IMG/VR virus record: IMGVR_UViG_3300032116_022045
Direction: 5' to 3' (one strand)
Length of the DNA: 64,000 bases
Source of the DNA: a virus
Taxonomy: Duplodnaviria > Caudoviricetes
This document shows, piece by piece, positions 1 through 64,000 of the stretch. Numbering within the stretch: position 1 is the first letter of the stretch; every line of letters starts with the position of its first letter. The notes beneath the pieces are model-generated. The model had not been told where the DNA came from. It did no database searches and saw nothing but the letters and a program-made list of their open reading frames with translations. Position numbers and translations under genes: made by a program.

Positions 1-345
1 ATTAATAATGATGCTGGGTCTGCTGGTATACAAGGTGAATTCATAAATGATGATTGGACTAATAACATATTAAATGAAGTATTTTCAATATCAATTGAAG
101 AACTAGTTGATAAATTAGGTAAAATAGATTATTTAAAAATAGATTGTGAAACTTCTGAATATCCATTTTTATTCGAAAAAGACTTAAATAATTTTAAATA
201 TATTGCTATTGAATTACATCATCAAATGGGTATTGTTAGATACAATAATTTAATTGATTGGATTAAAAAAACACATAATTTAATTCATGGTGATGATACA
301 TATAAATTTGATACGAACAAAGAAGTTTTATATATGTTAAAATAA
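1..345 (+). CDS. FkbM-family SAM methyltransferase, 5'-truncated by window edge
   Basis: Frame 1 is open from base 1 to TAA at 343-345 and contains IDYLKIDCETSEY...IAIELH, typical of the FkbM C-terminus. Not in the ORF track. Confidence 0.6.
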   Translation: MNNDAGSAGIQGEFINDDWTNNILNEVFSISIEELVDKLGKIDYLKIDCETSEYPFLFEKDLNNFKYIAIELHHQMGIVRYNNLIDWIKKTHNLIHGDDTYKFDTNKEVLYMLK

Positions 346-404
346 TTTAAAATTAATTTTTGTTTATTGCAAAAAAAAAGATATTTATGTAATAAAGAGA
401 TTAC

Positions 405-1235
405 ATGGCAAAAAAAACGCAAACAACCAGAAGCAAAAAACAAACAACAACTTATGCTGATTTTAACCAAGACTTAGAAACAAAATCAAAACCTAATTTT
501 AAATTAGATATAAAATATAAAAACGAAACACAAAAAAGATTAACAGAATCAATACATAAAAATGACTTAACAATATGTAGTGGCCCTCCTGGTTCTGGAA
601 AAACATTCTTAGCTTGTTACCAAGCTTTACATGAATTAAAACATAATAAATTTATTGATAAAATAGTACTGGTTAAATCAGTAACAACCTTAAAAGATGA
701 AGAAATCGGATTCTTAAAAGGTACAATGGAAGAGAAAATGGAACCATTTATCTATTCATTCGTAAAAAACTTTGAAAAAATTATAGGTAGAGATATAACA
801 AATTATCTTATGGAAGATAAAATAATAGAAGTTATACCAATAGCCTATATGAGAGGTATTAATATTGATAACGCTGTTGTTATTATTGATGAATGTCAAA
901 ATATAACAATAGAAAACATTAGAACAATCCTATCAAGAATAGGTGAAAATAGTAAAATGGTTTTACTTGGTGATTTAAAACAAATAGACCAAAAAAATAA
1001 ATCAAATACAGCACTTAAATTCTTAGTAGAAAATTTTTATGCGGTTGATTATGTAGGTGTAATAGAATTTACATTAGATGATATCGTTAGACATCCATTA
1101 ATTAAAGTTATTGAACCAATATTCGATATGGAAATGGAAAGACAAAACGAAGTTAGAAAAACAAAACCAGTAAAAATAAACCCAATAAAAGAAGAAAAAT
1201 CTTTTTTTAGTAAAATATTTAATTTCTTTAATTAA
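405..1235 (+). CDS. phoH: PhoH-family ATPase
   Basis: GPPGSGKT Walker A; YMRGINIDNAVVIIDECQN; LLGDLKQID; DIVRHPLI. Confidence 0.92.
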   Translation: MAKKTQTTRSKKQTTTYADFNQDLETKSKPNFKLDIKYKNETQKRLTESIHKNDLTICSGPPGSGKTFLACYQALHELKHNKFIDKIVLVKSVTTLKDEEIGFLKGTMEEKMEPFIYSFVKNFEKIIGRDITNYLMEDKIIEVIPIAYMRGINIDNAVVIIDECQNITIENIRTILSRIGENSKMVLLGDLKQIDQKNKSNTALKFLVENFYAVDYVGVIEFTLDDIVRHPLIKVIEPIFDMEMERQNEVRKTKPVKINPIKEEKSFFSKIFNFFN

Positions 1236-1300
1236 TATTATTTTTTTCATTTACTTAATAATATAAATAATTAAAATTGTTTATATAATTAATGTATTAA

Positions 1301-1912
1301 ATGGCTAAAATTAATATTAGTTTAAATGAAGTCTTAAGAGATTTTATCGGTCAATTCAACTATACTTATGATAAGTATATTGAAAAAAAAGAATTAAAAG
1401 AAAATGAAATAACAAGCTTTAATTTGTTAGACCATTATAAATTTAAATCAATAGATGATTTAAATAGTTTTTTATATTCTGAAGCATCATTAGAAATTTT
1501 TGGACATGCTGACCAAAAAATAGATGGACTTATCGGAAAATTTAACACTTTTTTAATGGATATTGAAGATGATGAAGAACATCAAATAAAATTAGTTAGT
1601 AAAGAATTTAATAAATCAATCCCAGCAACTTTTTTCTTTTTATCCAAAACTGGTTGTAGAGCTAAAAATATAGAATTTGTTAATAATGATAATGATGAAT
1701 GGTTAAATGCTGATGTTCTAATAACAGCTAACCCAAACGCATTATTAAATAAACCAGAAAATAAAATCAGTGTAAAAGTTAAAACATCATATAATACAGA
1801 TGTTTCAGCCGATTATGAAATTGATTCTATTCTAGATTTTATGAATAATCCAGAGTTAAGAAATAAAATTTTAACAATTATAACAACAATAACATACGAA
1901 GAAATTAACTAA
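1301..1912 (+). CDS. 5'(3')-deoxyribonucleotidase-like (HAD fold), catalytic motif degenerate
   Basis: N-terminal INISLNEVLRDF aligns with IxxDxDGVLxDF of NT5C-like proteins but lacks the DxD aspartates. Confidence 0.4.
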   Translation: MAKINISLNEVLRDFIGQFNYTYDKYIEKKELKENEITSFNLLDHYKFKSIDDLNSFLYSEASLEIFGHADQKIDGLIGKFNTFLMDIEDDEEHQIKLVSKEFNKSIPATFFFLSKTGCRAKNIEFVNNDNDEWLNADVLITANPNALLNKPENKISVKVKTSYNTDVSADYEIDSILDFMNNPELRNKILTIITTITYEEIN

Positions 1913-1917
1913 AAATT

Positions 1918-2277
1918 ATGATACAATTCGGAGAAACAATTTTTTACATTGATGTTGAAGCTTTTAGAAACTGTATTTTATCAGAAGACTCTAAAAATAT
2001 TGGCAAAAACACGTCAACTGAAATAACAAAGCATCATGACCACAATGGTGGATTATTATCTTGGGATGAAAGAATTATTCAAACAGAAAAAGATGTTGAA
2101 TTAGATTCTTCTAAATATGATTTAATGTCAAGAATGATTGACGTTGTTTTAACATATGACTCAGAAGATTTAGACACAAGTTTAGGTTATGAAAGAGCTT
2201 TAGATAAAGCGTCATTACCATTTAAAATCGCCTTTAACACATTGTTAAATTATGGTATAATCAAAGAAAAAGAATAA
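1918..2277 (+). CDS. hypothetical protein
   Basis: 119-aa ORF, in operon with tight spacing. Confidence 0.7.
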   Translation: MIQFGETIFYIDVEAFRNCILSEDSKNIGKNTSTEITKHHDHNGGLLSWDERIIQTEKDVELDSSKYDLMSRMIDVVLTYDSEDLDTSLGYERALDKASLPFKIAFNTLLNYGIIKEKE

Positions 2278-2307
2278 CAAAAAATAAATTATTTTCAATA
2301 AAAAAAT

Positions 2308-3474
2308 ATGGAAACAATCAAACAATTAGAAAATCAAATAACACAAGCAAATGAAGTTATTGATAGATTAAATAACAAAGACTTCAATTTTTATTTCTTT
2401 ACCTTAGATACAAAAGGTACACCAACAGCAGGTATTGCAAATATCTATGAACATGTTAAACTTCTTAATAACTTAGGTATTAAAGCACATATCTTACATG
2501 AAAAAAATGATTATAAATTAATTGGAGATGAAAACGGTATGGGTATTTCAGATTGGCTTGGTGAAGAATATGCTAAATTATCACATATTTCAATCGAAAG
2601 CCAACAATTAAACATCACACCAGCTGATTTTATTGTTATTCCTGAAATATTTTCAAATATTATGGAACAAGTTAAAACATTCCCATGTAAGAAAATTGTT
2701 CTATGCCAAAATTATGATTATTTGTTAGAATTACTACCAATTGCAAAAAGATGGAATACTGATTATAATTTTAATGATGTTATCACCACTACAACTAAAC
2801 AAGCAATTTACGTTAGTAATTTGTTCCCTTCTATTAGAACACATGTAGTACCAGTTTCAATCCCTAAATACTTCCAACCAAATGAAAAACCAAAAATTCC
2901 TATGGTTGCTATGTTAACTAGAAATCAAACTGATGCTATTAAAATTGCAAAATCATTCTATCTACAATACCCAATGTATAAATGGATTACATTTAAAGAT
3001 ATGAGAGGATTGTCTAGAGAAATGTTTGCTAAAGAATTGGCTAAATGTTGTTTGGCTGTATGGATTGATGACCCATCTGGATTTGGTACTTTCCCATTAG
3101 AAGCATTTGAATGTAATACACCTGTTATCGGCAAAATACCAAATATGGTGCCAGAATGGATGGAAAAAACAGATGAAGAAAATAATACATTCATTAGAAA
3201 TAATGGTGTTTGGACAAACACTACATTAAATATCCCTGAATTAATTGCAACGTATATTAAAGTATGGTTGGAAGATTCAGTACCATCAGATTTGTTAAAT
3301 GGTATGGAAGAATCAAAAGGACAATATACCGAAGAAAAACAAGCAAATGCTTTATCTGAAGTATATGATGGAATCATTAAAAATAGAGTAATTGAGTTAT
3401 CTGCACTTAGAGATAAGTTAGCTTCTGACTTAGTTAATGTTAACACAGAATTACAAAACGTTAATAAACAATAA
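2308..3474 (+). CDS. GT-B fold glycosyltransferase (GT4-like)
   Basis: GIANIYEHVKLLN N-terminus; DDPSGFGTFPLEAFECNTPVIG resembles the GT4 E-x7-E donor motif. Confidence 0.65.
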   Translation: METIKQLENQITQANEVIDRLNNKDFNFYFFTLDTKGTPTAGIANIYEHVKLLNNLGIKAHILHEKNDYKLIGDENGMGISDWLGEEYAKLSHISIESQQLNITPADFIVIPEIFSNIMEQVKTFPCKKIVLCQNYDYLLELLPIAKRWNTDYNFNDVITTTTKQAIYVSNLFPSIRTHVVPVSIPKYFQPNEKPKIPMVAMLTRNQTDAIKIAKSFYLQYPMYKWITFKDMRGLSREMFAKELAKCCLAVWIDDPSGFGTFPLEAFECNTPVIGKIPNMVPEWMEKTDEENNTFIRNNGVWTNTTLNIPELIATYIKVWLEDSVPSDLLNGMEESKGQYTEEKQANALSEVYDGIIKNRVIELSALRDKLASDLVNVNTELQNVNKQ

Positions 3475-3497
3475 CAATTATTTAAACATAAAAAAAT

Positions 3498-4283
3498 ATG
3501 AATAATATCACAGTAATATTACCTGTACACGAACTAAATGATGAAACAAAACAATTGTTTAGCATTTCAGTAGAAAGTGTAAAACAACAAATAGTTAGAC
3601 CTGATTATCTTCTAATCGTAACACCAAAAGGAACAGAAACATCAAAATATTTAAAATCATTTGATTATGGTGATTTTAAAGATTCAGTAACAGTTTTAGA
3701 AAATGATGGTGAAACAGACTTCTCAAGTCAAATTAACTTTGCAGTTAAAAATGCTAAAACAGATTGGGTTAGTTTTCTAGAATTTGATGATGAATACTCA
3801 AACATTTGGTTTAAAAATGTAATTGAATACAGAGAAAAACATTCTGATGTTGAAATCTTTATGCCAATTGTAATTGATGTTAATTCAAATGGTGAATTTA
3901 TTGGCTTTACTAACGAAGCTGTTTGGGCACAAAGCTTTTCTGATGAGTTAGGTATCTTAGATAATAATGCACTTTTAGCATATCAAAATTTTAATATTGA
4001 TGGTGTTGTAATGAAAAAATCTTTGTTTGATTCATTTGGTGGTTTTAAATCAAATATTAAATTGACGTTTATCTATGAATTCTTGCTCAGGATGACGTTT
4101 AAAGCTGTTAAGACTATGGTAATACCAAAATTTGGTTACAAGCACGTAAATCAAAGAGAAGGGTCTTTATTCGCATCCTATAAAGAAACTATCGACCCAG
4201 TTGAAGCAAGATGGTGGTTGGCACAAGCGAAAAAAGAATATTACTTTACAAAAGACAGAGAAATAACATATCAAGAAAAATAA
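3498..4283 (+). CDS. GT-A fold glycosyltransferase (GT2)
   Basis: ITVILPVHE start; INFAVKNAKTDWVSFLEFDDEY corresponds to the DxDD region; YEFLLR. Confidence 0.75.
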   Translation: MNNITVILPVHELNDETKQLFSISVESVKQQIVRPDYLLIVTPKGTETSKYLKSFDYGDFKDSVTVLENDGETDFSSQINFAVKNAKTDWVSFLEFDDEYSNIWFKNVIEYREKHSDVEIFMPIVIDVNSNGEFIGFTNEAVWAQSFSDELGILDNNALLAYQNFNIDGVVMKKSLFDSFGGFKSNIKLTFIYEFLLRMTFKAVKTMVIPKFGYKHVNQREGSLFASYKETIDPVEARWWLAQAKKEYYFTKDREITYQEK

Positions 4284-4290
4284 TGAAATA

Positions 4291-5022
4291 ATGGCAAATA
4301 AAAGAGGACGCAAAAGAAATAATGATATCTATTTTGGTCCAAATGAAGAACAGGCCGTTATTAAATTTCTTGAATCAACAGACGAAACAGAAAGGAATCT
4401 AATTTTTAATGAGTGGTTGAATAAACCACTCAATAAAATGATAGAATCGATAATTAGAAGGTACAAATTATACAGAAAAAATGAAACATTCGAAGAATTA
4501 CATAATGACACGGTTTCATTTTTAATGACAAAAGTACATAAGTTCGAAAGTGGAAGGGGTAAAAAAGCTTATTCTTACTTTGGTACAATTAGTAAAAATT
4601 ATATTTTAGGTTTATTAATCAAAGATGAAAAAAACCTTAAACAAACATATTCATATGAAGACATATCTGATGCCGATGAAATAGAAGAAAGGCAAACGTT
4701 AACTTATGAAATGGATATAGATAATTATTCAATGGATGATTTTATTAATTCTATAGTAGATAAACTAAAAGAAGAATTAAAAAATCCTAAAACAGGTAAA
4801 AAAAATCTAAATGAAAATGAAAAAAAAGTCTGTATCGCATTAATTGATATGCTTGAAAATTGGGAAACAGCATTTCAAACATTAGATGGTGGGTCAAAAT
4901 ATAATAAAAACTCAGTTCTAGAAACAATGAGAAATTATACAAACCTATCAACAAAAGACATAAGATTAGCAATGAAAAGATTTAAAAAAATTTATGATGT
5001 GTTAAAACAAAAATCTTTATAG
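4291..5022 (+). CDS. sigma70-like factor, probable late-transcription sigma (gp55-like role)
   Basis: ELHNDTVSFLMTKVHKFESGRGKKAYSYFGTISKNYIL resembles sigma region 2; lies just before the structural genes. Confidence 0.6.
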   Translation: MANKRGRKRNNDIYFGPNEEQAVIKFLESTDETERNLIFNEWLNKPLNKMIESIIRRYKLYRKNETFEELHNDTVSFLMTKVHKFESGRGKKAYSYFGTISKNYILGLLIKDEKNLKQTYSYEDISDADEIEERQTLTYEMDIDNYSMDDFINSIVDKLKEELKNPKTGKKNLNENEKKVCIALIDMLENWETAFQTLDGGSKYNKNSVLETMRNYTNLSTKDIRLAMKRFKKIYDVLKQKSL

Positions 5023-5070
5023 TTTTTTTTAATAAAAATAGATATTTATATATTTATAAAAAAAAAGATT

Positions 5071-5460
5071 ATGTCAAGAAAAAAAGGTACCGATGTAAAA
5101 GTTAATAATAATGATTCTCTTGAAGGTTTGATGCAAGAAACATATAATGACGCTTGCTTACAAATAAATGAGGCTCAAAGAACCATTAACGAATTAGTTG
5201 TTTCTTTAGTACCAACTGATATAGATGATGCTACAAAAATAGCAAAAGAAAAAGCTGGTTTATTAAAAGTTAAAGACTCTGCAATAAGGATTAAATTAGA
5301 ATTAGCTAAACTACAAGCTGATATAATTAAACATCGTAGTGATGAAACTGAAAATAATTCAGAAAAAACAAGTGCATCAGCTTCTCTAAAGGACTTTAAG
5401 AAAATTAGAGATATGCTTAAGAACGATAAAAAAGAAGAAGAAATTGATAACGAAGATTAA
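5071..5460 (+). CDS. hypothetical helical late protein
   Basis: 129-aa ORF preceded by two ATATTTAT motifs. Confidence 0.7.
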   Translation: MSRKKGTDVKVNNNDSLEGLMQETYNDACLQINEAQRTINELVVSLVPTDIDDATKIAKEKAGLLKVKDSAIRIKLELAKLQADIIKHRSDETENNSEKTSASASLKDFKKIRDMLKNDKKEEEIDNED

Positions 5461-6881
5461 TGTCATTAATAGACAAAAAGAAAAAAGTTTTTGGTAAGAT
5501 AGCCGCTGCTAGAACTTTAACAGAAGGATTACCTAAGTTAAAGCTAACATCTTCTATGCCATCTATAAATAATAGAACAAATTCTATAGAGTTTCTTAGT
5601 GACTTAACAAAATCATTAGTAGGTTATGAAGCATTAGTAAGTAATGTTGTAGATACAATAACCTATTCTATGGATAAAATAGAAAATGAGCTAAAAAAGG
5701 CCTTAAAAGATGAATTAAAATCTATCGTTAATTGTGGAACAAACCCAAGTTCACCATCATGGTTAAAATCAAATGGTAATGGTATAATTATTGAGGTTAG
5801 AAAATTAGATTTTTTTGAAGTTCTTAAAATAGACCCAGCATCTCAAGCTGGTAGATTAATTTATACTGATGTTACACCAAATTATACTAATAGTACAGAC
5901 TTTAATACTTTCTTATACGGTGTTATACAAAATGATGGTACTACATATACATGGCAAAACCTTTATGATATAACATTTAATTCATTGGGTTCTGGTAATA
6001 GACCAAATAACGCATTAACAATAAAATTAAATCAAGCTTCAGATAATAAACCTATCACAGAAGTAAATAACTCGTTTATAGACTCATCAAATATAGTTAA
6101 GGGTGATATAGTATTAAATCAAACAATGGACATACTATACGGCTCTATTTCATCAAATGTTAGCAAAAGTATTAAGCAGTTAGAAAGAGAAGAAAAGATT
6201 AATTCAATCGTTGATAAACTTATTAATAATGAATATGAAAATGTTATAAGTGATGATTATTTTGTTTTTTCAAATGATGAAATTAACCAACAACAATCAG
6301 CATCAACTAATAGAAGAAAAGGAATTAGATATATTCAAACATCTAATCAAGAACAAGCATCAGTTTCAATAGATGCTTTAACAACTTTTAGTCAAGAATA
6401 CTCTGGTGCAACAAGTACTGAACAAAGAAAAAACGCTATTACTGTTAATCTTAATAGAATGGCTGACGAAACAACAATTAATAACACAAATGAAACAGAT
6501 AAACAAACAATAAAATTAAATTTTATTCAGTTAATTATTAATACACTGATAAAATCAATTGTTAATATTTTTTTAACACCTAAAAATATATTTTTATTTA
6601 TTATTAATTTTAGTATAATATACGGACAAACTAATAATAGTTTTAATGATAGCGTTGATTTTATGAAAAAAAATAAAAATCTTTTTAGTGTTATCATAAA
6701 AAAAATATCTGGTATTATTATAGGCTTATTATTAGCACTTGTACTTAAAAGAATAAGTCAACTTGTTGCTGAATCAATAGCAAAAAAACAAAAGGAAAAA
6801 GCAACATTAAAATTGGCTCAATTACAATCTTTAGTTGGAATACCAATTAGTAAAATAAAAAATTTAATAGATACATTATAA
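5460..6881 (+). CDS. hypothetical protein, probably virion/baseplate
   Basis: 473-aa ORF translationally coupled in the operon leading to the spike gene. Confidence 0.6.
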   Translation: MSLIDKKKKVFGKIAAARTLTEGLPKLKLTSSMPSINNRTNSIEFLSDLTKSLVGYEALVSNVVDTITYSMDKIENELKKALKDELKSIVNCGTNPSSPSWLKSNGNGIIIEVRKLDFFEVLKIDPASQAGRLIYTDVTPNYTNSTDFNTFLYGVIQNDGTTYTWQNLYDITFNSLGSGNRPNNALTIKLNQASDNKPITEVNNSFIDSSNIVKGDIVLNQTMDILYGSISSNVSKSIKQLEREEKINSIVDKLINNEYENVISDDYFVFSNDEINQQQSASTNRRKGIRYIQTSNQEQASVSIDALTTFSQEYSGATSTEQRKNAITVNLNRMADETTINNTNETDKQTIKLNFIQLIINTLIKSIVNIFLTPKNIFLFIINFSIIYGQTNNSFNDSVDFMKKNKNLFSVIIKKISGIIIGLLLALVLKRISQLVAESIAKKQKEKATLKLAQLQSLVGIPISKIKNLIDTL

Positions 6882-7315
6882 TGGCAAACGAAAAACCAAT
6901 ACCAGATTCAGGTATCAATTTAAATTCTATTAATGGTATAATAAATGTTATATCAGCAGCATTTTCAGTGCCTGAACCACCAATAGAACCATTACCACCA
7001 CAATTAGTTATGGTAGGTGCTAAACTAAGACCTGGATTGTCAGCACAAGGTATTGCTGCTGATATTATAAGTAAACAATCAAACGCTGGTAGACCTGTTG
7101 GTGATGTTTTTGCTGATGGCCCTAATGTTGAAGAAGCAATGGAATTAATAAGAGTTCAAGAAATTGTTAATTATTTATTGACAAATGCTAAAATAGAAGT
7201 TGTTTTACCACCAGGAATACAAGTTGTTTCAGTTGGTGTTGGTAATTTAGGTGCGCCAGTTATATCTTTCGGTTCAACAACAACTATGGGTATAGCAGAT
7301 GGCGTTATAAGATAA
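6881..7315 (+). CDS. hypothetical protein, probably baseplate/spike associated
   Basis: Pro/Gly-rich 144-aa ORF, TAATG-coupled. Confidence 0.55.
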   Translation: MANEKPIPDSGINLNSINGIINVISAAFSVPEPPIEPLPPQLVMVGAKLRPGLSAQGIAADIISKQSNAGRPVGDVFADGPNVEEAMELIRVQEIVNYLLTNAKIEVVLPPGIQVVSVGVGNLGAPVISFGSTTTMGIADGVIR

Positions 7316-7333
7316 TACTAATATAATATTTTT

Positions 7334-7513
7334 ATGGAAAATTTAGAAGATTTAACAAATAACGAGATATTGTTCAAAATTAAACAGATGGAAGCCGATT
7401 ATGAGGCAGTAAAATTAAAAATGCTTCAAGATTATGATAAAATGGTTGATATTGAAAAACAATATGAAAAAGCAAATCTTATCTTATTAAAAAGATTGAA
7501 GGGAGATAAATAA
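7334..7513 (+). CDS. small coiled-coil hypothetical protein (59 aa)
   Basis: ATG 7334 MENLEDLTNNEILFKIKQMEADY...KGDK; its TAA overlaps the next ATG; below the ORF-track cutoff. Confidence 0.65.
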   Translation: MENLEDLTNNEILFKIKQMEADYEAVKLKMLQDYDKMVDIEKQYEKANLILLKRLKGDK

Positions 7514-8493
7514 TGAAAATAATTAATGCACATAATAGAACCGTTACTGGTAAAGATTCAAATCTTGATAAAGTAACAAAACAAAATTATATAAGAATAG
7601 GTCAAGTTATTTCAATTGATGACCCTTCTGGTGTTGGTAGAATTAAAGTTAGAATACAAGGTGATAAAGTTAACGGTGGTGATGATGGTGTTAATAATAA
7701 TGACTTACCATGGTGCCATGCATTATTACCAAAACATTTACAGATTACACCAAAAGTAAATGAAGCAGTATTTGTGTTTATCCTTAATGATAAATCTAAA
7801 AACATAGATAGATTATACATGGGTCCAATTATCTCACAAGAACAAAATCTATCTCAAGACCCATTATATTTTTCAGCCCTTGCTGGATTTTCTTTTAGTA
7901 CAACACAACCACAACAAAATGTTAAAAATATACCACAAATAAGAGGTGTTTTCCCAAATAAACAAGATATAACTATACAAGGTAGAAATAATACTGATAT
8001 AATACAAAAAAATAATGAAATAGTTATAAGAGCTGGTAAGTTTCAACCAAATACACAAGTTGGTAATAACCCATTCAGTTTTGAATTTAATTCTAAAACA
8101 CAAGCATATATTCAATTAAAAAATAATATAACTATACCTAACGAAGAAAATGGTACAGTAGCAAATATTGTTGCAAATAAAATAAATCTAATAACACATA
8201 AAAATGGTAGCCCTAGATTTGATGTATTGAATCAAACAGATAATGTTGATTTAATATCAGATGAAGAAATGAATAATATATTGACAACAGCACATCAAGT
8301 ACCATTTGGTGATGTGTTATTGGAATATCTAAAACTATTAAAAGAAGCACTTTTTGCACATGTGCATAATGGTAGCGGAAACCCACCAACTGATTTAACA
8401 ATATCAGGTAATAAACAATCATTAGCTATATTTAAATCAAAAGCTGATGAACTTGAAAGAAATATGTTATCCAAAAATATTAGAATTAATTAA
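7513..8493 (+). CDS. baseplate central spike (gp5/gpV-like OB-fold)
   Basis: IGQVISIDDPSGVGRIKVRI...LPWC...PKVNEAVFV OB-fold; C-terminal HVH metal-binding tip motif. Confidence 0.78.
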   Translation: MKIINAHNRTVTGKDSNLDKVTKQNYIRIGQVISIDDPSGVGRIKVRIQGDKVNGGDDGVNNNDLPWCHALLPKHLQITPKVNEAVFVFILNDKSKNIDRLYMGPIISQEQNLSQDPLYFSALAGFSFSTTQPQQNVKNIPQIRGVFPNKQDITIQGRNNTDIIQKNNEIVIRAGKFQPNTQVGNNPFSFEFNSKTQAYIQLKNNITIPNEENGTVANIVANKINLITHKNGSPRFDVLNQTDNVDLISDEEMNNILTTAHQVPFGDVLLEYLKLLKEALFAHVHNGSGNPPTDLTISGNKQSLAIFKSKADELERNMLSKNIRIN

Positions 8494-8529
8494 TGTTTTT
8501 TAGATATTTATTATAAAATATAAATACAT

Positions 8530-9936
8530 ATGGTCATTAAAACATATTTCGATAAAAATAATACTATAGTAAATAATCTTAACGTTAATACTGGTCTTAA
8601 CCCTGTATCAGAGCTTTTCTATGGTGGTCCTTTGGGTGAACAAAGTTACAGTAGATTATTATTTCATTTTGATGAGACAAAATTAAAATCATTATATACT
8701 GGTGGAACATTTACAGATTTAACAAAATTAACACACACATTAAAATTAACTAATACAGCATCATTTGATACTGATTTGTTAAATGGTAATATGGGTGCTA
8801 AAGAAAGAGCTTCATCTTTTGATTTAATATTATTTAAAATTAATCAAGATTGGGATAATGGTGTTGGATATGATTACACTGTATGTGATGAGTTAATAAC
8901 AGGTGATTGTGCTTATTCTAATGGCCCATCAAACTGGATTGAAGCACAAACTGGTATATTTTGGTCTGGTGGCTCTGGTGTTTATTCTGGTTCTCCATCA
9001 GGTATAACAATAACAACACAACATTTTGATAAAGGTAATGAAAATATCGAAATGGATATTACAGATTTTGTTAATGGTTTATTAACTGGTGATACAAATT
9101 ATGGTTTAGGTATAGCATATGCTAGAAATTTTGAACAGTTATACACCACTAGATTACAATATGTAGGTTTTTTTACAAATAATACACAAACTTTTTATGA
9201 ACCATATGTAGAAACAATATACAGTAATCACATAAAAGACGATAGAAATAATTTTTATTTAGATAAACCTAATAAACTATATTTATATGTTAATTTAGGT
9301 GGAAACCCAACAAATTTAGATGCTAACCCAACATGTATCGTATATGATAATAATAATAGTGTTTTATCAAGTTATACACAAAATAATGTTACACATGTTA
9401 CATTAGGTGTTTATTCAATAGATGTACTCGTTAACACAAATAATAGTAATATAGAGACAATGTATAATGATGTTTGGAGCAATATAGTTATAAACAATAT
9501 AACAAGACCAGACGCTTCATTAAACTTTGTTACAAAAAGCTCATTAGATTACTATAATATTGGTGATAATAGTATGTTACCTAAAAAAGTAGGTGTTAAT
9601 GTTAGTGGTATACAAAATAAAGAAAAAATTAAACGTGGTGATATAAGAAAAGTAATTGTAACAGCTAGAATACCATACACAGTTGAGCAAACACAAACGG
9701 TAAAAGAACTTAAATATAGAATTTATGTTAAAGAAGGTAATAGTGAATTAACAACAATAGACTTCCAAACAGTTGAATTGGCTAGTAACTATTATTACTT
9801 CTTACTAGATACTAATAGCTTATTACCAAATACTTATTATTTAGATGTATTAGCATATTCAGATTTAGAAGTAACAACACTTAAACAGGTATTACAATTT
9901 GAAATAGTAAATCAAGTTGAATTAAGAAAAAATTAA
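8530..9936 (+). CDS. beta-rich virion structural protein (hypothetical)
   Basis: 468 aa, Asn/Thr-rich, preceded by the late motif at 8504-8511. Confidence 0.55.
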   Translation: MVIKTYFDKNNTIVNNLNVNTGLNPVSELFYGGPLGEQSYSRLLFHFDETKLKSLYTGGTFTDLTKLTHTLKLTNTASFDTDLLNGNMGAKERASSFDLILFKINQDWDNGVGYDYTVCDELITGDCAYSNGPSNWIEAQTGIFWSGGSGVYSGSPSGITITTQHFDKGNENIEMDITDFVNGLLTGDTNYGLGIAYARNFEQLYTTRLQYVGFFTNNTQTFYEPYVETIYSNHIKDDRNNFYLDKPNKLYLYVNLGGNPTNLDANPTCIVYDNNNSVLSSYTQNNVTHVTLGVYSIDVLVNTNNSNIETMYNDVWSNIVINNITRPDASLNFVTKSSLDYYNIGDNSMLPKKVGVNVSGIQNKEKIKRGDIRKVIVTARIPYTVEQTQTVKELKYRIYVKEGNSELTTIDFQTVELASNYYYFLLDTNSLLPNTYYLDVLAYSDLEVTTLKQVLQFEIVNQVELRKN

Positions 9937-10021
9937 AAGAATAATTATAAAATTACTTCGAGAACAATTTATTCATATTCAAAATATGAATAATTATATG
10001 GAAATAATTTCTATAAAATTT

Positions 10022-10852
10022 TTATTTCATATTTTTGCCAAGCAACCCTTCTCTTGCCATTCTTATTTTTAAATTTCTAACCCAATTAACTCTATAGTTA
10101 TAATTTAACATATCATACACAGTGTTTAATGCTGGTATACTAGCAAGTAAATCATCAAAACTTAAATTATCCCAATAATATTTACTTTCATTTCTTTTAA
10201 CCCATTCATAATATTGTTTTATATTATGAATTTGACCCTGTATTTCAATATAACTAGCGTTATCAGGTTTTTTACCAAATCTAAATATCCCTTTTCGTTC
10301 TCTTTCTTCTTTTTCATCATCCGATAATTTACTCCATTTACCCATTTTTGTACCCAAATGTCTATTATTGATAGTGTCGTCAATCCAATGAGCTAATTCA
10401 TGATGTATAGTACCTTTTATTTTTTTTTCACTAAATTCAGTAATAAAATTATTAGCTGTTTTTTGACCATGATAAGAAAGTAAATCCTCTTTAGCTAATT
10501 TAATATTACCATCATAACCTTCTAAAAAAGAAATAGCACCCTTATGTACAAGCAATGAAATTATATTAACATCAGAATTATAAAAATTACTTCCAAAGTC
10601 ACCAAAATTGTTTATAAAAATTTTACAAGGGTTAATCTTATTAGCTTTAATTGCTAATTCAGTCTTTAATATACTAGTGTCTGTTTCTTTAAATTTAAAC
10701 ATATTCTTAGTAAGAATACCAGTTCTGTTTAATTCATCAATGTCTTTTTTGAAATAATTGTTATACAATAAATCAACATCTTCATCAACCGCTGTCAATC
10801 TTTCTAATAACAAATTTTCCCTTAATAATTGTTTAATAGTTTCTTTTAACAT
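10022..10852 (-). CDS. HExxH zincin-like protein with putative head-targeting N-terminus
   Basis: TIHHELAHWID. Start is moved to ATG 10852 (MLKETIKQLLRENLLLE) because the late motif lies at 10869-10876. Confidence 0.6.
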   Translation of the reverse strand: MLKETIKQLLRENLLLERLTAVDEDVDLLYNNYFKKDIDELNRTGILTKNMFKFKETDTSILKTELAIKANKINPCKIFINNFGDFGSNFYNSDVNIISLLVHKGAISFLEGYDGNIKLAKEDLLSYHGQKTANNFITEFSEKKIKGTIHHELAHWIDDTINNRHLGTKMGKWSKLSDDEKEERERKGIFRFGKKPDNASYIEIQGQIHNIKQYYEWVKRNESKYYWDNLSFDDLLASIPALNTVYDMLNYNYRVNWVRNLKIRMAREGLLGKNMK

Positions 10853-11012
10853 AATATTAATTTTATTAATAAATATTGACAAAATAATAAAAATGACTTA
10901 TATTTATTAATGAGTTAACTACACATCGGTTCAGAGAATTTAAAGTCTTTGGAATTGATATATGTCAATAAATGAATCGGTGTAATAATAACAATAAAAT
11001 TAAAAGTTAATT

Positions 11013-11750
11013 ATGAAAAAAATGAATTATTCTATTGGTGAAAACCCAACAGTAAACATTACTGTAAAAAAATCAAGGTTGAAAAATTATTATGTTAATA
11101 ATAAAAAAACCTATTACCTAAATGATGGTACAGAATTTGAAATTGAATTGTTTAACCCAACAAATCAAAACATTCTGGCTGAAATTAAATTAAATGACAA
11201 AATAATTTCAAATGCTGGACTTGTATTAAAACCAGGTCAAAGAATTTATCTAGAAAGATACCTAGATTCACAACAAAAATTTTTATTTGAAACATATGAT
11301 GTTGAAAATACAAATGAAGCCTTGTCAGCTATAGAAAATAATGGTGATTTATCAGTATCTTTCTATAAAGAAAGAGAATATCTTAAAACACCTTACTTCT
11401 ATCCAGATTATAATTATATTACTCTTACTACAAATAGTAATAATAACTATTTGACTAGTAACATTAGTTATGATAATTTATCTGGTATTATATATTGTTC
11501 AGTCAATAATACTAATAATTATGTTGAAACAGGTAGAATAGAAAAAGGCTCGTATTCAAATCAAAAATTTACTAATGTTGATATTGAATTTAGTGATTAT
11601 TATTTTTATAGATATAATTGTAAATTATTACCATTATCCCAAAAAATAACTACAGATTCAGATTTAAAAGTAAGAAATTACTGCAAAAATTGTGGTCACA
11701 AATTAGGTAAAACTGATAATTATTGTGGTCAATGCGGAACTAAAATTTAA
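11013..11750 (+). CDS. hypothetical protein with C-terminal zinc ribbon
   Basis: Ends CKNCGHKLGKTDNYCGQCG. Confidence 0.7.
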   Translation: MKKMNYSIGENPTVNITVKKSRLKNYYVNNKKTYYLNDGTEFEIELFNPTNQNILAEIKLNDKIISNAGLVLKPGQRIYLERYLDSQQKFLFETYDVENTNEALSAIENNGDLSVSFYKEREYLKTPYFYPDYNYITLTTNSNNNYLTSNISYDNLSGIIYCSVNNTNNYVETGRIEKGSYSNQKFTNVDIEFSDYYFYRYNCKLLPLSQKITTDSDLKVRNYCKNCGHKLGKTDNYCGQCGTKI

Positions 11751-11783
11751 AAAAATATAATAAATAAAAAAGTTAACTCAAAT

Positions 11784-11816
11784 AACCCAAAGAATTTTTA
11801 TCTTTGGGTTTTTTTA
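11784..11816 (+). terminator. rho-independent terminator
   Basis: AACCCAAAGA/TCTTTGGGTT stem followed by a T-tract. Confidence 0.8.
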
Positions 11817-11851
11817 TTGTTTGTTAGTAATAAACATAACCTAATATAAAC

Positions 11852-11878
11852 AAAAAAGGCTGGAAAAACCAGCCTTTT
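11852..11878 (-). terminator. rho-independent terminator of the major capsid gene
   Basis: AAAAGGCTGG-AAAA-CCAGCCTTTT stem with a minus-strand T-tract. Confidence 0.85.
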
Positions 11879-11901
11879 AAGTTTATTGTTTTTAGAAATG
11901 A

Positions 11902-13800
11902 TTATCTCAATTCAGCAACATTGAATGTAGGTATACCATCTACACGTACATGGCCATAGAACCTATTGTTCACAACCTTCTTAGCGTAACGTGTCATGAT
12001 TCCTTTAACAGGAGCAAAGTTAAATGGATTGTACATAGTTGGGGTTAACTGAAGAGGTACGTATGGAGCGTAGATGTAACCAGTATCCAACAATGATTTA
12101 CCTTTATGACCGATAATCACAGAGTAAGCTGGGGAGTATGGGTCACGATAAACTTGGTAACGACCACTTAAAGAACCGATTCTCTCAATACCCATGTTAT
12201 ATTGGTCTTGCTCTGGATTTGCATCAGATACGTGGAAGTATTCTAAGTCATCGAATACAGCTGAAATTTCAGAAGATACAACGATAAAGTTAGCACCACC
12301 ACGAAGAGTAGATTTATGGATTTGAGCAGAGATTTGGTTAATTCTTGTGATAAGAGTTTGATTCCAGTCTTTCTGAGTATAAGGTGCAGCAGCAGAAGAT
12401 GCTTTTCTCCAACCATTATAGTCCCAACGCAATTGCCATGCAGCAGCTTTACGAAGGTCTCTTAAGATTTCACGGTCAATCTCAGCAGCTACTTGTTCAG
12501 ACAACATAGCAGTTAATTCAGCTTCAGCATCAATGTTGTGGAATGCACTAACGTCTTGTGCTAATTCTGGAGACCAAGTTGCACGTAATTTTCTTTCTTC
12601 AACAGAAACAACAACTTCATCAAGTTTAAAGGAAACTTCACCAAGTTCAGTTTCAAGTTCTAAAGAAGCGTATTCAGCCCAAGCGAAAACGTATGCAGGG
12701 TTAGTAGTTAAACCAGATACGGAGTTTGCAATACCAGTAGCTGGAGAAGTAGTACCAGTTGCACCAACGTAACCATCATAAGTAGAAGTACCAGCTTTAG
12801 CAGTACCAGAAGCGGTAGTACCTACAGGGTGACGAAGGTCAAGCTCGATATACATTACACCAGCAGGAGATACTAAAGTACCTTTATTTTGAACGATAGC
12901 TTTACCATACTGTTGAGTTACAAGTCTAAATGGAACTTCACCACCAGCAGCTACAACAACGTTACCATCTGGGTCAGTAATAGCGTTACTAGTAACACAA
13001 ATTAAAGAAGCTAAGAAAGATTCAGTATCAATGTTGTTACCATCTGGGCCAGTTAATACTTCAGCACCATTAGCAGCACCAGCACCACCTGAGAAACCAG
13101 AAAGACCAACGATAACGCTTCTTACAGTACCATCTTGTGCAGTAGGAAGAATGTTACCACCAGTAGTTGCACTAAAGGAACCATCATTAGTAAATACATA
13201 TGCTTGAAGAGCAGACATATTAATACTCTTAATAGTAAGGGTACCTTTAGAGTTATCAAACATACCGTCATTGTAGAAAATGTCGTATAAGTTTTTAGCC
13301 ATAAACTGAGTTAAAGGCTGAGAAGCTTTAGTTACAGCAACTGGAAGTGCAGCAGCAGTAGCAACACCGTTGTGTTCACCATTAAGACCAGTGTGAGCAG
13401 AATAAGTTGTACCATAAGGTAAAGTTGCATAATCATTACCAGCAACACCATTACCGTCAACACGGCTAGAAGTTTGTGGTACGAAGTAGAACAATTTACC
13501 GATTGGCATGTTCATTGCTTGTACAGATACGATATCATTAGCAAGCAATTTAGAGAAAACACGTCTTACGATAGGAAACACTACAGTTTCAAAAGAACCA
13601 GAACTGGTTGCTGTAGTAGATTCAGTCAATAAGTTAGAAGCTTGATTTTCGTACAACTGTGCGATGTTTTCTTTAACGTGGCCTTTAAGACCTTCGAGGA
13701 AGCCTAAGCTATCCCATTTTTCTTGGGTTTCTTTACGGATTGCTTTCATATGGTTTAATCCGATATTTCCCACTTGTCCAGAAGTTAATAAATGTGACAT
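11902..13800 (-). CDS. gp23: major capsid protein (T4 gp23-like)
   Basis: FPIVRRVFSKLLANDIVSVQAM; RKLRATWSPELAQD; EIDREI; YAPYVPL; KGIMTRYA; strong high-expression codon bias. Confidence 0.96.
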   Translation of the reverse strand: MSHLLTSGQVGNIGLNHMKAIRKETQEKWDSLGFLEGLKGHVKENIAQLYENQASNLLTESTTATSSGSFETVVFPIVRRVFSKLLANDIVSVQAMNMPIGKLFYFVPQTSSRVDGNGVAGNDYATLPYGTTYSAHTGLNGEHNGVATAAALPVAVTKASQPLTQFMAKNLYDIFYNDGMFDNSKGTLTIKSINMSALQAYVFTNDGSFSATTGGNILPTAQDGTVRSVIVGLSGFSGGAGAANGAEVLTGPDGNNIDTESFLASLICVTSNAITDPDGNVVVAAGGEVPFRLVTQQYGKAIVQNKGTLVSPAGVMYIELDLRHPVGTTASGTAKAGTSTYDGYVGATGTTSPATGIANSVSGLTTNPAYVFAWAEYASLELETELGEVSFKLDEVVVSVEERKLRATWSPELAQDVSAFHNIDAEAELTAMLSEQVAAEIDREILRDLRKAAAWQLRWDYNGWRKASSAAAPYTQKDWNQTLITRINQISAQIHKSTLRGGANFIVVSSEISAVFDDLEYFHVSDANPEQDQYNMGIERIGSLSGRYQVYRDPYSPAYSVIIGHKGKSLLDTGYIYAPYVPLQLTPTMYNPFNFAPVKGIMTRYAKKVVNNRFYGHVRVDGIPTFNVAELR

Positions 13801-13828
13801 AATTTTTTTTTATTGTTTTGTTATTTTG

Positions 13829-15052
13829 TTATTTTTTTTCGACTCTGTTAATCAAATCAAGGATTCTCTTTGTCGATGGGTCAACATAAGCAGTGTTTTC
13901 TGTTAATTGTTTTGACGTGCCTGTGGTAACCTCTTTTATTATTTTATTTTCGACAGACTCATTAATTGGTTTTCTATTATCCAATTCATTAAGTATTGCC
14001 TTATAAAGTTTTTTAGACTCTTTAAGATTTGTAACTTCGTTATCAAATCTTTTGATGATGTTTTCTTTTTCAGATTTAGTAGTAGAGTGTTCAGTAAATA
14101 ATTTTGTTACATAAGTTAGATTACTATTAAACACAACTGTCTCAACTAGTTTTGTTCTAAATTCTTTAAGAGCTACTCTGAATTGTTCATTCTCAGCTTT
14201 TAATTTTCTAGACTCATCCAATAAAGCATTGTATTTCTTAGCAGTCTCAGTAACAATTTTTTTAGCGATTACAGATTCTTTTTGAAATTTAGCACCTTGT
14301 TTAGCTCCTGGTCCTTTAGTATCAGTTAAATCACCACCAGCTCTGTTTTGGGCAACTCTATTTGTAGAAATATATTCTTCAATAGTTTCCTCTTCTTCAT
14401 CTTCCTCAGACTCTTCTTCTTCATCTTCATCTTCTTCTTCATCATCCCCCATTTCAATTTCATACTCAGGTTCTTCTTCTACTTCAGTTTCATCTTCCAT
14501 GTCTTCCATTTCAGAGTCATCTTCCATATCTTCCATGTCTTCCATGTCTTCCATTTCAGAGTCATCTTCCATATCTTCCATGTCATCCATGTCTTCCATT
14601 TCAGATTCATCATCAAGACCATCAATTTGTGATGTTTTAATAATGTATTCACCTGGTTCAGATACGCTAATGTGAATATCACCATCCACGATTTCAATTT
14701 CATCATCACCTGTTAATTTTTTGTAAACAGAGATAATGTCATCATCACTAGCTGAAGTTAAATCAATTTCATTTAATGAGTCATACTCATTCATTTCTTC
14801 TTCGTGAATTTCTTCACCTTCGTTTGACATTTCATCTTCTTCAGTAAGTTCTTCGGAATGCATAGATTCATCAATAACTTCTTCTTCGTACATCTCTTCT
14901 TCCATTTTTTTAGAGAGAGATTCTTTTACAACAGTGTCAATTTCTTCTTTAGCAACGCTACGAAGTATTTCTTTTGTGTTGTTGTTTAAAGCCTTTTCAA
15001 TATTTTTAATATCTAATAACGCTTCTTCTAAGATTGATTTTTTTTCGCTCAT
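13829..15052 (-). CDS. prohead core/scaffold protein (gp22-like)
   Basis: Extremely acidic, with a C-terminal coiled coil, positioned between the protease and the major capsid gene. Confidence 0.8.
   Translation of the reverse strand: MSEKKSILEEALLDIKNIEKALNNNTKEILRSVAKEEIDTVVKESLSKKMEEEMYEEEVIDESMHSEELTEEDEMSNEGEEIHEEEMNEYDSLNEIDLTSASDDDIISVYKKLTGDDEIEIVDGDIHISVSEPGEYIIKTSQIDGLDDESEMEDMDDMEDMEDDSEMEDMEDMEDMEDDSEMEDMEDETEVEEEPEYEIEMGDDEEEDEDEEEESEEDEEEETIEEYISTNRVAQNRAGGDLTDTKGPGAKQGAKFQKESVIAKKIVTETAKKYNALLDESRKLKAENEQFRVALKEFRTKLVETVVFNSNLTYVTKLFTEHSTTKSEKENIIKRFDNEVTNLKESKKLYKAILNELDNRKPINESVENKIIKEVTTGTSKQLTENTAYVDPSTKRILDLINRVEKK
14493..14605. repeat. 45-bp coding tandem repeat (about 2.5 copies; SEMEDMxDMEDMEDD)
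   Basis: TCTTCCATGTCTTCCATTTCAGAGTCATCTTCCATATCTTCCATG at 14493, 14538 and partially at 14583. Confidence 0.9.
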
Positions 15053-15147
15053 TTTGTTTTTATATAAAAATTTTATATTCTTATTTGTTTATAAATATGT
15101 ATGGTTTTTAAAAAGCACAAAAAAATAATAAAAAAAAGTAAATTTAA

Positions 15148-15861
15148 TTATGATAATAAGAAATTATCTAAATTATTTTTAATATTTTCGTTTATTATAT
15201 TATTTTTTTGTTTAAAGTTTTCTACAAATGGTTGTGCTTCTTCTATGTTATTAAACATCCATGCATCTGGTGTTGATGGTGCTGTTACAACGTCCCAACA
15301 AATTATTTCAAAATCATCTTGTACAATTTGTTCACCGTTTTTACCTTCTTTTAAGCTACCAACACCTCTTGATGAAACACCTATTTTAATTCTATTTCTT
15401 AATAAGTTTGCGACTTCATCACCTTTTGTTGATACTATACCATAATTAATGAAACCTGGTGTCATTAATATTTCCATTTTACCCATAAGGGTTTTACCTT
15501 CCCACCATGTTTCTAATATGTTATGAGATATTCTATCAGCAGCTATTATTGAAGTATCTGGATGGTCCAATTCACCTACAGCACTTCTTTCCTTTATCAT
15601 TTTTTGATAAAGTTCATTTTGTTTTCTTAAAACTTCTTCAGGATAAATTCTACCGTTTCTGTTTAATACACCATATTTTTGCAATATAACGTAAACAACA
15701 AGTGGGTCTTCAATTATTAGTTTACCAGTTTCTAATTTTTTTATTTCATTTATAAACGGTAAATTTCTTGGTTCATTAGGACTAATGTAACCAGCATCAT
15801 ATTCAATTAATATACCCCTACCACTTTGTCCTCTTTTAAGTATTTTTAATTCGTTATCCAT
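15148..15861 (-). CDS. gp21: prohead protease (T4 gp21-like)
   Basis: NRNGRIYP; GELDHP; GVSSRGVGS; WDVVTAPSTPDA. Confidence 0.93.
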   Translation of the reverse strand: MDNELKILKRGQSGRGILIEYDAGYISPNEPRNLPFINEIKKLETGKLIIEDPLVVYVILQKYGVLNRNGRIYPEEVLRKQNELYQKMIKERSAVGELDHPDTSIIAADRISHNILETWWEGKTLMGKMEILMTPGFINYGIVSTKGDEVANLLRNRIKIGVSSRGVGSLKEGKNGEQIVQDDFEIICWDVVTAPSTPDAWMFNNIEEAQPFVENFKQKNNIINENIKNNLDNFLLS

Positions 15862-15916
15862 TTATTCACGTGATTATTCTAATTAATAAATATATCACAT
15901 GAATAAAAAGAATATT

Positions 15917-16432
15917 TTATTTTTTAGTTTTACTAAAAAGCAAATGTTTGTTGTTATTAAATACTTCGCCAATAATGATATTGGTAATCATTGTAAGTTC
16001 ATCAATTGTTGATTCTTTATTTATTGGTAAATCGATATTTGAAAATAGAGTTATTTCACAAGACATAAAACTTTTTTTACCAAATTTTATACCAGATTCT
16101 CTAATATCTAAATCTATAATTGTTCTATCTTTAATAAAGAAATTTTTTTTATTATAAGCTAAATAATTATATATTTTTTGTTTTATTTCTTTATTTAACT
16201 CTCTTAAATGTCTTTGATATTGAGTATCATTTTCATCAGTTGGTGTTGCCCATGATGAGATATTAATATAGAGTGATTTTGGGTTATTGTTATCAACACA
16301 ACCAAAAAAAACTTTATGGTTTAAGTTGTTAGTTAATTTAATTTTTTTACCTTTTTTCTTTGTTGTCGTATTCATGTATATTACCTGGTTTTTTATATAC
16401 AAGTAATATACTAAATAATTTAAATTAGTCAA
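15917..16432 (-). CDS. hypothetical protein (true start possibly ATG 16375)
   Basis: Basic 150-170-aa ORF in the head operon. Confidence 0.65.
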   Translation of the reverse strand: MTNLNYLVYYLYIKNQVIYMNTTTKKKGKKIKLTNNLNHKVFFGCVDNNNPKSLYINISSWATPTDENDTQYQRHLRELNKEIKQKIYNYLAYNKKNFFIKDRTIIDLDIRESGIKFGKKSFMSCEITLFSNIDLPINKESTIDELTMITNIIIGEVFNNNKHLLFSKTKK

Positions 16433-16434
16433 AT

Positions 16435-16770
16435 TTAGAATTTACCCCAAACAGCGATAAAGATACCCATCATTGTTTGTATAAAAGCTAATATAGCAAT
16501 AGCTGCGACCCATTTATTTTTCTGTGCATATATTTCATCTTTAGCAGATTTCATTTGTGATGGAGACCAAACATCATTAACTTTTTCAACCCATTTTACG
16601 TGTTCATCTACTTTGGATTCAATATTTTTTAAATCACTAAGTTTTTGTGTTAATTGAGAAAAACGAGTATCAATATCTGACCTCATTCGTTCATGATTTT
16701 CATTTAATCTTTCTAACTCTTTTAACACTAATCTACTATATTCTGCCCATGTATCTTTTTCGTCTGACAT
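16435..16770 (-). CDS. coiled-coil protein with C-terminal transmembrane helix (holin-like topology possible)
   Basis: WVAAIAILAFIQTMMGIFIAVW at the C-terminus. Confidence 0.55.
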   Translation of the reverse strand: MSDEKDTWAEYSRLVLKELERLNENHERMRSDIDTRFSQLTQKLSDLKNIESKVDEHVKWVEKVNDVWSPSQMKSAKDEIYAQKNKWVAAIAILAFIQTMMGIFIAVWGKF

Positions 16771-16772
16771 AA

Positions 16773-16994
16773 TTAACCTAATTTTGTTTTATTAAGAATG
16801 TTTTTTATTTTATTATGCAGTTTTTCGTAACAAGATAATTTATTTTTTTGTGTTTGGTCAGTTTTTAATTCGTTTTCAAATTGCAATATATTTTCTTTTA
16901 TTTCTTTAATACTGTTGTAATATACATCGCTTTCATCAAACCCACACATTTTTTCAGTTAACTCTTTTAGTTTTATTAAATTATCAGATTGCAT
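16773..16994 (-). CDS. hypothetical protein
   Basis: 73-aa ORF in operon. Confidence 0.65.
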   Translation of the reverse strand: MQSDNLIKLKELTEKMCGFDESDVYYNSIKEIKENILQFENELKTDQTQKNKLSCYEKLHNKIKNILNKTKLG

Positions 16995-17018
16995 AATTAA
17001 TTATGTTATATAATATTG

Positions 17019-17801
17019 TTATTTAAGGGTATTTCTTAAATTAATGAGTTTAGTTATTTCTTTTGAATAAGATTCATTAGTTATTGTCTTTTCATTTAAT
17101 AACTTATCTTTAACTTTAAGTAGTTTATCTTTTAACTCAATATCACTATCAACAAACTTTGCATCAATAAGAGTTATACACTCACGAATTAAATTGTTGT
17201 GTAACTCTTTTTTTTCTTCTTCGGTTGATTCTAATAAAGTTTTTAATACTTGTCTTTCAGATTCATCTAAATCTGAATATCGTTCATTAAATTTATCAAC
17301 AAATAAAGATGTAACTATGCTATTAGGCAAACCAAAGTTTTCATTTATTTCTTTTGGTTTATTATTAACAATATAATCAGCTACTTTATTTTTAATTTCT
17401 ATAATTTCATCTATTGTATTAAAGTTTTTTTCAGTAAAAATTAATTTTGAAATGTTATTATGTAAATCTAGTTTATCATATGTAATATCATGTTCAAAAA
17501 TAATATCTTTAACTAATTTATTATTAGCTTCAAAAATTTCTTTTTTATTATGATTAGATATTAATGATAATGTCTCATTAATAAATTCCATAGCTTTAAC
17601 CCTATCAGGTTCAACTTTACTTTCAATACTTGTATAGATTAAAAATTGTTTTTTTAAAACTTCATTAGATTTAAGATGTTTTAAATAAGAACCGAATAAA
17701 CCTTTACCAGATTTATTTTCTTTTACAATACCTTCAGTTAATGCGTTATTATAAACTTCTTTTATCTTACCAAAATTTTTAATGTTATCATTAATATTCA
17801 T
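17019..17801 (-). CDS. hypothetical helical head-module protein
   Basis: 260-aa ORF downstream of the portal; late motif at 17818-17825. Confidence 0.7.
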   Translation of the reverse strand: MNINDNIKNFGKIKEVYNNALTEGIVKENKSGKGLFGSYLKHLKSNEVLKKQFLIYTSIESKVEPDRVKAMEFINETLSLISNHNKKEIFEANNKLVKDIIFEHDITYDKLDLHNNISKLIFTEKNFNTIDEIIEIKNKVADYIVNNKPKEINENFGLPNSIVTSLFVDKFNERYSDLDESERQVLKTLLESTEEEKKELHNNLIRECITLIDAKFVDSDIELKDKLLKVKDKLLNEKTITNESYSKEITKLINLRNTLK

Positions 17802-17847
17802 AATAGTTTTTTAATTAATAAATATCATATGTTTTAATAAAAAAACA

Positions 17848-20800
17848 TTATTCATCTAACATTTTATCAATTTCATTTATTATCTGATTGATATCGTTAT
17901 TTATCTTGACATTTTTATCAATAATTTTAATATTATCCATTTTTTTATTTACGTCCAGACCATCAACAGATTCAATAAGGTCAACAAACCTATTTTTATA
18001 TTTATTGGTTCTATTAACTAATTTATTAGTCAATAATTTTTTTTCCTCTGTTATTAATTTTAACCCTTCTGTTAATGTTTCACTAGCCTCACCACCTGCT
18101 GGCGCTTCTGGTGCAGCAGCTTCACCACCTTCTGGTGTCTCACCACCTGTCTCACCACCTAATTCTGGTGTTTCGCCACCTTCTGGCGTTTCTGGTGTTG
18201 TACCACCTAATCCACCACCTAGACCTCCACCGCCTCCGCCACCAAATGATGGTGTTGCAGTTTCAGTGCTAGCAGCAGCTTCACCACCGCCTTTTAAAGC
18301 AGCTTCATAATCACCATATATTTTATCAACATCATCAAACATACCAGTATGCTTAATAACATTAGCTGTATTAGCTATTTCACCAGATGCGGCTTTTTCC
18401 ATTCTTTGTTCTAATAAATCTTTTTTAATTTCATCATTAGACCAACCTAAAATTTCTCTATGCGCCCTTGTCCAAGACATAGTACCAAAACCATTACCAA
18501 TATCTGAAACAGCGTCTTTAAGTAATGTTATTTTTTGTTGTAGATGTTCAATTTTAAGCATTTCAGCTTGTGTTGATGGATTGTTTAATGTTAATGAAAA
18601 ATTATCCAAATCATCTTCAAAACCTAATAAATATAAATGTATAATAGCAATCTTATTAAGTTCTTGTAACATTGATTGTTGTACTCTATTTACAGTTCTT
18701 GAAAAACGTATATCTTGTAATGCTAAATTTTTACCTTCACCAGATGTTTCATCAAAACCTAAAAATGGTTTAGGTATTCTTAACGCAGTAAATAAATTAT
18801 TTCTAAGGTATTCTATATCTGCTATTTGGTCCAAATTAGACGCACCTGGTAAAGTATCTATAGGATTTGGTGCATCTTCTGAACGAACTGGAATAAAGAA
18901 ATCTTGGTCGTTTGATAATTGATTAAATCTTAAATCCATTTGACCAGTTTGAGAATCAATTATTGGTGTTCTTTTAAATCTATCAGCAATTTCATTAACA
19001 TAAGCTGGTACATCAGCATCATCAATATTACCAACATAAATTTTATAAACTCTTCTTTCTGGTGCTCTAGTCACACGATATACTAACATTGAATCTTCAG
19101 CTAAAATAAGCTGTTTCCATATACGTCTAGCCTTTTCTAAAATAGATGTTCCGTAAGGTAATCTTCTATCATCACCTAATAATCTAAAGTGAGCCATTTG
19201 CCATGAATTAAATTCAACATCACGACCTCTCCAATAAAATTTAACTTTGTCTGAATTTGGAACATTATTATTAACACTATGACTTCCAGAAATCATATCA
19301 AATAATCCGCTTTCTCTTCTCTCCATTTCATAATTAGGCATTTGTTTAGCGCCAATTATACCATGTTTATCATTAACATTAAGAAAAACGAAATTATCAC
19401 CATATTTACAATTTGACAAAAACACACCAGAAGTTCTTGAATATGAACTATTTGAATCAAACCCACAGACTGGAAAATTGTGTCTATCATGTTCACCATT
19501 TGGCCCGACAGCTTCTAAACAATAAACATCAGCTGTTTCATTTAATTTAATAACAGAAATTACTTTATGATTAATAACTTTAGTTTTTGTTTTACCCTCA
19601 AAAATAGCTTTGCATTTTAAATATTCTTTATCTAAAATTATTTCTGGTTTAATACTAAAAACAAATTCAAAATAATTTTTATTTGTTTTTCTAAAAATTA
19701 ATTTATTTAAAGTTGTCGTGTTAATTGATTTAGTTATATCTTTTCTAAGTGTGTAGGTCTCTTTTAATAAATTGATAAATTCTTGGTCTGTTTTTAATAA
19801 TTTAGCTAATTTATTAATACCTATATAATTTTGGTTATTTATAATAATATTAGAAATATAATTTAAACACGCATGACTAATTTCAATAGTCATACCTTTT
19901 TTAGTTTTTTTAATAAAATCTTTGTTTGACCAATTAACTAACATTTTATTTGAGCGTATTTCATTATGTTCTGTGTGTAAATCACTATTATTATACAACT
20001 CAAAAAATTTTGGGTAAACACCAGACATTTCTTCAGATAAACGTTTTTTTCTCTTATCTGACCTTAAATATTTATCAATACCTTCTAATCTTTTCTTTAT
20101 AACTTCTGGTTTTTTACGATACTCGTTTAAATTTTTAGATAATTTTTCATGCAAATTAGAATGTTCATTAAAACTCATTCTTTTTAAATTATTTGGGTTA
20201 TTATCTCTTTTTTTAAAATTAATATGGTGTGTTAACCATTTTTCACCGCTAATTTTTTCTTTTTCAGAATCAATTAGACAATTTTTAGCGATTATTCTAT
20301 GAGTATATTCATATTTATCACTACTAGGGTTATAAATTTTTTCATAACCATTTAATTTACCATAGTTTTCTACACTAGTTTTTGTGTAAAACGGCATTAA
20401 AGACTGACCTTCAGTTAATTCATCAGCTCGTTTAAAAGAACCGTCTCTAAGCATATATTCATGGTCTGGTGTTGTATCAATATAAGTACCATCATCTAAT
20501 GTTACCCTATATAATTCACTATTTCGTCTGGTTAAATCACACCAAACTATTTTACTTGGAACAATAGCCTTAGTAACATCTTGAATAGCATATGACCAAA
20601 CTTCTTCACCATTTTTAACTCTATTAGATAATTCTTTAATTGTTATTTCTGTACCATCTAATAATGGGATAATACTATTTTCTCTAATAGGTGTATTTCT
20701 TGTCCACATAGGTAATGATGTATGTATATCTAATCTATTAAAAAATAAATCTTGTAATATTGTTTTAACACGATTACTTTCAGAATAAACATTTAATACT

Positions 20801-21153
20801 TTTCCTTTATCATTAACTGTTGTTGCTTCTTCCATAATAATATCAAGAGCAGCAGCAATGATTGGATAAAATTCCATAGCTTCAAAATCAGCATAAGAAC
20901 CTATACGAGTTGTTTCATAATTAATTGATTGTTGATAAAGTCCGTTTTCGACTTTTTTCCACATTTGAGACAAATATTTATTTTGTTGTGCTTGTAATTT
21001 CGCCAACTCATATTCTCTCTTATCTGTGGTTTTTAATAATTCTTTACCTATATTAAATCTTTGTGGTTGATTATATACATTCTTTAATTTAGCAGAATCT
21101 GGGCCAATTACTTGACCTAATCTTTGAAATATTGTTAATTTTTTATCAGACAT
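17848..21153 (-). CDS. gp20: portal protein (T4 gp20-like) with an HNH-containing intein
   Basis: Exteins WTRNT|CKYGDNF; LILAEDSMLVYRVTRAPERRVYKIYVGN; DTLPGASNLDQIADIEYL; ALRIPKPFL. Confidence 0.93.
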   Translation of the reverse strand: MSDKKLTIFQRLGQVIGPDSAKLKNVYNQPQRFNIGKELLKTTDKREYELAKLQAQQNKYLSQMWKKVENGLYQQSINYETTRIGSYADFEAMEFYPIIAAALDIIMEEATTVNDKGKVLNVYSESNRVKTILQDLFFNRLDIHTSLPMWTRNTPIRENSIIPLLDGTEITIKELSNRVKNGEEVWSYAIQDVTKAIVPSKIVWCDLTRRNSELYRVTLDDGTYIDTTPDHEYMLRDGSFKRADELTEGQSLMPFYTKTSVENYGKLNGYEKIYNPSSDKYEYTHRIIAKNCLIDSEKEKISGEKWLTHHINFKKRDNNPNNLKRMSFNEHSNLHEKLSKNLNEYRKKPEVIKKRLEGIDKYLRSDKRKKRLSEEMSGVYPKFFELYNNSDLHTEHNEIRSNKMLVNWSNKDFIKKTKKGMTIEISHACLNYISNIIINNQNYIGINKLAKLLKTDQEFINLLKETYTLRKDITKSINTTTLNKLIFRKTNKNYFEFVFSIKPEIILDKEYLKCKAIFEGKTKTKVINHKVISVIKLNETADVYCLEAVGPNGEHDRHNFPVCGFDSNSSYSRTSGVFLSNCKYGDNFVFLNVNDKHGIIGAKQMPNYEMERRESGLFDMISGSHSVNNNVPNSDKVKFYWRGRDVEFNSWQMAHFRLLGDDRRLPYGTSILEKARRIWKQLILAEDSMLVYRVTRAPERRVYKIYVGNIDDADVPAYVNEIADRFKRTPIIDSQTGQMDLRFNQLSNDQDFFIPVRSEDAPNPIDTLPGASNLDQIADIEYLRNNLFTALRIPKPFLGFDETSGEGKNLALQDIRFSRTVNRVQQSMLQELNKIAIIHLYLLGFEDDLDNFSLTLNNPSTQAEMLKIEHLQQKITLLKDAVSDIGNGFGTMSWTRAHREILGWSNDEIKKDLLEQRMEKAASGEIANTANVIKHTGMFDDVDKIYGDYEAALKGGGEAAASTETATPSFGGGGGGGLGGGLGGTTPETPEGGETPELGGETGGETPEGGEAAAPEAPAGGEASETLTEGLKLITEEKKLLTNKLVNRTNKYKNRFVDLIESVDGLDVNKKMDNIKIIDKNVKINNDINQIINEIDKMLDE
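19411..20691 (-). mobile_element. 427-aa intein with HNH endonuclease; atypical (Pro1, block-F Cys, Ser-Asn end)
   Basis: PIRENSIIPLLDG (block A), TTPDHEY (block B), HHINFKKRDNNPNNL (HNH), VYCLEAV (block F), GVFLSN/C (block G). Confidence 0.88.
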
Positions 21154-21203
21154 TTTAATTTTATTTATTATAATAAATATACTAATAATTAAATTAAAGT
21201 AAA

Positions 21204-22976
21204 TTATCTAAACAACCATGAATAATCACCATGTGGGTCTTGAATCCCTCTAGAATTATATGGGTTAAATTTTGGTCTAGGGTGACTTGTTTTAACACCA
21301 TTTTGATTACTTACAAAACCATTTCTATTATCAGTTGTATTTGTGTTATTAGATGACCCACCAAGCCAAGCACTTAACATCGCTTTATTTTGTTTTTCCA
21401 ATCTTTCAAGATTTTTAAATGAATGTTCAGCAACCCATAATGCCATTGCAAGAGCCATTATACAATCATCATTATAACCATCCATATGGTCAGGTCTACC
21501 GTTTTTATATATAAATGTTTTAAGTTCTGATAATAACCTTGTTGACCTTATTTTAACAGCATTTGTTCTTATTTTATATTCTAAATTTGAAATCATTGGT
21601 AATCTAACAGACGTTGCATGAAAACCTGGTATCTTATTATCTTTTGAAAAATTTGCAACTTCTCTTTGTCTAGAAGATAATATTTTACCATTTTGCGTAT
21701 CATAGTGTAAATGTTTGTACCCAAATTCTAATAATTTAAGTACTGTTGAAACACCCATACCACCAGTTATATCTACAACAGTATATGCTTTATATTTTTC
21801 ACCATATTCCTCTATTATTTGAGCCAATAAATCTGGTTGTATTTTACCTTGATACTCCATTACTTGTTCCATTGTGGTAAAATCAATAATAACAATTGTT
21901 GATGAATCTTCTCCATCTCCACGACTAACATCGGACGACAAAATGTACTGATGACCTTCTTTTGGTTCTTCCCAAATCCAAATATTTTTTTCGGCACCTA
22001 AAGTCCATTTAGGGTCTTGCATATTATTTTTATATTGTGCTTCAATATATTGCTCTTCAATAACATTACCACCAGAACCTATAAATGATACATCTAATTC
22101 TTGAGCAATCATTCTAGCGTCATTATTCATCGCTAGACACATTTCTTCATACCATGGTGAAGTAGGTTTCCAACCTTCACTTATTCTTTTATTATATGAT
22201 TCAAAAGTAAATTCAACTTCTTTTTCAATTAATTCATCTTTAAACCATCTTAATTCTCTATTATATCTTAAATCTTCATACCATTTCATTTCAATGATAT
22301 TAAAATTATTTTTCTTTTGTTTTGCTAAATCATATGTTTTATAATATAATTCATCAAGACCTTTTGGTGTTGATATAAGAATTGCTTTACCACCGCTACC
22401 AAGGGCCGTAAGAGCCGCACCAAAGACTTCTGCACCATTATCTATATACGCAGCTTCATCCATTACAAGATACGTTGGTGTAAAGCCTCTTAATGCGTCT
22501 TTTGATGTTGCTACTGCTTTTATACGACTACCATTTGGTAATTTTATTTCTTTTTTAGAATCAGTTAAAAAAATTGTTTTTTCTTCATTCTTTTTATTAC
22601 CATAATATTCTGAACCCCAAACCCATCTTGGTAATTGATTAACAAAATCTTTAATTTTAGCTAAAAATTCAAACGCTAATTCTTGTTTATTGGCAATGAT
22701 TAGAATATTTTCAGGGTTTTCTTCATCTGCAAAACCTGCTTTTATTGATAGATAAGCAGCTGTTGTTGTTGACACCCCAGCTTGTCTTGGCTTTGTAACT
22801 AAATTATGTCTATGGTTTTCATAAGCATATATTATTTCCTTTTGTCTTGGAAACAATTTAAATGGTACATATCCTTCTTGAGTCTTATCAAAAGTTTCCA
22901 AATAAGTTTCAATAGCATATGTAGGATTAGTTAAACATAAAGCATATTCCTTTAATATTTCTTGTACTGTTAACAT
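21204..22976 (-). CDS. gp17: terminase large subunit (T4 gp17-like)
   Basis: KPRQAGVST; VMDEAAYI; LISTPKG; DVSRGDGEDSS; DDCIMALA. Confidence 0.93.
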   Translation of the reverse strand: MLTVQEILKEYALCLTNPTYAIETYLETFDKTQEGYVPFKLFPRQKEIIYAYENHRHNLVTKPRQAGVSTTTAAYLSIKAGFADEENPENILIIANKQELAFEFLAKIKDFVNQLPRWVWGSEYYGNKKNEEKTIFLTDSKKEIKLPNGSRIKAVATSKDALRGFTPTYLVMDEAAYIDNGAEVFGAALTALGSGGKAILISTPKGLDELYYKTYDLAKQKKNNFNIIEMKWYEDLRYNRELRWFKDELIEKEVEFTFESYNKRISEGWKPTSPWYEEMCLAMNNDARMIAQELDVSFIGSGGNVIEEQYIEAQYKNNMQDPKWTLGAEKNIWIWEEPKEGHQYILSSDVSRGDGEDSSTIVIIDFTTMEQVMEYQGKIQPDLLAQIIEEYGEKYKAYTVVDITGGMGVSTVLKLLEFGYKHLHYDTQNGKILSSRQREVANFSKDNKIPGFHATSVRLPMISNLEYKIRTNAVKIRSTRLLSELKTFIYKNGRPDHMDGYNDDCIMALAMALWVAEHSFKNLERLEKQNKAMLSAWLGGSSNNTNTTDNRNGFVSNQNGVKTSHPRPKFNPYNSRGIQDPHGDYSWLFR

Positions 22977-22986
22977 GTTTATATAA

Positions 22987-23370
22987 TTAAAATGTTGGGT
23001 AAGCAGTTAATTCATATCTACCGCTAGGCATTCTATAAATAGAAATAGCTATATTTCTGTTAAGTTCTTTACCTCTTTTATTCAATATTGGTTCACCATC
23101 TTTTAATAAAGATATTGTCGCACTTTTAGTTGTTTCATATGGAATACCACCAGTGCCAAAATGAGTAAACAATTCATCTTCATTTAATTCATAACCAAGT
23201 GCATTAGCCATATCTCTAACCGAATCTAATGCTTCAGACAATGTTTCATAATAATCATTATTACGTGTGTCAATTTTATTAAAGTTTTTCTTAAAACTTT
23301 CTATAATAATTCTTTCTTTTTCAGCTAAAATAGCCTTTCTTTCTGTTTCTGTTAATATTAGTTTTTTCAT
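22987..23370 (-). CDS. hypothetical protein with putative head-targeting N-terminus
   Basis: MKKLILTETERKAILAEKERIIIES. Confidence 0.65.
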   Translation of the reverse strand: MKKLILTETERKAILAEKERIIIESFKKNFNKIDTRNNDYYETLSEALDSVRDMANALGYELNEDELFTHFGTGGIPYETTKSATISLLKDGEPILNKRGKELNRNIAISIYRMPSGRYELTAYPTF

Positions 23371-23375
23371 AAAAA

Positions 23376-24545
23376 TTAATTATTTAAAAATAATTCTTCA
23401 TAAGAATAACCTAAAGATGAACTATTATTTTTGTTAGCTTCATTCATAGCTTCATTAAAATCATCTTCTTGTAATTCTGTTTTTATTTTTTTAGATAACT
23501 CTTCAATTATCTTTTTACCTTTTTTTGTATGTGCCATTATTTCACGCATATTAGAATTAAATTCTTCTGTTGGCATACAAACCAAATCAGTATATATTTG
23601 GTGTTTTAAATTAAAATCTTCTGGTTTAATAAGTTTTGTAAATCTATTCCATATAGCTGGTCCTAACCTAATATCCCATGGTTCAGCAGCAGTAAAATCT
23701 GCTTTATTAATAACATACTCACCAAGTTTTTTATCTTTAGGTAATCCATGTGCAGAGATTAATTCCATAACACCTTTAACAAGTTCATGTATTAAAACTG
23801 GGAAAACCATTCCTTGTGCATATATAACAGCTTTTGGGTTTTTTTTGGTTGGAAATTGAACTCTAACAACACCACTATTTATTGTGTTATCCATTTCAGG
23901 TACCACAAAATAAGTATAATCTGATGCTGACATTAATTTATTATATTTATTTGGTAATCTTGGGTCTAAATCAGATATATCATCATCAGCCATATGATAC
24001 ATATGATTACATTTTCTTGATGCACCTTCAACCATTGAATTTATAAATCTTCTTTTATAAACTTCTTTTTTTGCTTTTGCCATATCATCATGACTTTCAA
24101 ACTCTAATTGAACAGCCACAGGTTTTTTATTTTTTTTAGGTGCTTCTAATGTGATATTTGGTGTTAATTTAGCGTGTATTTCTACCACATTACTATCCAT
24201 ATTAAATTCTTCTCTAATCATTTTCTCAGCTAATTTCTCAAGAGATTTTCTATGTTTAGATTCTAATTTCATAGTTTCAGTTAATAATGGTGTAATACTT
24301 GACATAATTAACTTATCATCAATTTCTGTCATATCATGTGCTTTTTTACATCTATTAACAACTTCTTTAAAGCGTTCACCAATTATTTTTTCCTCAAATA
24401 ATGATTCATCAGTTTCTGGAAAAATTTCATTTAACCCTAATGAATGTTTTCTGCCAACCAATTCTTCTTCAAGTTTTGGATGCATTCTTTCTTTTAAACT
24501 TTCAGGATAAACAACATTTTCATTTAATATTCTTTTATTCATCAT
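23376..24545 (-). CDS. hypothetical late protein
   Basis: 389-aa ORF; PVLIHELVKG motif. Confidence 0.7.
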   Translation of the reverse strand: MMNKRILNENVVYPESLKERMHPKLEEELVGRKHSLGLNEIFPETDESLFEEKIIGERFKEVVNRCKKAHDMTEIDDKLIMSSITPLLTETMKLESKHRKSLEKLAEKMIREEFNMDSNVVEIHAKLTPNITLEAPKKNKKPVAVQLEFESHDDMAKAKKEVYKRRFINSMVEGASRKCNHMYHMADDDISDLDPRLPNKYNKLMSASDYTYFVVPEMDNTINSGVVRVQFPTKKNPKAVIYAQGMVFPVLIHELVKGVMELISAHGLPKDKKLGEYVINKADFTAAEPWDIRLGPAIWNRFTKLIKPEDFNLKHQIYTDLVCMPTEEFNSNMREIMAHTKKGKKIIEELSKKIKTELQEDDFNEAMNEANKNNSSSLGYSYEELFLNN

Positions 24546-25176
24546 TTAAATCTTTAACTTTAATTATTTTATTTTCTTTTTTAGGTTTTTGACCAAATAA
24601 TCTTTCGTAAACATATTTTTTAAATTCACTAAGACCCATATATTTTTCATTTTCTTTCATATTAGCTTTAGCTAATTCTTCAACAGTTCTAAATTTTCTT
24701 ATTTTACCATTTTCATTTACAATGAAATGTTTAAATTCATTTAGATTTAATGAATCAGAACCAGTTTGTTTTTCTTCTTGTTTAATTAATTCACCTTCAA
24801 TTAAGTCTTTGGCTGGTTTAGCGACATTTTCTTCAAAATATTGTACTGGGTATATTTTATTATCACCAGAGTCATCATACTCATCATGACAATAGACACC
24901 CATAACAACTTCTTGATTAGGTGTTACACCTCTAACCATTTGATATTGTTTACCAGATATGTTAAATGGTTTAGATATCTCACCAGTACGACTGTCAATG
25001 ACATTCGATAAATATTTAATAGTTTCTGGGTCTTTAGGTTCTATTACAGCATCAACTTCATTAATTTTATCAGTAACTACAATATTTACATTATGGTTAT
25101 CACCAATATCTTGTATGGTCTTTTTTAAACCATCTGACGTTGTTATAACTGTAGGTTTTTTTTCATTATTCTCCAT
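24535..25176 (-). CDS. hypothetical protein
   Basis: Overlap-coupled ORF in operon. Confidence 0.7.
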   Translation of the reverse strand: MENNEKKPTVITTSDGLKKTIQDIGDNHNVNIVVTDKINEVDAVIEPKDPETIKYLSNVIDSRTGEISKPFNISGKQYQMVRGVTPNQEVVMGVYCHDEYDDSGDNKIYPVQYFEENVAKPAKDLIEGELIKQEEKQTGSDSLNLNEFKHFIVNENGKIRKFRTVEELAKANMKENEKYMGLSEFKKYVYERLFGQKPKKENKIIKVKDLNDE

Positions 25177-25573
25177 GGTATTGCTTTTTATAATTAAGTA
25201 TTAGGTCTTTTTCATAAAGTTTATTTTCAACATCAATATTTTTTTCACCAAAACTAAATGATAGTCTTTTATCTGGATATGACTCATAAGCATTTATATT
25301 TTCCCATGCCATTGCGATTACACCATCAACAGCATCCCATATAGCAAATGTATCACTATCTTGTATTAAATCAAGTTTAAGTTCTGATTCAAGTTTACCC
25401 ACTTTTTTTATTAAATTTTCATGTGGTGGTTCTGGTCTACCAGATGCTGGATACATATCCCAATCTGGACCATCAATATTATCTAATGAATCAGAAAATA
25501 AAAATTCATAAAGGTATTGACCTTTATAATTTTTACCGACTTTATTAATATAAATCAAATATAAATTTTCCAT
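25166..25573 (-). CDS. hypothetical protein
   Basis: Overlap-coupled ORF in operon. Confidence 0.7.
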   Translation of the reverse strand: MENLYLIYINKVGKNYKGQYLYEFLFSDSLDNIDGPDWDMYPASGRPEPPHENLIKKVGKLESELKLDLIQDSDTFAIWDAVDGVIAMAWENINAYESYPDKRLSFSFGEKNIDVENKLYEKDLILNYKKQYHGE

Positions 25574-28512
25574 TATTCAATATCTGCCATTGGTAAAAAA
25601 GGTTTATTTTCTCTTTTAATATTTAATGGTTTTTCAATATTATGTTTTTTACTTTTTTTATCTTTAGAATCCTTATCGTTAGTTTGTTTTGGTCTTTCAT
25701 CATCGTCATCATCACCAAAGGTTTCATTTAATTGTCTTTGAATATAATGTTTATCAAAACCATGCATATCTATTTTATTTTTTAAGAAATGATATACTTC
25801 TTCGATGTCATCTTTTGATGTTGCGATATGGTCTAATGCCCAACCATGACCATCTGATAAGACATTATCAACATTTTCAAAATCCATACCTTTCATTTCT
25901 GAAACTGCATTATAGATAGTTTTTAAATTTTGCCAAAACATATAATTATTTGACATTTCATCTTTATTTGACATAATTTCTTCTAATTTTTGTTTAAAAT
26001 TTTCCATATTTTCTTTAATACTTTTTTTACCCCATGATTTACCTTTACCTTTTGTTTTACATGCACTAGGATATGGTCTACATGCTGGATATTTAGCTCT
26101 TTTTTCACCTTCTTCTCTACCACAAGGTTTACATTTTAATCTACCAGTTTCTTTATTTTTTCTACATGTATTACAATCAACCCAGCCTTGTGAACCTTCA
26201 CCACCTTTTCTAGAAAACCAACCATGAAGACCTTGTGATTTCTCTTTTGAGAAGTTAGTTTTTTTAGATTCATCTACTTTAATCTTATTTGTTTTGATAT
26301 AATCATCAATCCATGCTTGTAATTCATGTACATCTGGTGCGTATTCTTTACCCTTTTTTCTTGTAATCGAATCATGAGCTTTTTTAATCATTTCTCGACT
26401 CAACTTTTCTCTATCTATCTCTTTAGTTTTATTAATAGTTTTTTTACCTTCAGTAAATAATCTAGGCATTGTTAAGTATTTAATTATATTTTTATAATAA
26501 ATATTAACATTACTACGCTTATCTTTAATTAATTCACCGTTATCGTTTTTTGGTGTTAGATAACCATTAACATAACCAGTTTCAAAATTAAACTTTTTCA
26601 TTTCAAATTTAACTAATTTAGATGACAAAACATCGTTTCTATAAGATTCACTTTTATCTTCAAACTTATCTTTTAAACTATTTATTGTTTCTAGCATATC
26701 TAAATTAAAATCAACATCATTATTAGCAAAATAAATTTCTAAAAGGTTAATCGCTTCAAAATGTTTAGCGATTTGAATTATTTTTTCTATTTCATCTAAG
26801 TCTTTAATGTCAACTTGTTTCATAATATCATCTATGTTATCTTCATTAAAACCACCAATATGATGTATAAACATAATTGCATCATAGTTTTCATCATCAT
26901 ATCTATTTTCTAAACTTGCTTCAAGACCATACAAAAAATCACGTCTAAAATCTTTAGCCATATCTGGATAATCAATGTAATTTAAAGCCATAGAAACTGT
27001 ATAATAACCATCTGAATTTCCATCACCTTCAAAAGCAGCTCTTACTAAGCTTTCTTTCTGTTCATCTGTAAATTTATTACTATAAAAATTTTCAAAAGTT
27101 TCAGTATCACCATTTTCTAATGATGCTTCACAGATATTAAAATCAAGGTCGTTACCATAAATTTTATTAAAAAATTCATAAACATCATCATTTTCATTCA
27201 TAAATTCACCAAGTCTTATTGGATAATCTTTAGCGTCCATAAATTGAGAATCCTCAAAATGAAATTGATATTTTTCAGAAGGGTCTTGTTTATTTATTAA
27301 TATGTATAAAGACCCTCTATTATTATAACGGTCAAACATGTTATTATAACCAGTTGCTGCTGTACACCATTTTGTACCTTTACCATAATAACAAGAAGCT
27401 TCTTCTGTTTTTGGAACAATAATTGTCCAGTTAGTTAAATTATATTTATCAACGTCTTTTTTAATTTCTTTTTCTATATCTGTTTTTGATTTTAACTCTT
27501 CACTATCTGATTTTGATTCTAAATCAAAAATAAAATCTAATAAAGTTTTTATATTAAATTTATTAATATCTTTTTTATCAGTAGGTAATAGATTTTTAAT
27601 CTTACTAGTATTAAAAAATTCTAAATCGTTTTTTATTTTATATAAATCTTCATCTTTAGCTTTTTTCAATAATTCAACATTATCTTTTCTGAATAACCAT
27701 CTAGTATATTCACCTAATTTATTTTTATCTTTATTATATGTTGGGTCTAAATCAATTATTTTATTAAATTTTTCTTTATCTGATTTTTCATCATCTTTAT
27801 TAAATAAGTTTTTATAGAATTTATTATAAGCTTCTTCAGAACTTATTTCATTTATTATGTTCATATTTTCTTCCATTATTTTTTTAATAAATTTTTTTTG
27901 CCTTAATTTAATTGTATCTAATGATTCTTTAATCTTTTTTCTACCTTGACAATGTGCTTTTTGGCTAAACCCTTTTGGGTTACTACAATCAATACTCTTT
28001 TTGTATTTCTCTGACCATTTCTCATTAATTTGGTCATCAATATTTTCATCAGTTTTATTTCCCCAATTAGCAGCACCAACTTTACGACATTTTACGAGGG
28101 CACCTGAACCGTAGGCACTTGGCCAGACAGAATATCTACTTTTTACTTTATAATAACAAGCATCTCTTTTTGTTTTTTTCTTTTTCTTTTTACCCTCTTG
28201 AATAATTTCAAATATAGCATATTCACCATCTTCAAAATCAGTTTCAATAACTTCAACCATTAAATCACCAGAACCTTTAATTACCCTATGAAATGTGTTT
28301 TTAGGTATAAAAATTTCTTCATTAACATTAAGTTTTTTTGGCAATTCATTATCAAATTGAATCATCCAATCATTGTTTTCTAAAACAATAACAACTCTAT
28401 CTTTTTTATCTCTATGCCAAGATAATTCATTTTCATTAACGTCTTTTGAAAATGAACGTCTAATTATATTATTATTTATAGTTTCCTTATAAGGTTTCAT
28501 ATTATTTTTCAT
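25573..28512 (-). CDS. large modular late protein (cupin-like N-terminus plus several Cys/basic modules); possible polyprotein
   Basis: The ORF-track start at 28560 lies inside the upstream gene, so ATG 28512 or 28500 is more likely. Modules include WHRD...PKNTFHRV (cupin-like), DACYYKVKSRYSVWPSAYGSGALVKCRK and ASCYYGKGTKWCT. Confidence 0.75.
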   Translation of the reverse strand: MKNNMKPYKETINNNIIRRSFSKDVNENELSWHRDKKDRVVIVLENNDWMIQFDNELPKKLNVNEEIFIPKNTFHRVIKGSGDLMVEVIETDFEDGEYAIFEIIQEGKKKKKKTKRDACYYKVKSRYSVWPSAYGSGALVKCRKVGAANWGNKTDENIDDQINEKWSEKYKKSIDCSNPKGFSQKAHCQGRKKIKESLDTIKLRQKKFIKKIMEENMNIINEISSEEAYNKFYKNLFNKDDEKSDKEKFNKIIDLDPTYNKDKNKLGEYTRWLFRKDNVELLKKAKDEDLYKIKNDLEFFNTSKIKNLLPTDKKDINKFNIKTLLDFIFDLESKSDSEELKSKTDIEKEIKKDVDKYNLTNWTIIVPKTEEASCYYGKGTKWCTAATGYNNMFDRYNNRGSLYILINKQDPSEKYQFHFEDSQFMDAKDYPIRLGEFMNENDDVYEFFNKIYGNDLDFNICEASLENGDTETFENFYSNKFTDEQKESLVRAAFEGDGNSDGYYTVSMALNYIDYPDMAKDFRRDFLYGLEASLENRYDDENYDAIMFIHHIGGFNEDNIDDIMKQVDIKDLDEIEKIIQIAKHFEAINLLEIYFANNDVDFNLDMLETINSLKDKFEDKSESYRNDVLSSKLVKFEMKKFNFETGYVNGYLTPKNDNGELIKDKRSNVNIYYKNIIKYLTMPRLFTEGKKTINKTKEIDREKLSREMIKKAHDSITRKKGKEYAPDVHELQAWIDDYIKTNKIKVDESKKTNFSKEKSQGLHGWFSRKGGEGSQGWVDCNTCRKNKETGRLKCKPCGREEGEKRAKYPACRPYPSACKTKGKGKSWGKKSIKENMENFKQKLEEIMSNKDEMSNNYMFWQNLKTIYNAVSEMKGMDFENVDNVLSDGHGWALDHIATSKDDIEEVYHFLKNKIDMHGFDKHYIQRQLNETFGDDDDDERPKQTNDKDSKDKKSKKHNIEKPLNIKRENKPFLPMADIE

Positions 28513-28954
28513 TTTTTTCTTGCCATTTATATGAGATTGAATCATCTTCGATAGGACCACCTTTGGCCCATGTTCTACAACTTCTAGCTGAATGACATTT
28601 AAAATGATGCATCCAACAATAACCTAATCTACCATCTTCATCAGATACTGGACCTGGCATACAATCATCCATTCTTTTAGAGATATCAAAAGCAACACAA
28701 TTACCACATCTAGATTCCATAGCAGCTTCAACACTAGTATCCCAATGGTCAGCTATATTTTCCCAAAAATCAGCTGGTTCATCAACATTTAACGGACCAT
28801 ATTTAATGTGTGGTTCATTTATTGCAGCATCTCTATTTTTAGTGTTTAATTCTAAATCTTGTGTTGCTTTTGGACAATCCATTTCTGGTTTACCTAAAAC
28901 TTGTCTGTTTTTTCTTTCAATTAATATTTTTTTGTTTTTTTCTATTCTTCCCAT
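28502..28954 (-). CDS. Cys/His-rich putative metal-binding protein
   Basis: CGNCVAFD...GYCWMHHFKCHSARSC. Confidence 0.7.
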   Translation of the reverse strand: MGRIEKNKKILIERKNRQVLGKPEMDCPKATQDLELNTKNRDAAINEPHIKYGPLNVDEPADFWENIADHWDTSVEAAMESRCGNCVAFDISKRMDDCMPGPVSDEDGRLGYCWMHHFKCHSARSCRTWAKGGPIEDDSISYKWQEKNEK

Positions 28955-28975
28955 AATTAATCTTTTTAATAAGTA

Positions 28976-30334
28976 TTACCAGTTTAATCTATCATTTAAT
29001 ATTTCATTAAAATTATCATTATCTATGTTACCATCAAAACCATATCTAGGGTAATTAAAATCAATTTTACCGTATTTTTCTGAGTAACCAGTAATAAATG
29101 ATGATGTGTCCATACCATATAATAAAATTGGTTCAGGACAAGTTATCTTTAATTTTATCTTATCACCATACTCAACATTTGTACCACCAAAATGATTAAT
29201 TATATGTTTTGTTATTTGGTCGTAAGCTTCTTTTTCATCAGCTTGACGTTTAGCGTCAGATAACGCACCATCTATTTCACCAATAAATTCATCAAGTATA
29301 GCTTCTTCAAGTTCATCATCATCCATTTCATTTAAATCATAACCATTTTCTTTAAGTTTTTCCTTAATTAAAGACATATTTTTGTCATTAATATCATCTA
29401 AATAATATAACTTGATATCACTTCTACTATAATCATAATCAGTATAATTATCATCTAAATCTCTTAAAAACATTGCTGGATTAATGTAGTTTCTATCTTC
29501 TTCAAAAGCGTCTTCAAAATCACCCCAATCATTAACAACAATGTAACAAGAATCGTTAGCAACTTCTAAATCACTAAATTTAAGTGATTTAACTCTATCT
29601 TTTAAAAAATTATTATAAAAATTTCTTAAACCAGCGTTTTGTTTATTATCGATAAATTCAAATAATTCTATTTCATTATCATCAATATCCATAAATTGAC
29701 TTGTTTCAAAATGAAACTGATATCTATCTTCATAATCACTTTTATTTATATTAATAAATAAAGGACCTGTTTTATCATAATAATCAAATCTATTTGTTTT
29801 AGATTTATGTCTATCATCAAAAGATTTTTCACCCCATGTTGTGCACCATTCAGTACCTCTACCATAATAACATGAGGCATATTCTGTTTCTGGTATAATA
29901 ACACACCATTTTTCATCCTCATATACTTTTTTAGCACCATCAATAACAGAACACAAATCAACTTGTTTACCTGATTCATAACTAGAATAATCTAATTTGT
30001 TTTTTACGATATTACCGAGTTCACCAAGAGTTTTAAATTTGTCGTAATCTATGTTTTTAAATTCAGATTGTTTAAATTTATCAAATGTTTGTATGTATTC
30101 TGTTGCTCTTTCTAAGTCTTCTAGTTTTAATTGTTTATTCTTATAAATTTTTAATAACCACTTAGCATAAGGACTTAAAAATTTTGGTTTTGAAAATGGG
30201 TCAGCATTAATAATTAAGTCATATTCCTCTTTTGGAATGTCTTTATAAAACTTAATATAAGCGTCATCGACAGTTATTTCTATCAATAAAGACTTAAGTT
30301 TTTTTAATTGTGTTTCCGTTATTTTTATTTTCAT
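28976..30334 (-). CDS. paralog of the central module of the 25573 protein, with head-targeting-like N-terminus
   Basis: ASCYYGRGTEWCT...RYQFHFETSQFMD versus ASCYYGKGTKWCT...KYQFHFEDSQFMD; MKIKITETQLKKLKSLLIE. Confidence 0.75.
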   Translation of the reverse strand: MKIKITETQLKKLKSLLIEITVDDAYIKFYKDIPKEEYDLIINADPFSKPKFLSPYAKWLLKIYKNKQLKLEDLERATEYIQTFDKFKQSEFKNIDYDKFKTLGELGNIVKNKLDYSSYESGKQVDLCSVIDGAKKVYEDEKWCVIIPETEYASCYYGRGTEWCTTWGEKSFDDRHKSKTNRFDYYDKTGPLFININKSDYEDRYQFHFETSQFMDIDDNEIELFEFIDNKQNAGLRNFYNNFLKDRVKSLKFSDLEVANDSCYIVVNDWGDFEDAFEEDRNYINPAMFLRDLDDNYTDYDYSRSDIKLYYLDDINDKNMSLIKEKLKENGYDLNEMDDDELEEAILDEFIGEIDGALSDAKRQADEKEAYDQITKHIINHFGGTNVEYGDKIKLKITCPEPILLYGMDTSSFITGYSEKYGKIDFNYPRYGFDGNIDNDNFNEILNDRLNW

Positions 30335-30366
30335 TTTTTTATCTAATTAATAAATATTGTTTTGTA

Positions 30367-31797
30367 TCACCAAAAAGTACCGCCCCCACTCAAACCAAGC
30401 AATTTAGAATATCTTGGAAGTCGGCAGCTCCAGTAACCTGGTGTTGTCTTATCATTTTTACTTTTACAATTATGTCTATCAGCAAATCTTTTTCTAGCTT
30501 TTGGGTCTCTTAATTTAACAGCTAAATTACCACCACCAGATTTAGCACCAAAAGATACTTTTTTAATATTACCTGATTTTGGGTCTTTAACATAAACATA
30601 GAATTTTTTAGAACCACCTCTTTTTGGTTTGTTTAATTGTACCTTTTTACCTTTATATTCAGCTTCCTTTAATGATTCTTTATTAACTTCTTCAAATATA
30701 AAATTCATTTTTAATTTCTGGTTATTGTATTCGACATACATATTATCAAAATCATTTATAATAAAAGAATCGTTTTCATTTAAAGCAAGTAAATTATTTT
30801 TATATAATTTTTTTACTTCAGTCATTAAATTCATGAATTTTTCTGAACCATATCTAAATACTGATTCACCTAATGCAATACCATTATCTAAATGATATTG
30901 TAATTCAGGTGATACTTGAACATTTTTTGTTAATTGCATTGGTTTTGACCATTCACTATAATCATCATTAATATTACTATCTAAAAAATGATATACTTCT
31001 TCAACATCATCAGCAGAAGTTGCGATATGGTCTAATGCCCAACCATGACCATCTGATAAAATAGAATCAACTTTATCACAGTCCATAGATAATATTTCTT
31101 CTACAGCGTCACATATTGTTTTTAAGTTAGCCCAAAACATATAGTTATTAGTCTCAATTTCATCGTCATGGTTAACGTTTTGATAATCGTTTGATGGATT
31201 ATATTCATTACTACCTTTTGGTGCGAATATGCTTAGCTTTTTGGGGTTAGATAATAAAAAGTTTTCACTAGATTCATCCACAGTTTCTTCATCACCTTTA
31301 TTATCAACATTTTCATCAGAATCAATATTGCTGTTATCATCAATATTATCATTGCCATCATCGCTAGTATTAGACTGATTAGTGTTTTCATCATTTTTTC
31401 CAGATTTTTTTACTTTTTTAATTATATCTTTTTGGTCATCAGCATCCATTTCACCAGTATGTGTTGCTGACAATAATGAATTAATAGCAAATTTTTCTAA
31501 TTCAAAATCTGGTTGACCTTGTTCATCTGTGTATTGTCTAAGTGATTGACCTAATTTACCAGTTAATTGTTGTATAAATTTCTTTGGGTCTTCTTCTTCA
31601 TCAGCTTCAACACCAGCGTCAAATGGTTCTTTTTCAAAAGGCATTTCACCAGAATCAGCATCTGTAGGTTCTGTTGTATTATCTACTGCTTGATTGTCCA
31701 CTGGTTGATTATCCATTGGTTCGTCCATTGGTTGTTCCATTGGTTCATCAGCAGGGATATCAGTAGGTTCACCCATTGGCTGTTCCATTGGTGCCAT
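30367..31797 (-). CDS. modular late protein, probably the C-terminal part of a -1 frameshift fusion with 31869-32771
   Basis: The frame is open upstream to the A10 run; the annotated ATG lacks the AT-rich leader; C-terminal KFYVYVKDP...FADRHNC...YWSC module. Confidence 0.7.
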   Translation of the reverse strand: MAPMEQPMGEPTDIPADEPMEQPMDEPMDNQPVDNQAVDNTTEPTDADSGEMPFEKEPFDAGVEADEEEDPKKFIQQLTGKLGQSLRQYTDEQGQPDFELEKFAINSLLSATHTGEMDADDQKDIIKKVKKSGKNDENTNQSNTSDDGNDNIDDNSNIDSDENVDNKGDEETVDESSENFLLSNPKKLSIFAPKGSNEYNPSNDYQNVNHDDEIETNNYMFWANLKTICDAVEEILSMDCDKVDSILSDGHGWALDHIATSADDVEEVYHFLDSNINDDYSEWSKPMQLTKNVQVSPELQYHLDNGIALGESVFRYGSEKFMNLMTEVKKLYKNNLLALNENDSFIINDFDNMYVEYNNQKLKMNFIFEEVNKESLKEAEYKGKKVQLNKPKRGGSKKFYVYVKDPKSGNIKKVSFGAKSGGGNLAVKLRDPKARKRFADRHNCKSKNDKTTPGYWSCRLPRYSKLLGLSGGGTFW

Positions 31798-31868
31798 AGG
31801 TGCTGGTTGTGCTGGTTTAGGTGAAGATATCTTTAATTTATATTTAACTTCTTCAGTTAACTTATCAA

Positions 31869-32771
31869 TTAAACTTTTTTTTTTAATTTAACACCTCTAC
31901 CTTTTAATATATCAGCTCTAGTAACTTTACCATCACCAGTTAAATCAGGAAAACTTTTTTTACGTTCATCAATATTTTTAGATGGTTTAATGTATATTCT
32001 ATATACATTGCTACCTAATGAATCAATATCATTATACTTTTTAAAACCTAAGTCATCTTTACCATCTATATCACCTAACATAAAATTAGCATTACCATGT
32101 TCATTTGAAACATCTTGAATAAAAGAATCCAATTTTTCAATATCTTCATCAGATAAACCACTATCGTCACCATTTATTAAGGATGACATAGCCCATTCAG
32201 GTACTTCATAAGCAATTAAATCATCATCTTCACTATCATCATCAATCATGTCATCAATAGCTTGTTCATATTCAGTTAATTCAACTTCATCTATATCATA
32301 TTCCATCATTGGCATATCTTCTTCAAGATTACCATGACCGCTAAAACCATTACTTTTCATTTCTGCAAAACCAGCTGCCATAGGTGTTTCTGATAATAAA
32401 TTATCATTTTCAAACACATTTATTTCACCATCAAAATTATACGCTTCAGCCAAACTTTTGAATTTTAGGTTTAAATGTTTAATTGCCTTTGCGTAAGAAG
32501 GATAAGCTTCTTGTTTTTTATTTTGCAATCCACCAATATATTTAAAATCTTCAGCAATTAAATTATTTAACTTATTTGCTTTTTTAATATACCATTCATG
32601 ATTTTCTCTGATAACAGCATAGGCATTACCATCAGGTCCTACTTTGGTTAATTCAACAGCATAATTTTTTTTATCTTCATTTATAGAAGAAATACCCATT
32701 AATTGTTTTTGACGTTCAAGTATTTCGTTACCTTTTAAACCAACTGGACTTATGATTAATTGTTTTTTCAT
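31869..32771 (-). CDS. late protein ending in an EF-hand-like DLTGDGKVTRAD motif followed by KKKV-stop
   Basis: 300-aa ORF whose stop immediately follows the A10 run. Confidence 0.75.
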   Translation of the reverse strand: MKKQLIISPVGLKGNEILERQKQLMGISSINEDKKNYAVELTKVGPDGNAYAVIRENHEWYIKKANKLNNLIAEDFKYIGGLQNKKQEAYPSYAKAIKHLNLKFKSLAEAYNFDGEINVFENDNLLSETPMAAGFAEMKSNGFSGHGNLEEDMPMMEYDIDEVELTEYEQAIDDMIDDDSEDDDLIAYEVPEWAMSSLINGDDSGLSDEDIEKLDSFIQDVSNEHGNANFMLGDIDGKDDLGFKKYNDIDSLGSNVYRIYIKPSKNIDERKKSFPDLTGDGKVTRADILKGRGVKLKKKV

Positions 32772-32798
32772 ATTTTTTTTTATTTAATTATATTATTT

Positions 32799-33053
32799 TT
32801 AATAAACACCACCAATTATATTAGTACCTTGATATACATTTTGTTTTTCACCAAGTAAGAAACAACCAGTTCCACCACTAACAGAATTAATCCAAATACT
32901 TATATTTGAGGACATACCAACATTTATTGTTTGACCATTTATGTTTATTGTACATCCACTATTACCACCATATACTTCACTATATGTATGTGCGGTTAAA
33001 TTAGCATTTTGTGCTGGTACTATTATACTATGTATATCATTTATTTTAGGCAT
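32799..33053 (-). CDS. small hypothetical late protein
   Basis: 84 aa; late motif at 33071-33078. Confidence 0.65.
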   Translation of the reverse strand: MPKINDIHSIIVPAQNANLTAHTYSEVYGGNSGCTININGQTINVGMSSNISIWINSVSGGTGCFLLGEKQNVYQGTNIIGGVY

Positions 33054-33148
33054 ATAGAAAATATTTTATAATAAATATATTGATATAAATAAAAAAGCAC
33101 CAAATATTTGGTGCTTTTTAAAATTTAATTTTAATTATATCTTTTATT

Positions 33149-33796
33149 TTACAAATTAAATGCTTTGATTGTTAATTCAAAAGGTTTATTTTCTATGTTT
33201 TTAACTAAATCTAACATTTTTTGTGCTAATTCTCTAACTTCAAGTTGAGCATGTTCACTATTCCTTAATTTTTGGAAATGATAAAACGACCTCCAATTAA
33301 ACATAACATCCATTGTTATTTGAGAATTCATTGTTTTAAAAAATCTTGCACTTTCTTTAGCTCTTTTTCTCCCTAAAATTGGTGTCAATTCTTCTAAACA
33401 TTTGTGATATAACTCATTACTTTCTTGAGTAAATTCTTCAAGTCTTTTTAACCAAGTATATGATGTTGTATTCATTTCAGTTTTCCAACCATCATCTTTT
33501 GGTAAATATAGGTTATCTTCTTTTAATTCTTTATATCTGGCTGATTCACCATTAATACTAACACCAATTCTATGTTTTAATAGATGGATATGTGTTGCTT
33601 GGTCAACCGTAACCAAAAAATGTAATGATGATTTTTCAAATGGTGTGTGATGACCTTCATTAGCCAACATACTTAATAATTTACCAACTCTATTTAACTT
33701 TTCTTCAGTTAAATCTCTTGATGTTGATGTCCATGCTGATTGGGCGTGAATAACATCAGACCCATAATAACCTAATAATTCTACTTTATTCTCCAT
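33149..33796 (-). CDS. thyX: FAD-dependent thymidylate synthase
   Basis: GHHTPFE; KHRIGVSINGESARY (RHRx7SxR variant); NWRSFYHFQKLR...AQLEVR. Confidence 0.92.
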   Translation of the reverse strand: MENKVELLGYYGSDVIHAQSAWTSTSRDLTEEKLNRVGKLLSMLANEGHHTPFEKSSLHFLVTVDQATHIHLLKHRIGVSINGESARYKELKEDNLYLPKDDGWKTEMNTTSYTWLKRLEEFTQESNELYHKCLEELTPILGRKRAKESARFFKTMNSQITMDVMFNWRSFYHFQKLRNSEHAQLEVRELAQKMLDLVKNIENKPFELTIKAFNL

Positions 33797-33894
33797 AATT
33801 TATTAATTTTCTATTGTTTTTAATCGTTTAAAAATATCTCAATAATTTTTTTCATTGCATTTCGGTTGTTTTTATGTAATAAATTATTTTTATA

Positions 33895-34188
33895 CTATTT
33901 TTGTCGTAAAATCATTCTTGCGAGCGATTCACCAATTACCCCCCAATTGCTTTTGAAAAATTCTTCGCCTTCTGGTGAGTTGTTCCAAAACATAAACCCA
34001 TCTGTCTTTTCAATATCTTTCATTTTATTAACAGAATTTTCAACAGTAATTTCATCAGTTCGAAATTCCAAAAAAACAGCTTTACCAAACTGAATAACTC
34101 CGTTATTATCTTTATATGTATATTGAACCATACCCATTGGCAACTCCGAAAAAAATAAGTTCTTAAAATAAATCTCTCTTGTTGTCAT
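33895..34188 (-). CDS. hypothetical protein
   Basis: 97-aa ORF downstream of a host-type promoter. Confidence 0.65.
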   Translation of the reverse strand: MTTREIYFKNLFFSELPMGMVQYTYKDNNGVIQFGKAVFLEFRTDEITVENSVNKMKDIEKTDGFMFWNNSPEGEEFFKSNWGVIGESLARMILRQK

Positions 34189-34197
34189 AATATTTTT

Positions 34198-34353
34198 TCA
34201 TTGCATTTTCTTAAGTTCTTCTTTAATTCTTCGAATTTCGGTAATTACATCATCACCAAGTTCAATTTTAGACATCAGAATTAAGTCCATAATTTGTGAT
34301 TCGTAAAGTGCAATTAGCTCTTGTTGTGATTGTATTACTTTTTCGTTATTCAT
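34198..34353 (-). CDS. small hypothetical protein (51 aa)
   Basis: MNNEKVIQSQQELIALYESQIMDL...KKMQ; directly follows the promoter at 34387-34418. Confidence 0.55.
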   Translation of the reverse strand: MNNEKVIQSQQELIALYESQIMDLILMSKIELGDDVITEIRRIKEELKKMQ

Positions 34354-34386
34354 GATTTTTTATTTTTTTATATTTAAGAATATTAA

Positions 34387-34418
34387 CAAATATACTATTA
34401 ATAATCGAATTAAACAAA
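34387..34418 (-). promoter_or_regulatory. Bacteroidota-type sigma70 promoter
   Basis: TTTG-N20-TATATTTG. Confidence 0.75.
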
Positions 34419-34429
34419 AAAATGTTTTA

Positions 34430-34525
34430 GTTGCGTGATATTTTTATCCTAAAATATTGTGGTAATTAAATATACATCAATTAGTTATAAAGATGTATTG
34501 CGTATATTCTGTTGTTATAGGTAAT
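34430..34525 (+). repeat. conserved non-palindromic leader site L1 (attI-like)
   Basis: TTAGTTATAAAGATGTATTGCGTATAttCTGTT-GTTATAGGTAAT; near-identical copies at 39907 and 41023. Confidence 0.65.
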
Positions 34526-34535
34526 AAAACAAAAA

Positions 34536-34766
34536 TTACGAGTTTTTTATTTCTTCAAACCCATAGTAATGTAAGAACATCAGTGTATGTTCGTCATCAT
34601 CTAGCATCCTTTCTGTTATTGTTATTATTTTACCGTTATGTTCGTTTTTCAAATTACCAATAAACTTCTGCCCTACTTGTAAATAATTAGGTGTAATTTT
34701 TGTTTTACTACCTATAACAAATAATTGGCGTAATGCCTTTAGTTTTTCAATCAAATATTTTCTCAT
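34536..34766 (-). CDS. cassette A ORF (hypothetical); starts inside the palindrome loop
   Basis: Reads through the core as VIGS (GTT ATA GGT AGT). Confidence 0.6.
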   Translation of the reverse strand: MRKYLIEKLKALRQLFVIGSKTKITPNYLQVGQKFIGNLKNEHNGKIITITERMLDDDEHTLMFLHYYGFEEIKNS

Positions 34767-34837
34767 AATATCAACTTTTGTTTTTCAAATTAACTTTTCG
34801 TTTGGCACTACGCCAATTATCAACCGTTATACACAAT
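34707..34837 (+). repeat. attC-like palindrome C1
   Basis: ACCTATAAC-AA-ATAATTGGCGTAATGCC ... GGCACTACGCCAATTAT-CAACC-GTTATACACAAT. Confidence 0.8.
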
Positions 34838-34881
34838 ACTACATTAGTGTTTAAATTATAGTTCCGTGTAAAACTTTAAAA

Positions 34882-35223
34882 TTAATTTTGTGAAATAAAA
34901 TCTTGACACAATAGATAATCTTGGTTATACTCAGATAAGTTATATTTAATATTAATATTATTTTCACAAAATCTTATAAAATTATGAATTATAGGTGTTC
35001 CTAATAACTGATTATGTTTTTTTGTGTAAAAAACAATTATAGGATATAAAACACCCTCAACATCATCGTAAAATTTTTGATTATATTTATTTAACACCAA
35101 AAAACAATTTAATAAATTTTTCCCTAACACAAGATTATTAGTCAGTTCCAGTTGTTTTTCTGGGGTTAAATTGTCATTAATGAAACCTCTAGTTTTCCAC
35201 AATTCAATATGTGTGTAATTCAT
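34882..35223 (-). CDS. cassette B ORF (hypothetical)
   Basis: 113 aa between GTTATACACA and TGTGTATAAC. Confidence 0.65.
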   Translation of the reverse strand: MNYTHIELWKTRGFINDNLTPEKQLELTNNLVLGKNLLNCFLVLNKYNQKFYDDVEGVLYPIIVFYTKKHNQLLGTPIIHNFIRFCENNINIKYNLSEYNQDYLLCQDFISQN

Positions 35224-35283
35224 AATTTTATATTTTAAAGTTAATATTTGTTTTTCAATTAAAGTTTCTACTTAATAAACCGT

Positions 35284-35388
35284 ACTGTGTATAACAAGGT
35301 GTATATGTAATTCTTTTTACAAAGATACGAATAAATTTTCAGATTTCCAAATAAAAAACTACATATACACCCAACCGTTAGCGGCAAT
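35284..35388 (+). repeat. attC-like palindrome C2, with a promoter in its loop
   Basis: TGTGTATAAC-AA-GGTGTATATGT ... ACATATACACC-CAACC-GTTAGCGGCAAT. Confidence 0.8.
35320..35351 (-). promoter_or_regulatory. Bacteroidota-type sigma70 promoter within the C2 loop
   Basis: TTTG-N20-TATCTTTG pointing at the cassette B ORF. Confidence 0.7.
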
Positions 35389-35589
35389 TTAATACCGTAT
35401 TTTATCATTAACTATACTAACAATCCAAAAGAACCCAACCAAGCTGAAAGCTGTAAACAGGTAACACATAAACATATTCATTTCGCTTTCAAACATTAAA
35501 ACAAATCCAACTAATTGAAGGATAAAAACTGCCGCTAACATCGCATATACGGCAATAGCGGCTACTGTGCTAATTTTAAACTTTTTCAT
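35389..35589 (-). CDS. cassette C ORF, small two-TM membrane protein; starts in the palindrome loop
   Basis: Two hydrophobic stretches in 66 aa. Confidence 0.6.
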   Translation of the reverse strand: MKKFKISTVAAIAVYAMLAAVFILQLVGFVLMFESEMNMFMCYLFTAFSLVGFFWIVSIVNDKIRY

Positions 35590-35669
35590 TATATTTTAGT
35601 TTTTGTTGTTAATTAAACTTCTGTGTTTCAAATCCGCTACTGCGTATATGCCCAACCGTTATGAATAAT
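35528..35669 (+). repeat. attC-like palindrome C3
   Basis: TGCCGCTAAC-ATC-GCATATACGGCAATAGCGG ... CCGCTACTGCGTATATGC-CCAACC-GTTATGAATAAT. Confidence 0.8.
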
Positions 35670-35674
35670 AAATT

Positions 35675-35887
35675 TTAAACCCATTCAATCGGTATCAACT
35701 TATCACATTTACTATCTTTCACTTCTTTACAATCATTGTAGTATTCTACGGTAGGAACTACTTTAACAGAACCATCTTCAAATGTGATAATCACTGCTTT
35801 GTCCCAATTAGGATGTTTTTCTTTTTTTAAGATTTTCATATATTTATGTTTAAAATTTACATACTTATAACAAATGATAAACAACAT
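35675..35887 (-). CDS. cassette D ORF (hypothetical; start 35887 or 35839)
   Basis: ORF between palindromes C3 and C4. Confidence 0.55.
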   Translation of the reverse strand: MLFIICYKYVNFKHKYMKILKKEKHPNWDKAVIITFEDGSVKVVPTVEYYNDCKEVKDSKCDKLIPIEWV

Positions 35888-35923
35888 TAAAACGATTGTT
35901 TATCATCGGACGTTATATGAAAT
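35863..35923 (+). repeat. attC-like palindrome C4
   Basis: ACTTATAAC-AA-ATGATAAACAA-loop-TTGTTTATCAT-CGGAC-GTTATATGAAAT. Confidence 0.8.
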
Positions 35924-35924
35924 G

Positions 35925-36320
35925 TTATTTTTGTTCTGAGTTAATTAAAATTAAATACCCAATAAAATAACCCATTTTATCAGAAGATATGACATCATCA
36001 ATTTTATTTTCCAATTCATTATCTTTCATGTAAAATGTTTCAGTGTCCTTGAAATAAAATACAGATAATGATACATTACCATTCATATCCAATAAACATA
36101 TTTCAAATATTTTACATGAAAGATTTTCACCCACTTCTTCATTCCCAATTCGTCCATATTTTATTTCATAATCATAGATAATCTTACCTTCTGATATTCT
36201 ATTATTAATCACACCAGATAAAACACCATTAGTATCTTCTGATAATGATTTTGAGTAATTAGTTAATAATTTACCAATATCAAATTTGGTATCCAAGTTT
36301 TTAATTTTAAATTTATTCAT
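35925..36320 (-). CDS. cassette E ORF (hypothetical)
   Basis: 131 aa between GTTATATGAA and TTCATATAAC. Confidence 0.65.
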   Translation of the reverse strand: MNKFKIKNLDTKFDIGKLLTNYSKSLSEDTNGVLSGVINNRISEGKIIYDYEIKYGRIGNEEVGENLSCKIFEICLLDMNGNVSLSVFYFKDTETFYMKDNELENKIDDVISSDKMGYFIGYLILINSEQK

Positions 36321-36356
36321 AATTTATATTTTTAATAGGTAAAACAAAAATAACAC

Positions 36357-36419
36357 ATTCATATAACAGATGATAAACAACATTAAAACGATTGTTTATC
36401 ATCGGACGTTATTCATAAC
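36357..36419 (+). repeat. attC-like palindrome C5 (near-identical to C4)
   Basis: TTCATATAAC-AG-ATGATAAACAACATTAAAACGATTGTTTATCAT-CGGAC-GTTAT. Confidence 0.8.
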
Positions 36420-36435
36420 TTTCTATTTTTTATAT

Positions 36436-36867
36436 TTAAGAATATAATAATACACAATATGTTACGTTTAAGTATAATTTAATAATAAGTGGTTCTGTAG
36501 TCCCCCAATCCAAAACACCAAAATCAACTTTATTGATTGTACCTTTAATTAACCATTCTTCAACTTTATCACCGATAGGAGATAATATAGAAAGATTAAC
36601 TTCTATTGTTTGGTCATCTAATTTTCTTAATTCTCTTAGTCCCGTCATCAATGATTGACTCGTTGATGGTACAATTGGGTCGTACATTGAGAAAACCATT
36701 TCATCCCATTTATGTCCGCCATTTGTTATAATAAAGGTTGGTCTAGTTGTACTTTTTACAACAAATTTTGGAATATTAAATGGTGGTTTAAATTCAACCA
36801 TAAATCTACTTACAGATTTAGGTTCAAATGGCACAAATACTTCTTGATTGGTCTCGTCTTTACTCAT
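36436..36867 (-). CDS. diverged tail-tube-like protein (gp19-like)
   Basis: FEPKSVSRF...WDEMVFSMYDPIVPS...LSPIGDKVEEWLIKG...FGVLDW...YCVL matches the tail tube pattern. Confidence 0.6.
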   Translation of the reverse strand: MSKDETNQEVFVPFEPKSVSRFMVEFKPPFNIPKFVVKSTTRPTFIITNGGHKWDEMVFSMYDPIVPSTSQSLMTGLRELRKLDDQTIEVNLSILSPIGDKVEEWLIKGTINKVDFGVLDWGTTEPLIIKLYLNVTYCVLLYS

Positions 36868-37138
36868 AACTTTCTATTGTTTTGTAACTATCAAAACATA
36901 AATGTACTGTATCTTCATTTATACTTAATATCGGGTAACAATGATGTAAAATACCTGATTCACATATTGTTTTGTATTCAATATTTTCTATGTAACTTTC
37001 CTTTGATACACCAGACTTACTACGTTTTTGCCATTTATAAAAGAAGATTACATCTTGTTCTTCGAATAGTCGTATAATAAATTTCATTTCATCATTATAT
37101 CTTCCTTCAAACCATTTTTCATTAATTTTAACTTTCAT
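36860..37138 (-). CDS. hypothetical protein ending IESYE
   Basis: 8-nt overlap coupling with its neighbour. Confidence 0.65.
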   Translation of the reverse strand: MKVKINEKWFEGRYNDEMKFIIRLFEEQDVIFFYKWQKRSKSGVSKESYIENIEYKTICESGILHHCYPILSINEDTVHLCFDSYKTIESYE

Positions 37139-37709
37139 AAACTTCTATTTTTTCGTTGTTGTATGTTATTGTAATTAGTCGGGTTGGCACATTCCATTCA
37201 TTATTCATTCGGTATTCAATATCCGATGGTAATAAGATTTCACTATCATCAGTATCATTTAATTTTTCTCTACATAAATTCATTCTTTCCTTCAAACTCA
37301 ACTCTCTTTCCTCAATCTTTAATCCCCATTTTTTTGAGAACTCTGAATCGGTTTTGCATTTGTTGATGAACTCTTCTTGTGAATACGGTTTCCATCTACT
37401 TTCAATTTCAGGATTCTTCTTAATCCAATAATTATCTACTTCATCGTTATGTTTTAGATAGTTCTTATACGCTTCGTCAATAGTCATATCGGCTAACAAA
37501 GATTTTATTTTTCTAGCGCACTCAGTTACTCTACCATCTACATCAAGTACGGTTGAAGATTCTAACGACCAAAGAAAATCATGTACCGTGGCATATGTTA
37601 TCTCTCTTTTAATTTGTTTTAACCCATCATATAAATGCTCTGCTGGGTCGATATAACTAGATGTACCTAATATAGTAATTACTTCTTTAATTATTTCTTC
37701 TTTACTCAT
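37128..37709 (-). CDS. paralog family member 1 (WGLKIEERELS...ITITYNNEKIE)
   Basis: C-terminal domain shared with 37702-38100 and 38364-38735. Confidence 0.75.
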   Translation of the reverse strand: MSKEEIIKEVITILGTSSYIDPAEHLYDGLKQIKREITYATVHDFLWSLESSTVLDVDGRVTECARKIKSLLADMTIDEAYKNYLKHNDEVDNYWIKKNPEIESRWKPYSQEEFINKCKTDSEFSKKWGLKIEERELSLKERMNLCREKLNDTDDSEILLPSDIEYRMNNEWNVPTRLITITYNNEKIEVYES

Positions 37710-38100
37710 AAATTTCTATCGTTTCATTATTGTATGTTATTGTGATTAGTCGGGTAGGGGTCGGCTCGTAATAATCATTTTCAAAATCAGGAAGATTATT
37801 TTCATTGTATTCCATACCAGTTTCAAAATTATTCTTAAACCAAATCTTATATCTTTCTTCCGAACTCAACTCTCTTTCCTCAATCCGCAATCCCCATATT
37901 TGAGAGAACTCTGGGTCGGCTTTGCACTTTGATAAAAAACCATTTTTATTGTATTGTCTTGCACCTATAGACTTCTCACCAGTTTTCATGTCCATCACTG
38001 GAACAGGTTCGAGAAATTTAGGATTGCTATCAAACATGGTTTGTTGAAGATACTTACGCCAAGACTCATCAATCATCTGATTCATTTTTTCGTTACTCAT
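37702..38100 (-). CDS. paralog family member 2
   Basis: WGLRIEERELS...ITITYNNETIEIYE. Confidence 0.75.
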   Translation of the reverse strand: MSNEKMNQMIDESWRKYLQQTMFDSNPKFLEPVPVMDMKTGEKSIGARQYNKNGFLSKCKADPEFSQIWGLRIEERELSSEERYKIWFKNNFETGMEYNENNLPDFENDYYEPTPTRLITITYNNETIEIYE

Positions 38101-38371
38101 AACTTTCTATTTTTTGATTTTCCCATTCAGTACCACTATAACCGATTGTTTCCATTTTATCAGTATCTACAAAAACACCCCAACCCCATTCAGATTGATA
38201 AAAAACCTCATTATCTTTGAGTTTTTCGGTCATTAACCAATTTTCATCTAAATCTTCAATTAAACACGTACCATTTTTTGGTACATATTTTATTTCTCGT
38301 TTATTAGTTAAAATAAATTTAACTTCCTCCCCATAACCTTTTAACTTTATTGTATCTGGTAAGTTACTCAT
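38093..38371 (-). CDS. hypothetical protein ending KIESYE
   Basis: Overlap-coupled ORF. Confidence 0.65.
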   Translation of the reverse strand: MSNLPDTIKLKGYGEEVKFILTNKREIKYVPKNGTCLIEDLDENWLMTEKLKDNEVFYQSEWGWGVFVDTDKMETIGYSGTEWENQKIESYE

Positions 38372-38735
38372 AACTTTCTATTTTTTCGTTGTTGTACGTT
38401 ATTGTGATTAGTTTTGCTGGGATGTTAGATGCATCGAGAACTGATTTTTCTTCTATAATTAACTTATGGTTTCTATCATAAAAATCTCTCTTATTATCAC
38501 TTTGACTAACCAGAATTTTTGTTCTTTCTTCTAAACTCAACTCTCGTTCCTCAATCTTTAATCCCCACTTTTCAGAGAACTCAGGGTCTGTTTTAGACCT
38601 ATAAATGAATGTTCCTTTAGTTTCTTTTGCCATCCATAAAAGACCTGTACCTTCTAAATGTTTACCCATTTCATATGATTTTTCATAATTCTCATACGCC
38701 TCATCAATAATCTGATTCATTTTTTTGTTATTCAT
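38364..38735 (-). CDS. paralog family member 3
   Basis: WGLKIEERELS...ITITYNNEKIESYE. Confidence 0.75.
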   Translation of the reverse strand: MNNKKMNQIIDEAYENYEKSYEMGKHLEGTGLLWMAKETKGTFIYRSKTDPEFSEKWGLKIEERELSLEERTKILVSQSDNKRDFYDRNHKLIIEEKSVLDASNIPAKLITITYNNEKIESYE

Positions 38736-39027
38736 ATGTAATTTTAGTTACTTGAAATACTTGTTCTAAACCATCGTCTTCACATATATATCCGTTGTAC
38801 TCGCCTGCATCCCAAACGTTAAATTTAAAATATAACCCATCTGATTTTCTTTGTACAATGTAATCCCATGAAGGGCCATCTGAATATTCTGAAGTGTTTA
38901 TCTTGGTTATGTGAGTGTAAGTGTCTCCATCAATCTCATAACTACTGCCTTGAAAGTAAATACCATCCCACAACTCTAGTTGTTGCTCGGAGTTCATTTC
39001 AATTAAAATTCTATCTTTTTTATTCAT
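38728..39027 (-). CDS. hypothetical protein
   Basis: Overlap-coupled ORF. Confidence 0.65.
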   Translation of the reverse strand: MNKKDRILIEMNSEQQLELWDGIYFQGSSYEIDGDTYTHITKINTSEYSDGPSWDYIVQRKSDGLYFKFNVWDAGEYNGYICEDDGLEQVFQVTKITYE

Positions 39028-39349
39028 CTTTTTTATTAAATAATTCTTTAAAATTAACTGTTTCTTCTAAAATAATAATATCAATATTCATTTCTTCTTT
39101 AGCTTTTTCAATCATGTTGTTTAATATTCCTCTAGTCCAAAGGCTACACCCATAACTGTTCTTATGGCATTTATAAACAGAATTAGAATACCCTTTAAAA
39201 TAATAGAAATCTTCATCGTCTTCAACAGATACGATTCCACTATTCATTCTCCATACATCTGAAGAAATGTAACCACCATACCAAGTGGCAAAAACTTTAT
39301 ATAAATCTTCGGATATTTTTAATACCACCCATTTATCAGGACTATGCAT
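39020..39349 (-). CDS. phage hypothetical protein
   Basis: PDKWVVLKI...YKVFATWYGGY...WRMNSGI pattern recalled from other myophage small proteins. Confidence 0.65.
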   Translation of the reverse strand: MHSPDKWVVLKISEDLYKVFATWYGGYISSDVWRMNSGIVSVEDDEDFYYFKGYSNSVYKCHKNSYGCSLWTRGILNNMIEKAKEEMNIDIIILEETVNFKELFNKKDE

Positions 39350-39352
39350 AAT

Positions 39353-39595
39353 TTATTTTTGTAAGGAAATTGAGACTTTGTACTTCAAACGAGAAGAGTT
39401 TATATCTGTTTCAATTAACCCAAACACGATACTTAAATCTTCTGGATTAATCATTGTTGGGGTAACCATAAATTCTTCTCCTATGTTATCAAGAGAATTT
39501 TTAATATTTTCCACTATTGATATTGGTATCAATGTTTCAATTTCCATTTCTTCAAAGGTTTCTGGGTTAATGTGTTTTGATTTGTAATTTTTCAT
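39353..39595 (-). CDS. hypothetical protein
   Basis: 80-aa ORF in operon. Confidence 0.6.
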   Translation of the reverse strand: MKNYKSKHINPETFEEMEIETLIPISIVENIKNSLDNIGEEFMVTPTMINPEDLSIVFGLIETDINSSRLKYKVSISLQK

Positions 39596-39607
39596 ATTTG
39601 TATAAAT

Positions 39608-39763
39608 TTATTTTTGTTTTGAATATATTTCATATGTTTTATTAACAGCATCTTGAACACTTTCCATCCAAGTTTTCAATATTGGCCTAAAATTGAAAAT
39701 GGACATTTCTGCGTCCCAAATAACTTTGGGGATTTCGATTTTAATAATTTTTCGGTTTTTCAT
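39608..39763 (-). CDS. small hypothetical protein (51 aa)
   Basis: MKNRKIIKIEIPKVIWDAEM...YSKQK; fills an operon gap. Confidence 0.5.
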   Translation of the reverse strand: MKNRKIIKIEIPKVIWDAEMSIFNFRPILKTWMESVQDAVNKTYEIYSKQK

Positions 39764-39820
39764 AATTATTTTATTAGTTTTTGCATAATTCAGTTATTTT
39801 ATTTTCATTTTCCATAGTAT

Positions 39821-39906
39821 TTAAGTTTTGTGTTTCAATTTAAAGTAAACGGAATAACCCATCTTTCACAATCTTGTGTCAATCTATTGATGTGTTTATA
39901 ATTATT
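39821..39906. repeat. 86-bp direct repeat of 40196-40281 (3' end of the receiver-like gene)
   Basis: Identical except one T/G mismatch. Confidence 0.9.
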
Positions 39907-39954
39907 CATTTAGTTATAAAGATGTATTGCGTATAGCCTGTTGTTATAAAACAT
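39907..39954 (+). repeat. leader site L2 (attI-like, truncated)
   Basis: 45 nt (39906-39950) identical to 41023-41067. Confidence 0.65.
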
Positions 39955-40138
39955 TTTTCGATACACCAAGTTCCTTTGATTTTACCAAAAATTCATTTTC
40001 ATCTTCCAAAGAAATAGTTGAAAATAAATGATGTTCCACCAAATATAATGGTGCGTTTGATGTAACTAAATCATTTAATTTAGCTTTATCCCAGAATTTT
40101 TCAACTCTTTCTTCTTGTGCTTTTGTTAATTTTTCCAT
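39944..40138 (-). CDS. cassette G ORF (hypothetical); stop codon inside the core
   Basis: Flanked by GTTATAAAAC and GTTTTATAAC. Confidence 0.6.
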   Translation of the reverse strand: MEKLTKAQEERVEKFWDKAKLNDLVTSNAPLYLVEHHLFSTISLEDENEFLVKSKELGVSKNVL

Positions 40139-40143
40139 ATAAA

Positions 40144-40195
40144 ACGTTTTATAACAAGGTATATGTGAAATACCTCATAAGGTTTCTACTAATTT
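40144..40195 (+). repeat. half attC-like site C6 (left arm identical to C8)
   Basis: TTTTATAACAAGGTATATGTGAAATACCTCATAAGGTTTCTACTAAT also occurs at 41588. Confidence 0.75.
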
Positions 40196-40209
40196 TTAAG
40201 TTTTGTGTT

Positions 40210-40617
40210 TCAATTTAAAGTAAACGGAATAACCCATCTTTCACAATCTTGTGGCAATCTATTGATGTGTTTATAATTATTAATATACCCCATCATATTA
40301 GCTGAACCAATAGCGTTGGCAGAATGAACCATAACCCTTGTTACTGGAGACCCATCCATCCATTTTTCAACTAACCATTTTGTGCAGTCCATACCAGTTT
40401 TTTCGGTTATGTTATTGTAATCAATGGTGTAGTTATTAACCACATTATTATGCCACTCAATCATAGCAGAATCACCTAAATCATGGTCCAAAGATATTAA
40501 TTCTATATTTTCAAGACCTATTTCAGTTATTTTTGAAACAAATTCATCGTAGTTTCTAACCACAATCCAATCAGAACCCAATGGAGTTCTAACATCATCT
40601 AAATATATTTTTGTCAT
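40210..40617 (-). CDS. cyclic-phosphate-processing receiver-like domain protein
   Basis: IYLDDVRTP; ISLDHDLG; TGMDCTKWL; VHSANAIG. Confidence 0.7.
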   Translation of the reverse strand: MTKIYLDDVRTPLGSDWIVVRNYDEFVSKITEIGLENIELISLDHDLGDSAMIEWHNNVVNNYTIDYNNITEKTGMDCTKWLVEKWMDGSPVTRVMVHSANAIGSANMMGYINNYKHINRLPQDCERWVIPFTLN

Positions 40618-40910
40618 TTTGTTTTTAATGTTTCAATTTCTACTAATAATTCTTTAACATCAAATTTATCCATTTTTTGAAAGTTTTTATATTTTGTTTT
40701 AATTGTTGAATTAAAAACAGAACCATTACTTTCAGCCAATTCAAAACTATTGTAATCAATAGAATCAACATTATGATATTTGTATTGACCACCATTTTTA
40801 AAAATTATTGTTAAATCAAAATTATTTCTGTCGTACACTGATGCACAAATGTTTGATGAATCATAAATAGCTTTTATAATTCCCTTTTGTTCTTCTTTTT
40901 TTAATACCAT
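40614..40910 (-). CDS. KTSC domain protein
   Basis: SSNICASVYD...LTIIFKNGGQYKYHNV...AESNGSVFN. Confidence 0.8.
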   Translation of the reverse strand: MVLKKEEQKGIIKAIYDSSNICASVYDRNNFDLTIIFKNGGQYKYHNVDSIDYNSFELAESNGSVFNSTIKTKYKNFQKMDKFDVKELLVEIETLKTK

Positions 40911-40926
40911 TTTTATTTATTTATTA

Positions 40927-40958
40927 CAAATATACTAATAATATTTTATTTACACAAA
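40927..40958 (-). promoter_or_regulatory. Bacteroidota-type sigma70 promoter
   Basis: TTTG-N20-TATATTTG. Confidence 0.75.
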
Positions 40959-40976
40959 AAAATATTTAAATAATAG

Positions 40977-41071
40977 TTGCGTAATATTTTTATCATAAAA
41001 CCGTGATATAATTACCTATATATCATTTAGTTATAAAGATGTATTGCGTATAGCCTGTTGTTATAAACAAT
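40977..41071 (+). repeat. leader site L3 (attI-like)
   Basis: GTTGCGTAATATTTTTATC...TTAGTTATAAAGATGTATTGCGTATAGCCTGTT-GTTATAAACAAT; parallels 34430-34525. Confidence 0.65.
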
Positions 41072-41079
41072 AAAAAACC

Positions 41080-41478
41080 TTAAAGTGGTGGTTCTAAATT
41101 ATCTTTTATCTTATCATAAGAATCTTTAATCGCATCTGAAAGTATTTGTTCAATAGGTTTTTTACTATTTATAACAACGGATATATGAAATAAAAAATTA
41201 ATAGATTCTACAAACTTTCTAATTTCTTCCTCCGATTTACATTCTCGTTGAACAACACAAAATTCACCTCTTACCACTTTACAAGTTTGGGTTTCTATGT
41301 TGTAATAAAGTATTGGTAATCTACAAGAGTTTCCACATATTTCAGTATCTTCTTCACCTAAAACCCAAACTTGTTTTCCAGAGAATACATCAACTATCTC
41401 TTTGAATCCTAAATCTGTTAAATTTTGTGTTGTTATCATCGTTCTAATTATTAATTTTTTACATTCATATATCCGCAA
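41080..41478 (-). CDS. cassette H ORF, mostly encoded in the loop of palindrome C7 (start 41478 or a downstream ATG)
   Basis: Reads through the arm and core as FHISVVINS. Confidence 0.6.
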   Translation of the reverse strand: MRIYECKKLIIRTMITTQNLTDLGFKEIVDVFSGKQVWVLGEEDTEICGNSCRLPILYYNIETQTCKVVRGEFCVVQRECKSEEEIRKFVESINFLFHISVVINSKKPIEQILSDAIKDSYDKIKDNLEPPL

Positions 41479-41492
41479 CCGTTATAAAACAT
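41164..41492 (+). repeat. attC-like palindrome C7 with an approx. 250-nt loop
   Basis: TTTATAAC-AAC-GGATATATGAAATAAAAAATTAAT ... ATTAATTTTTTACATTCATATATCC-GCAACC-GTTATAAAACAT. Confidence 0.75.
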
Positions 41493-41496
41493 AAAA

Positions 41497-41577
41497 TTAT
41501 AATAACATCAGTAAACAAATTAATGTACATACCGTTATTATCATAAGTGCGATTTTTTCAGTCTTATCTATTTTCAT
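41497..41577 (-). CDS. cassette I micro-ORF, 26-aa hydrophobic peptide
   Basis: MKIDKTEKIALMIITVCTLICLLMLL; fills the cassette body between C7 and C8. Confidence 0.35.
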   Translation of the reverse strand: MKIDKTEKIALMIITVCTLICLLMLL

Positions 41578-41583
41578 AATTTT

Positions 41584-41687
41584 ACGATTTTATAACAAGG
41601 TATATGTGAAATACCTCATAAGGTTTCTACTAATTATTTAAGTTTCGCGGTTAGGTACTTCACATATACCCAACCGTTAGTGGCAAT
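41584..41687 (+). repeat. attC-like palindrome C8
   Basis: TTTTATAAC-AA-GGTATATGTGAAATACC ... GGTACTTCACATATACC-CAACC-GTTAGTGGCAAT. Confidence 0.8.
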
Positions 41688-41886
41688 TTTGACGATGTAT
41701 CTCATCACCGATAGCTTGTAATCTTTTGACATCTTCTGCATCCCATAAGTAAATTCGGCAGTTAGTTTCTTTTCCATCTTTAATAATTGGTGCAAATCTA
41801 TCTTTACCCATATCACCGATAGAAAAACTGCCACTAACATCGGTTTTGCAAAAAAGCCGTTTTAGTGCTAATTTTAATCTTTTCAT
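41677..41886 (-). CDS. cassette J ORF; probable start in the C9 loop, stop in the core
   Basis: MKRLKLALKRLFCKTDVSGSF...RQNCH. The ORF-track start at 42021 lies in the neighbouring cassette. Confidence 0.55.
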   Translation of the reverse strand: MKRLKLALKRLFCKTDVSGSFSIGDMGKDRFAPIIKDGKETNCRIYLWDAEDVKRLQAIGDEIHRQNCH

Positions 41887-41967
41887 TTCTATTGAACTTT
41901 TGTTGTTAATTGAACATTTGTTTTTCAAAATCGGCTTCTTCGCAAAGCCGTAAACGTTAGTGGCAAT
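41827..41967 (+). repeat. attC-like palindrome C9
   Basis: TGCCACTAAC-ATC-GGTTTTGCAAAAAAGCCGTTTT ... AAAATCGGCTTCTTCGCAAAGCC-GTAAAC-GTTAGTGGCAAT. Confidence 0.8.
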
Positions 41968-42220
41968 TTTGCTCACCACGCTTATAAACCATCTCTTTGT
42001 TTTCGTCAAAATGTAAGTCATATTCTTTACAAAAAGACCTAACCATTTTTCTAAATTCGTGATATTCCCAAGTTGTTAAGTCGTGCTTATCAAACAACAA
42101 CCTCATTTTATACAATAATCCATTAGGTCTTCTTGTAAATTCATCTTGATAAAAACTGCCACTAACAGCACCTAAATCGCTATTGGCGGTTTCTTCTGTA
42201 TTCAAATTTTCGTGTTCCAT
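41957..42220 (-). CDS. cassette K ORF; probable start in the C10 loop, stop in the core
   Basis: MEHENLNTEETANSDLGAVSGSF...EQNCH. Confidence 0.6.
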   Translation of the reverse strand: MEHENLNTEETANSDLGAVSGSFYQDEFTRRPNGLLYKMRLLFDKHDLTTWEYHEFRKMVRSFCKEYDLHFDENKEMVYKRGEQNCH

Positions 42221-42296
42221 ATTATGTTTATTTAAAATTGATAATTTAGTGTTCCAAATCGCCAACAGCGTTTAGCTGCGGCACGTTATAAGTAAT
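42155..42296 (+). repeat. attC-like palindrome C10
   Basis: TGCCACTAAC-A-GCACCTAAATCGCTATTGGCGGTTT ... AAATCGCCAACAGCGTTTAGCTGC-GGCAC-GTTATAAGTAAT. Confidence 0.8.
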
Positions 42297-42298
42297 TT

Positions 42299-42550
42299 TT
42301 AGTTACTCCTTATCATATTATCTTCTTCAAGAAAAAACATTTCCAATGCCGTGTCATATCCTTTACCCTCTTCCACTATCATAATATACTTACCTTCGCC
42401 ATAAGCTACAGTAGCATTTTTATCAACAATGAATTTAATCTTCTTACCTTCATACTTATTATGATAATGTAAGAAAAAACTACTTATAACATCAGATATA
42501 CCCAATTCGGGGTTATGTGTTTCATTTGAGTTTTGTTCTTTATCAACCAT
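42299..42550 (-). CDS. cassette L ORF
   Basis: MVDKEQNSNETHNPELGISDVISS reads through the half site at 42479. Confidence 0.6.
   Translation of the reverse strand: MVDKEQNSNETHNPELGISDVISSFFLHYHNKYEGKKIKFIVDKNATVAYGEGKYIMIVEEGKGYDTALEMFFLEEDNMIRSN
42479..42510 (+). repeat. half attC-like site C11 (right arm not found)
   Basis: ACTACTTATAAC is complementary to GTTATAAGTA at 42285. Confidence 0.55.
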
Positions 42551-42580
42551 TTTATTTATTATTTCTTCTTCTCGTTTATT

Positions 42581-42763
42581 TTACGTTTTTATTTTTTTTA
42601 TTTTTGGTATGTCGTGAAATATGGTTTCTTTTCGTATATTATCGGTTATTATCAATGAATTATAATGTAAACTTATATGAACATTATTATATGTAACTGA
42701 CCTACATTCAAAATCAACTGTTATAGTTTCATATGACTTGTTAAAAATAGTTTTATCTTCCAT
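42581..42763 (-). CDS. small hypothetical protein
   Basis: 60 aa; TATTTTTG element just upstream. Confidence 0.55.
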   Translation of the reverse strand: MEDKTIFNKSYETITVDFECRSVTYNNVHISLHYNSLIITDNIRKETIFHDIPKIKKIKT

Positions 42764-42798
42764 ATAACAAAAATACTACTATTTATTATAAAAAACAA

Positions 42799-42830
42799 TT
42801 GTTAAGATAAAAAAAAATATTGTATATTTG
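42799..42830 (+). promoter_or_regulatory. Bacteroidota-type sigma70 promoter for the Clp ATPase
   Basis: TTG-N21-TATATTTG, ATG 5 nt later. Confidence 0.7.
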
Positions 42831-42835
42831 TAACT

Positions 42836-45328
42836 ATGAATAGAGAAGTTGAACCAAAAGTTAAAATAATTATCACAAATGCCAGTAAAGAGGCTCTTAA
42901 TCTTGATGATAATAAGTTAAGGCCAGAACATATATTGTTATCTATGTTAAACGATAATAATAATGGATGTACAACAATATTAAAAAAATTAAAAATAGAT
43001 GTTGATGAATTATATGATAGAATAATTGATTTTATCAAAAGAAATGATGTCTTACCTAAAATAAAAATTACTAGGCGTACACCACCATTTTCAGATGAAA
43101 CAAAAAAATTAATTGTTTTATTGGATAAAGAATGTGAAAAATTAAATGATAATATAATTGATACAACACATATAATGTTAGTATATTTGTCAATGAAATC
43201 ACCAATAAATGATTTATTAAATGTGCACTACTCGCTAGACTATAATAAATTTAAAAACGAAATTATGAGTAATATGAATAATGAAAAAAACAATGTATTT
43301 AGTGACGATAATGATAACGACATTGAATATCTTAAAAAGAGAAAAGTTGATGATAAATCTAAAACACCTGTTTTAGATAATTTCTGTAAAGATTTATCTA
43401 AATCAGCAGAAAAAAATGAACTTGACCCAGTTATTGGTAGAGAAAAAGAAATTAAAAGAATTTCTCAAGTTTTAAGTAGAAGAAAAAAAAATAACCCAAT
43501 TTTAATCGGTGAAGCTGGAACTGGTAAAACAGCAATAGTTGAAGGGTTAGCTCAATTAATAAAAAATAATAACGCACCAAGAACCCTACAAAATAAAAGA
43601 ATATATAGTTTGGATATGGGGTTGGTTGTGGCTGGTACTAAATACCGTGGACAATTTGAAGAAAGAATGAAAGCCATTCTTGAGGAATGTAAAGCAAATA
43701 AACATATTATATTGTTTATTGATGAATTACATACAATAGTTGGTGCTGGAAATACATCTGGGTCATTAGACGCTTCTAATATATTTAAACCAGCGTTAGC
43801 TAGAGGTGAAATACAAGTTATTGGGGCAACAACATTAGATGAATATCGTGAAAATATAGAAAAAGATAGTGCTTTAACAAGAAGATTTCAACAAATTATG
43901 GTTGAAGAACCTACTTTGGAAGAAACAAAAAATATTTTATTTAATATAAAAGAAAAATACGAAAAACATCACAAAGTAATTTATACTAATGAAGCTATTA
44001 ATGAATGTGTTAAATTAGCCGATAGATATATTACCGATAGAGCAATGCCAGATAAAGCTATTGATATCATGGATGAAGCTGGTGCCTCAACCAATATTAC
44101 CATAGAAAAACCAGAAAATATTAAACTATTAGAAAAAAGAAAACAAGAATTGATGGTGATTAAAAAAGAAGTAGTGTTAAAACAAAAGTATGAAGAAGCA
44201 GCTAAACTAAGAGATGAAGAAAAAAATATTATTGAAGAGTTAAATAAAGCTAACGCTATATGGAATGAAACATTAAGTAATGATGCAACTGAAATAACTG
44301 TAGATATAATCGCTGAAGTTGTTTCTAGTATGACTGGAATACCACTAACTAAAATATCAACAAAAGAAGCTGAAAAACTAATAAACTTAGATAAAGAATT
44401 ATCTAGTAAAGTTATTGGTCAAGATAGTGCTGTAACTAAAGTAGTTAAAGCAATAAAAAGAAGTCGTGTTGGTATTAAAAATAAAAATAAACCTGTCGCT
44501 AGTTTCATTTTTTTAGGAAATAGCGGAACGGGAAAAACTTTTTTAGCTAAATTATTGGCTGAAAAAGTTTATGGTGATGAAGATGCGTTGATAAGATTAG
44601 ATATGTCTGAATATATGGAAAAACATAATGTATCTAGACTTATTGGTTCACCTCCAGGATATGTTGGTCATGAACAAGGTGGTCAATTAACAGAAAAAGT
44701 TAGAAGAAAACCACATTGCGTTATTTTATTTGATGAAATAGAAAAAGCTCACGAAGATATTTTTAATTTACTCCTACAAGTATTAGATGAAGGACAGTTA
44801 ACTGATGGATTGGGTAGAAAAATTAATTTTAAAAACGCATTAATAATCCTAACTTCTAATATCGGTGTTAAAGAAGTAAACTCATTTGGTAAAACTATGG
44901 GGTTTGAAACATCTAAATCAATAATTAATGAAGAAAATAAAGTACGTTCAATTATTGATAAAGCATTAAAGAAAAAATTTAAACCAGAATTTTTGAATAG
45001 AATTGATGAAGCAATTACATTTAATAGATTAACAAAAGAAGATATTCAAAAAATAGTCTATTTAGAAATAAATAAACTTGAAGAAAGATTAAAAGAACTA
45101 AACTTTAAACTTGAAATAACAAAAGAAGCAGTAGAATTTTTGGGTGATGAAGGTTATGATGAAAACTATGGTGCCAGACCATTAAATAGAACAATACAAT
45201 ATCATATCGAAGACCAAATCTCAGATGAAATATTAAATGGTAATATTAAAGATGGTGACACAATACTAATATCTTTTAATAAACAAAAAAAATTAATACA
45301 AATAAAAAGTAAAAAAACAAAAAAATGA
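42836..45328 (+). CDS. clpC: ClpC/ClpB-family AAA+ chaperone
   Basis: Clp N-domain; GEAGTGKT; LFIDELH; UVR-like middle domain; GNSGTGKT; RLIGSPPGYVG; MGF loop; YGARPL. Confidence 0.9.
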   Translation: MNREVEPKVKIIITNASKEALNLDDNKLRPEHILLSMLNDNNNGCTTILKKLKIDVDELYDRIIDFIKRNDVLPKIKITRRTPPFSDETKKLIVLLDKECEKLNDNIIDTTHIMLVYLSMKSPINDLLNVHYSLDYNKFKNEIMSNMNNEKNNVFSDDNDNDIEYLKKRKVDDKSKTPVLDNFCKDLSKSAEKNELDPVIGREKEIKRISQVLSRRKKNNPILIGEAGTGKTAIVEGLAQLIKNNNAPRTLQNKRIYSLDMGLVVAGTKYRGQFEERMKAILEECKANKHIILFIDELHTIVGAGNTSGSLDASNIFKPALARGEIQVIGATTLDEYRENIEKDSALTRRFQQIMVEEPTLEETKNILFNIKEKYEKHHKVIYTNEAINECVKLADRYITDRAMPDKAIDIMDEAGASTNITIEKPENIKLLEKRKQELMVIKKEVVLKQKYEEAAKLRDEEKNIIEELNKANAIWNETLSNDATEITVDIIAEVVSSMTGIPLTKISTKEAEKLINLDKELSSKVIGQDSAVTKVVKAIKRSRVGIKNKNKPVASFIFLGNSGTGKTFLAKLLAEKVYGDEDALIRLDMSEYMEKHNVSRLIGSPPGYVGHEQGGQLTEKVRRKPHCVILFDEIEKAHEDIFNLLLQVLDEGQLTDGLGRKINFKNALIILTSNIGVKEVNSFGKTMGFETSKSIINEENKVRSIIDKALKKKFKPEFLNRIDEAITFNRLTKEDIQKIVYLEINKLEERLKELNFKLEITKEAVEFLGDEGYDENYGARPLNRTIQYHIEDQISDEILNGNIKDGDTILISFNKQKKLIQIKSKKTKK

Positions 45329-45334
45329 TAAAAT

Positions 45335-45362
45335 AAACCCAGATTATTTCTGGGTTTTTTTT
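45335..45362 (+). terminator. rho-independent terminator
   Basis: AAACCCAGA-TTATT-TCTGGGTTT followed by a T-tract. Confidence 0.85.
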
Positions 45363-45383
45363 ATTATAACAATATTTATATGT

Positions 45384-46124
45384 ATGATTGAAAACACCTT
45401 AATAAATAAATATGAAGATTATTTGGATGGTTTAGATATATATGAAAACAAAAATAGTTTAAGATTATCTAAAATAGTAATAAAACCAGAGTATAGAAAT
45501 AAAGGTATTGGTAAAGATATTATGCAAGATTTAATAAATTATGCTGATACAAACAAACAAATAATTAGTTTAACACCATCTTCAGATTTTGGTGGTAATA
45601 AAAATAAATTAACACAATTTTATAAAAAGTTTGGTTTTAAACTTAATAAAGGTTATCACAAAAATTATGAATTTAATGATGCGATGATTAGATACCCTAA
45701 ATTAAACGAAACAACTAAAAGTAATATTAAAACATTATTACGTGAAGCTCTTATTAGAAAAGAAGAATTAGATATTAGAACAATAGCTGATTTTACTAAT
45801 TTTGCTAAAGAGTTTTTAGGGATAACTGATGATGTAAAAGTAAAATTAGCCTTTGAAAGAACACCAGAGTTAGCAACTACTGCTTATTATAACACTAATG
45901 GTTTTTTGGTTGTATATGCTAAAGATAGATTGTTGGCTGATATAAAAAAATCGATAGCACACGAACTTACCCACCATTTACAAAATCTTCAAGGAAGATT
46001 AAATAACCCTATTAAAGACGGTGAAGATGGTAGTCCAATAGAAAATGAAGCTAACGCAAAAGCTGGTGAAATAATTAGAAAATGGGGCAAATTGCACCCA
46101 GAGATTTATTATAAAACTCTTTAA
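45384..46124 (+). CDS. GNAT acetyltransferase fused to an HExxH zincin-like domain
   Basis: PEYRNKGIGK...FYKKFGF; IAHELTHHLQ...ENEANAKAG; LNE/LRE linker. Confidence 0.75.
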   Translation: MIENTLINKYEDYLDGLDIYENKNSLRLSKIVIKPEYRNKGIGKDIMQDLINYADTNKQIISLTPSSDFGGNKNKLTQFYKKFGFKLNKGYHKNYEFNDAMIRYPKLNETTKSNIKTLLREALIRKEELDIRTIADFTNFAKEFLGITDDVKVKLAFERTPELATTAYYNTNGFLVVYAKDRLLADIKKSIAHELTHHLQNLQGRLNNPIKDGEDGSPIENEANAKAGEIIRKWGKLHPEIYYKTL

Positions 46125-46128
46125 ATAT

Positions 46129-47149
46129 ATGCCATATAAATATAAAAAAGTTGGTAGTGAATATTGTGTCTATAAAAAAGAAGACAATACTAAAGTAGGT
46201 TGTACAAAAAAATCTATTAAAAAATATCTTTCCGCTTTACACGCCAATGTTGATGAATCAAATCAAATTAAAGGAGGTAAAGCAGATAACTTATCAATAA
46301 AAGATATTGCAAAAAAAATTTAATATATCTGTAGATGATATAAAAAAACAATTGGAAAAAGGTATAAGTGTTGAAAAAGAACACACACCTAATGAAGATA
46401 AAGCTAAAGAAATTGCTAAAGACCATTTATCTGAAATTCCAGATTATTATGATAGATTAGTTAAAATGGAAAAAACAGCTAAAAAAAAACATAATTTAAA
46501 TGAGATTGTTAAAAACAAATTAATAAAAAATTTAAAAAAAAGAACATTATTTATAAACGAATCTAAATTAAACGGTAAAACAATTATAAATGTTGATATA
46601 CAACCAGAATATGAAAATTGGGTAAGTTTTAATCTGAATGAATGGGTTGGTTTTATAAATCAAAATGCTGACGTTAATGATATAGTTTTTCTTTATAACG
46701 GTGCGGATACATTAGGGATGATTAACGAATATTCTTATAAAGAGTGGTTAATAAATTTAGGTATTGATGAAGATGTTATTTATAATGCTACATTTTATGA
46801 CAAAGGATACGCTTTTTTTAGATATTGTTTAGATAATTCAATTGATGAAGATAACATTGTTGATTTAATAAAATATATGGTTAAACACAATATTAATGAT
46901 AGTAGAGACATTGATGAAGACATGTGGAATAATTATATGGAAGAAACAAATCATGACCAAGAAGATGTTAGAGAATTATTAGAAAACGCTGGTGATATGA
47001 TAAATATACCAGATTTAATGGATTTCATTAAAAAGTATTCAAACATTGTTTTAACTGGTGGTGGGATAAATGAATGTTTAAAAGAAGTAGAAATAGCACT
47101 ATTAGCTTTAAATAAAGAATTTACTATTTTAAATAAATATACTTATTAA
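46129..47149 (+). CDS. single gene apparently split at an A8 run (ORFs 46129-46323 and 46307-47149); contains a DUF5661-like module
   Basis: KGGKAD...DIAKK | FNIS...QLEKGISVEKEHT...EIAKDHLSE.PDYY is one continuous motif across the frame break. Confidence 0.6.
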
Positions 47150-47150
47150 T

Positions 47151-48404
47151 ATGAGGTTAATAGAAGAGATTAAAGAAAAATTAAATTTTTATTTAACTGA
47201 AAAATTATCAGATATAGGTGAATTACATCCAAATGTAAAAAAAAATGAAATACCACCAATATTATTAACTTGGAATGAATATTATAAGTTAGTAAACGAA
47301 AATGATAAATCACATCCAAGTTCAGCATACAATAGAAGCTATAATAAAAATGATGTTTTTAATTGTGGTAATGGTGAATGTAAAACCATAAAAAATAAAA
47401 CTGTTGGTAATTTACTATTAAAATTTATATTAAAAAAAGAAAAAGCACAATACGCTAAATGGGATGGAGAAAAATACCTTGGAACGTATAGTGAAGATGA
47501 ATTAATAAAAATAGGTAAAAAACCATATATCTATTCAATATATTGTACACATAATAATATTGTTGTTGGTGAAGCGATTGATGAATGGGGTTGTGTTTTA
47601 ATTTCAGTGGTAAATGAATTTAGAAGTCTTGGGATTGGTGAAGAATTAATTAAAATGTATAGGAAAATATATCCATATAAACCAAGTGGGGGGTTAACAC
47701 CATCTGGTTATACACAACTAAGAAAATATTATAACCACATGGTAAAAGAAGCTCAATCAAATGGTGTTTATAGTGATTTAATTAAACGTGGTGAGTTAGA
47801 TAAAAAAAGATATTATGATATAATTAACTCAGTTTCAAAAGAAAAATTTTCAGATATAAAAACAAATAAATTAAAAGATGTTTATGGTAATAATAACGAA
47901 CCAATATACATTATAGATAATAATATAGTTATAATATTTGATTCTAAAATAAAGGATTTAAATGATGAATCATTCTCAGATTTTGATGATGATTTTTTAA
48001 AAGACTTAATTTATTGTTATATATACGTTAATGAATTTAATGATTACCCACAAGTTTTTAACTGTTATGGTAATGATAAATACATTAAACAAGGTATTGA
48101 AATATTAGCATCTCTAAACAAAGATTATGGCGGTTTAGGTGATTATTATTTTAGAAATTTTACTGGTAATGTTAAAACTACATTAGAAGACATTTGGAAT
48201 GACAATAATAAATACACTATAGAGGTAATTAAAGATGGTGGTTATATTAGTAGCATACCATTAACGTTAATTAAACCAAAAAAACCTATAAATAATGTGG
48301 TTAAACAACTACAATCTATTTCTAAGTTATGGTTTAAGAAAAACGATAAATATGATGAATTATATGATAGAATCCATGAATTTGCTTATGGTTTATTAGA
48401 TTAA
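47151..48404 (+). CDS. GNAT-like domain protein with head-targeting-like N-terminus
   Basis: VVNEFRSLGIGEELI acetyl-CoA motif A; MRLIEEIKEKLNFYLTE. Confidence 0.55.
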   Translation: MRLIEEIKEKLNFYLTEKLSDIGELHPNVKKNEIPPILLTWNEYYKLVNENDKSHPSSAYNRSYNKNDVFNCGNGECKTIKNKTVGNLLLKFILKKEKAQYAKWDGEKYLGTYSEDELIKIGKKPYIYSIYCTHNNIVVGEAIDEWGCVLISVVNEFRSLGIGEELIKMYRKIYPYKPSGGLTPSGYTQLRKYYNHMVKEAQSNGVYSDLIKRGELDKKRYYDIINSVSKEKFSDIKTNKLKDVYGNNNEPIYIIDNNIVIIFDSKIKDLNDESFSDFDDDFLKDLIYCYIYVNEFNDYPQVFNCYGNDKYIKQGIEILASLNKDYGGLGDYYFRNFTGNVKTTLEDIWNDNNKYTIEVIKDGGYISSIPLTLIKPKKPINNVVKQLQSISKLWFKKNDKYDELYDRIHEFAYGLLD

Positions 48405-48817
48405 TTAAAACCAATATATTCAAAACTACCGCATAAACGTTTATTATCGGCATAGTGGTTATTATACACTTTTGTGTGAGTGATATCTACACGAATTTTA
48501 CGATGTTTACTAGTAGTTTTCCATAATAGAGAATTTTCTCTATAGTATATCATTTTAGGATGACTTGTTCTTGAAAAATATCTATGCCCTTGTTCAATGT
48601 GTATTTGACCTATAGCGTCAGAAAATCTAACACCTATACCTAATCCTTGGTATTGTGGTAATACGACTGTCCTATGGCCTCTCCAAGCGTTTTTAAGGTA
48701 TCCATTAGGTAAAGTTAGTGTAGCACCAAATGCAACTATATTATCTTCCCAAACACCTATATAACATCTTGAAGCTTTGTTTAAATCACCACTTAAATAA
48801 TGATGGTCTTTAAACAT
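48401..48817 (-). CDS. GNAT acetyltransferase, probably the C-terminal part of a -1 fusion with the ABC ATPase
   Basis: HRTVVLPQYQGLGIG; frame open upstream to the T9 run. Confidence 0.8.
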   Translation of the reverse strand: MFKDHHYLSGDLNKASRCYIGVWEDNIVAFGATLTLPNGYLKNAWRGHRTVVLPQYQGLGIGVRFSDAIGQIHIEQGHRYFSRTSHPKMIYYRENSLLWKTTSKHRKIRVDITHTKVYNNHYADNKRLCGSFEYIGFN

Positions 48818-49473
48818 ATCCCAAGCTCTATAGGTTGTGCTGTATATTTGTAATTTAATTTCTGGTCGGGCAAAAAAAAACCGTCTAAAAATTCACCAGT
48901 ATCTGTATTAATAACCCAATCTGGTTGTAACCAATCAATAATATCAAAATGACATGTTGATATTACTACATTAGTTATATCACTATTGTTTATATATCTA
49001 TTTAAAGCCACACTAGCTGCTTTAGCTACGTTTCTATCAACAACGCTAGTGTATTCATCAATAACAGTATTTGATTTAAGTTTTCTTGCTAAATCAGCTC
49101 TAAACTTTTCACCATTTGATAAAACATTATATGGTTTATACCAACTTGGTATTGTATTTAAACCAACAGACATAAGTTTATTTATTGCTTCATCTGGGTT
49201 TTCAAAATGTGATATTATTGCTTTTTCGTTATTCCATTCTGGTATTTCTTCTGAACCAAAATGTTTAAGTAATGTGCTTTTGCCTGTACCTGAACCACCA
49301 ACAATAACACCAATTTTAAAATTATCTGGTATTATTGGTTTTTCCCATGGATAAAATTTAGATGTACCATCAAATATACAATCAAATGATTTTTCACTTG
49401 CTAAAATAAATTCATCTATAGTAACAGTTGATATTAATGGTGTTAATGATTTATTTAATTTTGTAACAATCAT
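48793..49473 (-). CDS. soluble ABC-type ATPase
   Basis: GGSGTGKST; LSNGEKFRADLAR; IDEYTSVVDR; STCH. Confidence 0.88.
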   Translation of the reverse strand: MIVTKLNKSLTPLISTVTIDEFILASEKSFDCIFDGTSKFYPWEKPIIPDNFKIGVIVGGSGTGKSTLLKHFGSEEIPEWNNEKAIISHFENPDEAINKLMSVGLNTIPSWYKPYNVLSNGEKFRADLARKLKSNTVIDEYTSVVDRNVAKAASVALNRYINNSDITNVVISTCHFDIIDWLQPDWVINTDTGEFLDGFFLPDQKLNYKYTAQPIELGICLKTIII

Positions 49474-49512
49474 ATTATTTAATATAATTGTTATAAAATT
49501 ATTTGTAAATGT

Positions 49513-50373
49513 TTAAGATTTAGCTAAATTGAATTTTTTCTTTAATGTTATAACAACAGGTATTAAAATATCATGAACAATTTTAATTATGTCAGTAGCG
49601 ACAAAAGCATAACCAACAAATTCAATACCAGTACCGAAACCAATTAATTTTTCTATTATAAACTTAATGTTGTCATTACTAATAAGTGATTGTAAATTTG
49701 TTGATAGATTATTAAGCATGGTTTCAATACCCTTAATGTTTTTTATTTGCTCTATTAACTTATCTACAGTTAAGTCAAATATCTTAGTTAGTATTTTATC
49801 TGATATCCAAGTTAGGGCAACAGCAAAAAAAAGTTTTGAAATAAAACCAAACCAACCAACATTTTTATTTATTTTTGAAAAAAAATTATTGACTTTATTT
49901 AAAATATTTGTAAAAACTTCTTGAAAATCAAAATTATTAATTACCGTTTTTACTTTAGTTAAAATTTTATTAACACCATCTTTAATAAATTTTAATTTAT
50001 CATTTATTCTATCATCAACTTTTTTTATTGCTTCCTCCATCAAAGATGGTTCTAAAATTAAATTCTTAAAAAAAATTGCTAAATCTTTTGTGTCCTTTAT
50101 AGTATCAATAAACGTTAAATAAACTTGTTTTGCTTTTTGAACAGTTTTACCAACAAAAGATTCAATAGATTTTAATAAATCTTCAATTATTAATTGTCTT
50201 TCTATAATTAACTTATTATATGTTCTATTATTATTTTCATATAATAAAACATCAATACCTAAAACAGTTTTAATATAAGAATCATCTTTGATTAATTTCA
50301 AAGATGATTCCGATAGTTTTTGTTTTTCATTAATTATATACAACTCTTCTGTTAAGAGTTTTTTAATAACCAT
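49513..50373 (-). CDS. hypothetical protein (LTE/INE N-terminus, amphipathic C-terminus)
   Basis: 286-aa ORF. Confidence 0.65.
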   Translation of the reverse strand: MVIKKLLTEELYIINEKQKLSESSLKLIKDDSYIKTVLGIDVLLYENNNRTYNKLIIERQLIIEDLLKSIESFVGKTVQKAKQVYLTFIDTIKDTKDLAIFFKNLILEPSLMEEAIKKVDDRINDKLKFIKDGVNKILTKVKTVINNFDFQEVFTNILNKVNNFFSKINKNVGWFGFISKLFFAVALTWISDKILTKIFDLTVDKLIEQIKNIKGIETMLNNLSTNLQSLISNDNIKFIIEKLIGFGTGIEFVGYAFVATDIIKIVHDILIPVVITLKKKFNLAKS

Positions 50374-50417
50374 ATTTTTTGTTAGATAATATTATTAAAA
50401 ATTTTAATTTAAGTAGT

Positions 50418-50750
50418 TTATGCAGTAGGAGTATTTCTGTTAATTGCTGTTGTAATCTTTGTCTTAAGTTTCATAAACGTTTCATCAGTAAGTCCAATTT
50501 GAGACATAATATAACCTATTGCTTTAGCTTTTTTAGTGTCATCTAACATTGCGATTTGTTCTATAAATGGTTCTGCCTTATTTAAAAACGCTTGCCCACC
50601 TAAGTCAGATGTTGATATACCTTTTGCCTTATCAAGGCCTGTATTAGCAGTTTGTGTACCTGCATTAACACTAGGTTGAGCATTTTCTTTAATCAGTCTA
50701 TCAATTAGATTAACTAATTCACTTTCTTTAATTTTTACAACTTTTTTCAT
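50418..50750 (-). CDS. hypothetical late protein with head-targeting-like N-terminus
   Basis: MKKVVKIKESELVNLIDRLIKE; late motif at 50783. Confidence 0.65.
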   Translation of the reverse strand: MKKVVKIKESELVNLIDRLIKENAQPSVNAGTQTANTGLDKAKGISTSDLGGQAFLNKAEPFIEQIAMLDDTKKAKAIGYIMSQIGLTDETFMKLKTKITTAINRNTPTA

Positions 50751-50807
50751 ATTTTTTTTGTTTTAATTTTATTATTATAACAATAAATATATTAAAGAAA
50801 AAAAAAG

Positions 50808-51314
50808 TTATATTATTTTATCTGCACAACTTGAGCTAGCTATTGCATCTGGTTTAATTTTAAAATTATAACCCATTCCTAATATATAACCAACAGATTG
50901 CTGTAATGCTTTATTCGATTCAAACATTGGATTTGGATTAATATCTGCATGTATTTCTAATTTAACTTCATACAAATCTAATAATGTTGATAAATGATAA
51001 GCAACTTCTATTGATTTAGAAACTTCAAAAACCATTCTTTCATTTATTATTTCTTTATCAGATGCTTTAAATTCATGGTTATATGTAGCATAAACCATCA
51101 TACCACCACGACCAACATTAATCCCACCTAGTTCTTCATAAGTTGTTATTAATATAACCGTTGCAAATTTATATTTAAATGGAGATATCTTTTGTGAATC
51201 AGTACCTATTGAAACTTTAAACTTATGATTTTTATTTAAAATATCATCAAAAAGGTTTTCAAGATAATCAACAATTGATTCTTTAATTTCTATGTTATTT
51301 CTAAACCATTTCAT
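50808..51314 (-). CDS. YkuK-family RNase H-like protein
   Basis: SIGTDSQ; EVSKSIEVA; LEIHADIN; ASSCAD. Confidence 0.82.
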   Translation of the reverse strand: MKWFRNNIEIKESIVDYLENLFDDILNKNHKFKVSIGTDSQKISPFKYKFATVILITTYEELGGINVGRGGMMVYATYNHEFKASDKEIINERMVFEVSKSIEVAYHLSTLLDLYEVKLEIHADINPNPMFESNKALQQSVGYILGMGYNFKIKPDAIASSSCADKII

Positions 51315-51324
51315 TAAACCAAAT

Positions 51325-51630
51325 TTAAATCAAAAATTTTGAAAATAAATCGTTTTCAGAATATTCAATTAACTTATCTTTTAATTGCCAAATAAATGTA
51401 TCTACGTTTTCTTCTTCCCTATCAATAAAATCAATTAAAATATCATTTATATTTTCATTTAACTGTAATCTATTGTTTAACTCACTAAGATACTTTCTAT
51501 TGTGTTTTAACATTAAATTTTTTATTATTATTGAATACGTTTCATGTCTTTCTTGCTGGTATTCTTCTTGATGATTTAAAAAAGAAAATTTGTCTTCTCT
51601 TTCACTTTTAAACAGATAATCATTAGCCAT
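51325..51630 (-). CDS. hypothetical protein
   Basis: 101 aa; late motif at 51650. Confidence 0.65.
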   Translation of the reverse strand: MANDYLFKSEREDKFSFLNHQEEYQQERHETYSIIIKNLMLKHNRKYLSELNNRLQLNENINDILIDFIDREEENVDTFIWQLKDKLIEYSENDLFSKFLI

Positions 51631-51734
51631 AGTAATTACTTAGTTTATTATAAATATTATTCTAAACTAAGTTAAAACTAATGTTATATGAATTTTATTT
51701 CAGTGATTTTGATTATCAAGCGAATAAATTAATT

Positions 51735-52082
51735 TTAATTAAAATTTTTTATTTTGTCATATAACCTATCAAGTTCATTAGTTTTGTTATCTATTTTCTC
51801 GATAAAAAACAAAATAGCTTCATTAGAAATATTATCATCCGTTATTAAATATAAAAACTCTTTTAATAATAAATCATTATTTAATTTTACTTTTAACTCG
51901 ATAACAACTTGATTATAAGTTGCCCAAATTTTTTTATCTAAAATAAAATCTGAAGATAATTTTTCAGTTAATTTTTCCTCATATATTTTTTCTAAATATG
52001 AAGAAAATTCACCATAATTATCATTTAAAACAGCCTTTATTTTATTTTTAATATCCATCGTCTCATCAACAATAAATATCAA
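51735..52082 (-). CDS. hypothetical protein
   Basis: 115-aa ORF in operon. Confidence 0.6.
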   Translation of the reverse strand: MIFIVDETMDIKNKIKAVLNDNYGEFSSYLEKIYEEKLTEKLSSDFILDKKIWATYNQVVIELKVKLNNDLLLKEFLYLITDDNISNEAILFFIEKIDNKTNELDRLYDKIKNFN

Positions 52083-52097
52083 AAAAAATGTGGTTAA

Positions 52098-52427
52098 TTA
52101 ACTTAAATAATAATTAATTTTATCAATTAAGAAGCTCTCTGGTTTAAAGCCAGTTACAGATTCAACAACCTCTTTATTTTTTATAAAAAGTATTGTTGGA
52201 ATGCCTCTAACACTATATTGTACCGCTGTCTTAGAATCTTCATCAACATTTATCTTACAAATAAATACCTTTTCATTATCCTTAAAAACTTCTGATACCT
52301 TATCTAAAACAGGACTAATCATTTTACATGGACCACACCATGGTGCAAAAAAATCTAATACAATTAAATCTTTTTCTTTAAAAATCTCATCAAATTGAGA
52401 ATCACTAATTATTGTTGTCATATACAT
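52098..52427 (-). CDS. trxA: thioredoxin
   Basis: DFFAPWCGPCK; VRGIPT. Confidence 0.95.
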   Translation of the reverse strand: MYMTTIISDSQFDEIFKEKDLIVLDFFAPWCGPCKMISPVLDKVSEVFKDNEKVFICKINVDEDSKTAVQYSVRGIPTILFIKNKEVVESVTGFKPESFLIDKINYYLS

Positions 52428-52448
52428 TTTTTTATGTTATAATAAATA

Positions 52449-52835
52449 TTATTCTTTATTCAAATCTTTCAAAACATCCGAAATTAATTTATCAAATTTA
52501 ACAACAGTGTCATAATCAAAACCTCTTGTGTTTGATAAACTACGTAAATCATTAAGGTCAATCATTGTGTTTTTGTTTTTTGATTTAGGTTCCTTATTTT
52601 GAATAACAATCGGACCACTAGGCTTCTTAATAACTTCACCACTTAATTTCTCATATAATTCTTTAATACCTATATCAAAACCACCACTTTTTAAACCTTT
52701 TAATTTTAAAAATATCTTTTGGTCTGATGTTAATGTTATCTGTATTTCTCTATCACCAATTAAAACACTCGTTTCACGTGTTACGTCTTTATCTAAACTT
52801 GTTGCCATTTTTTTATCTTTTAAACAAAAATACAT
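52449..52835 (-). CDS. hypothetical protein (likely start ATG 52808)
   Basis: Follows the promoter at 52825-52856. Confidence 0.65.
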   Translation of the reverse strand: MYFCLKDKKMATSLDKDVTRETSVLIGDREIQITLTSDQKIFLKLKGLKSGGFDIGIKELYEKLSGEVIKKPSGPIVIQNKEPKSKNKNTMIDLNDLRSLSNTRGFDYDTVVKFDKLISDVLKDLNKE

Positions 52836-52856
52836 AAATTATTTCAATAAAACAAA
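52825..52856 (-). promoter_or_regulatory. Bacteroidota-type sigma70 promoter
   Basis: TTTG-N20-TATTTTTG. Confidence 0.7.
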
Positions 52857-52880
52857 ATATTTATAATAAAATTAAAATTT

Positions 52881-54443
52881 ATGAAATTTTTACTTGATAT
52901 AATAAAAGAAACTGTAAATAAAACTACTAATATAGATGAATTTGAATCATTAGTTAATGAAATTAATTCAGAATTTAGTAAAAACATTAAAATACCTAAA
53001 GATGTCTTAACAAGCTTTAAACTTAAAAAGAAATTTAATGATGATATATGGGAAAAAGATAATATAAAAGAAAATATTAGACTTAAATTACTGAAAATAG
53101 CTAAAGACTTTATTAAAGACTTAGAATTGCAAAGCGATGTTAAAATAATTGATGTGCTATTTACAGGGTCTCTAGCAAATTTTAATTGGTCCAAATTTTC
53201 AGATATTGATTTACATGTAGTCATAGATTTTAAAAAAGTTAATACTGATGAAAAAATAGTTAAAAAATTATTTGATGCTAAAAAAAATCTATGGAATAAA
53301 GAACATGATATAACTGTTTTTGATTACCCAATAGAAATATATATACAAGATAAAAACGAAAGTTTAGCAGCAACAGCTGTATTCTCTTTACTTAAAAATA
53401 AATGGTTAAAAAAACCAACAAGAGAAGATTTTAAAATACCTAAAAAACCATTACAAGATAAAGTAAATATCTTTATAGAAAAATTAAAAGACATTAATAA
53501 TGAATATAAAGATAAAAATTATCAAACAGTAATAGATAAAGCAGATACATTAAAAAATAAAATTAGAAGAATGAGAAAAGCTGGTTTAGATGAAACTGGT
53601 GAATATTCATTAGAAAATATAGTTTTTAAAGTTTTAAGAAGAACTAATTTTATTGAAGAATTAAATAACCTTAAATCTAAAGCATATGATAACTTAATGA
53701 CAATTAATGAAGTTAAAGAATTACCATATGACCCAAGACCAGAAATGAGATTACACTCACAAAAAAGATTAAGTGATTACGCTAATAAAGATTTATCTAA
53801 AAGAATAAAAGAAAAAATAACTAAAGCTAAAATAAACGCTAAAAATAGTGGTGATGAACTATATTTCAATAACCCAGAAGATGGTAATGGATTCTATCAA
53901 GTAGAATTTAAATTTGATGGTAAGATAACAACAAAACACATTAGAGCTAGTGGTGATATGGAACAAAGAGATATTAACTTCCAACCAACAGATGTTGGAA
54001 CAACAAAACAATTCCAAAATATAGCTTTATATTGTTTTGTTAAAGCAGGTAAAGAAGTTAATGACAAATATAGTTATCTTACTAGCCCAGCTGAAGATGC
54101 CGCAAATAAAGCTATGATAATATTTGAAGACGATATCCTATTATTTTATGGCGAAGATAGATATGTAGATGATTTAGCACCAAAAATATCCGCTGAAAAA
54201 ATGACAGATAAAGAAGCACTAAAAAAACAACGTAAAGACTTAGAAATAGAACTTGGTAGAAGATTAAAACCATCCGAATGGGAAGAATTTAAAGTTACTG
54301 GACAAAAGCCAGAAAAAGAATTTAAACCACTTATCTATAATAAAGAAAAATTAAATAGAGATGAACTATCAGCTAAAATTGGTAGACAAGTAACACCAAA
54401 AGAATTTGATGAATATAAAAAATATGGTCAATTACCTAAATAG
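52881..54443 (+). CDS. Pol-beta-superfamily nucleotidyltransferase with a C-terminal extension
   Basis: FTGSLANFNWSKFSDIDLHVV and PIEIYIQD (GS...DxD...E triad). Confidence 0.78.
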   Translation: MKFLLDIIKETVNKTTNIDEFESLVNEINSEFSKNIKIPKDVLTSFKLKKKFNDDIWEKDNIKENIRLKLLKIAKDFIKDLELQSDVKIIDVLFTGSLANFNWSKFSDIDLHVVIDFKKVNTDEKIVKKLFDAKKNLWNKEHDITVFDYPIEIYIQDKNESLAATAVFSLLKNKWLKKPTREDFKIPKKPLQDKVNIFIEKLKDINNEYKDKNYQTVIDKADTLKNKIRRMRKAGLDETGEYSLENIVFKVLRRTNFIEELNNLKSKAYDNLMTINEVKELPYDPRPEMRLHSQKRLSDYANKDLSKRIKEKITKAKINAKNSGDELYFNNPEDGNGFYQVEFKFDGKITTKHIRASGDMEQRDINFQPTDVGTTKQFQNIALYCFVKAGKEVNDKYSYLTSPAEDAANKAMIIFEDDILLFYGEDRYVDDLAPKISAEKMTDKEALKKQRKDLEIELGRRLKPSEWEEFKVTGQKPEKEFKPLIYNKEKLNRDELSAKIGRQVTPKEFDEYKKYGQLPK

Positions 54444-54699
54444 TCGCTAATACACCTTTAGTAAAATATATTATCTCTATCTTTGAAGATATATTAATTA
54501 TATCATTTAATATCTTATCTTTAGATATATTATGATTATATGAGTAATATATTATCCTCTTTAATACACTAACTGCTGATTTGATATTATTAGAATATAT
54601 TAAATCAACATAACTTTTAATGTTATTATTATAATCTTCTTCACTAAAAGGTTTTTCTACAAAAAAATCTTCCCAAAAATAGTTTTTTTCAACATCCAT
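54436..54699 (-). CDS. hypothetical protein
   Basis: 87-aa ORF. Confidence 0.55.
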   Translation of the reverse strand: MDVEKNYFWEDFFVEKPFSEEDYNNNIKSYVDLIYSNNIKSAVSVLKRIIYYSYNHNISKDKILNDIINISSKIEIIYFTKGVLATI

Positions 54700-54701
54700 G
54701 T

Positions 54702-55922
54702 TTAAAATAATCCCTCAAAAATTGATTCAAAAGCGTTTTCTACATTATTTAAAATGTTTTTATCATCTTTTTTATGTTCTTTATTAAATTCTGATAACTT
54801 TTTAGTTACCTCATCCGTTAACTCTTTAGGTGATTGAGCATTAAAACGACCTTTAAATTGAACCATATATAAGTCATTACCATAATAACTTAATTCTAAC
54901 GTATGACCTTCTATATGGTAGATACCTGAGTGACCATCATTAACTTTATTTATATAGGTACCAACACAATGTTTCATAATCATACCCTCTTGTAATAATT
55001 CTAAATTTGTAGTCAATAAACGATATCCACTATATTCACTAAATTGAGTGAAAATTTTATTAACATTTAACTTTTGCTCTTTCTCAGATGATAATAAAAT
55101 ATTACTGATTTCTTTAGACCATTGGTTGTGTTCATTAATTAATCTCTTTTCACTCCATTTACAATTTACTTTACGACCTAATATCTTAGCCATATTACAT
55201 GTGTCACTAAAATATTCATTGTCTAAAAATTCTTTAGTTAAACTAGTTATGTTTTCTAAATATCTTAATCTATCTTTAATAAACGTAAAACCAGAATTAC
55301 CATAAGAATTTAACTTAAAAAATTCACTGCTTATTAACTGATTAATAACAGGTAGTGGATATTTAAAATAATGTTTCTTAATATCAGTTAATGTATATAA
55401 AGAATTATTTTTAATCGTGTTAAAACTTAAATTTTGCGTCCATGTGTTCTCACCTAATGTCCTAATCCATGGATACTTTTCAATTAATTTATTTAAAATA
55501 ACCCCATTATTGGAAAATTGTTTAAGAAATGTATAGGTTAAATTACGATAAACATTAATGTTGTTATAATAAAACTTACCATTCTTGTACCCAATTGATG
55601 ATGTTTTAGTCTCTCTAAAATACATTTTGTTTGTTACCGAGATACCACATTTAACCCTAAAAAAAGCATATTCAAAATTACCACACTCAAACTCAAAATA
55701 AACTAATCTATTCTTATAGAATTCTGATGGAGTATTGAAATATTTTACCCTAGCCTTATGTTTGTCTTCATTATATAAATCAACTAACTGGTTAACTTTA
55801 AACGAATTAAACTCATCTAAAACCTCAAATTTAACACATTTGGTTTGTTTTTGACCAACCTTGGTTGTGCTAGTTTCCTTTGGATTGACAGTTTCTTTTA
55901 GTTTTTTTGATTTCTTATCCAT
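54702..55922 (-). CDS. PcfJ-domain protein
   Basis: LLQEGMIMKHCVGTY...TLEL...VQFKGRFN. Confidence 0.75.
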   Translation of the reverse strand: MDKKSKKLKETVNPKETSTTKVGQKQTKCVKFEVLDEFNSFKVNQLVDLYNEDKHKARVKYFNTPSEFYKNRLVYFEFECGNFEYAFFRVKCGISVTNKMYFRETKTSSIGYKNGKFYYNNINVYRNLTYTFLKQFSNNGVILNKLIEKYPWIRTLGENTWTQNLSFNTIKNNSLYTLTDIKKHYFKYPLPVINQLISSEFFKLNSYGNSGFTFIKDRLRYLENITSLTKEFLDNEYFSDTCNMAKILGRKVNCKWSEKRLINEHNQWSKEISNILLSSEKEQKLNVNKIFTQFSEYSGYRLLTTNLELLQEGMIMKHCVGTYINKVNDGHSGIYHIEGHTLELSYYGNDLYMVQFKGRFNAQSPKELTDEVTKKLSEFNKEHKKDDKNILNNVENAFESIFEGLF

Positions 55923-55945
55923 ACGTTATTTTATAATCTATAATA

Positions 55946-55976
55946 CAAAGTTACTACAAAAACATGAATTAACAAA
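55946..55976 (-). promoter_or_regulatory. Bacteroidota-type sigma70 promoter
   Basis: TTTG-N19-TAACTTTG. Confidence 0.7.
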
Positions 55977-55982
55977 AAAAAA

Positions 55983-56435
55983 TTAAACGTTAGAGTAATA
56001 ATTTATATACGACATTAAACATTCATACTTTAAATTATTCCATTTGTCTTTATTTATTCTTATGCCCAACTCATTACCTAATTGATACCCAAAATCCCAA
56101 GCCTTGAACTCTTCTTCAACACATGATACCAAATAATTAATTGTTTTTTTCATTTTTTTATCGTTATAATACTCAACATCAGCCAAATAAGGTAAATTCT
56201 CAGTGAAAATATCCCAATTCGCCCTTAACTTACAATGACCTAACTCATGTAATAACAAATATACTTTAATTTCGTAACTTTTACCACTCTCAATCATTAT
56301 TTTATTAGGCTTACCAATGTCATCAAATTTTATATATGAAAAATCGTTATAGTTAATATCTATTTTTTTAACCCCATTGTCTTTCGCATATGTGATTAAC
56401 TTATGTAACGCACCTTTATAACTATATCTTCCCAT
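55983..56435 (-). CDS. HExxH metallopeptidase-like protein
   Basis: LLHELGHC...EEEFKAWDFG. Confidence 0.7.
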   Translation of the reverse strand: MGRYSYKGALHKLITYAKDNGVKKIDINYNDFSYIKFDDIGKPNKIMIESGKSYEIKVYLLLHELGHCKLRANWDIFTENLPYLADVEYYNDKKMKKTINYLVSCVEEEFKAWDFGYQLGNELGIRINKDKWNNLKYECLMSYINYYSNV

Positions 56436-56457
56436 ATAGTTATAAATATCAAAATAT

Positions 56458-56838
56458 TTAAAATTTGTATATTATTGATATCGTATTAATATACCTTCTA
56501 TTGTTAAACCCACTAATAAAAAAACGATTCGTTAAACTTAATCTATTGCTAAAATAAACTTTAAACCGAATATCATATGAAGCAATATCATATATGTTGC
56601 CAATTAAAATATCATTTATAACATTATTATTAATCCTCGTACTAGCAGTCAATTTTAAAAATTCTGATGGTTTCCACATTAAACTTCTATTACCCCTATT
56701 ACCAATAACATTGTATTTTAAATTAATTTTTTTGTGATTTAATCTATGATAAAAATAATAATCTTTACCTTGGTGTTTCCACTGACCAAAAACTAAATTA
56801 ATTAAAATAAAAACTATAATACAAATTTTATTAAACAT
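56458..56838 (-). CDS. hypothetical protein, possible N-terminal signal peptide
   Basis: MFNKICIIVFILINLVFG. Confidence 0.55.
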   Translation of the reverse strand: MFNKICIIVFILINLVFGQWKHQGKDYYFYHRLNHKKINLKYNVIGNRGNRSLMWKPSEFLKLTASTRINNNVINDILIGNIYDIASYDIRFKVYFSNRLSLTNRFFISGFNNRRYINTISIIYKF

Positions 56839-56896
56839 TATTTACATCTTTTTATTTTAAAATTATATTTATTTTAAAATAAATATAATTTTAAAT

Positions 56897-57298
56897 ATGA
56901 ATATTAACGAAACAATTAAAAAAGCAACAAGTAAATCAGATTTCACAAATATGATTTCTAAAATTAAACATTCTCAATTACAAGCACAAACTTTTCATAG
57001 ACAAACTAAATTATTCCCAGAACATATCGCTTTAGGTGAATATTATGAAACTATTGTAGATATTACTGATGAATTAGTAGAAACTTATCAAGGTAAAAAC
57101 GGTATCTTAACAAATTATGAATCCTATGAACTTGAAAATTACGAAAATTCTCAACAAGTTATTAAATATTTTGAAGAATTAGTGTCAATTGTTTCTAAAC
57201 TTAGAAAAAATATTACAGAATCGTATATACAAAATCAAATAGATAATGTTGAACAACTAATTTATAAAACACTCTATAAATTAAAATATCTTAAATAA
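56897..57298 (+). CDS. ferritin-like four-helix protein (DUF5856-like)
   Basis: FHRQT...EHIALGEYYE...DELVETYQGKNG...LYKLKYL. Confidence 0.75.
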   Translation: MNINETIKKATSKSDFTNMISKIKHSQLQAQTFHRQTKLFPEHIALGEYYETIVDITDELVETYQGKNGILTNYESYELENYENSQQVIKYFEELVSIVSKLRKNITESYIQNQIDNVEQLIYKTLYKLKYLK

Positions 57299-57319
57299 TT
57301 AATTTAATTATATTACCTT

Positions 57320-57658
57320 TTATTTATTGGTATTATGTTTTATAATTAATTCACCAAGAACCTCTAAACGACCAACCTCACGCTGAAAGTCAGTTTGACT
57401 CATATCAAAACCTATTTTATCATAAGTCTCCTTAAACTCTTTCTTAGCCTTATCGATATCAAATTTACCTTCAGAAGCTTTCTTATAATATGGTAACTTA
57501 ACCTTGAAATGATGCCATGTTAATAATGAATAACCACCCTTCTCCTTCGCTGTGTTTGCTATCTTCTCAGCACCACCCTCCCTAGTATTAGCAAAATCCT
57601 TAAATGACTCGCTATCATCAAATGTCTCCCTTAATATTTTTTTTATGTCTATTGTCAT
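57320..57658 (-). CDS. hypothetical late protein
   Basis: MTIDIKKILRE; late motif at 57663. Confidence 0.65.
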   Translation of the reverse strand: MTIDIKKILRETFDDSESFKDFANTREGGAEKIANTAKEKGGYSLLTWHHFKVKLPYYKKASEGKFDIDKAKKEFKETYDKIGFDMSQTDFQREVGRLEVLGELIIKHNTNK

Positions 57659-57738
57659 ATATATAAATATTGGGTTTAATACAAAAAAATAGTATCTTTG
57701 AAATTCAAATAAATATTTATCTAATATACTTTATACAT

Positions 57739-57981
57739 ATGAGAAAAAATACCTTAATACATGGTAAACAAAAAATAAATTATAAAAGAACTAAAGATGA
57801 CTATGGTGATGATATATTATTGGTAAATCACTATACTAAAAAATATATATTAGATAATAATATAGAAGGTTTAACTGAAATTAATTTCACACACCCAGAT
57901 AAAAATGTTGACCCAGATGAATATAATTGGGTTCTATCAATAAAAATAGATAAAGTAGTAGAAAAATTAAAAAATATTTGA
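57739..57981 (+). CDS. hypothetical protein (start likely ATG 57739)
   Basis: Late motif upstream at about 57713. Confidence 0.55.
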   Translation: MRKNTLIHGKQKINYKRTKDDYGDDILLVNHYTKKYILDNNIEGLTEINFTHPDKNVDPDEYNWVLSIKIDKVVEKLKNI

Positions 57982-58008
57982 CTTCTTATAATAAACTTAG
58001 TATATTTG
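57977..58008 (+). promoter_or_regulatory. Bacteroidota-type sigma70 promoter for tRNA-Pro
   Basis: TTTG-N20-TATATTTG, 6 nt before the tRNA. Confidence 0.8.
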
Positions 58009-58014
58009 TATTAT

Positions 58015-58087
58015 AAGGTAGTAGTTCAGTTGGTAGAATGCTAGTTTTGGGAACTAGTGGTCGCAAGTTCGAGCCTTGCTTACCTTA
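58015..58087 (+). tRNA. tRNA-Pro(TGG)
   Basis: AAGGTAG/TTACCTT acceptor; CTAGT-TTTGGGA-ACTAG; GCAAG-TTCGAGC-CTTGC; no encoded CCA. Confidence 0.9.
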
Positions 58088-58208
58088 CTTTTGAATTAAA
58101 AAATGGATTCAGCAAATTTTAAAAAATTACATTGGACGTAAAAAAAACCATTTTGTTTCAAAAAAAAAAAAATAACTTTTTAATAAAGATAACATATTTA
58201 TTTGTAAA

Positions 58209-58292
58209 ATGAAAAACTATTCTAACATATTTGACTTCGCATTTTTTGCTGGTGAGGAAGATTTAAACCTCATAATGGTCAAGTTTTGTTAA
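58209..58292 (+). CDS. 27-aa Phe-rich leader peptide (putative)
   Basis: MKNYSNIFDFAFFAGEEDLNLIMVKFC overlaps the antiterminator strand. Confidence 0.55.
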   Translation: MKNYSNIFDFAFFAGEEDLNLIMVKFC

Positions 58293-58349
58293 TTTTTATT
58301 AAATAATCATATAAAAAACCTTGACCATTAAAAAGTCAAGGTTTTTTTA
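58273..58349 (+). promoter_or_regulatory. attenuator-like antiterminator/terminator
   Basis: TAATGGTCAAG (58273-83) pairs with CTTGACCATTA (58320-30); the alternative is AAAAAACCTTGAC/GTCAAGGTTTTTT plus a T-tract. Confidence 0.7.
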
Positions 58350-58352
58350 TTT

Positions 58353-58425
58353 GGTATGATAGCTCCAATGGTAGAGCGCAAGTTTGAAGAACTTGGCGTT
58401 GGTGGTTCGAATCCACCTCATACCA
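58353..58425 (+). tRNA. tRNA-Phe(GAA)
   Basis: GGTATGA/TCATACC; CAAGT-TTGAAGA-ACTTG; GGTGG-TTCGAAT-CCACC. Confidence 0.92.
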
Positions 58426-58430
58426 CAAAA

Positions 58431-58502
58431 GGACTCATGGTCTAAAGGTTATGATACTTGACTGTCTATCAAGTGATTGGGGTTCGATTCCCCATGGGTT
58501 CG
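58431..58502 (+). tRNA. tRNA-Asp(GTC)
   Basis: CTTGA-CTGTCTA-TCAAG; TGGGG-TTCGATT-CCCCA; G73. Confidence 0.9.
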
Positions 58503-58520
58503 CAAAAAAAAAAATAATAT

Positions 58521-58593
58521 CGCACATTCGTCTAGTGGACTAGGACATCTCCCTTTCACGGAGAAGACACGGTTTCGAATACCGTATGTGTGA
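58521..58593 (+). tRNA. tRNA-Glu(TTC)
   Basis: TCTCC-CTTTCAC-GGAGA; ACGGT-TTCGAAT-ACCGT. Confidence 0.9.
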
Positions 58594-58598
58594 CAAAT

Positions 58599-58672
58599 GG
58601 GGGCACATGTTCCAAGGCTGGCGAAAATGATTTGCAATCAATTTGTGAAGAGTTCAATTCTCTTTGTCTCCA
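58599..58672 (+). tRNA. tRNA-Ala(TGC)
   Basis: GGGGGCA/TGTCTCC acceptor with G3:U70 and A73; loop TTTGCAA. Confidence 0.8.
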
Positions 58673-58677
58673 CTTTT

Positions 58678-58710
58678 TTTGTTTAGTTGTTTTATTTTAT
58701 AGTATATTTG
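58678..58710 (+). promoter_or_regulatory. Bacteroidota-type sigma70 promoter
   Basis: TTTG-N21-TATATTTG. Confidence 0.75.
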
Positions 58711-58736
58711 TAATATAATTAAAACAGAATGTTAAT

Positions 58737-59399
58737 ATGGGATATAGAACATATATAGCGTCAATGCCGAAAAGAGAATATAATAAAATAAAATCAATGT
58801 CTGAAGAAGAATTGATTGAATTTTATAATATAGAAAAAGAAGAAAATGGTTTTTGGTATAAAGGTGTATATGAATTTGGTGAAGAACTTTATGAATTTGG
58901 TAAATTTACTGATTTTAATATACCAAAAAAATTTATTAAACCTTTTTTTAAAAATGAAAAGTTAATGTTAAAATATAACGAGTATGACTTTTTTACAATT
59001 AAAAAAGAAGTTCTTGAATTGATAATAAACCATTATCAAGAAAAAATAAAAAAATATTATAATGAAATGGTTAACCCAATTTTTGGCCTAGATAATTCTG
59101 GTAACCAAATAGAATCAAATTTATTAGATTCAATTAAAATTAAATATACTCACCCAGATAATGATTATCTGTTTGATTTATCAAACATAACCCAAAAAAA
59201 ACAAAATGCTTTATATAATATGATTAACCATGTTAAACGTATGCAAATAGAATGGGTAGATTTAACACCGTTTGATTTAAATGATGGTAAACAAATAATC
59301 ACAAATTCTTGGAAATATGAATATGGTATATTTGAACTAGTTAGAATATACAAATCTTTTGATTGGAAAAAAAATTTAATGTTCTACTATGGATACTAA
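58737..59399 (+). CDS. hypothetical protein
   Basis: 220-aa ORF after a host-type promoter. Confidence 0.7.
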   Translation: MGYRTYIASMPKREYNKIKSMSEEELIEFYNIEKEENGFWYKGVYEFGEELYEFGKFTDFNIPKKFIKPFFKNEKLMLKYNEYDFFTIKKEVLELIINHYQEKIKKYYNEMVNPIFGLDNSGNQIESNLLDSIKIKYTHPDNDYLFDLSNITQKKQNALYNMINHVKRMQIEWVDLTPFDLNDGKQIITNSWKYEYGIFELVRIYKSFDWKKNLMFYYGY

Positions 59400-59457
59400 T
59401 ATATAACTTATTTAATCAATAAAACTATATATTTATATATGAAATCTTAATTTAATT

Positions 59458-59961
59458 ATGAATAAACAAATAATATTAGAAACCATTCGTAAAGAATTTT
59501 TAATTAAAGAAAATTCAAAATACGATAACTATAAAAAAAATTGGAACTACGCTGGAAATTCTTATACTGACTTAACTATCGAAGAACCACTGAAAATTAA
59601 AACATGGACCTTCCCAAATCAAAATGGCTTCTATTTAGAATTTTTTTTTAATAATACCTTAATAGGTCATTATCACTCATTTTATGACCAAGATGATGGT
59701 TTTATGAATGATATGGAAATAAAAGATGATTACCAAAATAAAGGTTTCGGCAAAATATTACTTTTGTCAGCAATAGATGTTGGTAATAATTATATGGGCT
59801 TCTTCTCATCTGATACTAGATGGTTAGCACCAAATCAATCTAAAATCTATATCTACCTAAAAAAAGAAAATATAATATCTGATAATGACGAAATTATTGA
59901 TTATGATAAAGCTAATAAACTAATCTCAATAATAACTGAAAAAAACTTGACTTCTAAATAA
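59458..59961 (+). CDS. GNAT-like protein with head-targeting-like N-terminus
   Basis: MEIKDDYQNKGFGKILL motif A; late motif at 59429. Confidence 0.6.
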   Translation: MNKQIILETIRKEFLIKENSKYDNYKKNWNYAGNSYTDLTIEEPLKIKTWTFPNQNGFYLEFFFNNTLIGHYHSFYDQDDGFMNDMEIKDDYQNKGFGKILLLSAIDVGNNYMGFFSSDTRWLAPNQSKIYIYLKKENIISDNDEIIDYDKANKLISIITEKNLTSK

Positions 59962-59977
59962 TTATTTAGTATATTTG
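59947..59977 (+). promoter_or_regulatory. Bacteroidota-type sigma70 promoter for the interrupted tRNA
   Basis: TTG-N20-TATATTTG. Confidence 0.75.
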
Positions 59978-59985
59978 TATTATAT

Positions 59986-60802
59986 TGCGGAAGAGTGAAA
60001 CGGATAATCATTCAAGGCTCATACAGTTTTAAAATACTGAGAAATATTCGAACCAATAATAAAATTTAACTATTAGGTTCGTTTTTATTATTTTCACATA
60101 TTTATTAATATGGGAAAGTATAATAAAGAAGAATTAGAAAAATTAATTTTAGAAGAGAATAAGAGTTATTCCGCTATAGGTAGATTGTACAATGTTTCTG
60201 GTGGTGCAATTAAAAAAGTTGCTAAGAAATATGGTATTCCATTACCAAGACGAAGAAAAGTTAATGAAAATGAAGTGTTTAGTCGTAAAGGCTATCGAAG
60301 TAACAGTTTAGTTAATAAAGTTAACGACACTGAATTCATTTCAATAATAAAAGAGTCTAAACAATGGGTTGATGTGGCAGATAAATTAGGATATAAAAAC
60401 TATTTATCTAATAACATCAAAGATTCAATTAGAAATAGGTGCTCGATGTTAGGTATAGAGCTAAATTTAGTCCAAAGACTAGGTATTTCTGATTTAACAA
60501 AAGGTGAACTTTTTAATCATCGTAAGAATTGGCAATCAGCAAGGTCGGCAATTCAAAAAGATGCTAGAAAGGTTTATTTCGAATCTAATACAACACCAAG
60601 TTGTGCAATCTGTGGTTATTCAAACCATGTTGAAGTGGCTCACATTAAATCTGTGTCAGAGTTTAATGTAAGTACACCGATAGTAGTAATAAATTTGTTA
60701 TCAAATCTCATAGGATTATGCCCTAACCATCATTGGGAATATGATAACGGATTCTTGGAATTATAACCTTAGAGATAGTGGGTTCAACTCCCACATCCGC
60801 TA
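59986..60802 (+). tRNA. tRNA(CAT), Met/fMet-like, interrupted by a 742-nt insertion (exons 59986-60023 and 60766-60802)
   Basis: 5' half TGCGGAA...CAAGGCTCATA; 3' half ACCTTAGAGATAGTGGG-TTCAACT-CCCACATCCGCTA. Confidence 0.8.
60110..60766 (+). CDS. HNH endonuclease with N-terminal HTH-like segments, inside the tRNA insertion
   Basis: CAICG...VEVAHIK...NLIGLCPNHHWEYD; its TAA overlaps the 3' junction. Confidence 0.88.
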   Translation: MGKYNKEELEKLILEENKSYSAIGRLYNVSGGAIKKVAKKYGIPLPRRRKVNENEVFSRKGYRSNSLVNKVNDTEFISIIKESKQWVDVADKLGYKNYLSNNIKDSIRNRCSMLGIELNLVQRLGISDLTKGELFNHRKNWQSARSAIQKDARKVYFESNTTPSCAICGYSNHVEVAHIKSVSEFNVSTPIVVINLLSNLIGLCPNHHWEYDNGFLEL

Positions 60803-61795
60803 CTTTTTTAATATCCCCTTAATTACATCAACTTCATTATCACTTACCTCGTAAACACTACTGTTTATATCATCCTCACTTAGTAAGTTGTATTCCCTAA
60901 TATAATAGTCTTGACCTTTAGATAATAACATATCTTCACAACTAGTATACCTATCAAAATCACCACTAATGTTATCTAATACCCTTAAATAACCATCCTT
61001 ACCATCCAACTTAACGCAATCAATTATTACACCATCGTTATTTAATATTATTTTATATATAACACATAAATGTAAAATAATGTCAGAAACATCATTATCA
61101 CCAATATAATTAATATTACTTATATTACGATAACCAAACTTATTAAAACTATCATATAACTCTTTAATGTGTCTCTCTAAACTATAATATTTAGGACTTA
61201 TCTTATTATTTAATAAATAATCTAATTGATAACTATCATAATTTATGGCAATACAACTAAGTAATCTACCAGATGTTTTATATTCATTAATATTACTAAA
61301 TTTAATGTAATAACTATCTTTAATCTTAATTAAATCATCCCAAATATTAACCATATCTTCTATTTTATCATGACTTTTTTCACCTAATTCATCTTCCTCT
61401 TTTAAATATAATACTAATACTGGTATCTTAGCTTGACCTAAATTACTAGCCGCTATAACCCTATGACGACCCTCTTGCGTCTTCTCAACATAATTTAAAT
61501 AAGGTATGTCATACTTAATGCCTCTAGACATATTATACTCAATCTTGTTAATGTTACCAATCAATAAAGGTTCCTTCTGACTATAAACATCAGTACCTGC
61601 TATCTTGGCACACTCCCTGAAATATTCCTCACCACTCATAAACTTAATCTCACCAACCCAATTATCATACTTCTTAGGTAATCTATTATTTAAACCAAAT
61701 AATATTGCATCGTAATCTGGTATATTACTCCTATCCTTAAAATATCCGTAATCTATACTCTCCCTTAATAACTCTTCGTAAATATTACCTATCAT
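60800..61795 (-). CDS. hypothetical protein with a ParB/Srx-like motif
   Basis: QEGRHRVIAA...IPVLV; IYEELLRES N-terminus. Confidence 0.5.
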   Translation of the reverse strand: MIGNIYEELLRESIDYGYFKDRSNIPDYDAILFGLNNRLPKKYDNWVGEIKFMSGEEYFRECAKIAGTDVYSQKEPLLIGNINKIEYNMSRGIKYDIPYLNYVEKTQEGRHRVIAASNLGQAKIPVLVLYLKEEDELGEKSHDKIEDMVNIWDDLIKIKDSYYIKFSNINEYKTSGRLLSCIAINYDSYQLDYLLNNKISPKYYSLERHIKELYDSFNKFGYRNISNINYIGDNDVSDIILHLCVIYKIILNNDGVIIDCVKLDGKDGYLRVLDNISGDFDRYTSCEDMLLSKGQDYYIREYNLLSEDDINSSVYEVSDNEVDVIKGILKK

Positions 61796-62334
61796 TATAC
61801 TATCTTCTCAATATTTCTTATAACACCATCACCCCATATACAACCACTAGCAACATCCCATGTGTAATACCACTCAATGGTCCTCCTAGCTTCATAAATA
61901 TATGGCGCAATCTCAATCCCACCATAATCATTAGCAACCTTACCCCAATCTATTTTAGTATATGTATCATAACCAAACTTATATGGTACACCATATTCTT
62001 TATCAAATTCCGTTATTTCTTCATAATTACGTATTATCAAAATATTTGATTCATTAATATCAATCTTAAATACATTATCAGTTTCCCAATCTGGCATTTC
62101 ACTTTTTACCCAATCAACCCATGAACTACCTATACCATACCATAAACCCCTTGGTTTAAACCTAATCTCTTGCGAACTATTAGGTGTTGGCCTGAATTTA
62201 ATCTCATCCTCATGTGACATTATTATCCTAGTATCAGAATATTCAGTAGTTAATTTATTATATACGTCAGAACTAACTTCAGTCATAACCTTATTATATA
62301 TCTTTCCTATCTTCATATCTCTTTTAAATATCAA
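61795..62334 (-). CDS. hypothetical protein (KPRGLWY...WDVASGCIW); ADP-ribosyltransferase-like fold is a guess
   Basis: Trp-rich motifs; late motif at 62337. Confidence 0.5.
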   Translation of the reverse strand: MIFKRDMKIGKIYNKVMTEVSSDVYNKLTTEYSDTRIIMSHEDEIKFRPTPNSSQEIRFKPRGLWYGIGSSWVDWVKSEMPDWETDNVFKIDINESNILIIRNYEEITEFDKEYGVPYKFGYDTYTKIDWGKVANDYGGIEIAPYIYEARRTIEWYYTWDVASGCIWGDGVIRNIEKIV

Positions 62335-62369
62335 TTATAAATATACAATATTTTTTAAATAACAACACC

Positions 62370-62500
62370 ACCCTAATATTTAAACCCAAAAAATTCTGGA
62401 AATTTTTTTTTAAAAAAAGGGACCCTAATATTTAAATCCAAAAAATTCTGGAAATTTTTTTTTAAAAAAAGGGACCCTAATATTTAAACCCAAAAAATTC
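62370..62500. repeat. 52-bp tandem repeat, about 2.5 copies
   Basis: ACCCTAATATTTAAAYCCAAAAAATTC starts at 62370, 62422 and 62474. Confidence 0.9.
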
Positions 62501-62550
62501 CCCAGAAAAATTTTGCGAATCCTATTGTACCCCACTTTTAACCTGCACCA

Positions 62551-62603
62551 GGGGGGTATATGTAAGGGGGGTAACGGGAGGGGGGGTATATAGGGGGTAC
62601 CCC
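62551..62603 (+). other. G-tract cluster (G6, G6, G3, G7, G5) with G-quadruplex potential
   Basis: GGGGGGTATATGTAAGGGGGGTAACGGGAGGGGGGGTATATAGGGGGTACCCC. Confidence 0.75.
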
Positions 62604-62723
62604 TTATTTATAGCCCCTACATTGCATTATCTTTATAGTAGTGGTATCTTCCTATCAAAACTATATCAAAGTCGTTTATATCGCTTTATTTTAAGATATT
62701 AATTAATTATCATATGATAGGGT

Positions 62724-62754
62724 AAAAAAAAGGTACTGAATATTCAGTACCTTT
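62724..62754 (-). terminator. rho-independent terminator
   Basis: Perfect palindrome AAAGGTACTGAATATTCAGTACCTTT with a minus-strand T-tract. Confidence 0.8.
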
Positions 62755-62773
62755 ATTTCGGTTATCGGAATTT

Positions 62774-63334
62774 TTACAATTCCAAAGTTTCACCATTGGT
62801 GCGAACTTCGCCTATTGAGGAAATTACGTATTGGGTATATTTCCCTGTACGTAATAATTTTCTCAATTCATTTTTAGCAATTGTAATAGGTTTTGAATTT
62901 ACAATAGGATAATTCCCCTCTTGTAAAATTGTCTTATTTTCCCGATACCCGAAAATGTAAATATCCCCTGTTTGATTGTGTACTTTAACGCCCTTAATGA
63001 TATTAGTATAGGCGTTTATTTGACCTTCACTTCGATTAAAATCAGGTTTCTCAAAGGATTCAATTAAGGTTTGTTTAGCCTCAATTAATAGAGCCTTAGC
63101 CGACTTAAATTCAAATTCATTTGAATCCAAATCCAAATTTTTAAGAAACTCAATATCTCGTTCCTTAGCCTTAGAATAGGATGCACCAACATTAATTAGG
63201 TGATTGGCAATTTCTCCGTACTTATTAGTGTAAGAACGGATTGAAACGAATGTTACATTTGTTTTACTTGTTGCTTTTTTCAAAGCAATAACCACATCTA
63301 ATGCGGTTGATTTTGTTGATACTTGCTGTTCCAT
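62774..63334 (-). CDS. hypothetical protein (probably early)
   Basis: 186 aa; codon usage differs from the late genes. Confidence 0.7.
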   Translation of the reverse strand: MEQQVSTKSTALDVVIALKKATSKTNVTFVSIRSYTNKYGEIANHLINVGASYSKAKERDIEFLKNLDLDSNEFEFKSAKALLIEAKQTLIESFEKPDFNRSEGQINAYTNIIKGVKVHNQTGDIYIFGYRENKTILQEGNYPIVNSKPITIAKNELRKLLRTGKYTQYVISSIGEVRTNGETLEL

Positions 63335-63589
63335 TACTAAAATGTTTAAAAGGTTAAATTAAATTGAACACTACAAAAGTATAGGAAATATCAATACCAA
63401 TAACATACATAACCACATTTTTATCCACATATTTTAATTATTAATTGTGGATAAATAGGGTTAAAAAAATTAGGTATTGTCAATTAATTCCCTTAATATT
63501 GCAGTGTAATTCAGTTACTGAATTAAGGGTCGCTGGGAAGCGAGAGAGTGTACTCCATCCTGGCTTTTATTTTATATATAAAATAAAAT

Positions 63590-63647
63590 TAATACGAGAA
63601 ATGAAATATATAATACAAGAAATGAACTATATAATACGAGAAATGAA
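63590..63647. repeat. 21-bp tandem repeat x3
   Basis: TAATACRAGAAATGAA at 63590, 63611 and 63632. Confidence 0.85.
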
Positions 63648-63725
63648 TAATAAGGTTGATAGAATATACCAACCTTATTATATTTCATAAAGTGAATTAT
63701 TTAAAAATTGGATTATTTAAGTTTC

Positions 63726-63890
63726 TTATTCTTTTTTATATGCGAAATAACCAATAACAATACAGGCTATTGCTTCAAAAAATCCGACCATAATGATTGA
63801 AGGTATTTTACCAACACTAATAACATAGTGAATGGATAAACCAATAACAATTGAGCCGACAAGGATTAAAAGGACACCAATTATTTTCAT
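63726..63890 (-). CDS. small two-TM membrane protein (54 aa)
   Basis: MKIIGVLLILVGSIVIGLSIHYV...IACIVIGYFAYKKE; promoter at 63922-63951. Confidence 0.6.
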   Translation of the reverse strand: MKIIGVLLILVGSIVIGLSIHYVISVGKIPSIIMVGFFEAIACIVIGYFAYKKE

Positions 63891-63921
63891 GATTACAAAA
63901 TTAAATTGTGAATTGAATATG

Positions 63922-63951
63922 CAAATATACTAATTAATTTAATACGTGCAA
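63922..63951 (-). promoter_or_regulatory. Bacteroidota-type sigma70 promoter
   Basis: TTG-N19-TATATTTG. Confidence 0.65.
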
Positions 63952-64000
63952 CAATTATTTAAAATAAATGTACACATTTGTGTATGCAATTAAATTCATA

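Follow-up and report, generated by a model that had tools for sequence, protein, structure and literature searches.

Organization of the locus

The window, by which we mean the whole stretch of 64,000 nucleotides analysed, comes from an uncultured freshwater T4-type phage in which a slip run closes one of the late genes. On the minus strand, this gene (ORF A) ends in GGT GTT AAA TTA AAA AAA AAA GTT TAA, and the A10 run contained in this sequence is the sole 10-base homopolymer within any gene of the window (Table 1). The A13 and A11 runs of the window are located in the tRNA region.

After its TAA, the -1 frame reads I KKK SLIDKLTEEVKYKLKISSPKPAQPAP, with 26 codons between KKK and the ATG at 31797, and it stays open past this ATG down to the stop of ORF B. 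According to the ORF listing of the window, neither ATG nor GTG nor TTG occurs between the -1 stop and 31797. Joining the two frames at the run gives a predicted fusion of 299+502 = 801 aa, whose predicted junction peptide is ...KLKKKSLIDKLTE (also ...KLKKKSLIDK...). ORF B is accordingly best read not as the 476-aa gene of the gene caller but as the last 502 residues of the 801-aa fusion. Reading the sequence anew thus bears out what the initial annotation had described here, namely the end of ORF A and the position of the run, the TAA just ahead of it with 26 open codons leading into the 476-aa ORF, the lack of an alternative start ahead of the ORF B ATG, and the size of the fused product.

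Table 1. Features of the A-B gene and its junction in the window.
Feature	Position	Strand	Description
ORF A	31869..32771	-	300 aa; short product; C-terminus ...GVKLKKKV
ORF A N-terminal domain	32382..32771	-	residues 1-130, conserved; beta-sheet and helix core at 33-116, pLDDT >90
DUF6926 (PF21977)	32106..32210	-	ORF A residues 188-222; E 2.1e-9, 37.9 bits, cutoff 27
GAGGTG	31892..31897	-	5' of the run; SD-like, probably just R-G-V codons
-1-frame TAA	31888..31890	-	closes the -1 frame immediately 5' of the run
Start-less -1 stretch	31798..31887	-	I KKK SLIDKLTE EVKYKLK ISSPKPAQPAP
A10 slip run	31875..31884	-	0 frame TTA AAA AAA AAA; T10 on the + strand
0-frame TAA	31869..31871	-	ends ORF A one codon past the run
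L-T-E	31860-31852	-	conserved; within the start-less -1 stretch
Hairpin TTAACT/AGTTAA	31860-31844	-	6 bp, AU-rich; 3' of the run
KYKLK	31845-31831	-	conserved; within the start-less -1 stretch
ORF B, gene-caller version	30367..31797	-	476 aa counted from the first ATG
B helical core	31405..31638	-	PFDAGVEADEE.DPKKFI..L.GKLGQSLR...; most conserved part of the long form
B helical middle domain	30745..31152	-	NNYMFW...DGHGWALDHIATSADD...; modelled, pLDDT ~90
B basic C-terminal module	30370..30663	-	phrog_7595
Stop of the -1 frame	30369-30367	-	ends ORF B

Conservation of the junction

A set of 99 distinct homologous loci was drawn from viral and metagenome contigs. The layout is identical in all of them: the shift is -1, the stop-to-stop overlap measures 13-64 nt, and a run of A9 (n=9), A10 (n=87) or A11 (n=3) lies inside the overlap, always in the phase AAA AAA AAA. 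The continuation in the -1 frame, which the initial annotation had proposed to look for in homologues, is therefore present at 99/99 junctions. Protein identity across the conserved junctions is 34-90%, and since the junction recurs in all 99 loci the arrangement is far beyond chance. As these junctions come from related lineages, common descent rather than separate selection could account for the length and the phase of the run. The ORF A family comprises more than 449 clusters at E<=1e-10, and in 96 of 107 unfused representatives KKK or KK is present among the 12 C-terminal residues.

At the level of single codons, the KKK at the junction is spelled with A only in every homologue and AAG never occurs as a run codon, while the base preceding the run is A even where the residue differs (L, V or S). 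Away from the junction, AAA makes up 80% of the Lys codons in the family genes, and KKK is spelled AAAAAAAAA (A9) in two of 76 cases; in the window alone the corresponding values are 87% and, for all-A KKK, one of 11. The run thus appears to be kept by selection against synonymous interruption.

The frame entered after the shift is conserved as well. The peptide E-x-x-KYKLK is retained in the -1 frame after the run, where at least 93% of the sequences retain E11 while K14 and K18 never vary (alignment A2). The codon-position entropy sums of this frame are 2.33, 3.90 and 7.65 for the first, second and third positions, and because the variation is mostly in third positions, the start-less -1 stretch is under protein-level selection. 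In 82 of 95 junctions there is no ATG, GTG or TTG ahead of E-x-x-KYKLK, and the first ATG comes a median of 41 codons past the motif (in most relatives, between 2 and 130 codons beyond KYKLK).

In-frame and run-less relatives

A marine clade with 61-97% mutual identity (loci L224-226; proteins P0011-17 and P0019) has the two parts in frame and retains the run as A11 or A10+G. All three in-frame loci belong to this single clade, and in each of them stops lie close by in both other frames, so that an A10 message would read KKKD-stop and an A12 message KKKKIN-stop. In-frame homologues were also found at the protein level (P0003, P0009 and P0012), and P0009 reads exactly like the L001 type with one A added. 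Three distant homologues are continuous and have neither KKK nor a run. These natural in-frame homologues show that the A-B fusion is a real protein in nature. Taken as a whole, the comparison of junctions shows that an alternative-frame architecture for two products is conserved and under selection.

Signals around the run

No structure adjoins the run on its 3' side (60 nt, mean MFE -8.2, z = -0.77) or on its 5' side, where a hairpin like that of Roseiflexus IS630 was sought (z = -0.46); no stem-loop or pseudoknot was found in the typical stimulator position, 5-9 nt beyond the heptamer, and Rfam gave no match around the run. Most relatives carry a covarying hairpin just past the KYKLK codons, beginning 35-65 nt from the run, and this hairpin is missing from the window (MFE -1.7).

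At 43 of the 99 junctions a Shine-Dalgarno (SD)-like GAAGG or GAGG motif is found 6-10 nt upstream of the run, versus 13% in the background, and the motif also encodes the conserved T/S-E-G. Among the 58 genes of the window, a single one is preceded by an SD-like motif; this phage does not use SD sites, and an SD stimulator is doubtful. The GAGGTG and the TTAACT/AGTTAA hairpin pointed out by the initial annotation do exist, but they probably do not act as stimulators, since the hairpin is not conserved and the phage is without SD usage. With regard to a late promoter, the count of TATAAATA was at chance level.

Two predicted products from one gene

We lean, with little better than even confidence, towards the view that A and B constitute one recoded gene that gives rise to two products chiefly by RNA polymerase slippage, with a possible minor ribosomal share. 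The genome would directly encode the short form A of 300 aa. One extra A in the A10 message would allow ...LKKK to continue into SLIDKLTEEVKYKLK..., yielding the 801-aa A-B fusion, and both forms would share the conserved N-terminal domain. The extra A would most likely be added when the host RNA polymerase lets the nascent RNA realign on its T10 template (transcriptional slippage), and a smaller share of the long form may arise from ribosomes slipping -1 on A_AAA_AAA. We infer both the identity of the slipping machine and the ratio of the two products.

For a ribosomal shift seven bases are enough, and A_AAA_AAG is the better ribosomal site in E. coli. A homopolymeric A/T run of nine or more bases lies within the coding sequence here (A10) and in 99/99 junctions (A9-A11), and this conserved length of 9-11 fits the 9-10 bp RNA:DNA hybrid together with the 9-base threshold for slippage by bacterial RNA polymerase (PMC5009743). 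The lack of a stimulatory structure beside the run and the lack of SD use also make slippage by RNA polymerase the likelier route. However, an in-phase A_AAA_AAA is a legitimate -1 heptamer in every member, which speaks against a polymerase-only view. In a purified E. coli system, ribosome sliding was weak at A9 and A10 (PMC4363877); this has no bearing on classical tandem slippage.

The same two products may be made mainly by ribosomes, a reading to which we give a minor but considerable probability. The P- and A-site tRNA-Lys would re-pair one base back in a classical tandem -1 slip on A_AAA_AAA, perhaps aided by ribosomes being slow on successive AAA-Lys codons or by the GAGG-like motif upstream. 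In keeping with this, the heptamer is in the 0-frame phase at every junction, the SD-like motif (at -10 to -6 in 43 of 99) is enriched over its background, and poly-A is inherently shift-prone for ribosomes (PMC4363877; PMC5009743). However, the last codon is never AAG, no 3' stimulator lies at 5-9 nt (the hairpin of the relatives being too far off and missing here), SD sites are essentially lacking in the phage, and the upstream motif doubles as conserved codons. Moreover, 9-11 A residues are always retained although seven suffice, and the in-frame clade keeps its run although its fusion needs no ribosomal shift.

A change of run length at the DNA level is improbable. Here replication would convert A10 to A11 and back, giving mixed split and fused genotypes with one form per particle, and indeed both states are present among the relatives, where a few scattered in-frame proteins (e.g., P0009) resemble A11 versions of A10 lineages. 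However, the states are clade-specific and stable, with 99 split junctions as against three in-frame loci in one clade, and split and in-frame lineages alike conserve the -1 peptide and the stops in the alternative frames, which fits expression of both forms from one genotype.

It is more improbable still that no recoding occurs, that is, that B is a separate gene translated from the ATG at 31797 or from a non-canonical start, and that the A10 run merely represents Lys codons of an AT-rich genome. An ATG is available and AAA is the preferred Lys codon, but the ATG is not conserved in position, A9 is avoided elsewhere in these genes, in-frame fusions occur, and the start-less -1 stretch is selected as protein. 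A downstream ORF with its own start was sought among the homologues and not found, and such a start is rejected in view of their start-less, third-position-varying -1 peptide. Least probable of all is a sequencing or assembly error (a true A11 in one continuous gene) or a recent inactivating frameshift in the window: homopolymers are error-prone, but A10 with the -1 layout is the norm of the family, shared by 87/99 independent assemblies from many samples, so that of the two readings offered by the initial annotation two-product recoding stands and the assembly error is rejected.

Domains of the two products

For the N-terminal domain of ORF A there is no solved-fold match (best Foldseek E 0.07; best VIA Z 5.5, within noise). 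The DUF6926 module that follows it is also found in multi-domain phage proteins of large size, alongside ArdA or DUF3008. In B, the helical core was used as the probe for finding B in relatives, and the middle domain has no match among solved structures. The basic C-terminal module is preceded by a conserved L/I-x-E407; it exists as a small standalone gene in pelagiphages and roseophages, and in relatives other C-terminal modules substitute for it.

Searches with A and B returned only DUF6926 from Pfam, only phrog_7595 (unknown function) from PHROGs and nothing from NCBIfam. By tblastn against cultured phages, A had no match and B matched through its C-terminal module only. Neither Foldseek nor VIA produced a convincing match to the AlphaFold models of A and B, PDB sequence and profile searches were empty, and the ESM Atlas search yielded only unnamed viral clusters. 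The literature searches turned up no paper that mentions DUF6926 and no description of the A/B gene. The slippage mechanism is of a known kind; the protein family was not found described in these literature searches.

Comparison with known recoding systems

Phage structural genes with recoding include T7 gene 10A/10B, the major head protein of Lactobacillus phage A2 and lambda gpG/gpGT. As in these systems, where the two forms are major and minor at a fixed ratio, A/B is a late gene with a short and a C-terminally extended form; in contrast to them, its site is a homopolymer and its products are much larger (300 and 801 aa). A/B has no similarity to capsid or chaperone proteins and does not lie between tube and tape-measure genes. 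It is preceded by thyX and a terminator-like hairpin but by no tube gene, and no chaperone match was found in Pfam or PHROG; the fold searches listed no chaperone either, which says little by itself. The sizes, the position and the lack of matches do not fit a tail assembly chaperone pair of the G/GT type, with about 100-150 aa each.

The -1 ribosomal frameshifting of E. coli dnaX and IS elements employs A_AAA_AAG, a 5' SD-like element and a 3' stem-loop. A/B shares with it the -1 direction, an in-phase A-rich Lys heptamer and, in under half of its members, an SD-like motif, but it differs in having no AAG, no adjacent 3' structure, a run of 9-11 and apparently no SD pairing. In Shigella spa13/mxiE and in the poly-A tracts of Buchnera and Blochmannia, transcriptional slippage restores the frame, and A/T runs of at least nine, as also found here, yield a fraction of frame-corrected mRNA. 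The A/B site is instead conserved across a large virus family with selection on both products, and serves neither to switch regulation nor to rescue a decaying gene.

Thermus thermophilus dnaX makes tau and gamma through transcriptional slippage at a 9 A/T run (PMC5009743). Both genes have a homopolymer of at least nine, two products with the same N-terminus and nearby stops in the non-zero frames, an arrangement that the in-frame A11 clade (L224-226) matches exactly. However, the window and most relatives encode the short form and need a slip for the long one, the reverse of the situation in Thermus, and A/B is a phage late gene with a predicted slip.

A possible role in the head

The A and B proteins are probably virion-associated. 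Within the same late cluster, the ORF at 15861..15148 matches phrog_207, a head maturation protease of the gp21 family (E 2.3e-41). In B, residues E11, E204 and E407 are kept in at least 93% of sequences, are preceded at -2 by L, I or V (M in one case) and lie in low-pLDDT linkers, and residues E32, E128 and E167 of A behave likewise, with L/I/V-x-E at the module borders. This conservation hints at prohead-protease sites, a weak hint given that the motif is short and that its conservation could have other reasons. Our guess would be a modular protein inside the head or bound to it, with modules split by L/I/V-x-E sites of the T4-protease type. Such a protein would resemble the head-internal proteins of T4 and other gp21 substrates in having L/I/V-x-E at disordered module borders together with a gp21-type protease gene, but it differs from T4 IPs or Alt in lacking sequence or fold similarity to them. 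The swappable C-terminal modules also recall polyvalent multi-domain phage proteins, and DUF6926 is common to A/B and to ArdA-containing giant proteins.

More speculatively, the A run may be an evolutionarily tunable ratio switch of a head-packaged modular polyprotein in aquatic T4-type phages. In A10 genotypes the short form would then predominate and in A11 genotypes the long form, with polymerase slippage supplying the other in each case; the long form would bring swappable C-terminal cargo modules that are freed by the prohead protease; and the hairpin past KYKLK in relatives would be a further control layer. Taken jointly, these proposals are possible but rather doubtful.

Implications for the family

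In hundreds of aquatic phage genomes, automatic annotation breaks A-B into a pair of unrelated hypothetical proteins, so recognition of the slip site corrects the gene model family-wide. A large, well-replicated data set, made up of about 100 split junctions plus a sister clade that is in frame yet retains the run and outgroups that lack it, joins the few known cases of utilised homopolymer slippage, and it offers a system for comparing polymerase and ribosomal slippage in hosts that do not use Shine-Dalgarno pairing. A conserved N-terminal domain that is apparently produced by itself as well as in fusion with a variable modular tail may provide an entry point to the role of this abundant protein.

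Recoding junction between ORF A and ORF B

ORF A (300 aa, minus strand) ends TTA AAA AAA AAA GTT TAA. The -1 frame is closed by TAA just before the A10 run; it then reads I-KKK-SLIDKLTEEVKYKLKISSPKPAQPAP, reaches the first Met of ORF B (476 aa) and stays open to the end of that ORF. The initial annotation had explained this by a -1 frameshift or a homopolymer assembly error, and its junction details, including the 801-aa size of the A-B fusion, were all reproduced when the sequence was re-read. In the window, AAA makes up 87% of Lys codons, and KKK away from the junction is broken by AAG in 10 of 11 cases, the exception being spelled AAAAAAAAA.

IMG/VR and JGI/ENA metagenomes supplied relatives of A, B and the natural fusions, and the A N-terminal domain and B core were placed in each locus by tblastn. 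The -1 relation was found in all 99 distinct junctions; the stops of the 0 and -1 frames enclose just 13-64 nt, and the A run lies inside this overlap in every case. Most runs (87) are A10, with nine A9 and three A11, and the phase is AAA AAA AAA throughout. The residue ahead of KKK differs (L, V, S, T and others), while the last base of its codon is A in the A10 forms. Although AAA accounts for 80% of Lys codons in the family genes, AAG breaks up 74 of the 76 KKK stretches away from the junction, in agreement with the report by Koutmou et al. (PMC4363877) that iterated AAA codons are generally avoided. Set against this avoidance, the all-A spelling at the junction indicates that the run is selected for there and selected against everywhere else in these genes. 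Of the 120 cluster representatives (50% identity) that carry the A N-terminal domain, 13 are in-frame fusions and the other 107 are unfused; 96 of the unfused representatives end just after KKK (KKK or KK within the last 12 residues). Taken across relatives, the A10 junction is a true recoding site of a known kind, conserved and with two products.

The -1 frame bears the marks of translated sequence. The motif (S/T)L..E-x-x-K-Y-K-L-K is encoded 3' of the run in every relative, and in alignment A2 the conservation of E11, K14 and K18 is at least 93% or complete. Variation in the -1 frame falls mainly on third codon positions: summed over eight aligned codons, the entropy is 2.33, 3.90 and 7.65 at positions 1, 2 and 3. 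In 82 of 95 junctions the stretch from the -1 stop to the KYKLK motif contains no ATG, GTG or TTG, and the first ATG after the motif follows at a median distance of 41 codons (maximum 130). Since this position is scattered and the motif precedes any start in those 82 junctions, the ATG at 31797 was rejected as a conserved start of B.

Continuous A-B proteins are present in the protein database, such as P0003 (...GDVKKKILKETKYKLKL...) and P0009 (...ADLKKKTLSEAKKYKLKL...), the latter being exactly the type of locus L001 with one A added. In a marine clade, three contigs (L224-226) have A11 and are in frame, with the sequence TTA AAA AAA AAA AGA TTA ACT. ILKKK(R/G)LTE is common to eight clusters of this clade (P0011-17 and P0019; mutual identity 61-97%), one of which, P0015, matches the L224 protein exactly. 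Stops follow at once in both other frames of L224-226, an A10 message giving KKKD* and an A12 message KKKKIN*. With the run and the immediate other-frame stops kept, this arrangement is the mirror image of that in the window. Its layout is that of Thermus thermophilus dnaX, whose short product arises from polymerase slippage on nine A/T (PMC5009743). Retention of the run in the in-frame clade is explicable only by continued use of slippage there. In the distant homologues P0223, P0224 and P0234, the N-terminal domain is joined straight to TKFKLKV and the B core, without KKK.

Transcriptional and ribosomal slippage

A ribosomal -1 shift needs seven bases, and A_AAA_AAG is the stronger ribosomal slip site in E. 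coli. This site is absent from all 99 junctions, and the kept run length of 9-11 equals the RNA:DNA hybrid length (9-10 bp) and the nine-base slippage threshold of bacterial polymerase (PMC5009743). No RNA structure adjoining the run on its 5' or 3' side was found by folding of homologous junctions or with Rfam. Moreover, Shine-Dalgarno sites are essentially unused by the phage, a similar motif occurring in the 20 nt before the start in 1 of 58 genes of the window, and the in-frame clade keeps the run. These features favour RNA polymerase over the ribosome as the slipping machine. GAAGG or GAGG is found 6-10 nt 5' of the run in 43 of 99 junctions; given the near absence of Shine-Dalgarno use, it more likely represents codons of a conserved T/S-E-G. 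Polymerase and ribosomal slippage may both contribute, and ribosomal -1 slippage on A_AAA_AAA is a possible explanation.

A hairpin follows the KYKLK codons in 62 of 95 relatives, beginning no more than 16 nt past them and 35-65 nt 3' of the run. Its arms covary, with 44 distinct pairs (e.g. GGGGCT/GGCCCC, GCTGGTTCT/AGAACCAGC and GGGTAGT/GCTACCC) and stems of up to 13 bp. The mean MFE of the 48-nt hairpin windows is -13.9 (z -1.75), against -8.0 and -5.3 in control windows 90 and 400 nt farther on; the hairpin is missing from the window's own gene (MFE -1.7). Its distance from the run is too great for a classical frameshift stimulator, and its 3' position rules out an effect on polymerase at the run.

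Gene neighbourhood

G+C content is 23-30% across most of the window. The minus strand carries T4-type head genes (large terminase, portal, gp21-type prohead protease and major head protein), and this region is transcribed from high to low coordinates. Transcription of the upstream unit probably ends at the hairpin past thyX, and a new unit would then begin with the 84-aa ORF, A and B. The scarce Shine-Dalgarno motifs, together with gene leaders that are A/T-rich across the window, fit a Bacteroidota-type host. In the portal gene, the HNH match lies ahead of the portal match, and the gene may thus contain an inserted mobile element or intein-like insertion. The major head protein has a long unexplained N-terminal extension.

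Features of the A-B region, the wider window and homologous loci
Feature	Coordinates	Strand	Remark
thyX	33796..33149	-	upstream of A-B genes
Terminator-like hairpin	33119-33092	-	12 bp, then T run, just past thyX
84-aa ORF		-	between hairpin and ORF A
Leader of ORF A	32772-32800	-	run of nine A immediately before ORF A ATG
ORF A	32771..31869	-	followed by ORF B
-1-frame TAA	31890-31888	-	before the run
A10 run	31884-31875	-	
ORF B	31797..30367	-	
C-terminal module of B	30370-30663	-	compared with the ends of the B ORFs of L004, L008, L121, L063 and others
ORFs of 452, 150, 995, 135, 213 aa		-	after ORF B
ORFs of 389 and 127 aa		-	next, ahead of terminase and portal
Portal gene (1101 aa)	17848-21153	-	HNH endonuclease match, residues 259-344; portal match, 662-922
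Major head protein (632 aa)	11902-13800	-	family match only at residues 371-609
Unbroken KKK	46481-46489	+	codons 59-61 of ORF 46307..47149
ORFs with further A9 or T9 runs	42836..45328; 47151..48404; 10022..10882		
A11 run, marine clade	L224:1095-1105; L225:3450-3460; L226:1026-1036		A and B are one gene
KYKLK hairpin	L008:2990-3025; also L021, L024, L135, L138, L202		equivalent place in window 31795-31833 (-)

Proteins A and B

The A N-terminal domain family exceeds 449 clusters (E<=1e-10), and residues 33-116 of A were modelled with pLDDT >90. ORF A contains a DUF6926 module, which also turns up alongside ArdA or DUF3008 in giant, multi-domain proteins of phages. B is acidic and, as modelled, largely disordered. 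Its Pro/Ala linker is followed by a helical core and a further helical domain, and at the C-terminal end lies a basic module (phrog_7595) that also occurs as a small standalone gene beside head genes in podophages. At least five different C-terminal ends of B exist among relatives with an otherwise conserved frame; unrelated endings such as ...GLSGGGTWW, ...VQPDPKA.K, ...GNYELNMYIA and ...QKAHCQGKKK, among others, point to module swapping. Structure searches with the models and PDB sequence and profile searches gave no named family or solved fold for A or B, and no description of the gene family was found in the literature.

Near-invariant Glu residues stand in the disordered linkers (E11, E204 and E407 of B; E32, E128 and E167 of A), and position -2 to each is always L, I or V (M once). 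T4-type prohead proteases cleave at L/I/V-x-E, and the window encodes such a protease 16 kb downstream of A-B. From these motifs and the protease gene, our tentative working guess, which we hold to be slightly less probable than its contrary, is that A/B would be a modular protein, located inside the head or bound to it, which undergoes processing during maturation.

Follow-up and report, generated by a model that had tools for sequence, protein, structure and literature searches.

What kind of genetic system keeps about eleven small genes between imperfect palindromes with fixed TAAC and GTTA ends in a large freshwater phage, and what moves these genes? We addressed this on a 64,000-nt stretch of IMG/VR virus record IMGVR_UViG_3300032116_022045 (hereafter the window), which carries the T4-type genes Gp23, gp20 and TerL. 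A sequence-only reading had proposed that the region from 34,430 to 42,510 holds integron-like cassette arrays, with nine complete palindromes and two half sites, one small ORF between neighbouring sites, a conserved structure rather than sequence, cores that match across the cassette but usually not across the hairpin, and a recombinase supplied by the host or a distant phage.

We first verified the sites themselves. The observation was confirmed, all nine palindromes and the half sites lying where they had been placed, give or take a few bases, in two arrays (34.4-36.4 kb and 41.0-42.5 kb). The nine sites share one asymmetry: an ungapped scan gives a spacer of 2 nt on the left and 5 nt on the right (1/4 or 3/6 at two sites) for the seven sites that it can see, and finds no such hairpin elsewhere in the 64 kb apart from three AT-rich background hits. 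The scan returns 10 hits against a mean of 1.5 in shuffles, 7 of the 10 lying within 8 kb. The core rule, i.e. cores that match across the cassette and not across the hairpin, holds for 10 of 11 cassettes, with perfect inverted repeats of 8-10 nt including GTTA/TAAC that extend to 17-28 nt with mismatches. Three copies of a conserved half site that ends each array (34481-34518, 39910-39946 and 41027-41063) had not been singled out before; the 26-mer they share occurs 3 times in the window against 0 in shuffles. Two further points of the earlier description need correction: sites 35868 and 36364 are the same hairpin sequence, and several ORFs begin inside the hairpin loop rather than lying strictly between neighbouring sites. 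The features are as follows, site coordinates running from TAAC to GTTA, cores being given as the pair at the two cassette ends, and folding energies as minus against plus strand.

34381-34529, no strand assigned: conserved array-end block A, 80% identical to 40922-41075, with the attI-like half site (26-mer at 34481-34506) and the junction GTTAT at 34514-34518; on the gene-sense strand it reads TAAC-AACAG-AATATACGCAAT, the same TAAC-N5-(A)TATA form as the motif in front of the recombinase gene in relatives.
34515-34826, minus: cassette 1, ORF 34536-34766 (76 aa, starting in the hairpin loop) and hairpin site 34715-34829 (arms 34721-34737 and 34804-34820; -19.8 against -14.0 kcal/mol); cores GTTATAGGTA / TACCTATAAC match over 10 nt, the inverted repeat extending to 28 nt.
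34827-35377, minus: cassette 2, ORF 34882-35223 (113 aa) and hairpin site 35292-35380 (89-nt class; spacers 2 and 5 nt, 17 of 19 arm pairs); cores GTTATACACA / TGTGTATAAC.
35378-35658, minus: cassette 3, ORF 35389-35589 (66 aa, predicted membrane peptide, starting in the loop) and hairpin site 35536-35661 (126-nt class; arms with one bulge); cores GTTAGCGGCA / TGCCGCTAAC.
35659-35912, minus: cassette 4, ORF 35675-35839 (54 aa) and the 48-nt hairpin site 35868-35915; the only cassette whose two cores do not match (only 5 nt match); its hairpin is identical to site 36364 and to sites in many IMG/VR phages, its loop TCGTTTTAATG is identical to that of P12002L_attC1, and contig depth in this bin is 20-30 times the flanking depth.
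35913-36408, minus: cassette 5, the distal end of array 1, ORF 35925-36320 (131 aa) and the 48-nt hairpin site 36364-36411 (perfect 12-bp arms); cores GTTATATGAA / TTCATATAAC.
39907-40194, minus: inserted segment B, an attI-like copy (39910-39946), ORF 39944-40138 (64 aa) and a 3'-arm half site 40146-40175 identical to the left half of site 41593, flanked by an 87-nt direct duplication (39820-39906 and 40195-40281); cores GTTATAAAAC / GTTTTATAAC.
40922-41075, no strand assigned: conserved array-end block C, 80% identical to block A, with the attI-like half site 41027-41063 and GTTA at 41060.
41061-41481, minus: cassette 6, ORF 41080-41439 (119 aa; the gene is called in contig L161) with site 41172-41484, whose arms (41178-41189 and 41464-41475, 274 nt apart) enclose most of the ORF; cores GTTATAAA / TTTATAAC match over 8 nt, with a 24-nt inverted repeat.
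41482-41676, minus: cassette 7, 26-aa ORF 41497-41577 and hairpin site 41593-41679 (87-nt class; 18 of 20 arm pairs; included in the 42-site alignment below); cores match over 9 nt.
41677-41956, minus: cassette 8, ORF 41677-41886 (69 aa, starting in the loop, stop codon inside the TAAC box; the gene is called in L161) and hairpin site 41835-41959 (125-nt class; -25.0 against -21.3 kcal/mol); cores GTTAGTGGCA / TGCCACTAAC.
41957-42285, minus: cassette 9, ORF 41957-42220 (87 aa, starting in the loop, stop codon in the TAAC box) and hairpin site 42163-42288 (126-nt class; -20.2 against -14.9 kcal/mol); cores GTTAGTGGCA / TGCCACTAAC.
42286-42550, minus: terminal unit of array 2, ORF 42299-42550 (83 aa) with only the 3'-arm half site 42481-42504 (TACTTATAAC-AT-CAGATATACCCA) and no 5' arm; cores GTTATAAGTA / TACTTATAAC; the arm belongs to the CAGATATACCCA family seen complete in contigs L174, L179 and L197.

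We then asked whether the cassettes are discrete units. Contig L163, whose flanks are 97-99.8% identical to the window, has a 353-nt unit (68-aa ORF plus hairpin) inserted exactly at GTTAT 34514-34518, with no target duplication; it also diverges from the window right after GTTATAA at 41060-41066 and then carries a different 3.5-kb array. The 353-nt unit recurs at 97% identity in two further contigs, L373 and L374, with different neighbours, so that the same cassette sits in three contexts with homology ending at the TAAC boxes; in L374, homology runs from TAAC to TAAC exactly. Metagenome contigs that share part of the array break off at 34514, 34714, 34829, 35868, 35916/7 and 36414. The cassettes thus behave as discrete mobile units cut inside GTTA/TAAC, although no circular cassette or empty-site junction was observed among the assembled contigs, to which the search was limited. 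Segment B is absent from L163, which has a single copy of the 87 nt; this segment is not a site-specific event and arose by another kind of recombination.

To determine whether this architecture extends to other phages, we searched IMG/VR and found 562 distinct sites. In the first 80 loci, the spacer matrix peaks at 2/5 and 5/2 (68 and 87 hits) and is close to zero elsewhere. The 6-nt cores match at 5 or more of 6 positions across 287 of 396 cassettes, compared to 28 of 559 within hairpins (5%) and 4.7% for random pairs. The hairpins fall into sequence families shared between phages and are not purely structural, contrary to the sequence-only reading. Their predicted fold is strand-specific: of the stem mismatches read on one strand, 593 are A.C or C.A, which become G.T wobbles on the other strand, and only 89 are the reverse, and the gene-sense strand is the more stable at all 7 window sites folded. 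RNAalifold on 42 distinct 88-nt sites gives 22 pairs, 15 of which show compensatory changes, with one G.T invariant in 42 of 42. The strand that folds is also the mRNA strand, and an invariant G.U is typical of RNA signals; part of the conservation could serve RNA.

Which enzyme could act on these sites? Within the window no tyrosine recombinase was found, as had been stated previously. By contrast, 4 of 5 array-bearing phage records have a single PF00589 gene (E 1e-35 to 1e-40) beside the array. The enzyme is a 268-aa Xer/IntI-like tyrosine recombinase, and its catalytic R, K, H-x-x-R, H and Y residues are invariant. In 64 of 80 loci around its homologues, sites lie upstream of the gene in one orientation; the other 16 are mostly contigs that start at the gene (eight of them) or homologues under 40% identity (six). 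The attI-like motif TAAC-N5-TATAT sits at a fixed 40-41 or 49-50 nt before the ATG in 41 of 60 loci, against a background of 0.02 per 200 nt, and its core is chained to the previous hairpin in 30 of 39. Note, however, that this recombinase is short and lacks the IntI-specific insertion that classical integron integrases use to read folded attC, and that the four nearest IMG/VR relatives of the phage have neither the recombinase nor arrays. Activity in this particular phage is therefore inferred, the array being probably serviced in trans. Among the papers searched, only fragments of such a system are published: one member of the family was flagged as an attC in Polaribacter phage P12002L (Qi et al, 2023; PMC9892861), and this P12002L_attC1 gave no recombinants with IntI1 in the assay of that study.

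Together, these data support the interpretation of the sequence-only reading, with amendments regarding the enzyme, the cassette orientation and the sequence families. We consider it likely, with good though not complete confidence, that the region holds two arrays of mobile gene cassettes belonging to an integron-like site-specific recombination system found in phages and bacteria of the Bacteroidota type, which looks like a largely undescribed, mirror-image relative of the bacterial integron. Written on the gene-sense (minus) strand, each cassette is in this view composed of C, a 5-nt spacer, 5' arm, loop, 3' arm, a 2-nt spacer, GTTA plus a 6-nt private core, the ORF, the complementary core, then TAA. 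When the unit is closed into a circle, its two ends would complete one long hairpin, with an R stem (private core plus TAACG/TGTTA), a 3-nt bulge, and an L stem of 11-20 bp with a fixed G.T wobble. The recombinase would exchange strands inside TAAC/GTTA, between a folded hairpin and either another hairpin or the attI-like half site (TAAC-N5-TATA) at the proximal end of the array, and new cassettes would therefore enter next to that half site. Site polarity and the positions of attI and of the recombinase gene all match classical integrons, but the cassette genes face the opposite way, towards attI, each hairpin travelling at the 5' end of its gene, probably with its own expression signals and often its start codon. 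The phage studied here, with arrays and attI-like ends but no recombinase in the 64 kb, most likely depends on an enzyme supplied by a co-infecting phage, by the host, or by a gene elsewhere in its own genome, which fits the earlier suggestion of a recombinase supplied from elsewhere. What the analysis demonstrates is the existence of discrete cassettes with precise ends, the core rule, the strand-specific covarying fold and the linkage of arrays to the recombinase gene; that this recombinase is the catalyst, that its substrate is folded single-stranded DNA, that circular intermediates exist and that the enzyme acts in trans are inferences.

Alternatively, the hairpins could primarily be RNA elements on the mRNA strand, such as leaders, processing sites or translational control, their association with variable genes being secondary and the recombinase in relatives serving another purpose, for example dimer resolution. 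Indeed, the folding strand is the gene-sense strand in 302 of 329 cassettes, G.U-compatible wobbles are conserved, one of them invariant in 42 of 42, and start codons and N-terminal codons lie in many loops. However, an RNA role accounts neither for cassette ends falling exactly at the base of the hairpin, nor for the same cassette in different contexts, nor for the core rule, nor for the attI-like half site, which has no hairpin yet is where cassettes are gained. Moreover, a dimer-resolution Xer would not be expected always to sit downstream of such arrays in one orientation. We regard this reading as unlikely.

Only marginally less probable is PeSL-type shuffling, in which the hairpins would be promoter/terminator regulatory cassettes and genes would be swapped by ordinary homologous recombination between these repeats, with no dedicated site-specific enzyme. 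The phage is T4-type, and PeSLs are described in T4-type hyperplastic regions (PMC2839356; PMC4122927). Hairpin sequence families are repeated within and between phages, e.g. the 48-nt hairpin at 35868 and 36364 with its depth spike, loops contain conserved motifs upstream of start codons, and homologous exchange clearly also happens here, as shown by the 87-nt duplication and the paralogue region at 36.8-38.7 kb. Nevertheless, homologous exchange explains neither the private 6-nt cores complementary across each cassette, nor homology of a moved cassette ending at a 4-nt box, nor the fixed 2/5 spacer asymmetry and strand-specific fold, nor the consistent linkage to a tyrosine recombinase with a fixed upstream motif. 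Furthermore, sigma-70 promoter-like sites are not enriched (60 against 57.8 in shuffles) and no terminator-like hit coincides with a complete hairpin site on the gene strand.

Lastly, movement by an HUH/IS200-IS605-like transposase, or by a transposase acting on the inverted-repeat ends, is very unlikely: although each cassette is flanked by inverted repeats of 10-28 nt and subterminal hairpins with a short fixed cleavage motif recall IS200/IS605 ends, a general Pfam scan of 20 large ORFs of the window and 100 cassette ORFs from other phages, not directed at HUH families, returned no HUH or transposase family, the inverted repeats differ from cassette to cassette, unlike the ends of a transposon family, there is one hairpin per unit and not one at each end, the insertion in L163 shows no target duplication, and the consistently linked gene is a tyrosine recombinase.

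The window derives from an uncultured T4-type phage with about 27% G+C, which encodes a Gp23 capsid protein, a gp20 portal protein with an intein (17848-21153, 1101 aa, with the intein splicing domain at residues 162-548), a T4-type large terminase and a cluster of four tRNA genes (Pro, Phe, Asp and Glu; 58015-58594). Major-capsid relatives in IMG/VR reach 84% identity and sit on contigs of up to 345 kb, the nearest isolates being Flavobacterium phages, at 38%. The stretch occurs in freshwater and lake metagenomes from 2017 to 2023, and a megablast search of the region against 50,697 phage records gave no match. The region of interest lies between thyX (33149-33796) and a ClpB-like gene (42836-45328), which encodes a full-length ClpB/Hsp104-type double AAA+ chaperone of 830 aa, conserved at 52-76% identity in 80 related IMG/VR contigs. 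All the small genes of the region are on the minus strand.

We first verified the presence of the integron-like gene-cassette arrays proposed by the sequence-only reading, both by reading the sequence and by scanning it for hairpins bounded by TAAC and GTTA. The observation held, with nine complete hairpin sites, two half sites and a conserved block at the low-coordinate end of each array:

34715-34829, complete hairpin site
35292-35380, complete hairpin site
35536-35661, complete hairpin site
35868-35915, complete hairpin site (48-nt hairpin)
36364-36411, complete hairpin site (48-nt hairpin)
41172-41484, complete hairpin site
41593-41679, complete hairpin site
41835-41959, complete hairpin site
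42163-42288, complete hairpin site
40146-40175, 3'-arm half site
42481-42504, 3'-arm half site
34381-34529, conserved block at the end of array 1, with an attI-like half site
40922-41075, conserved block at the end of array 2, 80% identical to the former, with an attI-like half site

The seven sites visible to an ungapped scan have a spacer of 2 nt after TAAC and 5 nt before GTTA (1/4 or 3/6 at two sites), and three AT-rich background hits elsewhere in the window agree with the 1.5 hits expected from shuffles. Ten of the eleven cassettes have perfect inverted cores of 8-10 nt including the boxes, extending to 17-28 nt with mismatches, the exception being cassette 35659-35912. The half site contained in the conserved end blocks occurs three times in the window, and its 26-mer had no exact match in IMG/VR or in JGI metagenome contigs. 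The loop sequence TCGTTTTAATG has a third match in the window, at 54839, which is not a site. Two cassette ORFs (69 and 87 aa) end with Cys-His-stop and use the TAA of the TAAC box as their stop codon (41677-41679 and 41957-41959), and several ORFs start inside hairpin loops, with the 3' arm encoding a recurring L-(N/G)-I-S-D-V motif in one hairpin family.

We then asked whether the cassettes are discrete, movable units. An exact-protein look-up for the 131-aa ORF returned near-identical contigs from other samples, among them L163, which is 97-99.8% identical to the window in the flanks. L163 carries 353 extra bases between window positions 34518 and 34514, a 5-nt overlap that spells GTTAT; it lacks 39907-40194; and it has a different 3.5-kb array that begins right after GTTATAA at 41060. 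The extra piece reads TTATGCGAA, then an antisense 68-aa ORF, then TTCGCATAAC-AT, arm, loop, arm, AAACAC-G, i.e. one cassette (cassette X) with its own complementary cores and one hairpin. The same 68-aa protein is encoded in two other contigs with different neighbours, L373 and L374, whose DNA is 97% identical to the L163 cassette. In L374, the identity runs from the TAAC before the hairpin to the TAAC after the ORF and stops there, and the hairpin therefore travels at the 5' end of its gene. The cassette abuts the attI-like half site in L163 and L373, and another hairpin in L374. In one of its contexts (L374, 760-999), the neighbour of cassette X is a 79-aa ORF with a weak precomputed hit to Acb2_Tad1_hairpin, a family of anti-defence sponge proteins. 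Contigs from four metagenomes that share parts of the array diverge at 34514, 34714, 34829, 35868, 35916/7 and 36414, and the bin holding the 48-nt hairpin has 20-30 times the flanking depth, indicating that this hairpin is shared by many genomes. Note that these are assembled contigs, which show alternative contexts and not excision; the many joints listed at 90% likeness with short sides probably come from other genomes sharing hairpins, and were not used as evidence of excision. Assembly chimeras were rejected as the source of the cassette contexts, because the sequence shared at the junctions is only the 4-10 nt box, far below assembler k-mers.

The same architecture is present in many phages. 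A 16-mer covering an arm end, the spacer and GTTA matched at least 118 IMG/VR contigs. In the first 80 of these loci (0.69 Mb), which together carry arrays of these sites, the spacer matrix has 68 hits at 2/5 and 87 at 5/2, with smaller peaks at 1/5 and 5/1 and almost nothing elsewhere, and arrays reach at least 21 sites in 8 kb. Over all the loci retrieved there are 562 distinct sites, which fall into three main length classes, at 48, about 88 and about 125 nt. The 6-nt core after GTTA is complementary, at 5 or more of 6 positions, to the core before the next TAAC in 287 of 396 cassettes, compared to 28 of 559 for the two cores of one hairpin and 4.7% for random pairs. In 302 of 329 cassettes (92%), the ORF lies on the strand that reads TAAC, 5 nt, hairpin, 2 nt, GTTA, i.e. 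towards the attI-like site and the recombinase gene. A first, crude hairpin scan of 160 loci around MCP and ClpB homologues found no arrays.

The sites have a strand-specific, covarying fold. With the short spacer on the left, stem mismatches are A.C or C.A 593 times and G.T or T.G 89 times; the other strand, which is the gene-sense strand, therefore pairs through G.T wobbles. All seven window sites that we folded are more stable on that strand, with an R stem (TAACG/TGTTA), a 3-nt bulge and an L stem. RNAalifold on 42 sites of the 88-nt class with different arms gives 22 pairs, of which 15 show compensatory changes; one G.T in the middle of the L stem is present in 42 of 42 sites and another, at the top of the R stem, in 41 of 42. 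Because the sites were selected for pairing, the number of pairs is partly by construction, as is the invariance of TAAC and GTTA in this alignment, since these boxes were part of the search pattern; the invariant wobble and the strand bias are not.

A tyrosine recombinase gene is linked to the arrays in other phages. Four of five array-bearing phage records contain one PF00589 gene (E 1e-35 to 1e-40), each beside an array; one complete array-bearing phage lacks the gene. All four proteins are 268 aa. An example of a 268-aa recombinase is encoded in IMG/VR record 3300042879_005260 (L288, 1159-1962). Their best family match is XerA_Arch, at 176-186 bits and below the cut-off of 220, and the integron-integrase model (TIGR02249) matches in two pieces, at 151-158 bits against a cut-off of 265. 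The nearest solved structure is Pyrococcus abyssi XerA (4a8e, E 1.4e-37). Against VchIntIA (2a3v), the protein aligns in two pieces, with only 29 residues opposite IntI residues 182-258, indicating that the IntI-specific insertion is missing. The catalytic residues R134, K159, H218, R221, H244 and Y253 are invariant in 12 sequences that are 44-78% identical to the first sequence. The family has 5129 clusters at E 1e-30 or better and is annotated as XerD.

In 64 of 80 IMG/VR loci around homologues of this protein, hairpin sites lie upstream of the gene, from 139 nt to 10 kb away and nearly all in one orientation. Of the 16 loci without sites, eight begin at or near the gene and six hold homologues under 40% identity. 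The motif TAAC-N5-TATAT lies at a fixed 40-41 or 49-50 nt before the start codon in 41 of 60 distinct loci, against a background of 0.02 per 200 nt, and the core before it is chained to the preceding hairpin in 30 of 39. The half site of the window, TAAC-AACAG-AATATACGCAAT on the gene-sense strand, has the same form; it ends each array and is the point of the cassette gain or loss, but no integrase follows it. Two genes with KTSC and cREC_REC domains (40210-40910) sit directly downstream, in the gene sense, of the attI-like end of array 2, in the position where relatives have the recombinase gene.

By our scan, the window has two clusters of sites with no recombinase within its 64 kb (no gene by tblastn; best E 0.43 in a profile search). 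We considered whether the 51-aa ORF after the array 1 end block (34198-34353) is a remnant of the recombinase N-terminus, but found no support from tblastn or from the profile search. The four nearest IMG/VR relatives searched (G006-G009) have neither arrays nor the gene; one of them has a decayed fragment at E 0.013 with six stops, which we do not count. Supply of the enzyme in trans to this phage is an inference.

Bacterial homologues of the recombinase at 45% identity or more are nearly all from Bacteroidota, including isolates of Flavobacterium, Mesonia and Sunxiuqinia, and most loci that include DNA upstream of the gene show sites there in the same orientation. Searches of the ten window cassette ORFs against Pfam and PHROGs found nothing. 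Among the 100 largest cassette ORFs from other arrays there are ten DNA methyltransferases, GNAT acetyltransferases, YopX proteins, an RNA ligase and ADP-ribosyltransferases, most of the rest having no match. From these family assignments alone, this mix suggests counter-defence and host-takeover functions.

We next compared these arrays to the closest known systems. As in classical integrons, including sedentary chromosomal integrons, single-gene cassettes are separated by imperfect palindromes ending in AAC...GTT, the core at the start of each cassette is complementary to the core before its own hairpin, which in integrons is the footprint of a circular intermediate, the inferred crossover lies inside GTT(A), and one strand folds specifically and carries unpaired bases. 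A simple half site at the proximal end is where new cassettes appear, and in relatives a tyrosine recombinase gene sits next to that site with the same polarity relative to the sites. Laid out on the strand antisense to the genes, the order is recombinase gene (antisense), attI-like G|TTA, cassette, TAAC-hairpin-G|TTA, which is the layout of a classical integron; only the cassette genes are reversed. The differences are the Xer-like recombinase of 268 aa without the IntI-specific insertion; spacers of 5 and 2 nt (a 3-nt bulge), where attC has a 5+5 unpaired spacer with separate extrahelical bases; conserved boxes TAACG/TGTTA with a 6-nt private core; ORFs facing attI, where integron cassettes are promoterless, point away from attI and are expressed from Pc, with the hairpin at their 5' end and often containing the start codon; and the carriers, which are phages and Bacteroidota.

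Part of this family is already published. Screening 10,705 phage genomes with integron tools, Qi et al, 2023 (PMC9892861) reported 17 CALINs (clusters of attC sites lacking an integrase) of at least two predicted attC sites. One of these sites, P12002L_attC1 of Polaribacter phage P12002L, called an attC by HattCI, lies at 30015-30047 of NC_028924 between two methyltransferase genes and belongs to the 48-nt hairpin family, with a loop identical to those of window sites 35868 and 36364. We found two further sites of this architecture in P12002L, around a methyltransferase gene and with chained cores; like the window, this phage has sites but no adjacent integrase. In the assay of Qi et al, attC1 was the one site that did not recombine with IntI1. 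Their study reports two predicted sites per phage, found with attC models, and treats them as bacterial integron parts carried by phages; we found in it no description of the architecture of the family, the reversed gene orientation, the dedicated Xer-like recombinase, the attI-like motif or the large arrays. Full-text literature searches, which did not cover subscription journals, found no description of the system beyond this study and the papers on PeSLs.

PeSLs (promoter-early stem-loops; Arbiol et al, 2010, PMC2839356; Comeau et al, 2014, PMC4122927) are likewise small stem-loop-containing repeats between small non-essential genes in plastic regions of T4-type genomes, are linked to gain, loss and replacement of ORFans, and have led to the proposal of mini-circles. 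However, they are conserved sequences (terminator plus sigma-70 promoter) that recombine by homology, with no TAAC/GTTA boxes, no cassette-specific complementary cores, no fixed bulge asymmetry and no associated tyrosine recombinase. The window does not fit this description: in a scan limited to sigma-70-type promoters, promoter-like sites number 60 against 57.8 in shuffles, no terminator-like hit coincides with a complete hairpin site on the gene strand, and cassette ends are defined by 4-nt boxes and private cores, not by shared sequence. Xer/dif-type module exchange (XerA/XerC/XerD; pdif modules of Acinetobacter plasmids) shares the kind of recombinase and the idea of gene modules flanked by short recombinase sites. 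The dif and pdif sites are double-stranded 28-bp sites with two 11-bp arms and a 6-bp centre; inspection of the attI-like block by eye revealed no convincing site of this kind, and the sites described here are 48-126 nt hairpins with strand-specific folding.

Overall, the interpretation of the sequence-only reading is supported, with amendments: the system works like an integron but lacks the IntI domain and carries its cassette genes in the opposite orientation. We consider that the discreteness of the cassettes, their complementary cores, the strand-specific fold and the linkage of the recombinase gene to arrays in relatives are shown by this analysis, whereas the reaction itself, the folded strand as its substrate and the source of the enzyme for this particular phage are inferred; the hairpins may in addition have an RNA role. 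On a reading that we consider slightly more likely than not, this would be a second, independent lineage of integron, in which a minimal Xer-type recombinase without the IntI domain would recombine folded single-stranded hairpins marked by a 3-nt bulge and an invariant G.T wobble, and cassettes would carry their own expression signals and face the recombinase. The system would form a shared exchange network for counter-defence and host-takeover genes (methyltransferases, RNA ligase, ADP-ribosyltransferases, many ORFans) among Bacteroidota phages and their hosts, and arrays without a recombinase, like the two in this window, would be serviced in trans during co-infection.

Integrons are the textbook device by which bacteria collect and shuffle accessory genes, and are thought to depend on a special domain of the IntI integrase that reads folded attC DNA. 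Here the same logic appears in lytic-type phages, but with a minimal Xer-type enzyme and with genes that are reversed and apparently self-expressing. If confirmed, this would give phages a dedicated, sequence-independent way to trade small genes, which would help explain the turnover of ORFans and counter-defence genes in large phage genomes. It also offers a natural experiment on what is really required to recombine folded single-stranded DNA, with bearing on the origin of integrons. The system is abundant, and the precise cassette gain or loss observed here at the population level makes the idea directly testable.

The region also varies in other ways. An 87-nt direct duplication (39820-39906 and 40195-40281), covering the 3' end of the cREC_REC-like gene, flanks a 288-nt segment made of an attI-like copy, one ORF and half a hairpin; L163 has one copy of the 87 nt and no insert, and this is not a TAAC/GTTA event. 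At 36860-38735, a run of overlapping minus-strand paralogous genes (92, 193, 132, 92 and 123 aa) is joined by a repeated junction of about 50 nt (near 37135, 37702 and 38364), without hairpin sites. Near-identical contigs differ here by whole genes (for example 150, 120 and 142 aa in L163), and metagenome contigs skip 36851 to 37694 and 37378 to 38685, which looks like homologous unequal exchange between paralogues. In the alternative array of L163 (reverse complement, 8586-9445), one unit (186-aa ORF) lies inverted between a left-arm half and a right-arm half of what looks like one hairpin; about 8% of cassettes in other arrays are also inverted.

What the first reader, a model, noticed from the sequence alone, without database searches (positions are those of the whole stretch)
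34430..41071. Three conserved non-palindromic leader sites heading the arrays (attI-like)
Seen: each array begins on the + strand with TTAGTTATAAAGATGTATTGCGTATA(GC/TT)CTGTT-GTTAT (core at 34514, 39943 and 41060). L2 and L3 share 45 identical nt. L1 and L3 extend about 50 nt further left with a second TTGCGT, and each abuts a leftward host promoter. Unlike the palindromes they are sequence-conserved and have no partner arm. Known: attI is a double-stranded, sequence-specific site with direct repeats where new cassettes enter. Inference: these are the entry points, multiplied within one genome.
Basis: partly seen in the sequence, partly recalled or inferred. Interest (0 to 1): 0.72.

Follow-up and report, generated by a model that had tools for sequence, protein, structure and literature searches.

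The report
Orphan attI-like heads of phage arrays
A giant lake phage carries three copies of a conserved, unfolded DNA site at the head of three rows of small swappable genes; related phages keep the site but carry different genes starting exactly at its last four bases, so it is most likely the docking site where gene cassettes are exchanged, like attI of bacterial integrons but with no recombinase gene beside it.

Summary
The 26-mer occurs three times (0 expected). L2 and L3 share 45 nt. L1 and L3 share about 100-165 nt that hold a second TTGCGT box and a full Bacteroidota-type promoter pointing away from the array. No leader has a partner arm, whereas all nine neighbouring hairpin sites do.

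Each leader ends in CTGTT|GTTA. The bases right of GTTA pair with the first cassette's own left box, as in integron cassettes (10 such pairs in 8 kb against 0.055 expected).

The same leader heads different cassettes in relatives (L154, L155, L162, L164). It also does so in three co-existing strain variants whose neighbouring ClpB protein is 100% identical. Homology always stops at the core.

The two TTGCGT boxes keep fixed positions (-83/-84 and -16) while the promoter distance drifts.

In hundreds of related phage contigs such arrays end at a 267-aa Xer-like recombinase gene beside a weakly similar site. No recombinase was found in this window or in its four nearest large relatives.

Verdict: an attI-like array-head site, multi-copy, promoter-coupled and without an adjacent recombinase. 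Enzyme binding and insertion polarity are not shown.

This scan had already found integron-like phage arrays on other DNA. The orphan, multi-copy leader module is the new part.

The parts
34387..34418 (-). Leftward Bacteroidota-type promoter of leader module L1 (TTTG-N20-TAtaTTTG). It drives the 51-aa gene at 34198-34353.
   Evidence: Motif scan: one of 11 full motifs in the window. It aligns with the L3 module.
34428..34448 (+). L1 distal TTGCGT box, with TTGCGT at -83 from the core G.
34477..34517 (+). L1 proximal box plus GTTA core (core 34514-34517; TTGCGT at -16).
   Evidence: The bases from 34514 on pair with 34693-34718, 26 nt.
34514..36419 (-). Array A: five cassettes starting at 34514, 34826, 35377, 35658 and 35912. 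Hairpin sites lie at 34693-34829, 35282-35380, 35526-35661, 35865-35915 and 36358-36411. The tail is GTTATTCATAAC. All ORFs are on the minus strand.
   Evidence: The tail is conserved in L153.
39815..39905 (.). Copy A of a 91-98-nt direct repeat (3' end of the cREC-like gene) that abuts L2 on the left. Copy B lies at 40190-40287.
   Evidence: D5, 95% identical. Strains L251 and L254 have a single copy and no L2 unit.
39906..39946 (+). L2: proximal box plus core only (core 39943-39946). It has no distal box and no promoter.
39943..40204 (-). Array B: one cassette (64-aa ORF at 39944-40138) with its own left box at 40141-40155, plus only the left arm and part of the loop of a hairpin site.
   Evidence: (D16).
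40927..40958 (-). Leftward promoter of leader module L3. It drives the KTSC-domain gene at 40614-40910.
   Evidence: It is absent from the same position in 79 of 80 ClpB relatives.
40974..40994 (+). L3 distal TTGCGT box.
41023..41063 (+). L3 proximal box plus GTTA core (core 41060-41063).
   Evidence: 41057-41080 pairs with 41155-41178 (I2). Logan contigs carry the cassette 41060-41484 with other DNA to its left (table 8).
41060..42515 (-). Array C: cassettes starting at 41060, 41481, 41676, 41956 and 42285. Hairpin sites lie at 41155-41484, 41588-41679, 41824-41959 and 42152-42288. A short terminal site lies at 42475-42515.
   Evidence: The whole array is an insertion relative to 79 of 80 relatives. 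It is replaced in strain variants.

Best explanation
**What the leader is.** Each leader is the array-head recombination site of an integron-like cassette system of large Bacteroidota phages. It is a double-stranded, unfolded site with these parts:
- a proximal box (TATTGCGTAtAGCC) seven to eight bases from a GTTA crossover core;
- a second TTGCGT box 67-68 nt upstream;
- in the full module, an outward-facing host-type promoter.

**How it most likely works.** A tyrosine recombinase of the small Xer-like family, which sits at the end of such arrays in related phages, would pair this site with the folded minus-strand hairpin site of a cassette and exchange strands within GTTA. Cassettes would thus be added, removed or replaced at the head of the array. 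The promoter restarts transcription of the conserved genes that the inserted array cut off from their old promoter.

**Source of the enzyme.** No recombinase gene lies beside the leaders, so the enzyme would act in trans. It could come from elsewhere in the 293-kb genome, from a co-infecting phage or from the host.

**Shown:** site anatomy, exact junctions, and variation that starts at the core.
**Inferred:** enzyme identity, binding to the boxes, and direction of insertion.
For: 1. **Junction logic.** The bases right of each leader core pair with the first cassette's own left box, exactly as between cassettes inside the arrays. There are 10 such GTTA/TAAC pairs, all within 34.5-42.5 kb, against 0.055 expected. 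About 9 are found in 1.6 Mb of relatives' loci.
2. **Same leader, different first cassettes.** Eight or more leader copies head different first cassettes, and homology ends right after CTGTTGTTA:
   - window L1, L2 and L3;
   - L154, with a 7-cassette array;
   - L155, with one N6/N4 methyltransferase cassette;
   - L162, L164 and L165.
3. **Close pairs diverge at the core.** L162 and L164 have left flanks 93% identical. L154 and L155 have left flanks 91% identical. In both pairs nothing is shared after the core.
4. **Strain variants.** Three variants with a 100% identical ClpB protein keep L3 but carry unrelated arrays. Logan contigs of two runs hold the cassette 41060-41484 in another context, with the break at 41060.
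5. **Unfolded site.** No partner arm and no significant fold.
6. **Box spacing.** The boxes lie at -83/-84 and -16 in all six full leaders. The promoter offset varies from -124 to -148. The boxes are therefore positioned for the core, not for the promoter. TTGCGTR is not found at other promoters in the window.
7. **Related platforms.** In related contigs the same kind of array starts 45-50 nt from the ATG of a Xer-like recombinase, behind a conserved ...TATATAATA|GTTA site. Two of these sites carry TTGCATATA at -16, where the leader has TTGCGTATA. The leaders score in the top 0.5-13% of 871 window GTTA sites on that site's matrix, while hairpin right halves do not.
8. **Array C is an insertion.** Array C with L3 and its promoter is inserted into a conserved gene pair.
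Against: - No recombinase was found in the window: 40 ORFs of 150 aa or more have no integrase domain, and tblastn is negative.
- The four nearest large relatives have no PF00589 match over the cut-off.
- The rest of the source genome could not be searched.
- The leader is not found next to any of 80 recombinase loci, nor in five large recombinase-bearing phage records. Its likeness to the recombinase-side site is weak: leaders score -1 to -12, against a median of +19.6 for the true sites.
- Nine contigs from different samples are 99.8-100% identical over arrays A and B with no indel, so turnover is not fast.
- In the strain variants the whole of array C is replaced. Homologous exchange in the leader and tail could also do this.
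- The left junction of L2 is illegitimate, not site-specific.
Confidence: 0.6

Rival explanations
1. The leader is a homology anchor, comparable to the PeSL promoter/stem-loop modules of T4-type phages. In this reading it is a conserved promoter-bearing repeat that lets general homologous recombination swap whole arrays between co-infecting phages, and it is not itself a substrate of a site-specific enzyme.
For: - The phage is T4-like: Gp23 capsid, Gp20 portal and prohead protease.
- The module carries a strong promoter and is repeated in a hyperplastic region.
- The strain variants replace all of array C between conserved flanks.
- An 842-bp deletion between 20-nt repeats shows that homologous exchange is active nearby (table 5).
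- PeSL-mediated shuffling is documented in PMC2839356 and PMC4122927.
Against: - Homologous exchange cannot create the junctions in the first place. Eight different first cassettes are joined to the leader at the same base, and each starts with the complement of its own left box.
- The leader has no stem-loop.
- L2 shows the 45-nt proximal part without the promoter.
Confidence: 0.15
2. The leader is an inert fossil. It would be the right half of an old hairpin site, or simply the fixed array boundary, conserved because it overlaps the upstream region of the promoter. All present cassette exchange would then happen between hairpin sites only.
For: - The leader's proximal part resembles hairpin right halves: a TATA-containing box, a short spacer, then GTTA.
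- L153 (92% relative) has the distal box fused to a hairpin-type ...CCCAACC|GTTA end, which shows decay or rearrangement of leaders.
- The arrays are identical in nine contigs.
Against: - A dead site would keep one first cassette, but eight different ones follow the same leader family.
- The spacer CCTGTT is conserved and differs from the hairpin spacer CCAACC.
- The proximal box is better conserved than the promoter spacer between strains.
Confidence: 0.12
3. The TTGCGT boxes are operator or activator sites that control the adjacent leftward promoter, and their position at array heads is incidental.
For: - The distal box lies about 40-65 nt upstream of the promoter's -7 element, a plausible activator position.
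- The module always precedes a gene.
Against: - The distance from box to promoter varies by 24 nt, while the distance from box to core is fixed.
- L2 and L165 keep the proximal box without a promoter.
- The box is absent from the other promoters of the window.
- The downstream genes are unrelated in each case.
Confidence: 0.06

Closest known systems
attI of integrons (for example attI1 with its L and R boxes and direct repeats DR1/DR2)
   Same: - Unfolded double-stranded site at the head of a cassette array.
- The crossover lies in a GTT-type core shared with the folded cassette sites.
- It has extra direct-repeat boxes upstream.
- The sequence right of the core belongs to the first cassette.
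   Different: - No integrase gene is adjacent.
- Three copies occur in one genome, and further copies sit in different gene contexts in relatives.
- The coupled promoter points away from the cassettes, and all cassette ORFs point towards the site.
- There is no sequence similarity to known attI sites.
- The presumed enzyme family is a 267-aa Xer-like recombinase, not IntI.
Recombinase-side head site of Xer-like phage cassette arrays
   Same: - Same position, directly left of the first GTTA core.
- Same cassette orientation.
- A TTGYRTATA-type box at -16 in some members, and a GTTA-like box near -29.
   Different: - That site is only about 45-50 nt long and touches the recombinase start codon.
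- Its last bases are ATAATA, not CCTGTT.
- The leader has a second distant box and its own promoter, and it has no recombinase.
PeSL modules (promoter-early stem-loops) of T4-type phages (PMC2839356, PMC4122927)
   Same: - Repeated, promoter-bearing non-coding modules in hyperplastic regions of T4-like genomes.
- They bound swappable small genes.
   Different: - PeSLs act by sequence homology and include a terminator stem-loop.
- The leader is unstructured, and its junctions lie at a fixed base with cassette-specific inverted complements.
CALINs (attC clusters lacking an integrase) in virulent phages, for example Polaribacter phage P12002L (PMC9892861)
   Same: Cassette arrays with folded sites in lytic phage genomes, without an adjacent integrase.
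   Different: - CALINs are defined by attC sites only.
- Here a conserved non-palindromic head site is present and multiplied.
- The cassette genes are reversed.

Membership tests
Integron (IntI + attI + attC cassettes) | Integron integrase (tyrosine recombinase with the IntI-specific insertion) next to attI | tested here: not met
   No PF00589 domain in 40 ORFs of 150 aa or more in the window. tblastn with nine array recombinases is negative. The genes beside the leaders are a 51-aa protein and a KTSC-domain protein.
Integron (IntI + attI + attC cassettes) | Cassettes bounded by imperfect palindromes with inverse core ..AAC and core GTT.., with the cassette start complementary to its own inverse core | tested here: met
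   10 pairs against 0.055 expected. All nine sites have partner arms. The minus strand folds better. There is a fixed A.C (minus-strand G.T) mismatch at position 11 in 9 of 11 window pairs and 230 of 246 related pairs.
Integron (IntI + attI + attC cassettes) | Cassette ORFs read away from attI and are expressed from a promoter at the attI/intI end | tested here: not met
   All cassette ORFs are on the minus strand and read towards the leader. The leader promoter points away from the array. One hairpin loop holds its own full promoter, at 35320-35351.
attI-type site | Non-palindromic double-stranded site, conserved in sequence | tested here: met
attI-type site | The crossover lies at the shared core, so that variable cassettes begin exactly there | tested here: met
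   Homology breakpoints. Contig break at 41060.
attI-type site | Bound and recombined by the cognate integrase, with preferred entry of new cassettes | not testable with these tools
   No enzyme was identified for this genome. Only whole-array replacement and head-side differences were seen.
PeSL (promoter-early stem-loop) module | Strong host-type promoter joined to a terminator stem-loop | tested here: not met
   The promoter is present, but there is no significant hairpin in the leader on either strand.
PeSL (promoter-early stem-loop) module | Exchange by homologous recombination between module copies | tested here: inconclusive
   Whole-array replacement between a conserved leader and tail is compatible with it. 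The base-exact cassette junctions are not explained by it.

The most novel reading that the evidence does not exclude
The leader is a portable 'attI plus promoter' module. It can seed a new cassette array at almost any intergenic site of a lytic jumbo-phage genome and needs no recombinase gene of its own. It would borrow a Xer-like recombinase from the host or from a co-infecting phage. The outward promoter makes the insertion harmless by re-driving the downstream core genes. On this reading, integron-like gene capture in these phages is a distributed, multi-platform system served in trans.
Probability: 0.3. Interest if true: 0.8.

Novelty: new variant of a known kind. Interest (0 to 1): 0.62.

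Why it matters
Integrons are known as one platform per replicon, with the integrase, attI and the promoter together. Here a lytic T4-like giant phage has several array heads with a conserved docking site but no enzyme beside them. Co-existing strains differ by whole arrays that start at that site.

If the site is active, it gives a concrete, testable answer to how hyperplastic regions of large phages gain and swap small accessory genes, probably including host-takeover or anti-defence genes. It would also show that attI-like sites can be multiplied and served in trans.

It offers a defined substrate for testing the insertion-less Xer-like recombinases that accompany such arrays in hundreds of phage contigs. 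That substrate is about 100 bp with two boxes and a 4-base core.

Tried and rejected
**Searches for the leader elsewhere**
- A 17-mer of the leader in IMG/VR gave 13 hits, all chance matches by their flanks.
- Two looser leader patterns in IMG/VR gave 0 hits and 6 chance hits.
- The first metagenome pattern gave 0 hits. The second gave 4 hits, of which 3 were real.
- The pattern in 185,579 species genomes gave one chance hit, in a coding region of a Chitinophaga MAG.
- A leader HMM against 80 ClpB loci and 80 recombinase loci gave nothing significant.
- The pattern with 3 mismatches in five large recombinase-bearing phage records gave none.
- Flavobacterium phage immuto shares only the cREC-like gene and has no arrays in 16 kb.

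**Searches for a recombinase in the source genome**
- The record is not searchable.
- Among the best 120 relatives of an array recombinase, I looked for one on a 293,501-bp contig and found none. With 7,329 family members this is inconclusive.
- A word search with the recombinase in this scan's notes gave hits in other genomes only.

**Other negative or discarded results**
- L251 at first looked like a variant lacking the two head-proximal cassettes. It is a scaffold with 100 N right after the leader core, so I rejected it as evidence of polarity.
- The cargo of the L2 cassette and that of the cassette at 41481 are not homologous. Only their hairpin sites are.
- Rfam: nothing relevant.
- Pfam on ten cassette and flank proteins: nothing.
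- No RNA holder is listed among the sequencing runs, so expression and transcript ends could not be examined.
- No complex prediction was attempted, because no cognate enzyme is known.


Full report
**1. The observation**

No further copy appears at up to three mismatches on either strand, and none in shuffles.

- L2 and L3 are identical over 45 nt, and L1 is 89% identical over that stretch.
- L1 and L3 are 83% identical over 102 nt. They align further left through a promoter.
- The GTTA cores start at 34514, 39943 and 41060.
- A second TTGCGT lies 67 nt left of the first in L1 and L3.
- Full Bacteroidota-type promoters (TTTG, 18-22 nt, TAnnTTTG) read leftwards at 34387-34418 and 40927-40958. 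Only 11 such motifs exist in the 64 kb.

None of the leaders has a complementary arm within 400 nt. Their best scores (5-8) lie inside the shuffle range, while all nine neighbouring hairpin sites score 11-15.5. Single-strand folds of the leaders are not better than shuffles (z -0.3 to -1.7), against -2.1 to -5.8 for the hairpin sites.

**2. Setting**

The window has 27% G+C and comes from an uncultured T4-like jumbo phage.
- It encodes a Gp23 capsid protein, a Gp20 portal with an intein, a prohead protease, a terminase, PhoH, ThyX and a ClpB/ClpC-like ATPase.
- The source contig is 293,501 bp.
- All genes between 33.1 and 42.8 kb are on the minus strand.

**3. The arrays follow integron-cassette logic**

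The palindromic elements have the form [..TAAC]-A(A)-arm-loop-arm'-CCAACC-[GTTA..].

The sequence beginning at each GTTA is complementary to the box ending in TAAC of the next element to the right. That is, each cassette begins with the complement of its own left box.
- A scan for such pairs finds 10 (score 11 or more, within 600 nt), all between 34.5 and 42.5 kb. Simulations give 0.055.
- 1.6 Mb of relatives' loci give about nine in total.
- The three leader cores take part in this logic like any hairpin-site core: 34514 pairs with 34693-34718, 39943 with 40141-40155, and 41060 with 41155-41175.

A fixed A.C mismatch at position 11 of this pairing is found in 9 of 11 window pairs and in 230 of 246 pairs in related loci. 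It reads G.T on the minus strand. The minus strand also folds more stably, so the minus strand is the one selected to fold.

**4. The same element family elsewhere, and its enzyme**

A 16-mer of one hairpin right end found arrays of the same kind in several AT-rich IMG/VR contigs.
- One of them (126.8 kb) has a tyrosine recombinase directly at the array end.
- 201 viral stretches encode relatives of it. The protein family has more than 7,000 members, typically 267 aa and annotated XerD-like.
- In 39 distinct loci the first GTTA core lies about 45-50 nt from the recombinase start, behind a conserved ...TATATAATA|GTTA site.
- All cassette genes point towards the recombinase.
- These recombinase-bearing jumbo phages also have ClpB homologues at 52-67% identity, so they belong to the same broad group as the window phage.

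**5. The leader in relatives**

Relatives were found through the ClpB-like protein and through a metagenome pattern.
- L154 (80% ClpB identity) has the module in front of a seven-cassette array.
- L155 (78%) has it in front of a single N6/N4 DNA methyltransferase cassette.
- L162 and L164 have it in front of two further, different cassettes.
- L165 has the 45-mer (one mismatch) at its contig start.

In the alignments three blocks are conserved: the promoter hexamers, the distal box, and the proximal box with CTGTTGTTA. Similarity always ends just after GTTA.

TTGCGT lies at -83/-84 and -16 from the core G in all six full modules, although the 50 nt between the boxes have diverged. The promoter's -7 element lies anywhere from -124 to -148. 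The boxes are therefore positioned relative to the core, not the promoter.

The genes downstream of the module are unrelated in each context: a 51-aa protein, a KTSC protein, a 71/84-aa protein, and a 69-aa protein followed by an IF3-like gene.

**6. Variation starts at the core**

- L162 and L164 share 875 nt of left flank at 93% identity and nothing after the core. L154 and L155 share 1,000 nt at 91% and nothing after the core.
- Among contigs that encode a 100% identical ClpB protein, three array-C types co-exist:
  - the window type (also in L253 and L257);
  - the L259/L165 type, with two or three other cassettes, which rejoins the window sequence right after the TAAC at 42490;
  - the L252/L254/L255/L256 type, with 136-, 186- (inverted), 149-, 237- and 34-aa genes, which rejoins at 42585.
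- All three types keep L3. Between the window and L252 the leader boxes differ at 3 of 92 positions, while the promoter spacer is much more diverged.
- Logan contigs of two runs carry the cassette 41060-41484 with 375-467 nt of other DNA to its left (table 8).
- In 79 of 80 more distant relatives the KTSC gene follows a small ORF directly, about 330 bp from ClpB. Array C with L3 and its promoter is therefore an insertion.
- At array A, the 92% relative L153 keeps the tail (the last hairpin site and its flank) but has one different cassette and a solo hairpin half instead of L1.
- Nine contigs from other samples are 99.8-100% identical over arrays A and B, so the arrays are stable on that scale.

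**7. L2**

L2 is only the 45-nt proximal part. Together with one cassette and the left half of a hairpin site, it lies between two copies of a 91-98-nt repeat made of the 3' end of the cREC-like gene.

Strains L251 and L254 have one copy of the repeat and no L2 unit. The left junction is not at a core. L2 is thus a polymorphic ectopic copy made by a non-site-specific event.

Its cassette has the same start and the same hairpin type as the first cassette beside the recombinase in L132, but a different cargo.

**8. Likeness to the recombinase-side site**

- L132 and L115 carry TTGCATATA at -16, where the leader has TTGCGTATA.
- Many recombinase-side sites and the window-type and L154/L155 leaders have a GTTA-like box near -29.
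- On a matrix built from the 39 recombinase-side sites, the leaders fall in the top 0.5-13% of 871 window GTTA sites. The hairpin right halves do not. True sites score far higher.

This is a weak but consistent resemblance.

**9. No enzyme found here**

- No integrase domain is found in 40 ORFs of 150 aa or more.
- tblastn gives no match.
- The four nearest large relatives, one of them 100% complete, have no PF00589 match over the cut-off.
- The rest of the source genome could not be searched.

**10. Interpretation**

The base-exact joining of at least eight different first cassettes to one conserved, unfolded site means that the site has recombined repeatedly with cassette sites at GTTA. Each of those cassettes begins with the complement of its own left box.

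That is what defines an attI-like site. I give this reading 0.6.

Homologous exchange through the leader, PeSL-like (PMC2839356), probably also occurs and could explain whole-array replacement. It cannot create the junctions. The inert-fossil and operator readings fit the data less well (see the rival explanations).

The system is not an integron by membership:
- there is no IntI;
- the cassette genes are reversed;
- there is no promoter reading from the head site into the cassettes.

It works like one in site geometry.

**11. Known and new**

- Phage CALINs are published (PMC9892861).
- Earlier reports of this scan describe integron-like arrays with Xer-like recombinases in Bacteroidota phages, and an attI-like half-site beside the recombinase, on other DNA.
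- I found no description of a recombinase-less, promoter-coupled, multi-copy head site.

Noticed in passing
window 34514-42490 and related loci: The pairing between a cassette start and its own left box carries a fixed A.C mismatch at position 11 (start ..AAT, box ACT..). It is found in 9 of 11 window pairs and 230 of 246 pairs in relatives. It reads as G.T on the minus strand and may be a recognition or strand-choice mark.
   Followed up: partly
window 42475-42550: The last unit of array C ends in a very short site (TAAC, 21 nt, GTTA). Strain L259 switches cargo exactly after the TAAC at 42490. As a result, two strains share the first 20 or so codons of the 83-aa ORF (start at 42550) but have unrelated C-terminal bodies. 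Read on the minus strand, the site (..TATATCTGAT|GTTA) looks like an inverted leader-like half-site.
   Followed up: partly
window 36851-37694: Contigs of three sequencing runs skip 842 bp. The deletion removes the 92-aa and 193-aa genes and lies between 20-nt repeats at gene junctions (repeat family D10), so it looks like a homologous deletion variant.
   Followed up: no
window 37128-38735: Three paralogous genes (193, 132 and 123 aa) share a core motif and a C-terminal ..LITITYNNEKIE.YE end, with overlapping stop and start codons. L153 has a 24-codon remnant of this end fused to a solo hairpin half.
   Followed up: no
window 35865-35915 and 36358-36411: The short hairpin type ATGATAAACAAC..loop..GTTTATCAT reaches contig depths of 228-1036, against 10-25 for its neighbours, in lake metagenomes. 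This cassette site is therefore shared by many phages in those samples.
   Followed up: no
window 36408-36419: The tail of array A is GTTATTCATAAC: a core followed at once by an inverse core. It is complementary to the start of the fourth cassette (35658), as if cassettes four and five lay inside one older unit.
   Followed up: no
L252 1278-2230: The array-C variant of other strains contains an inverted hairpin site and a 186-aa gene on the opposite strand, so cassettes can also be inverted.
   Followed up: no
L153 8973-9080: In the 92% relative, the KTSC gene is preceded by an L1-type (not L3-type) promoter and distal box. These are fused to ..CCCAACC|GTTA in place of the proximal box. This is a rearranged or decayed leader.
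   Followed up: partly
window 17848-21153: The T4-type portal gene carries an intein splicing domain (Pfam PF14890, residues 162-548).
   Followed up: no
window 62350-62505: There are three tandem 52-nt repeats with G/C-rich cores in an otherwise AT-rich intergenic stretch.
   Followed up: no
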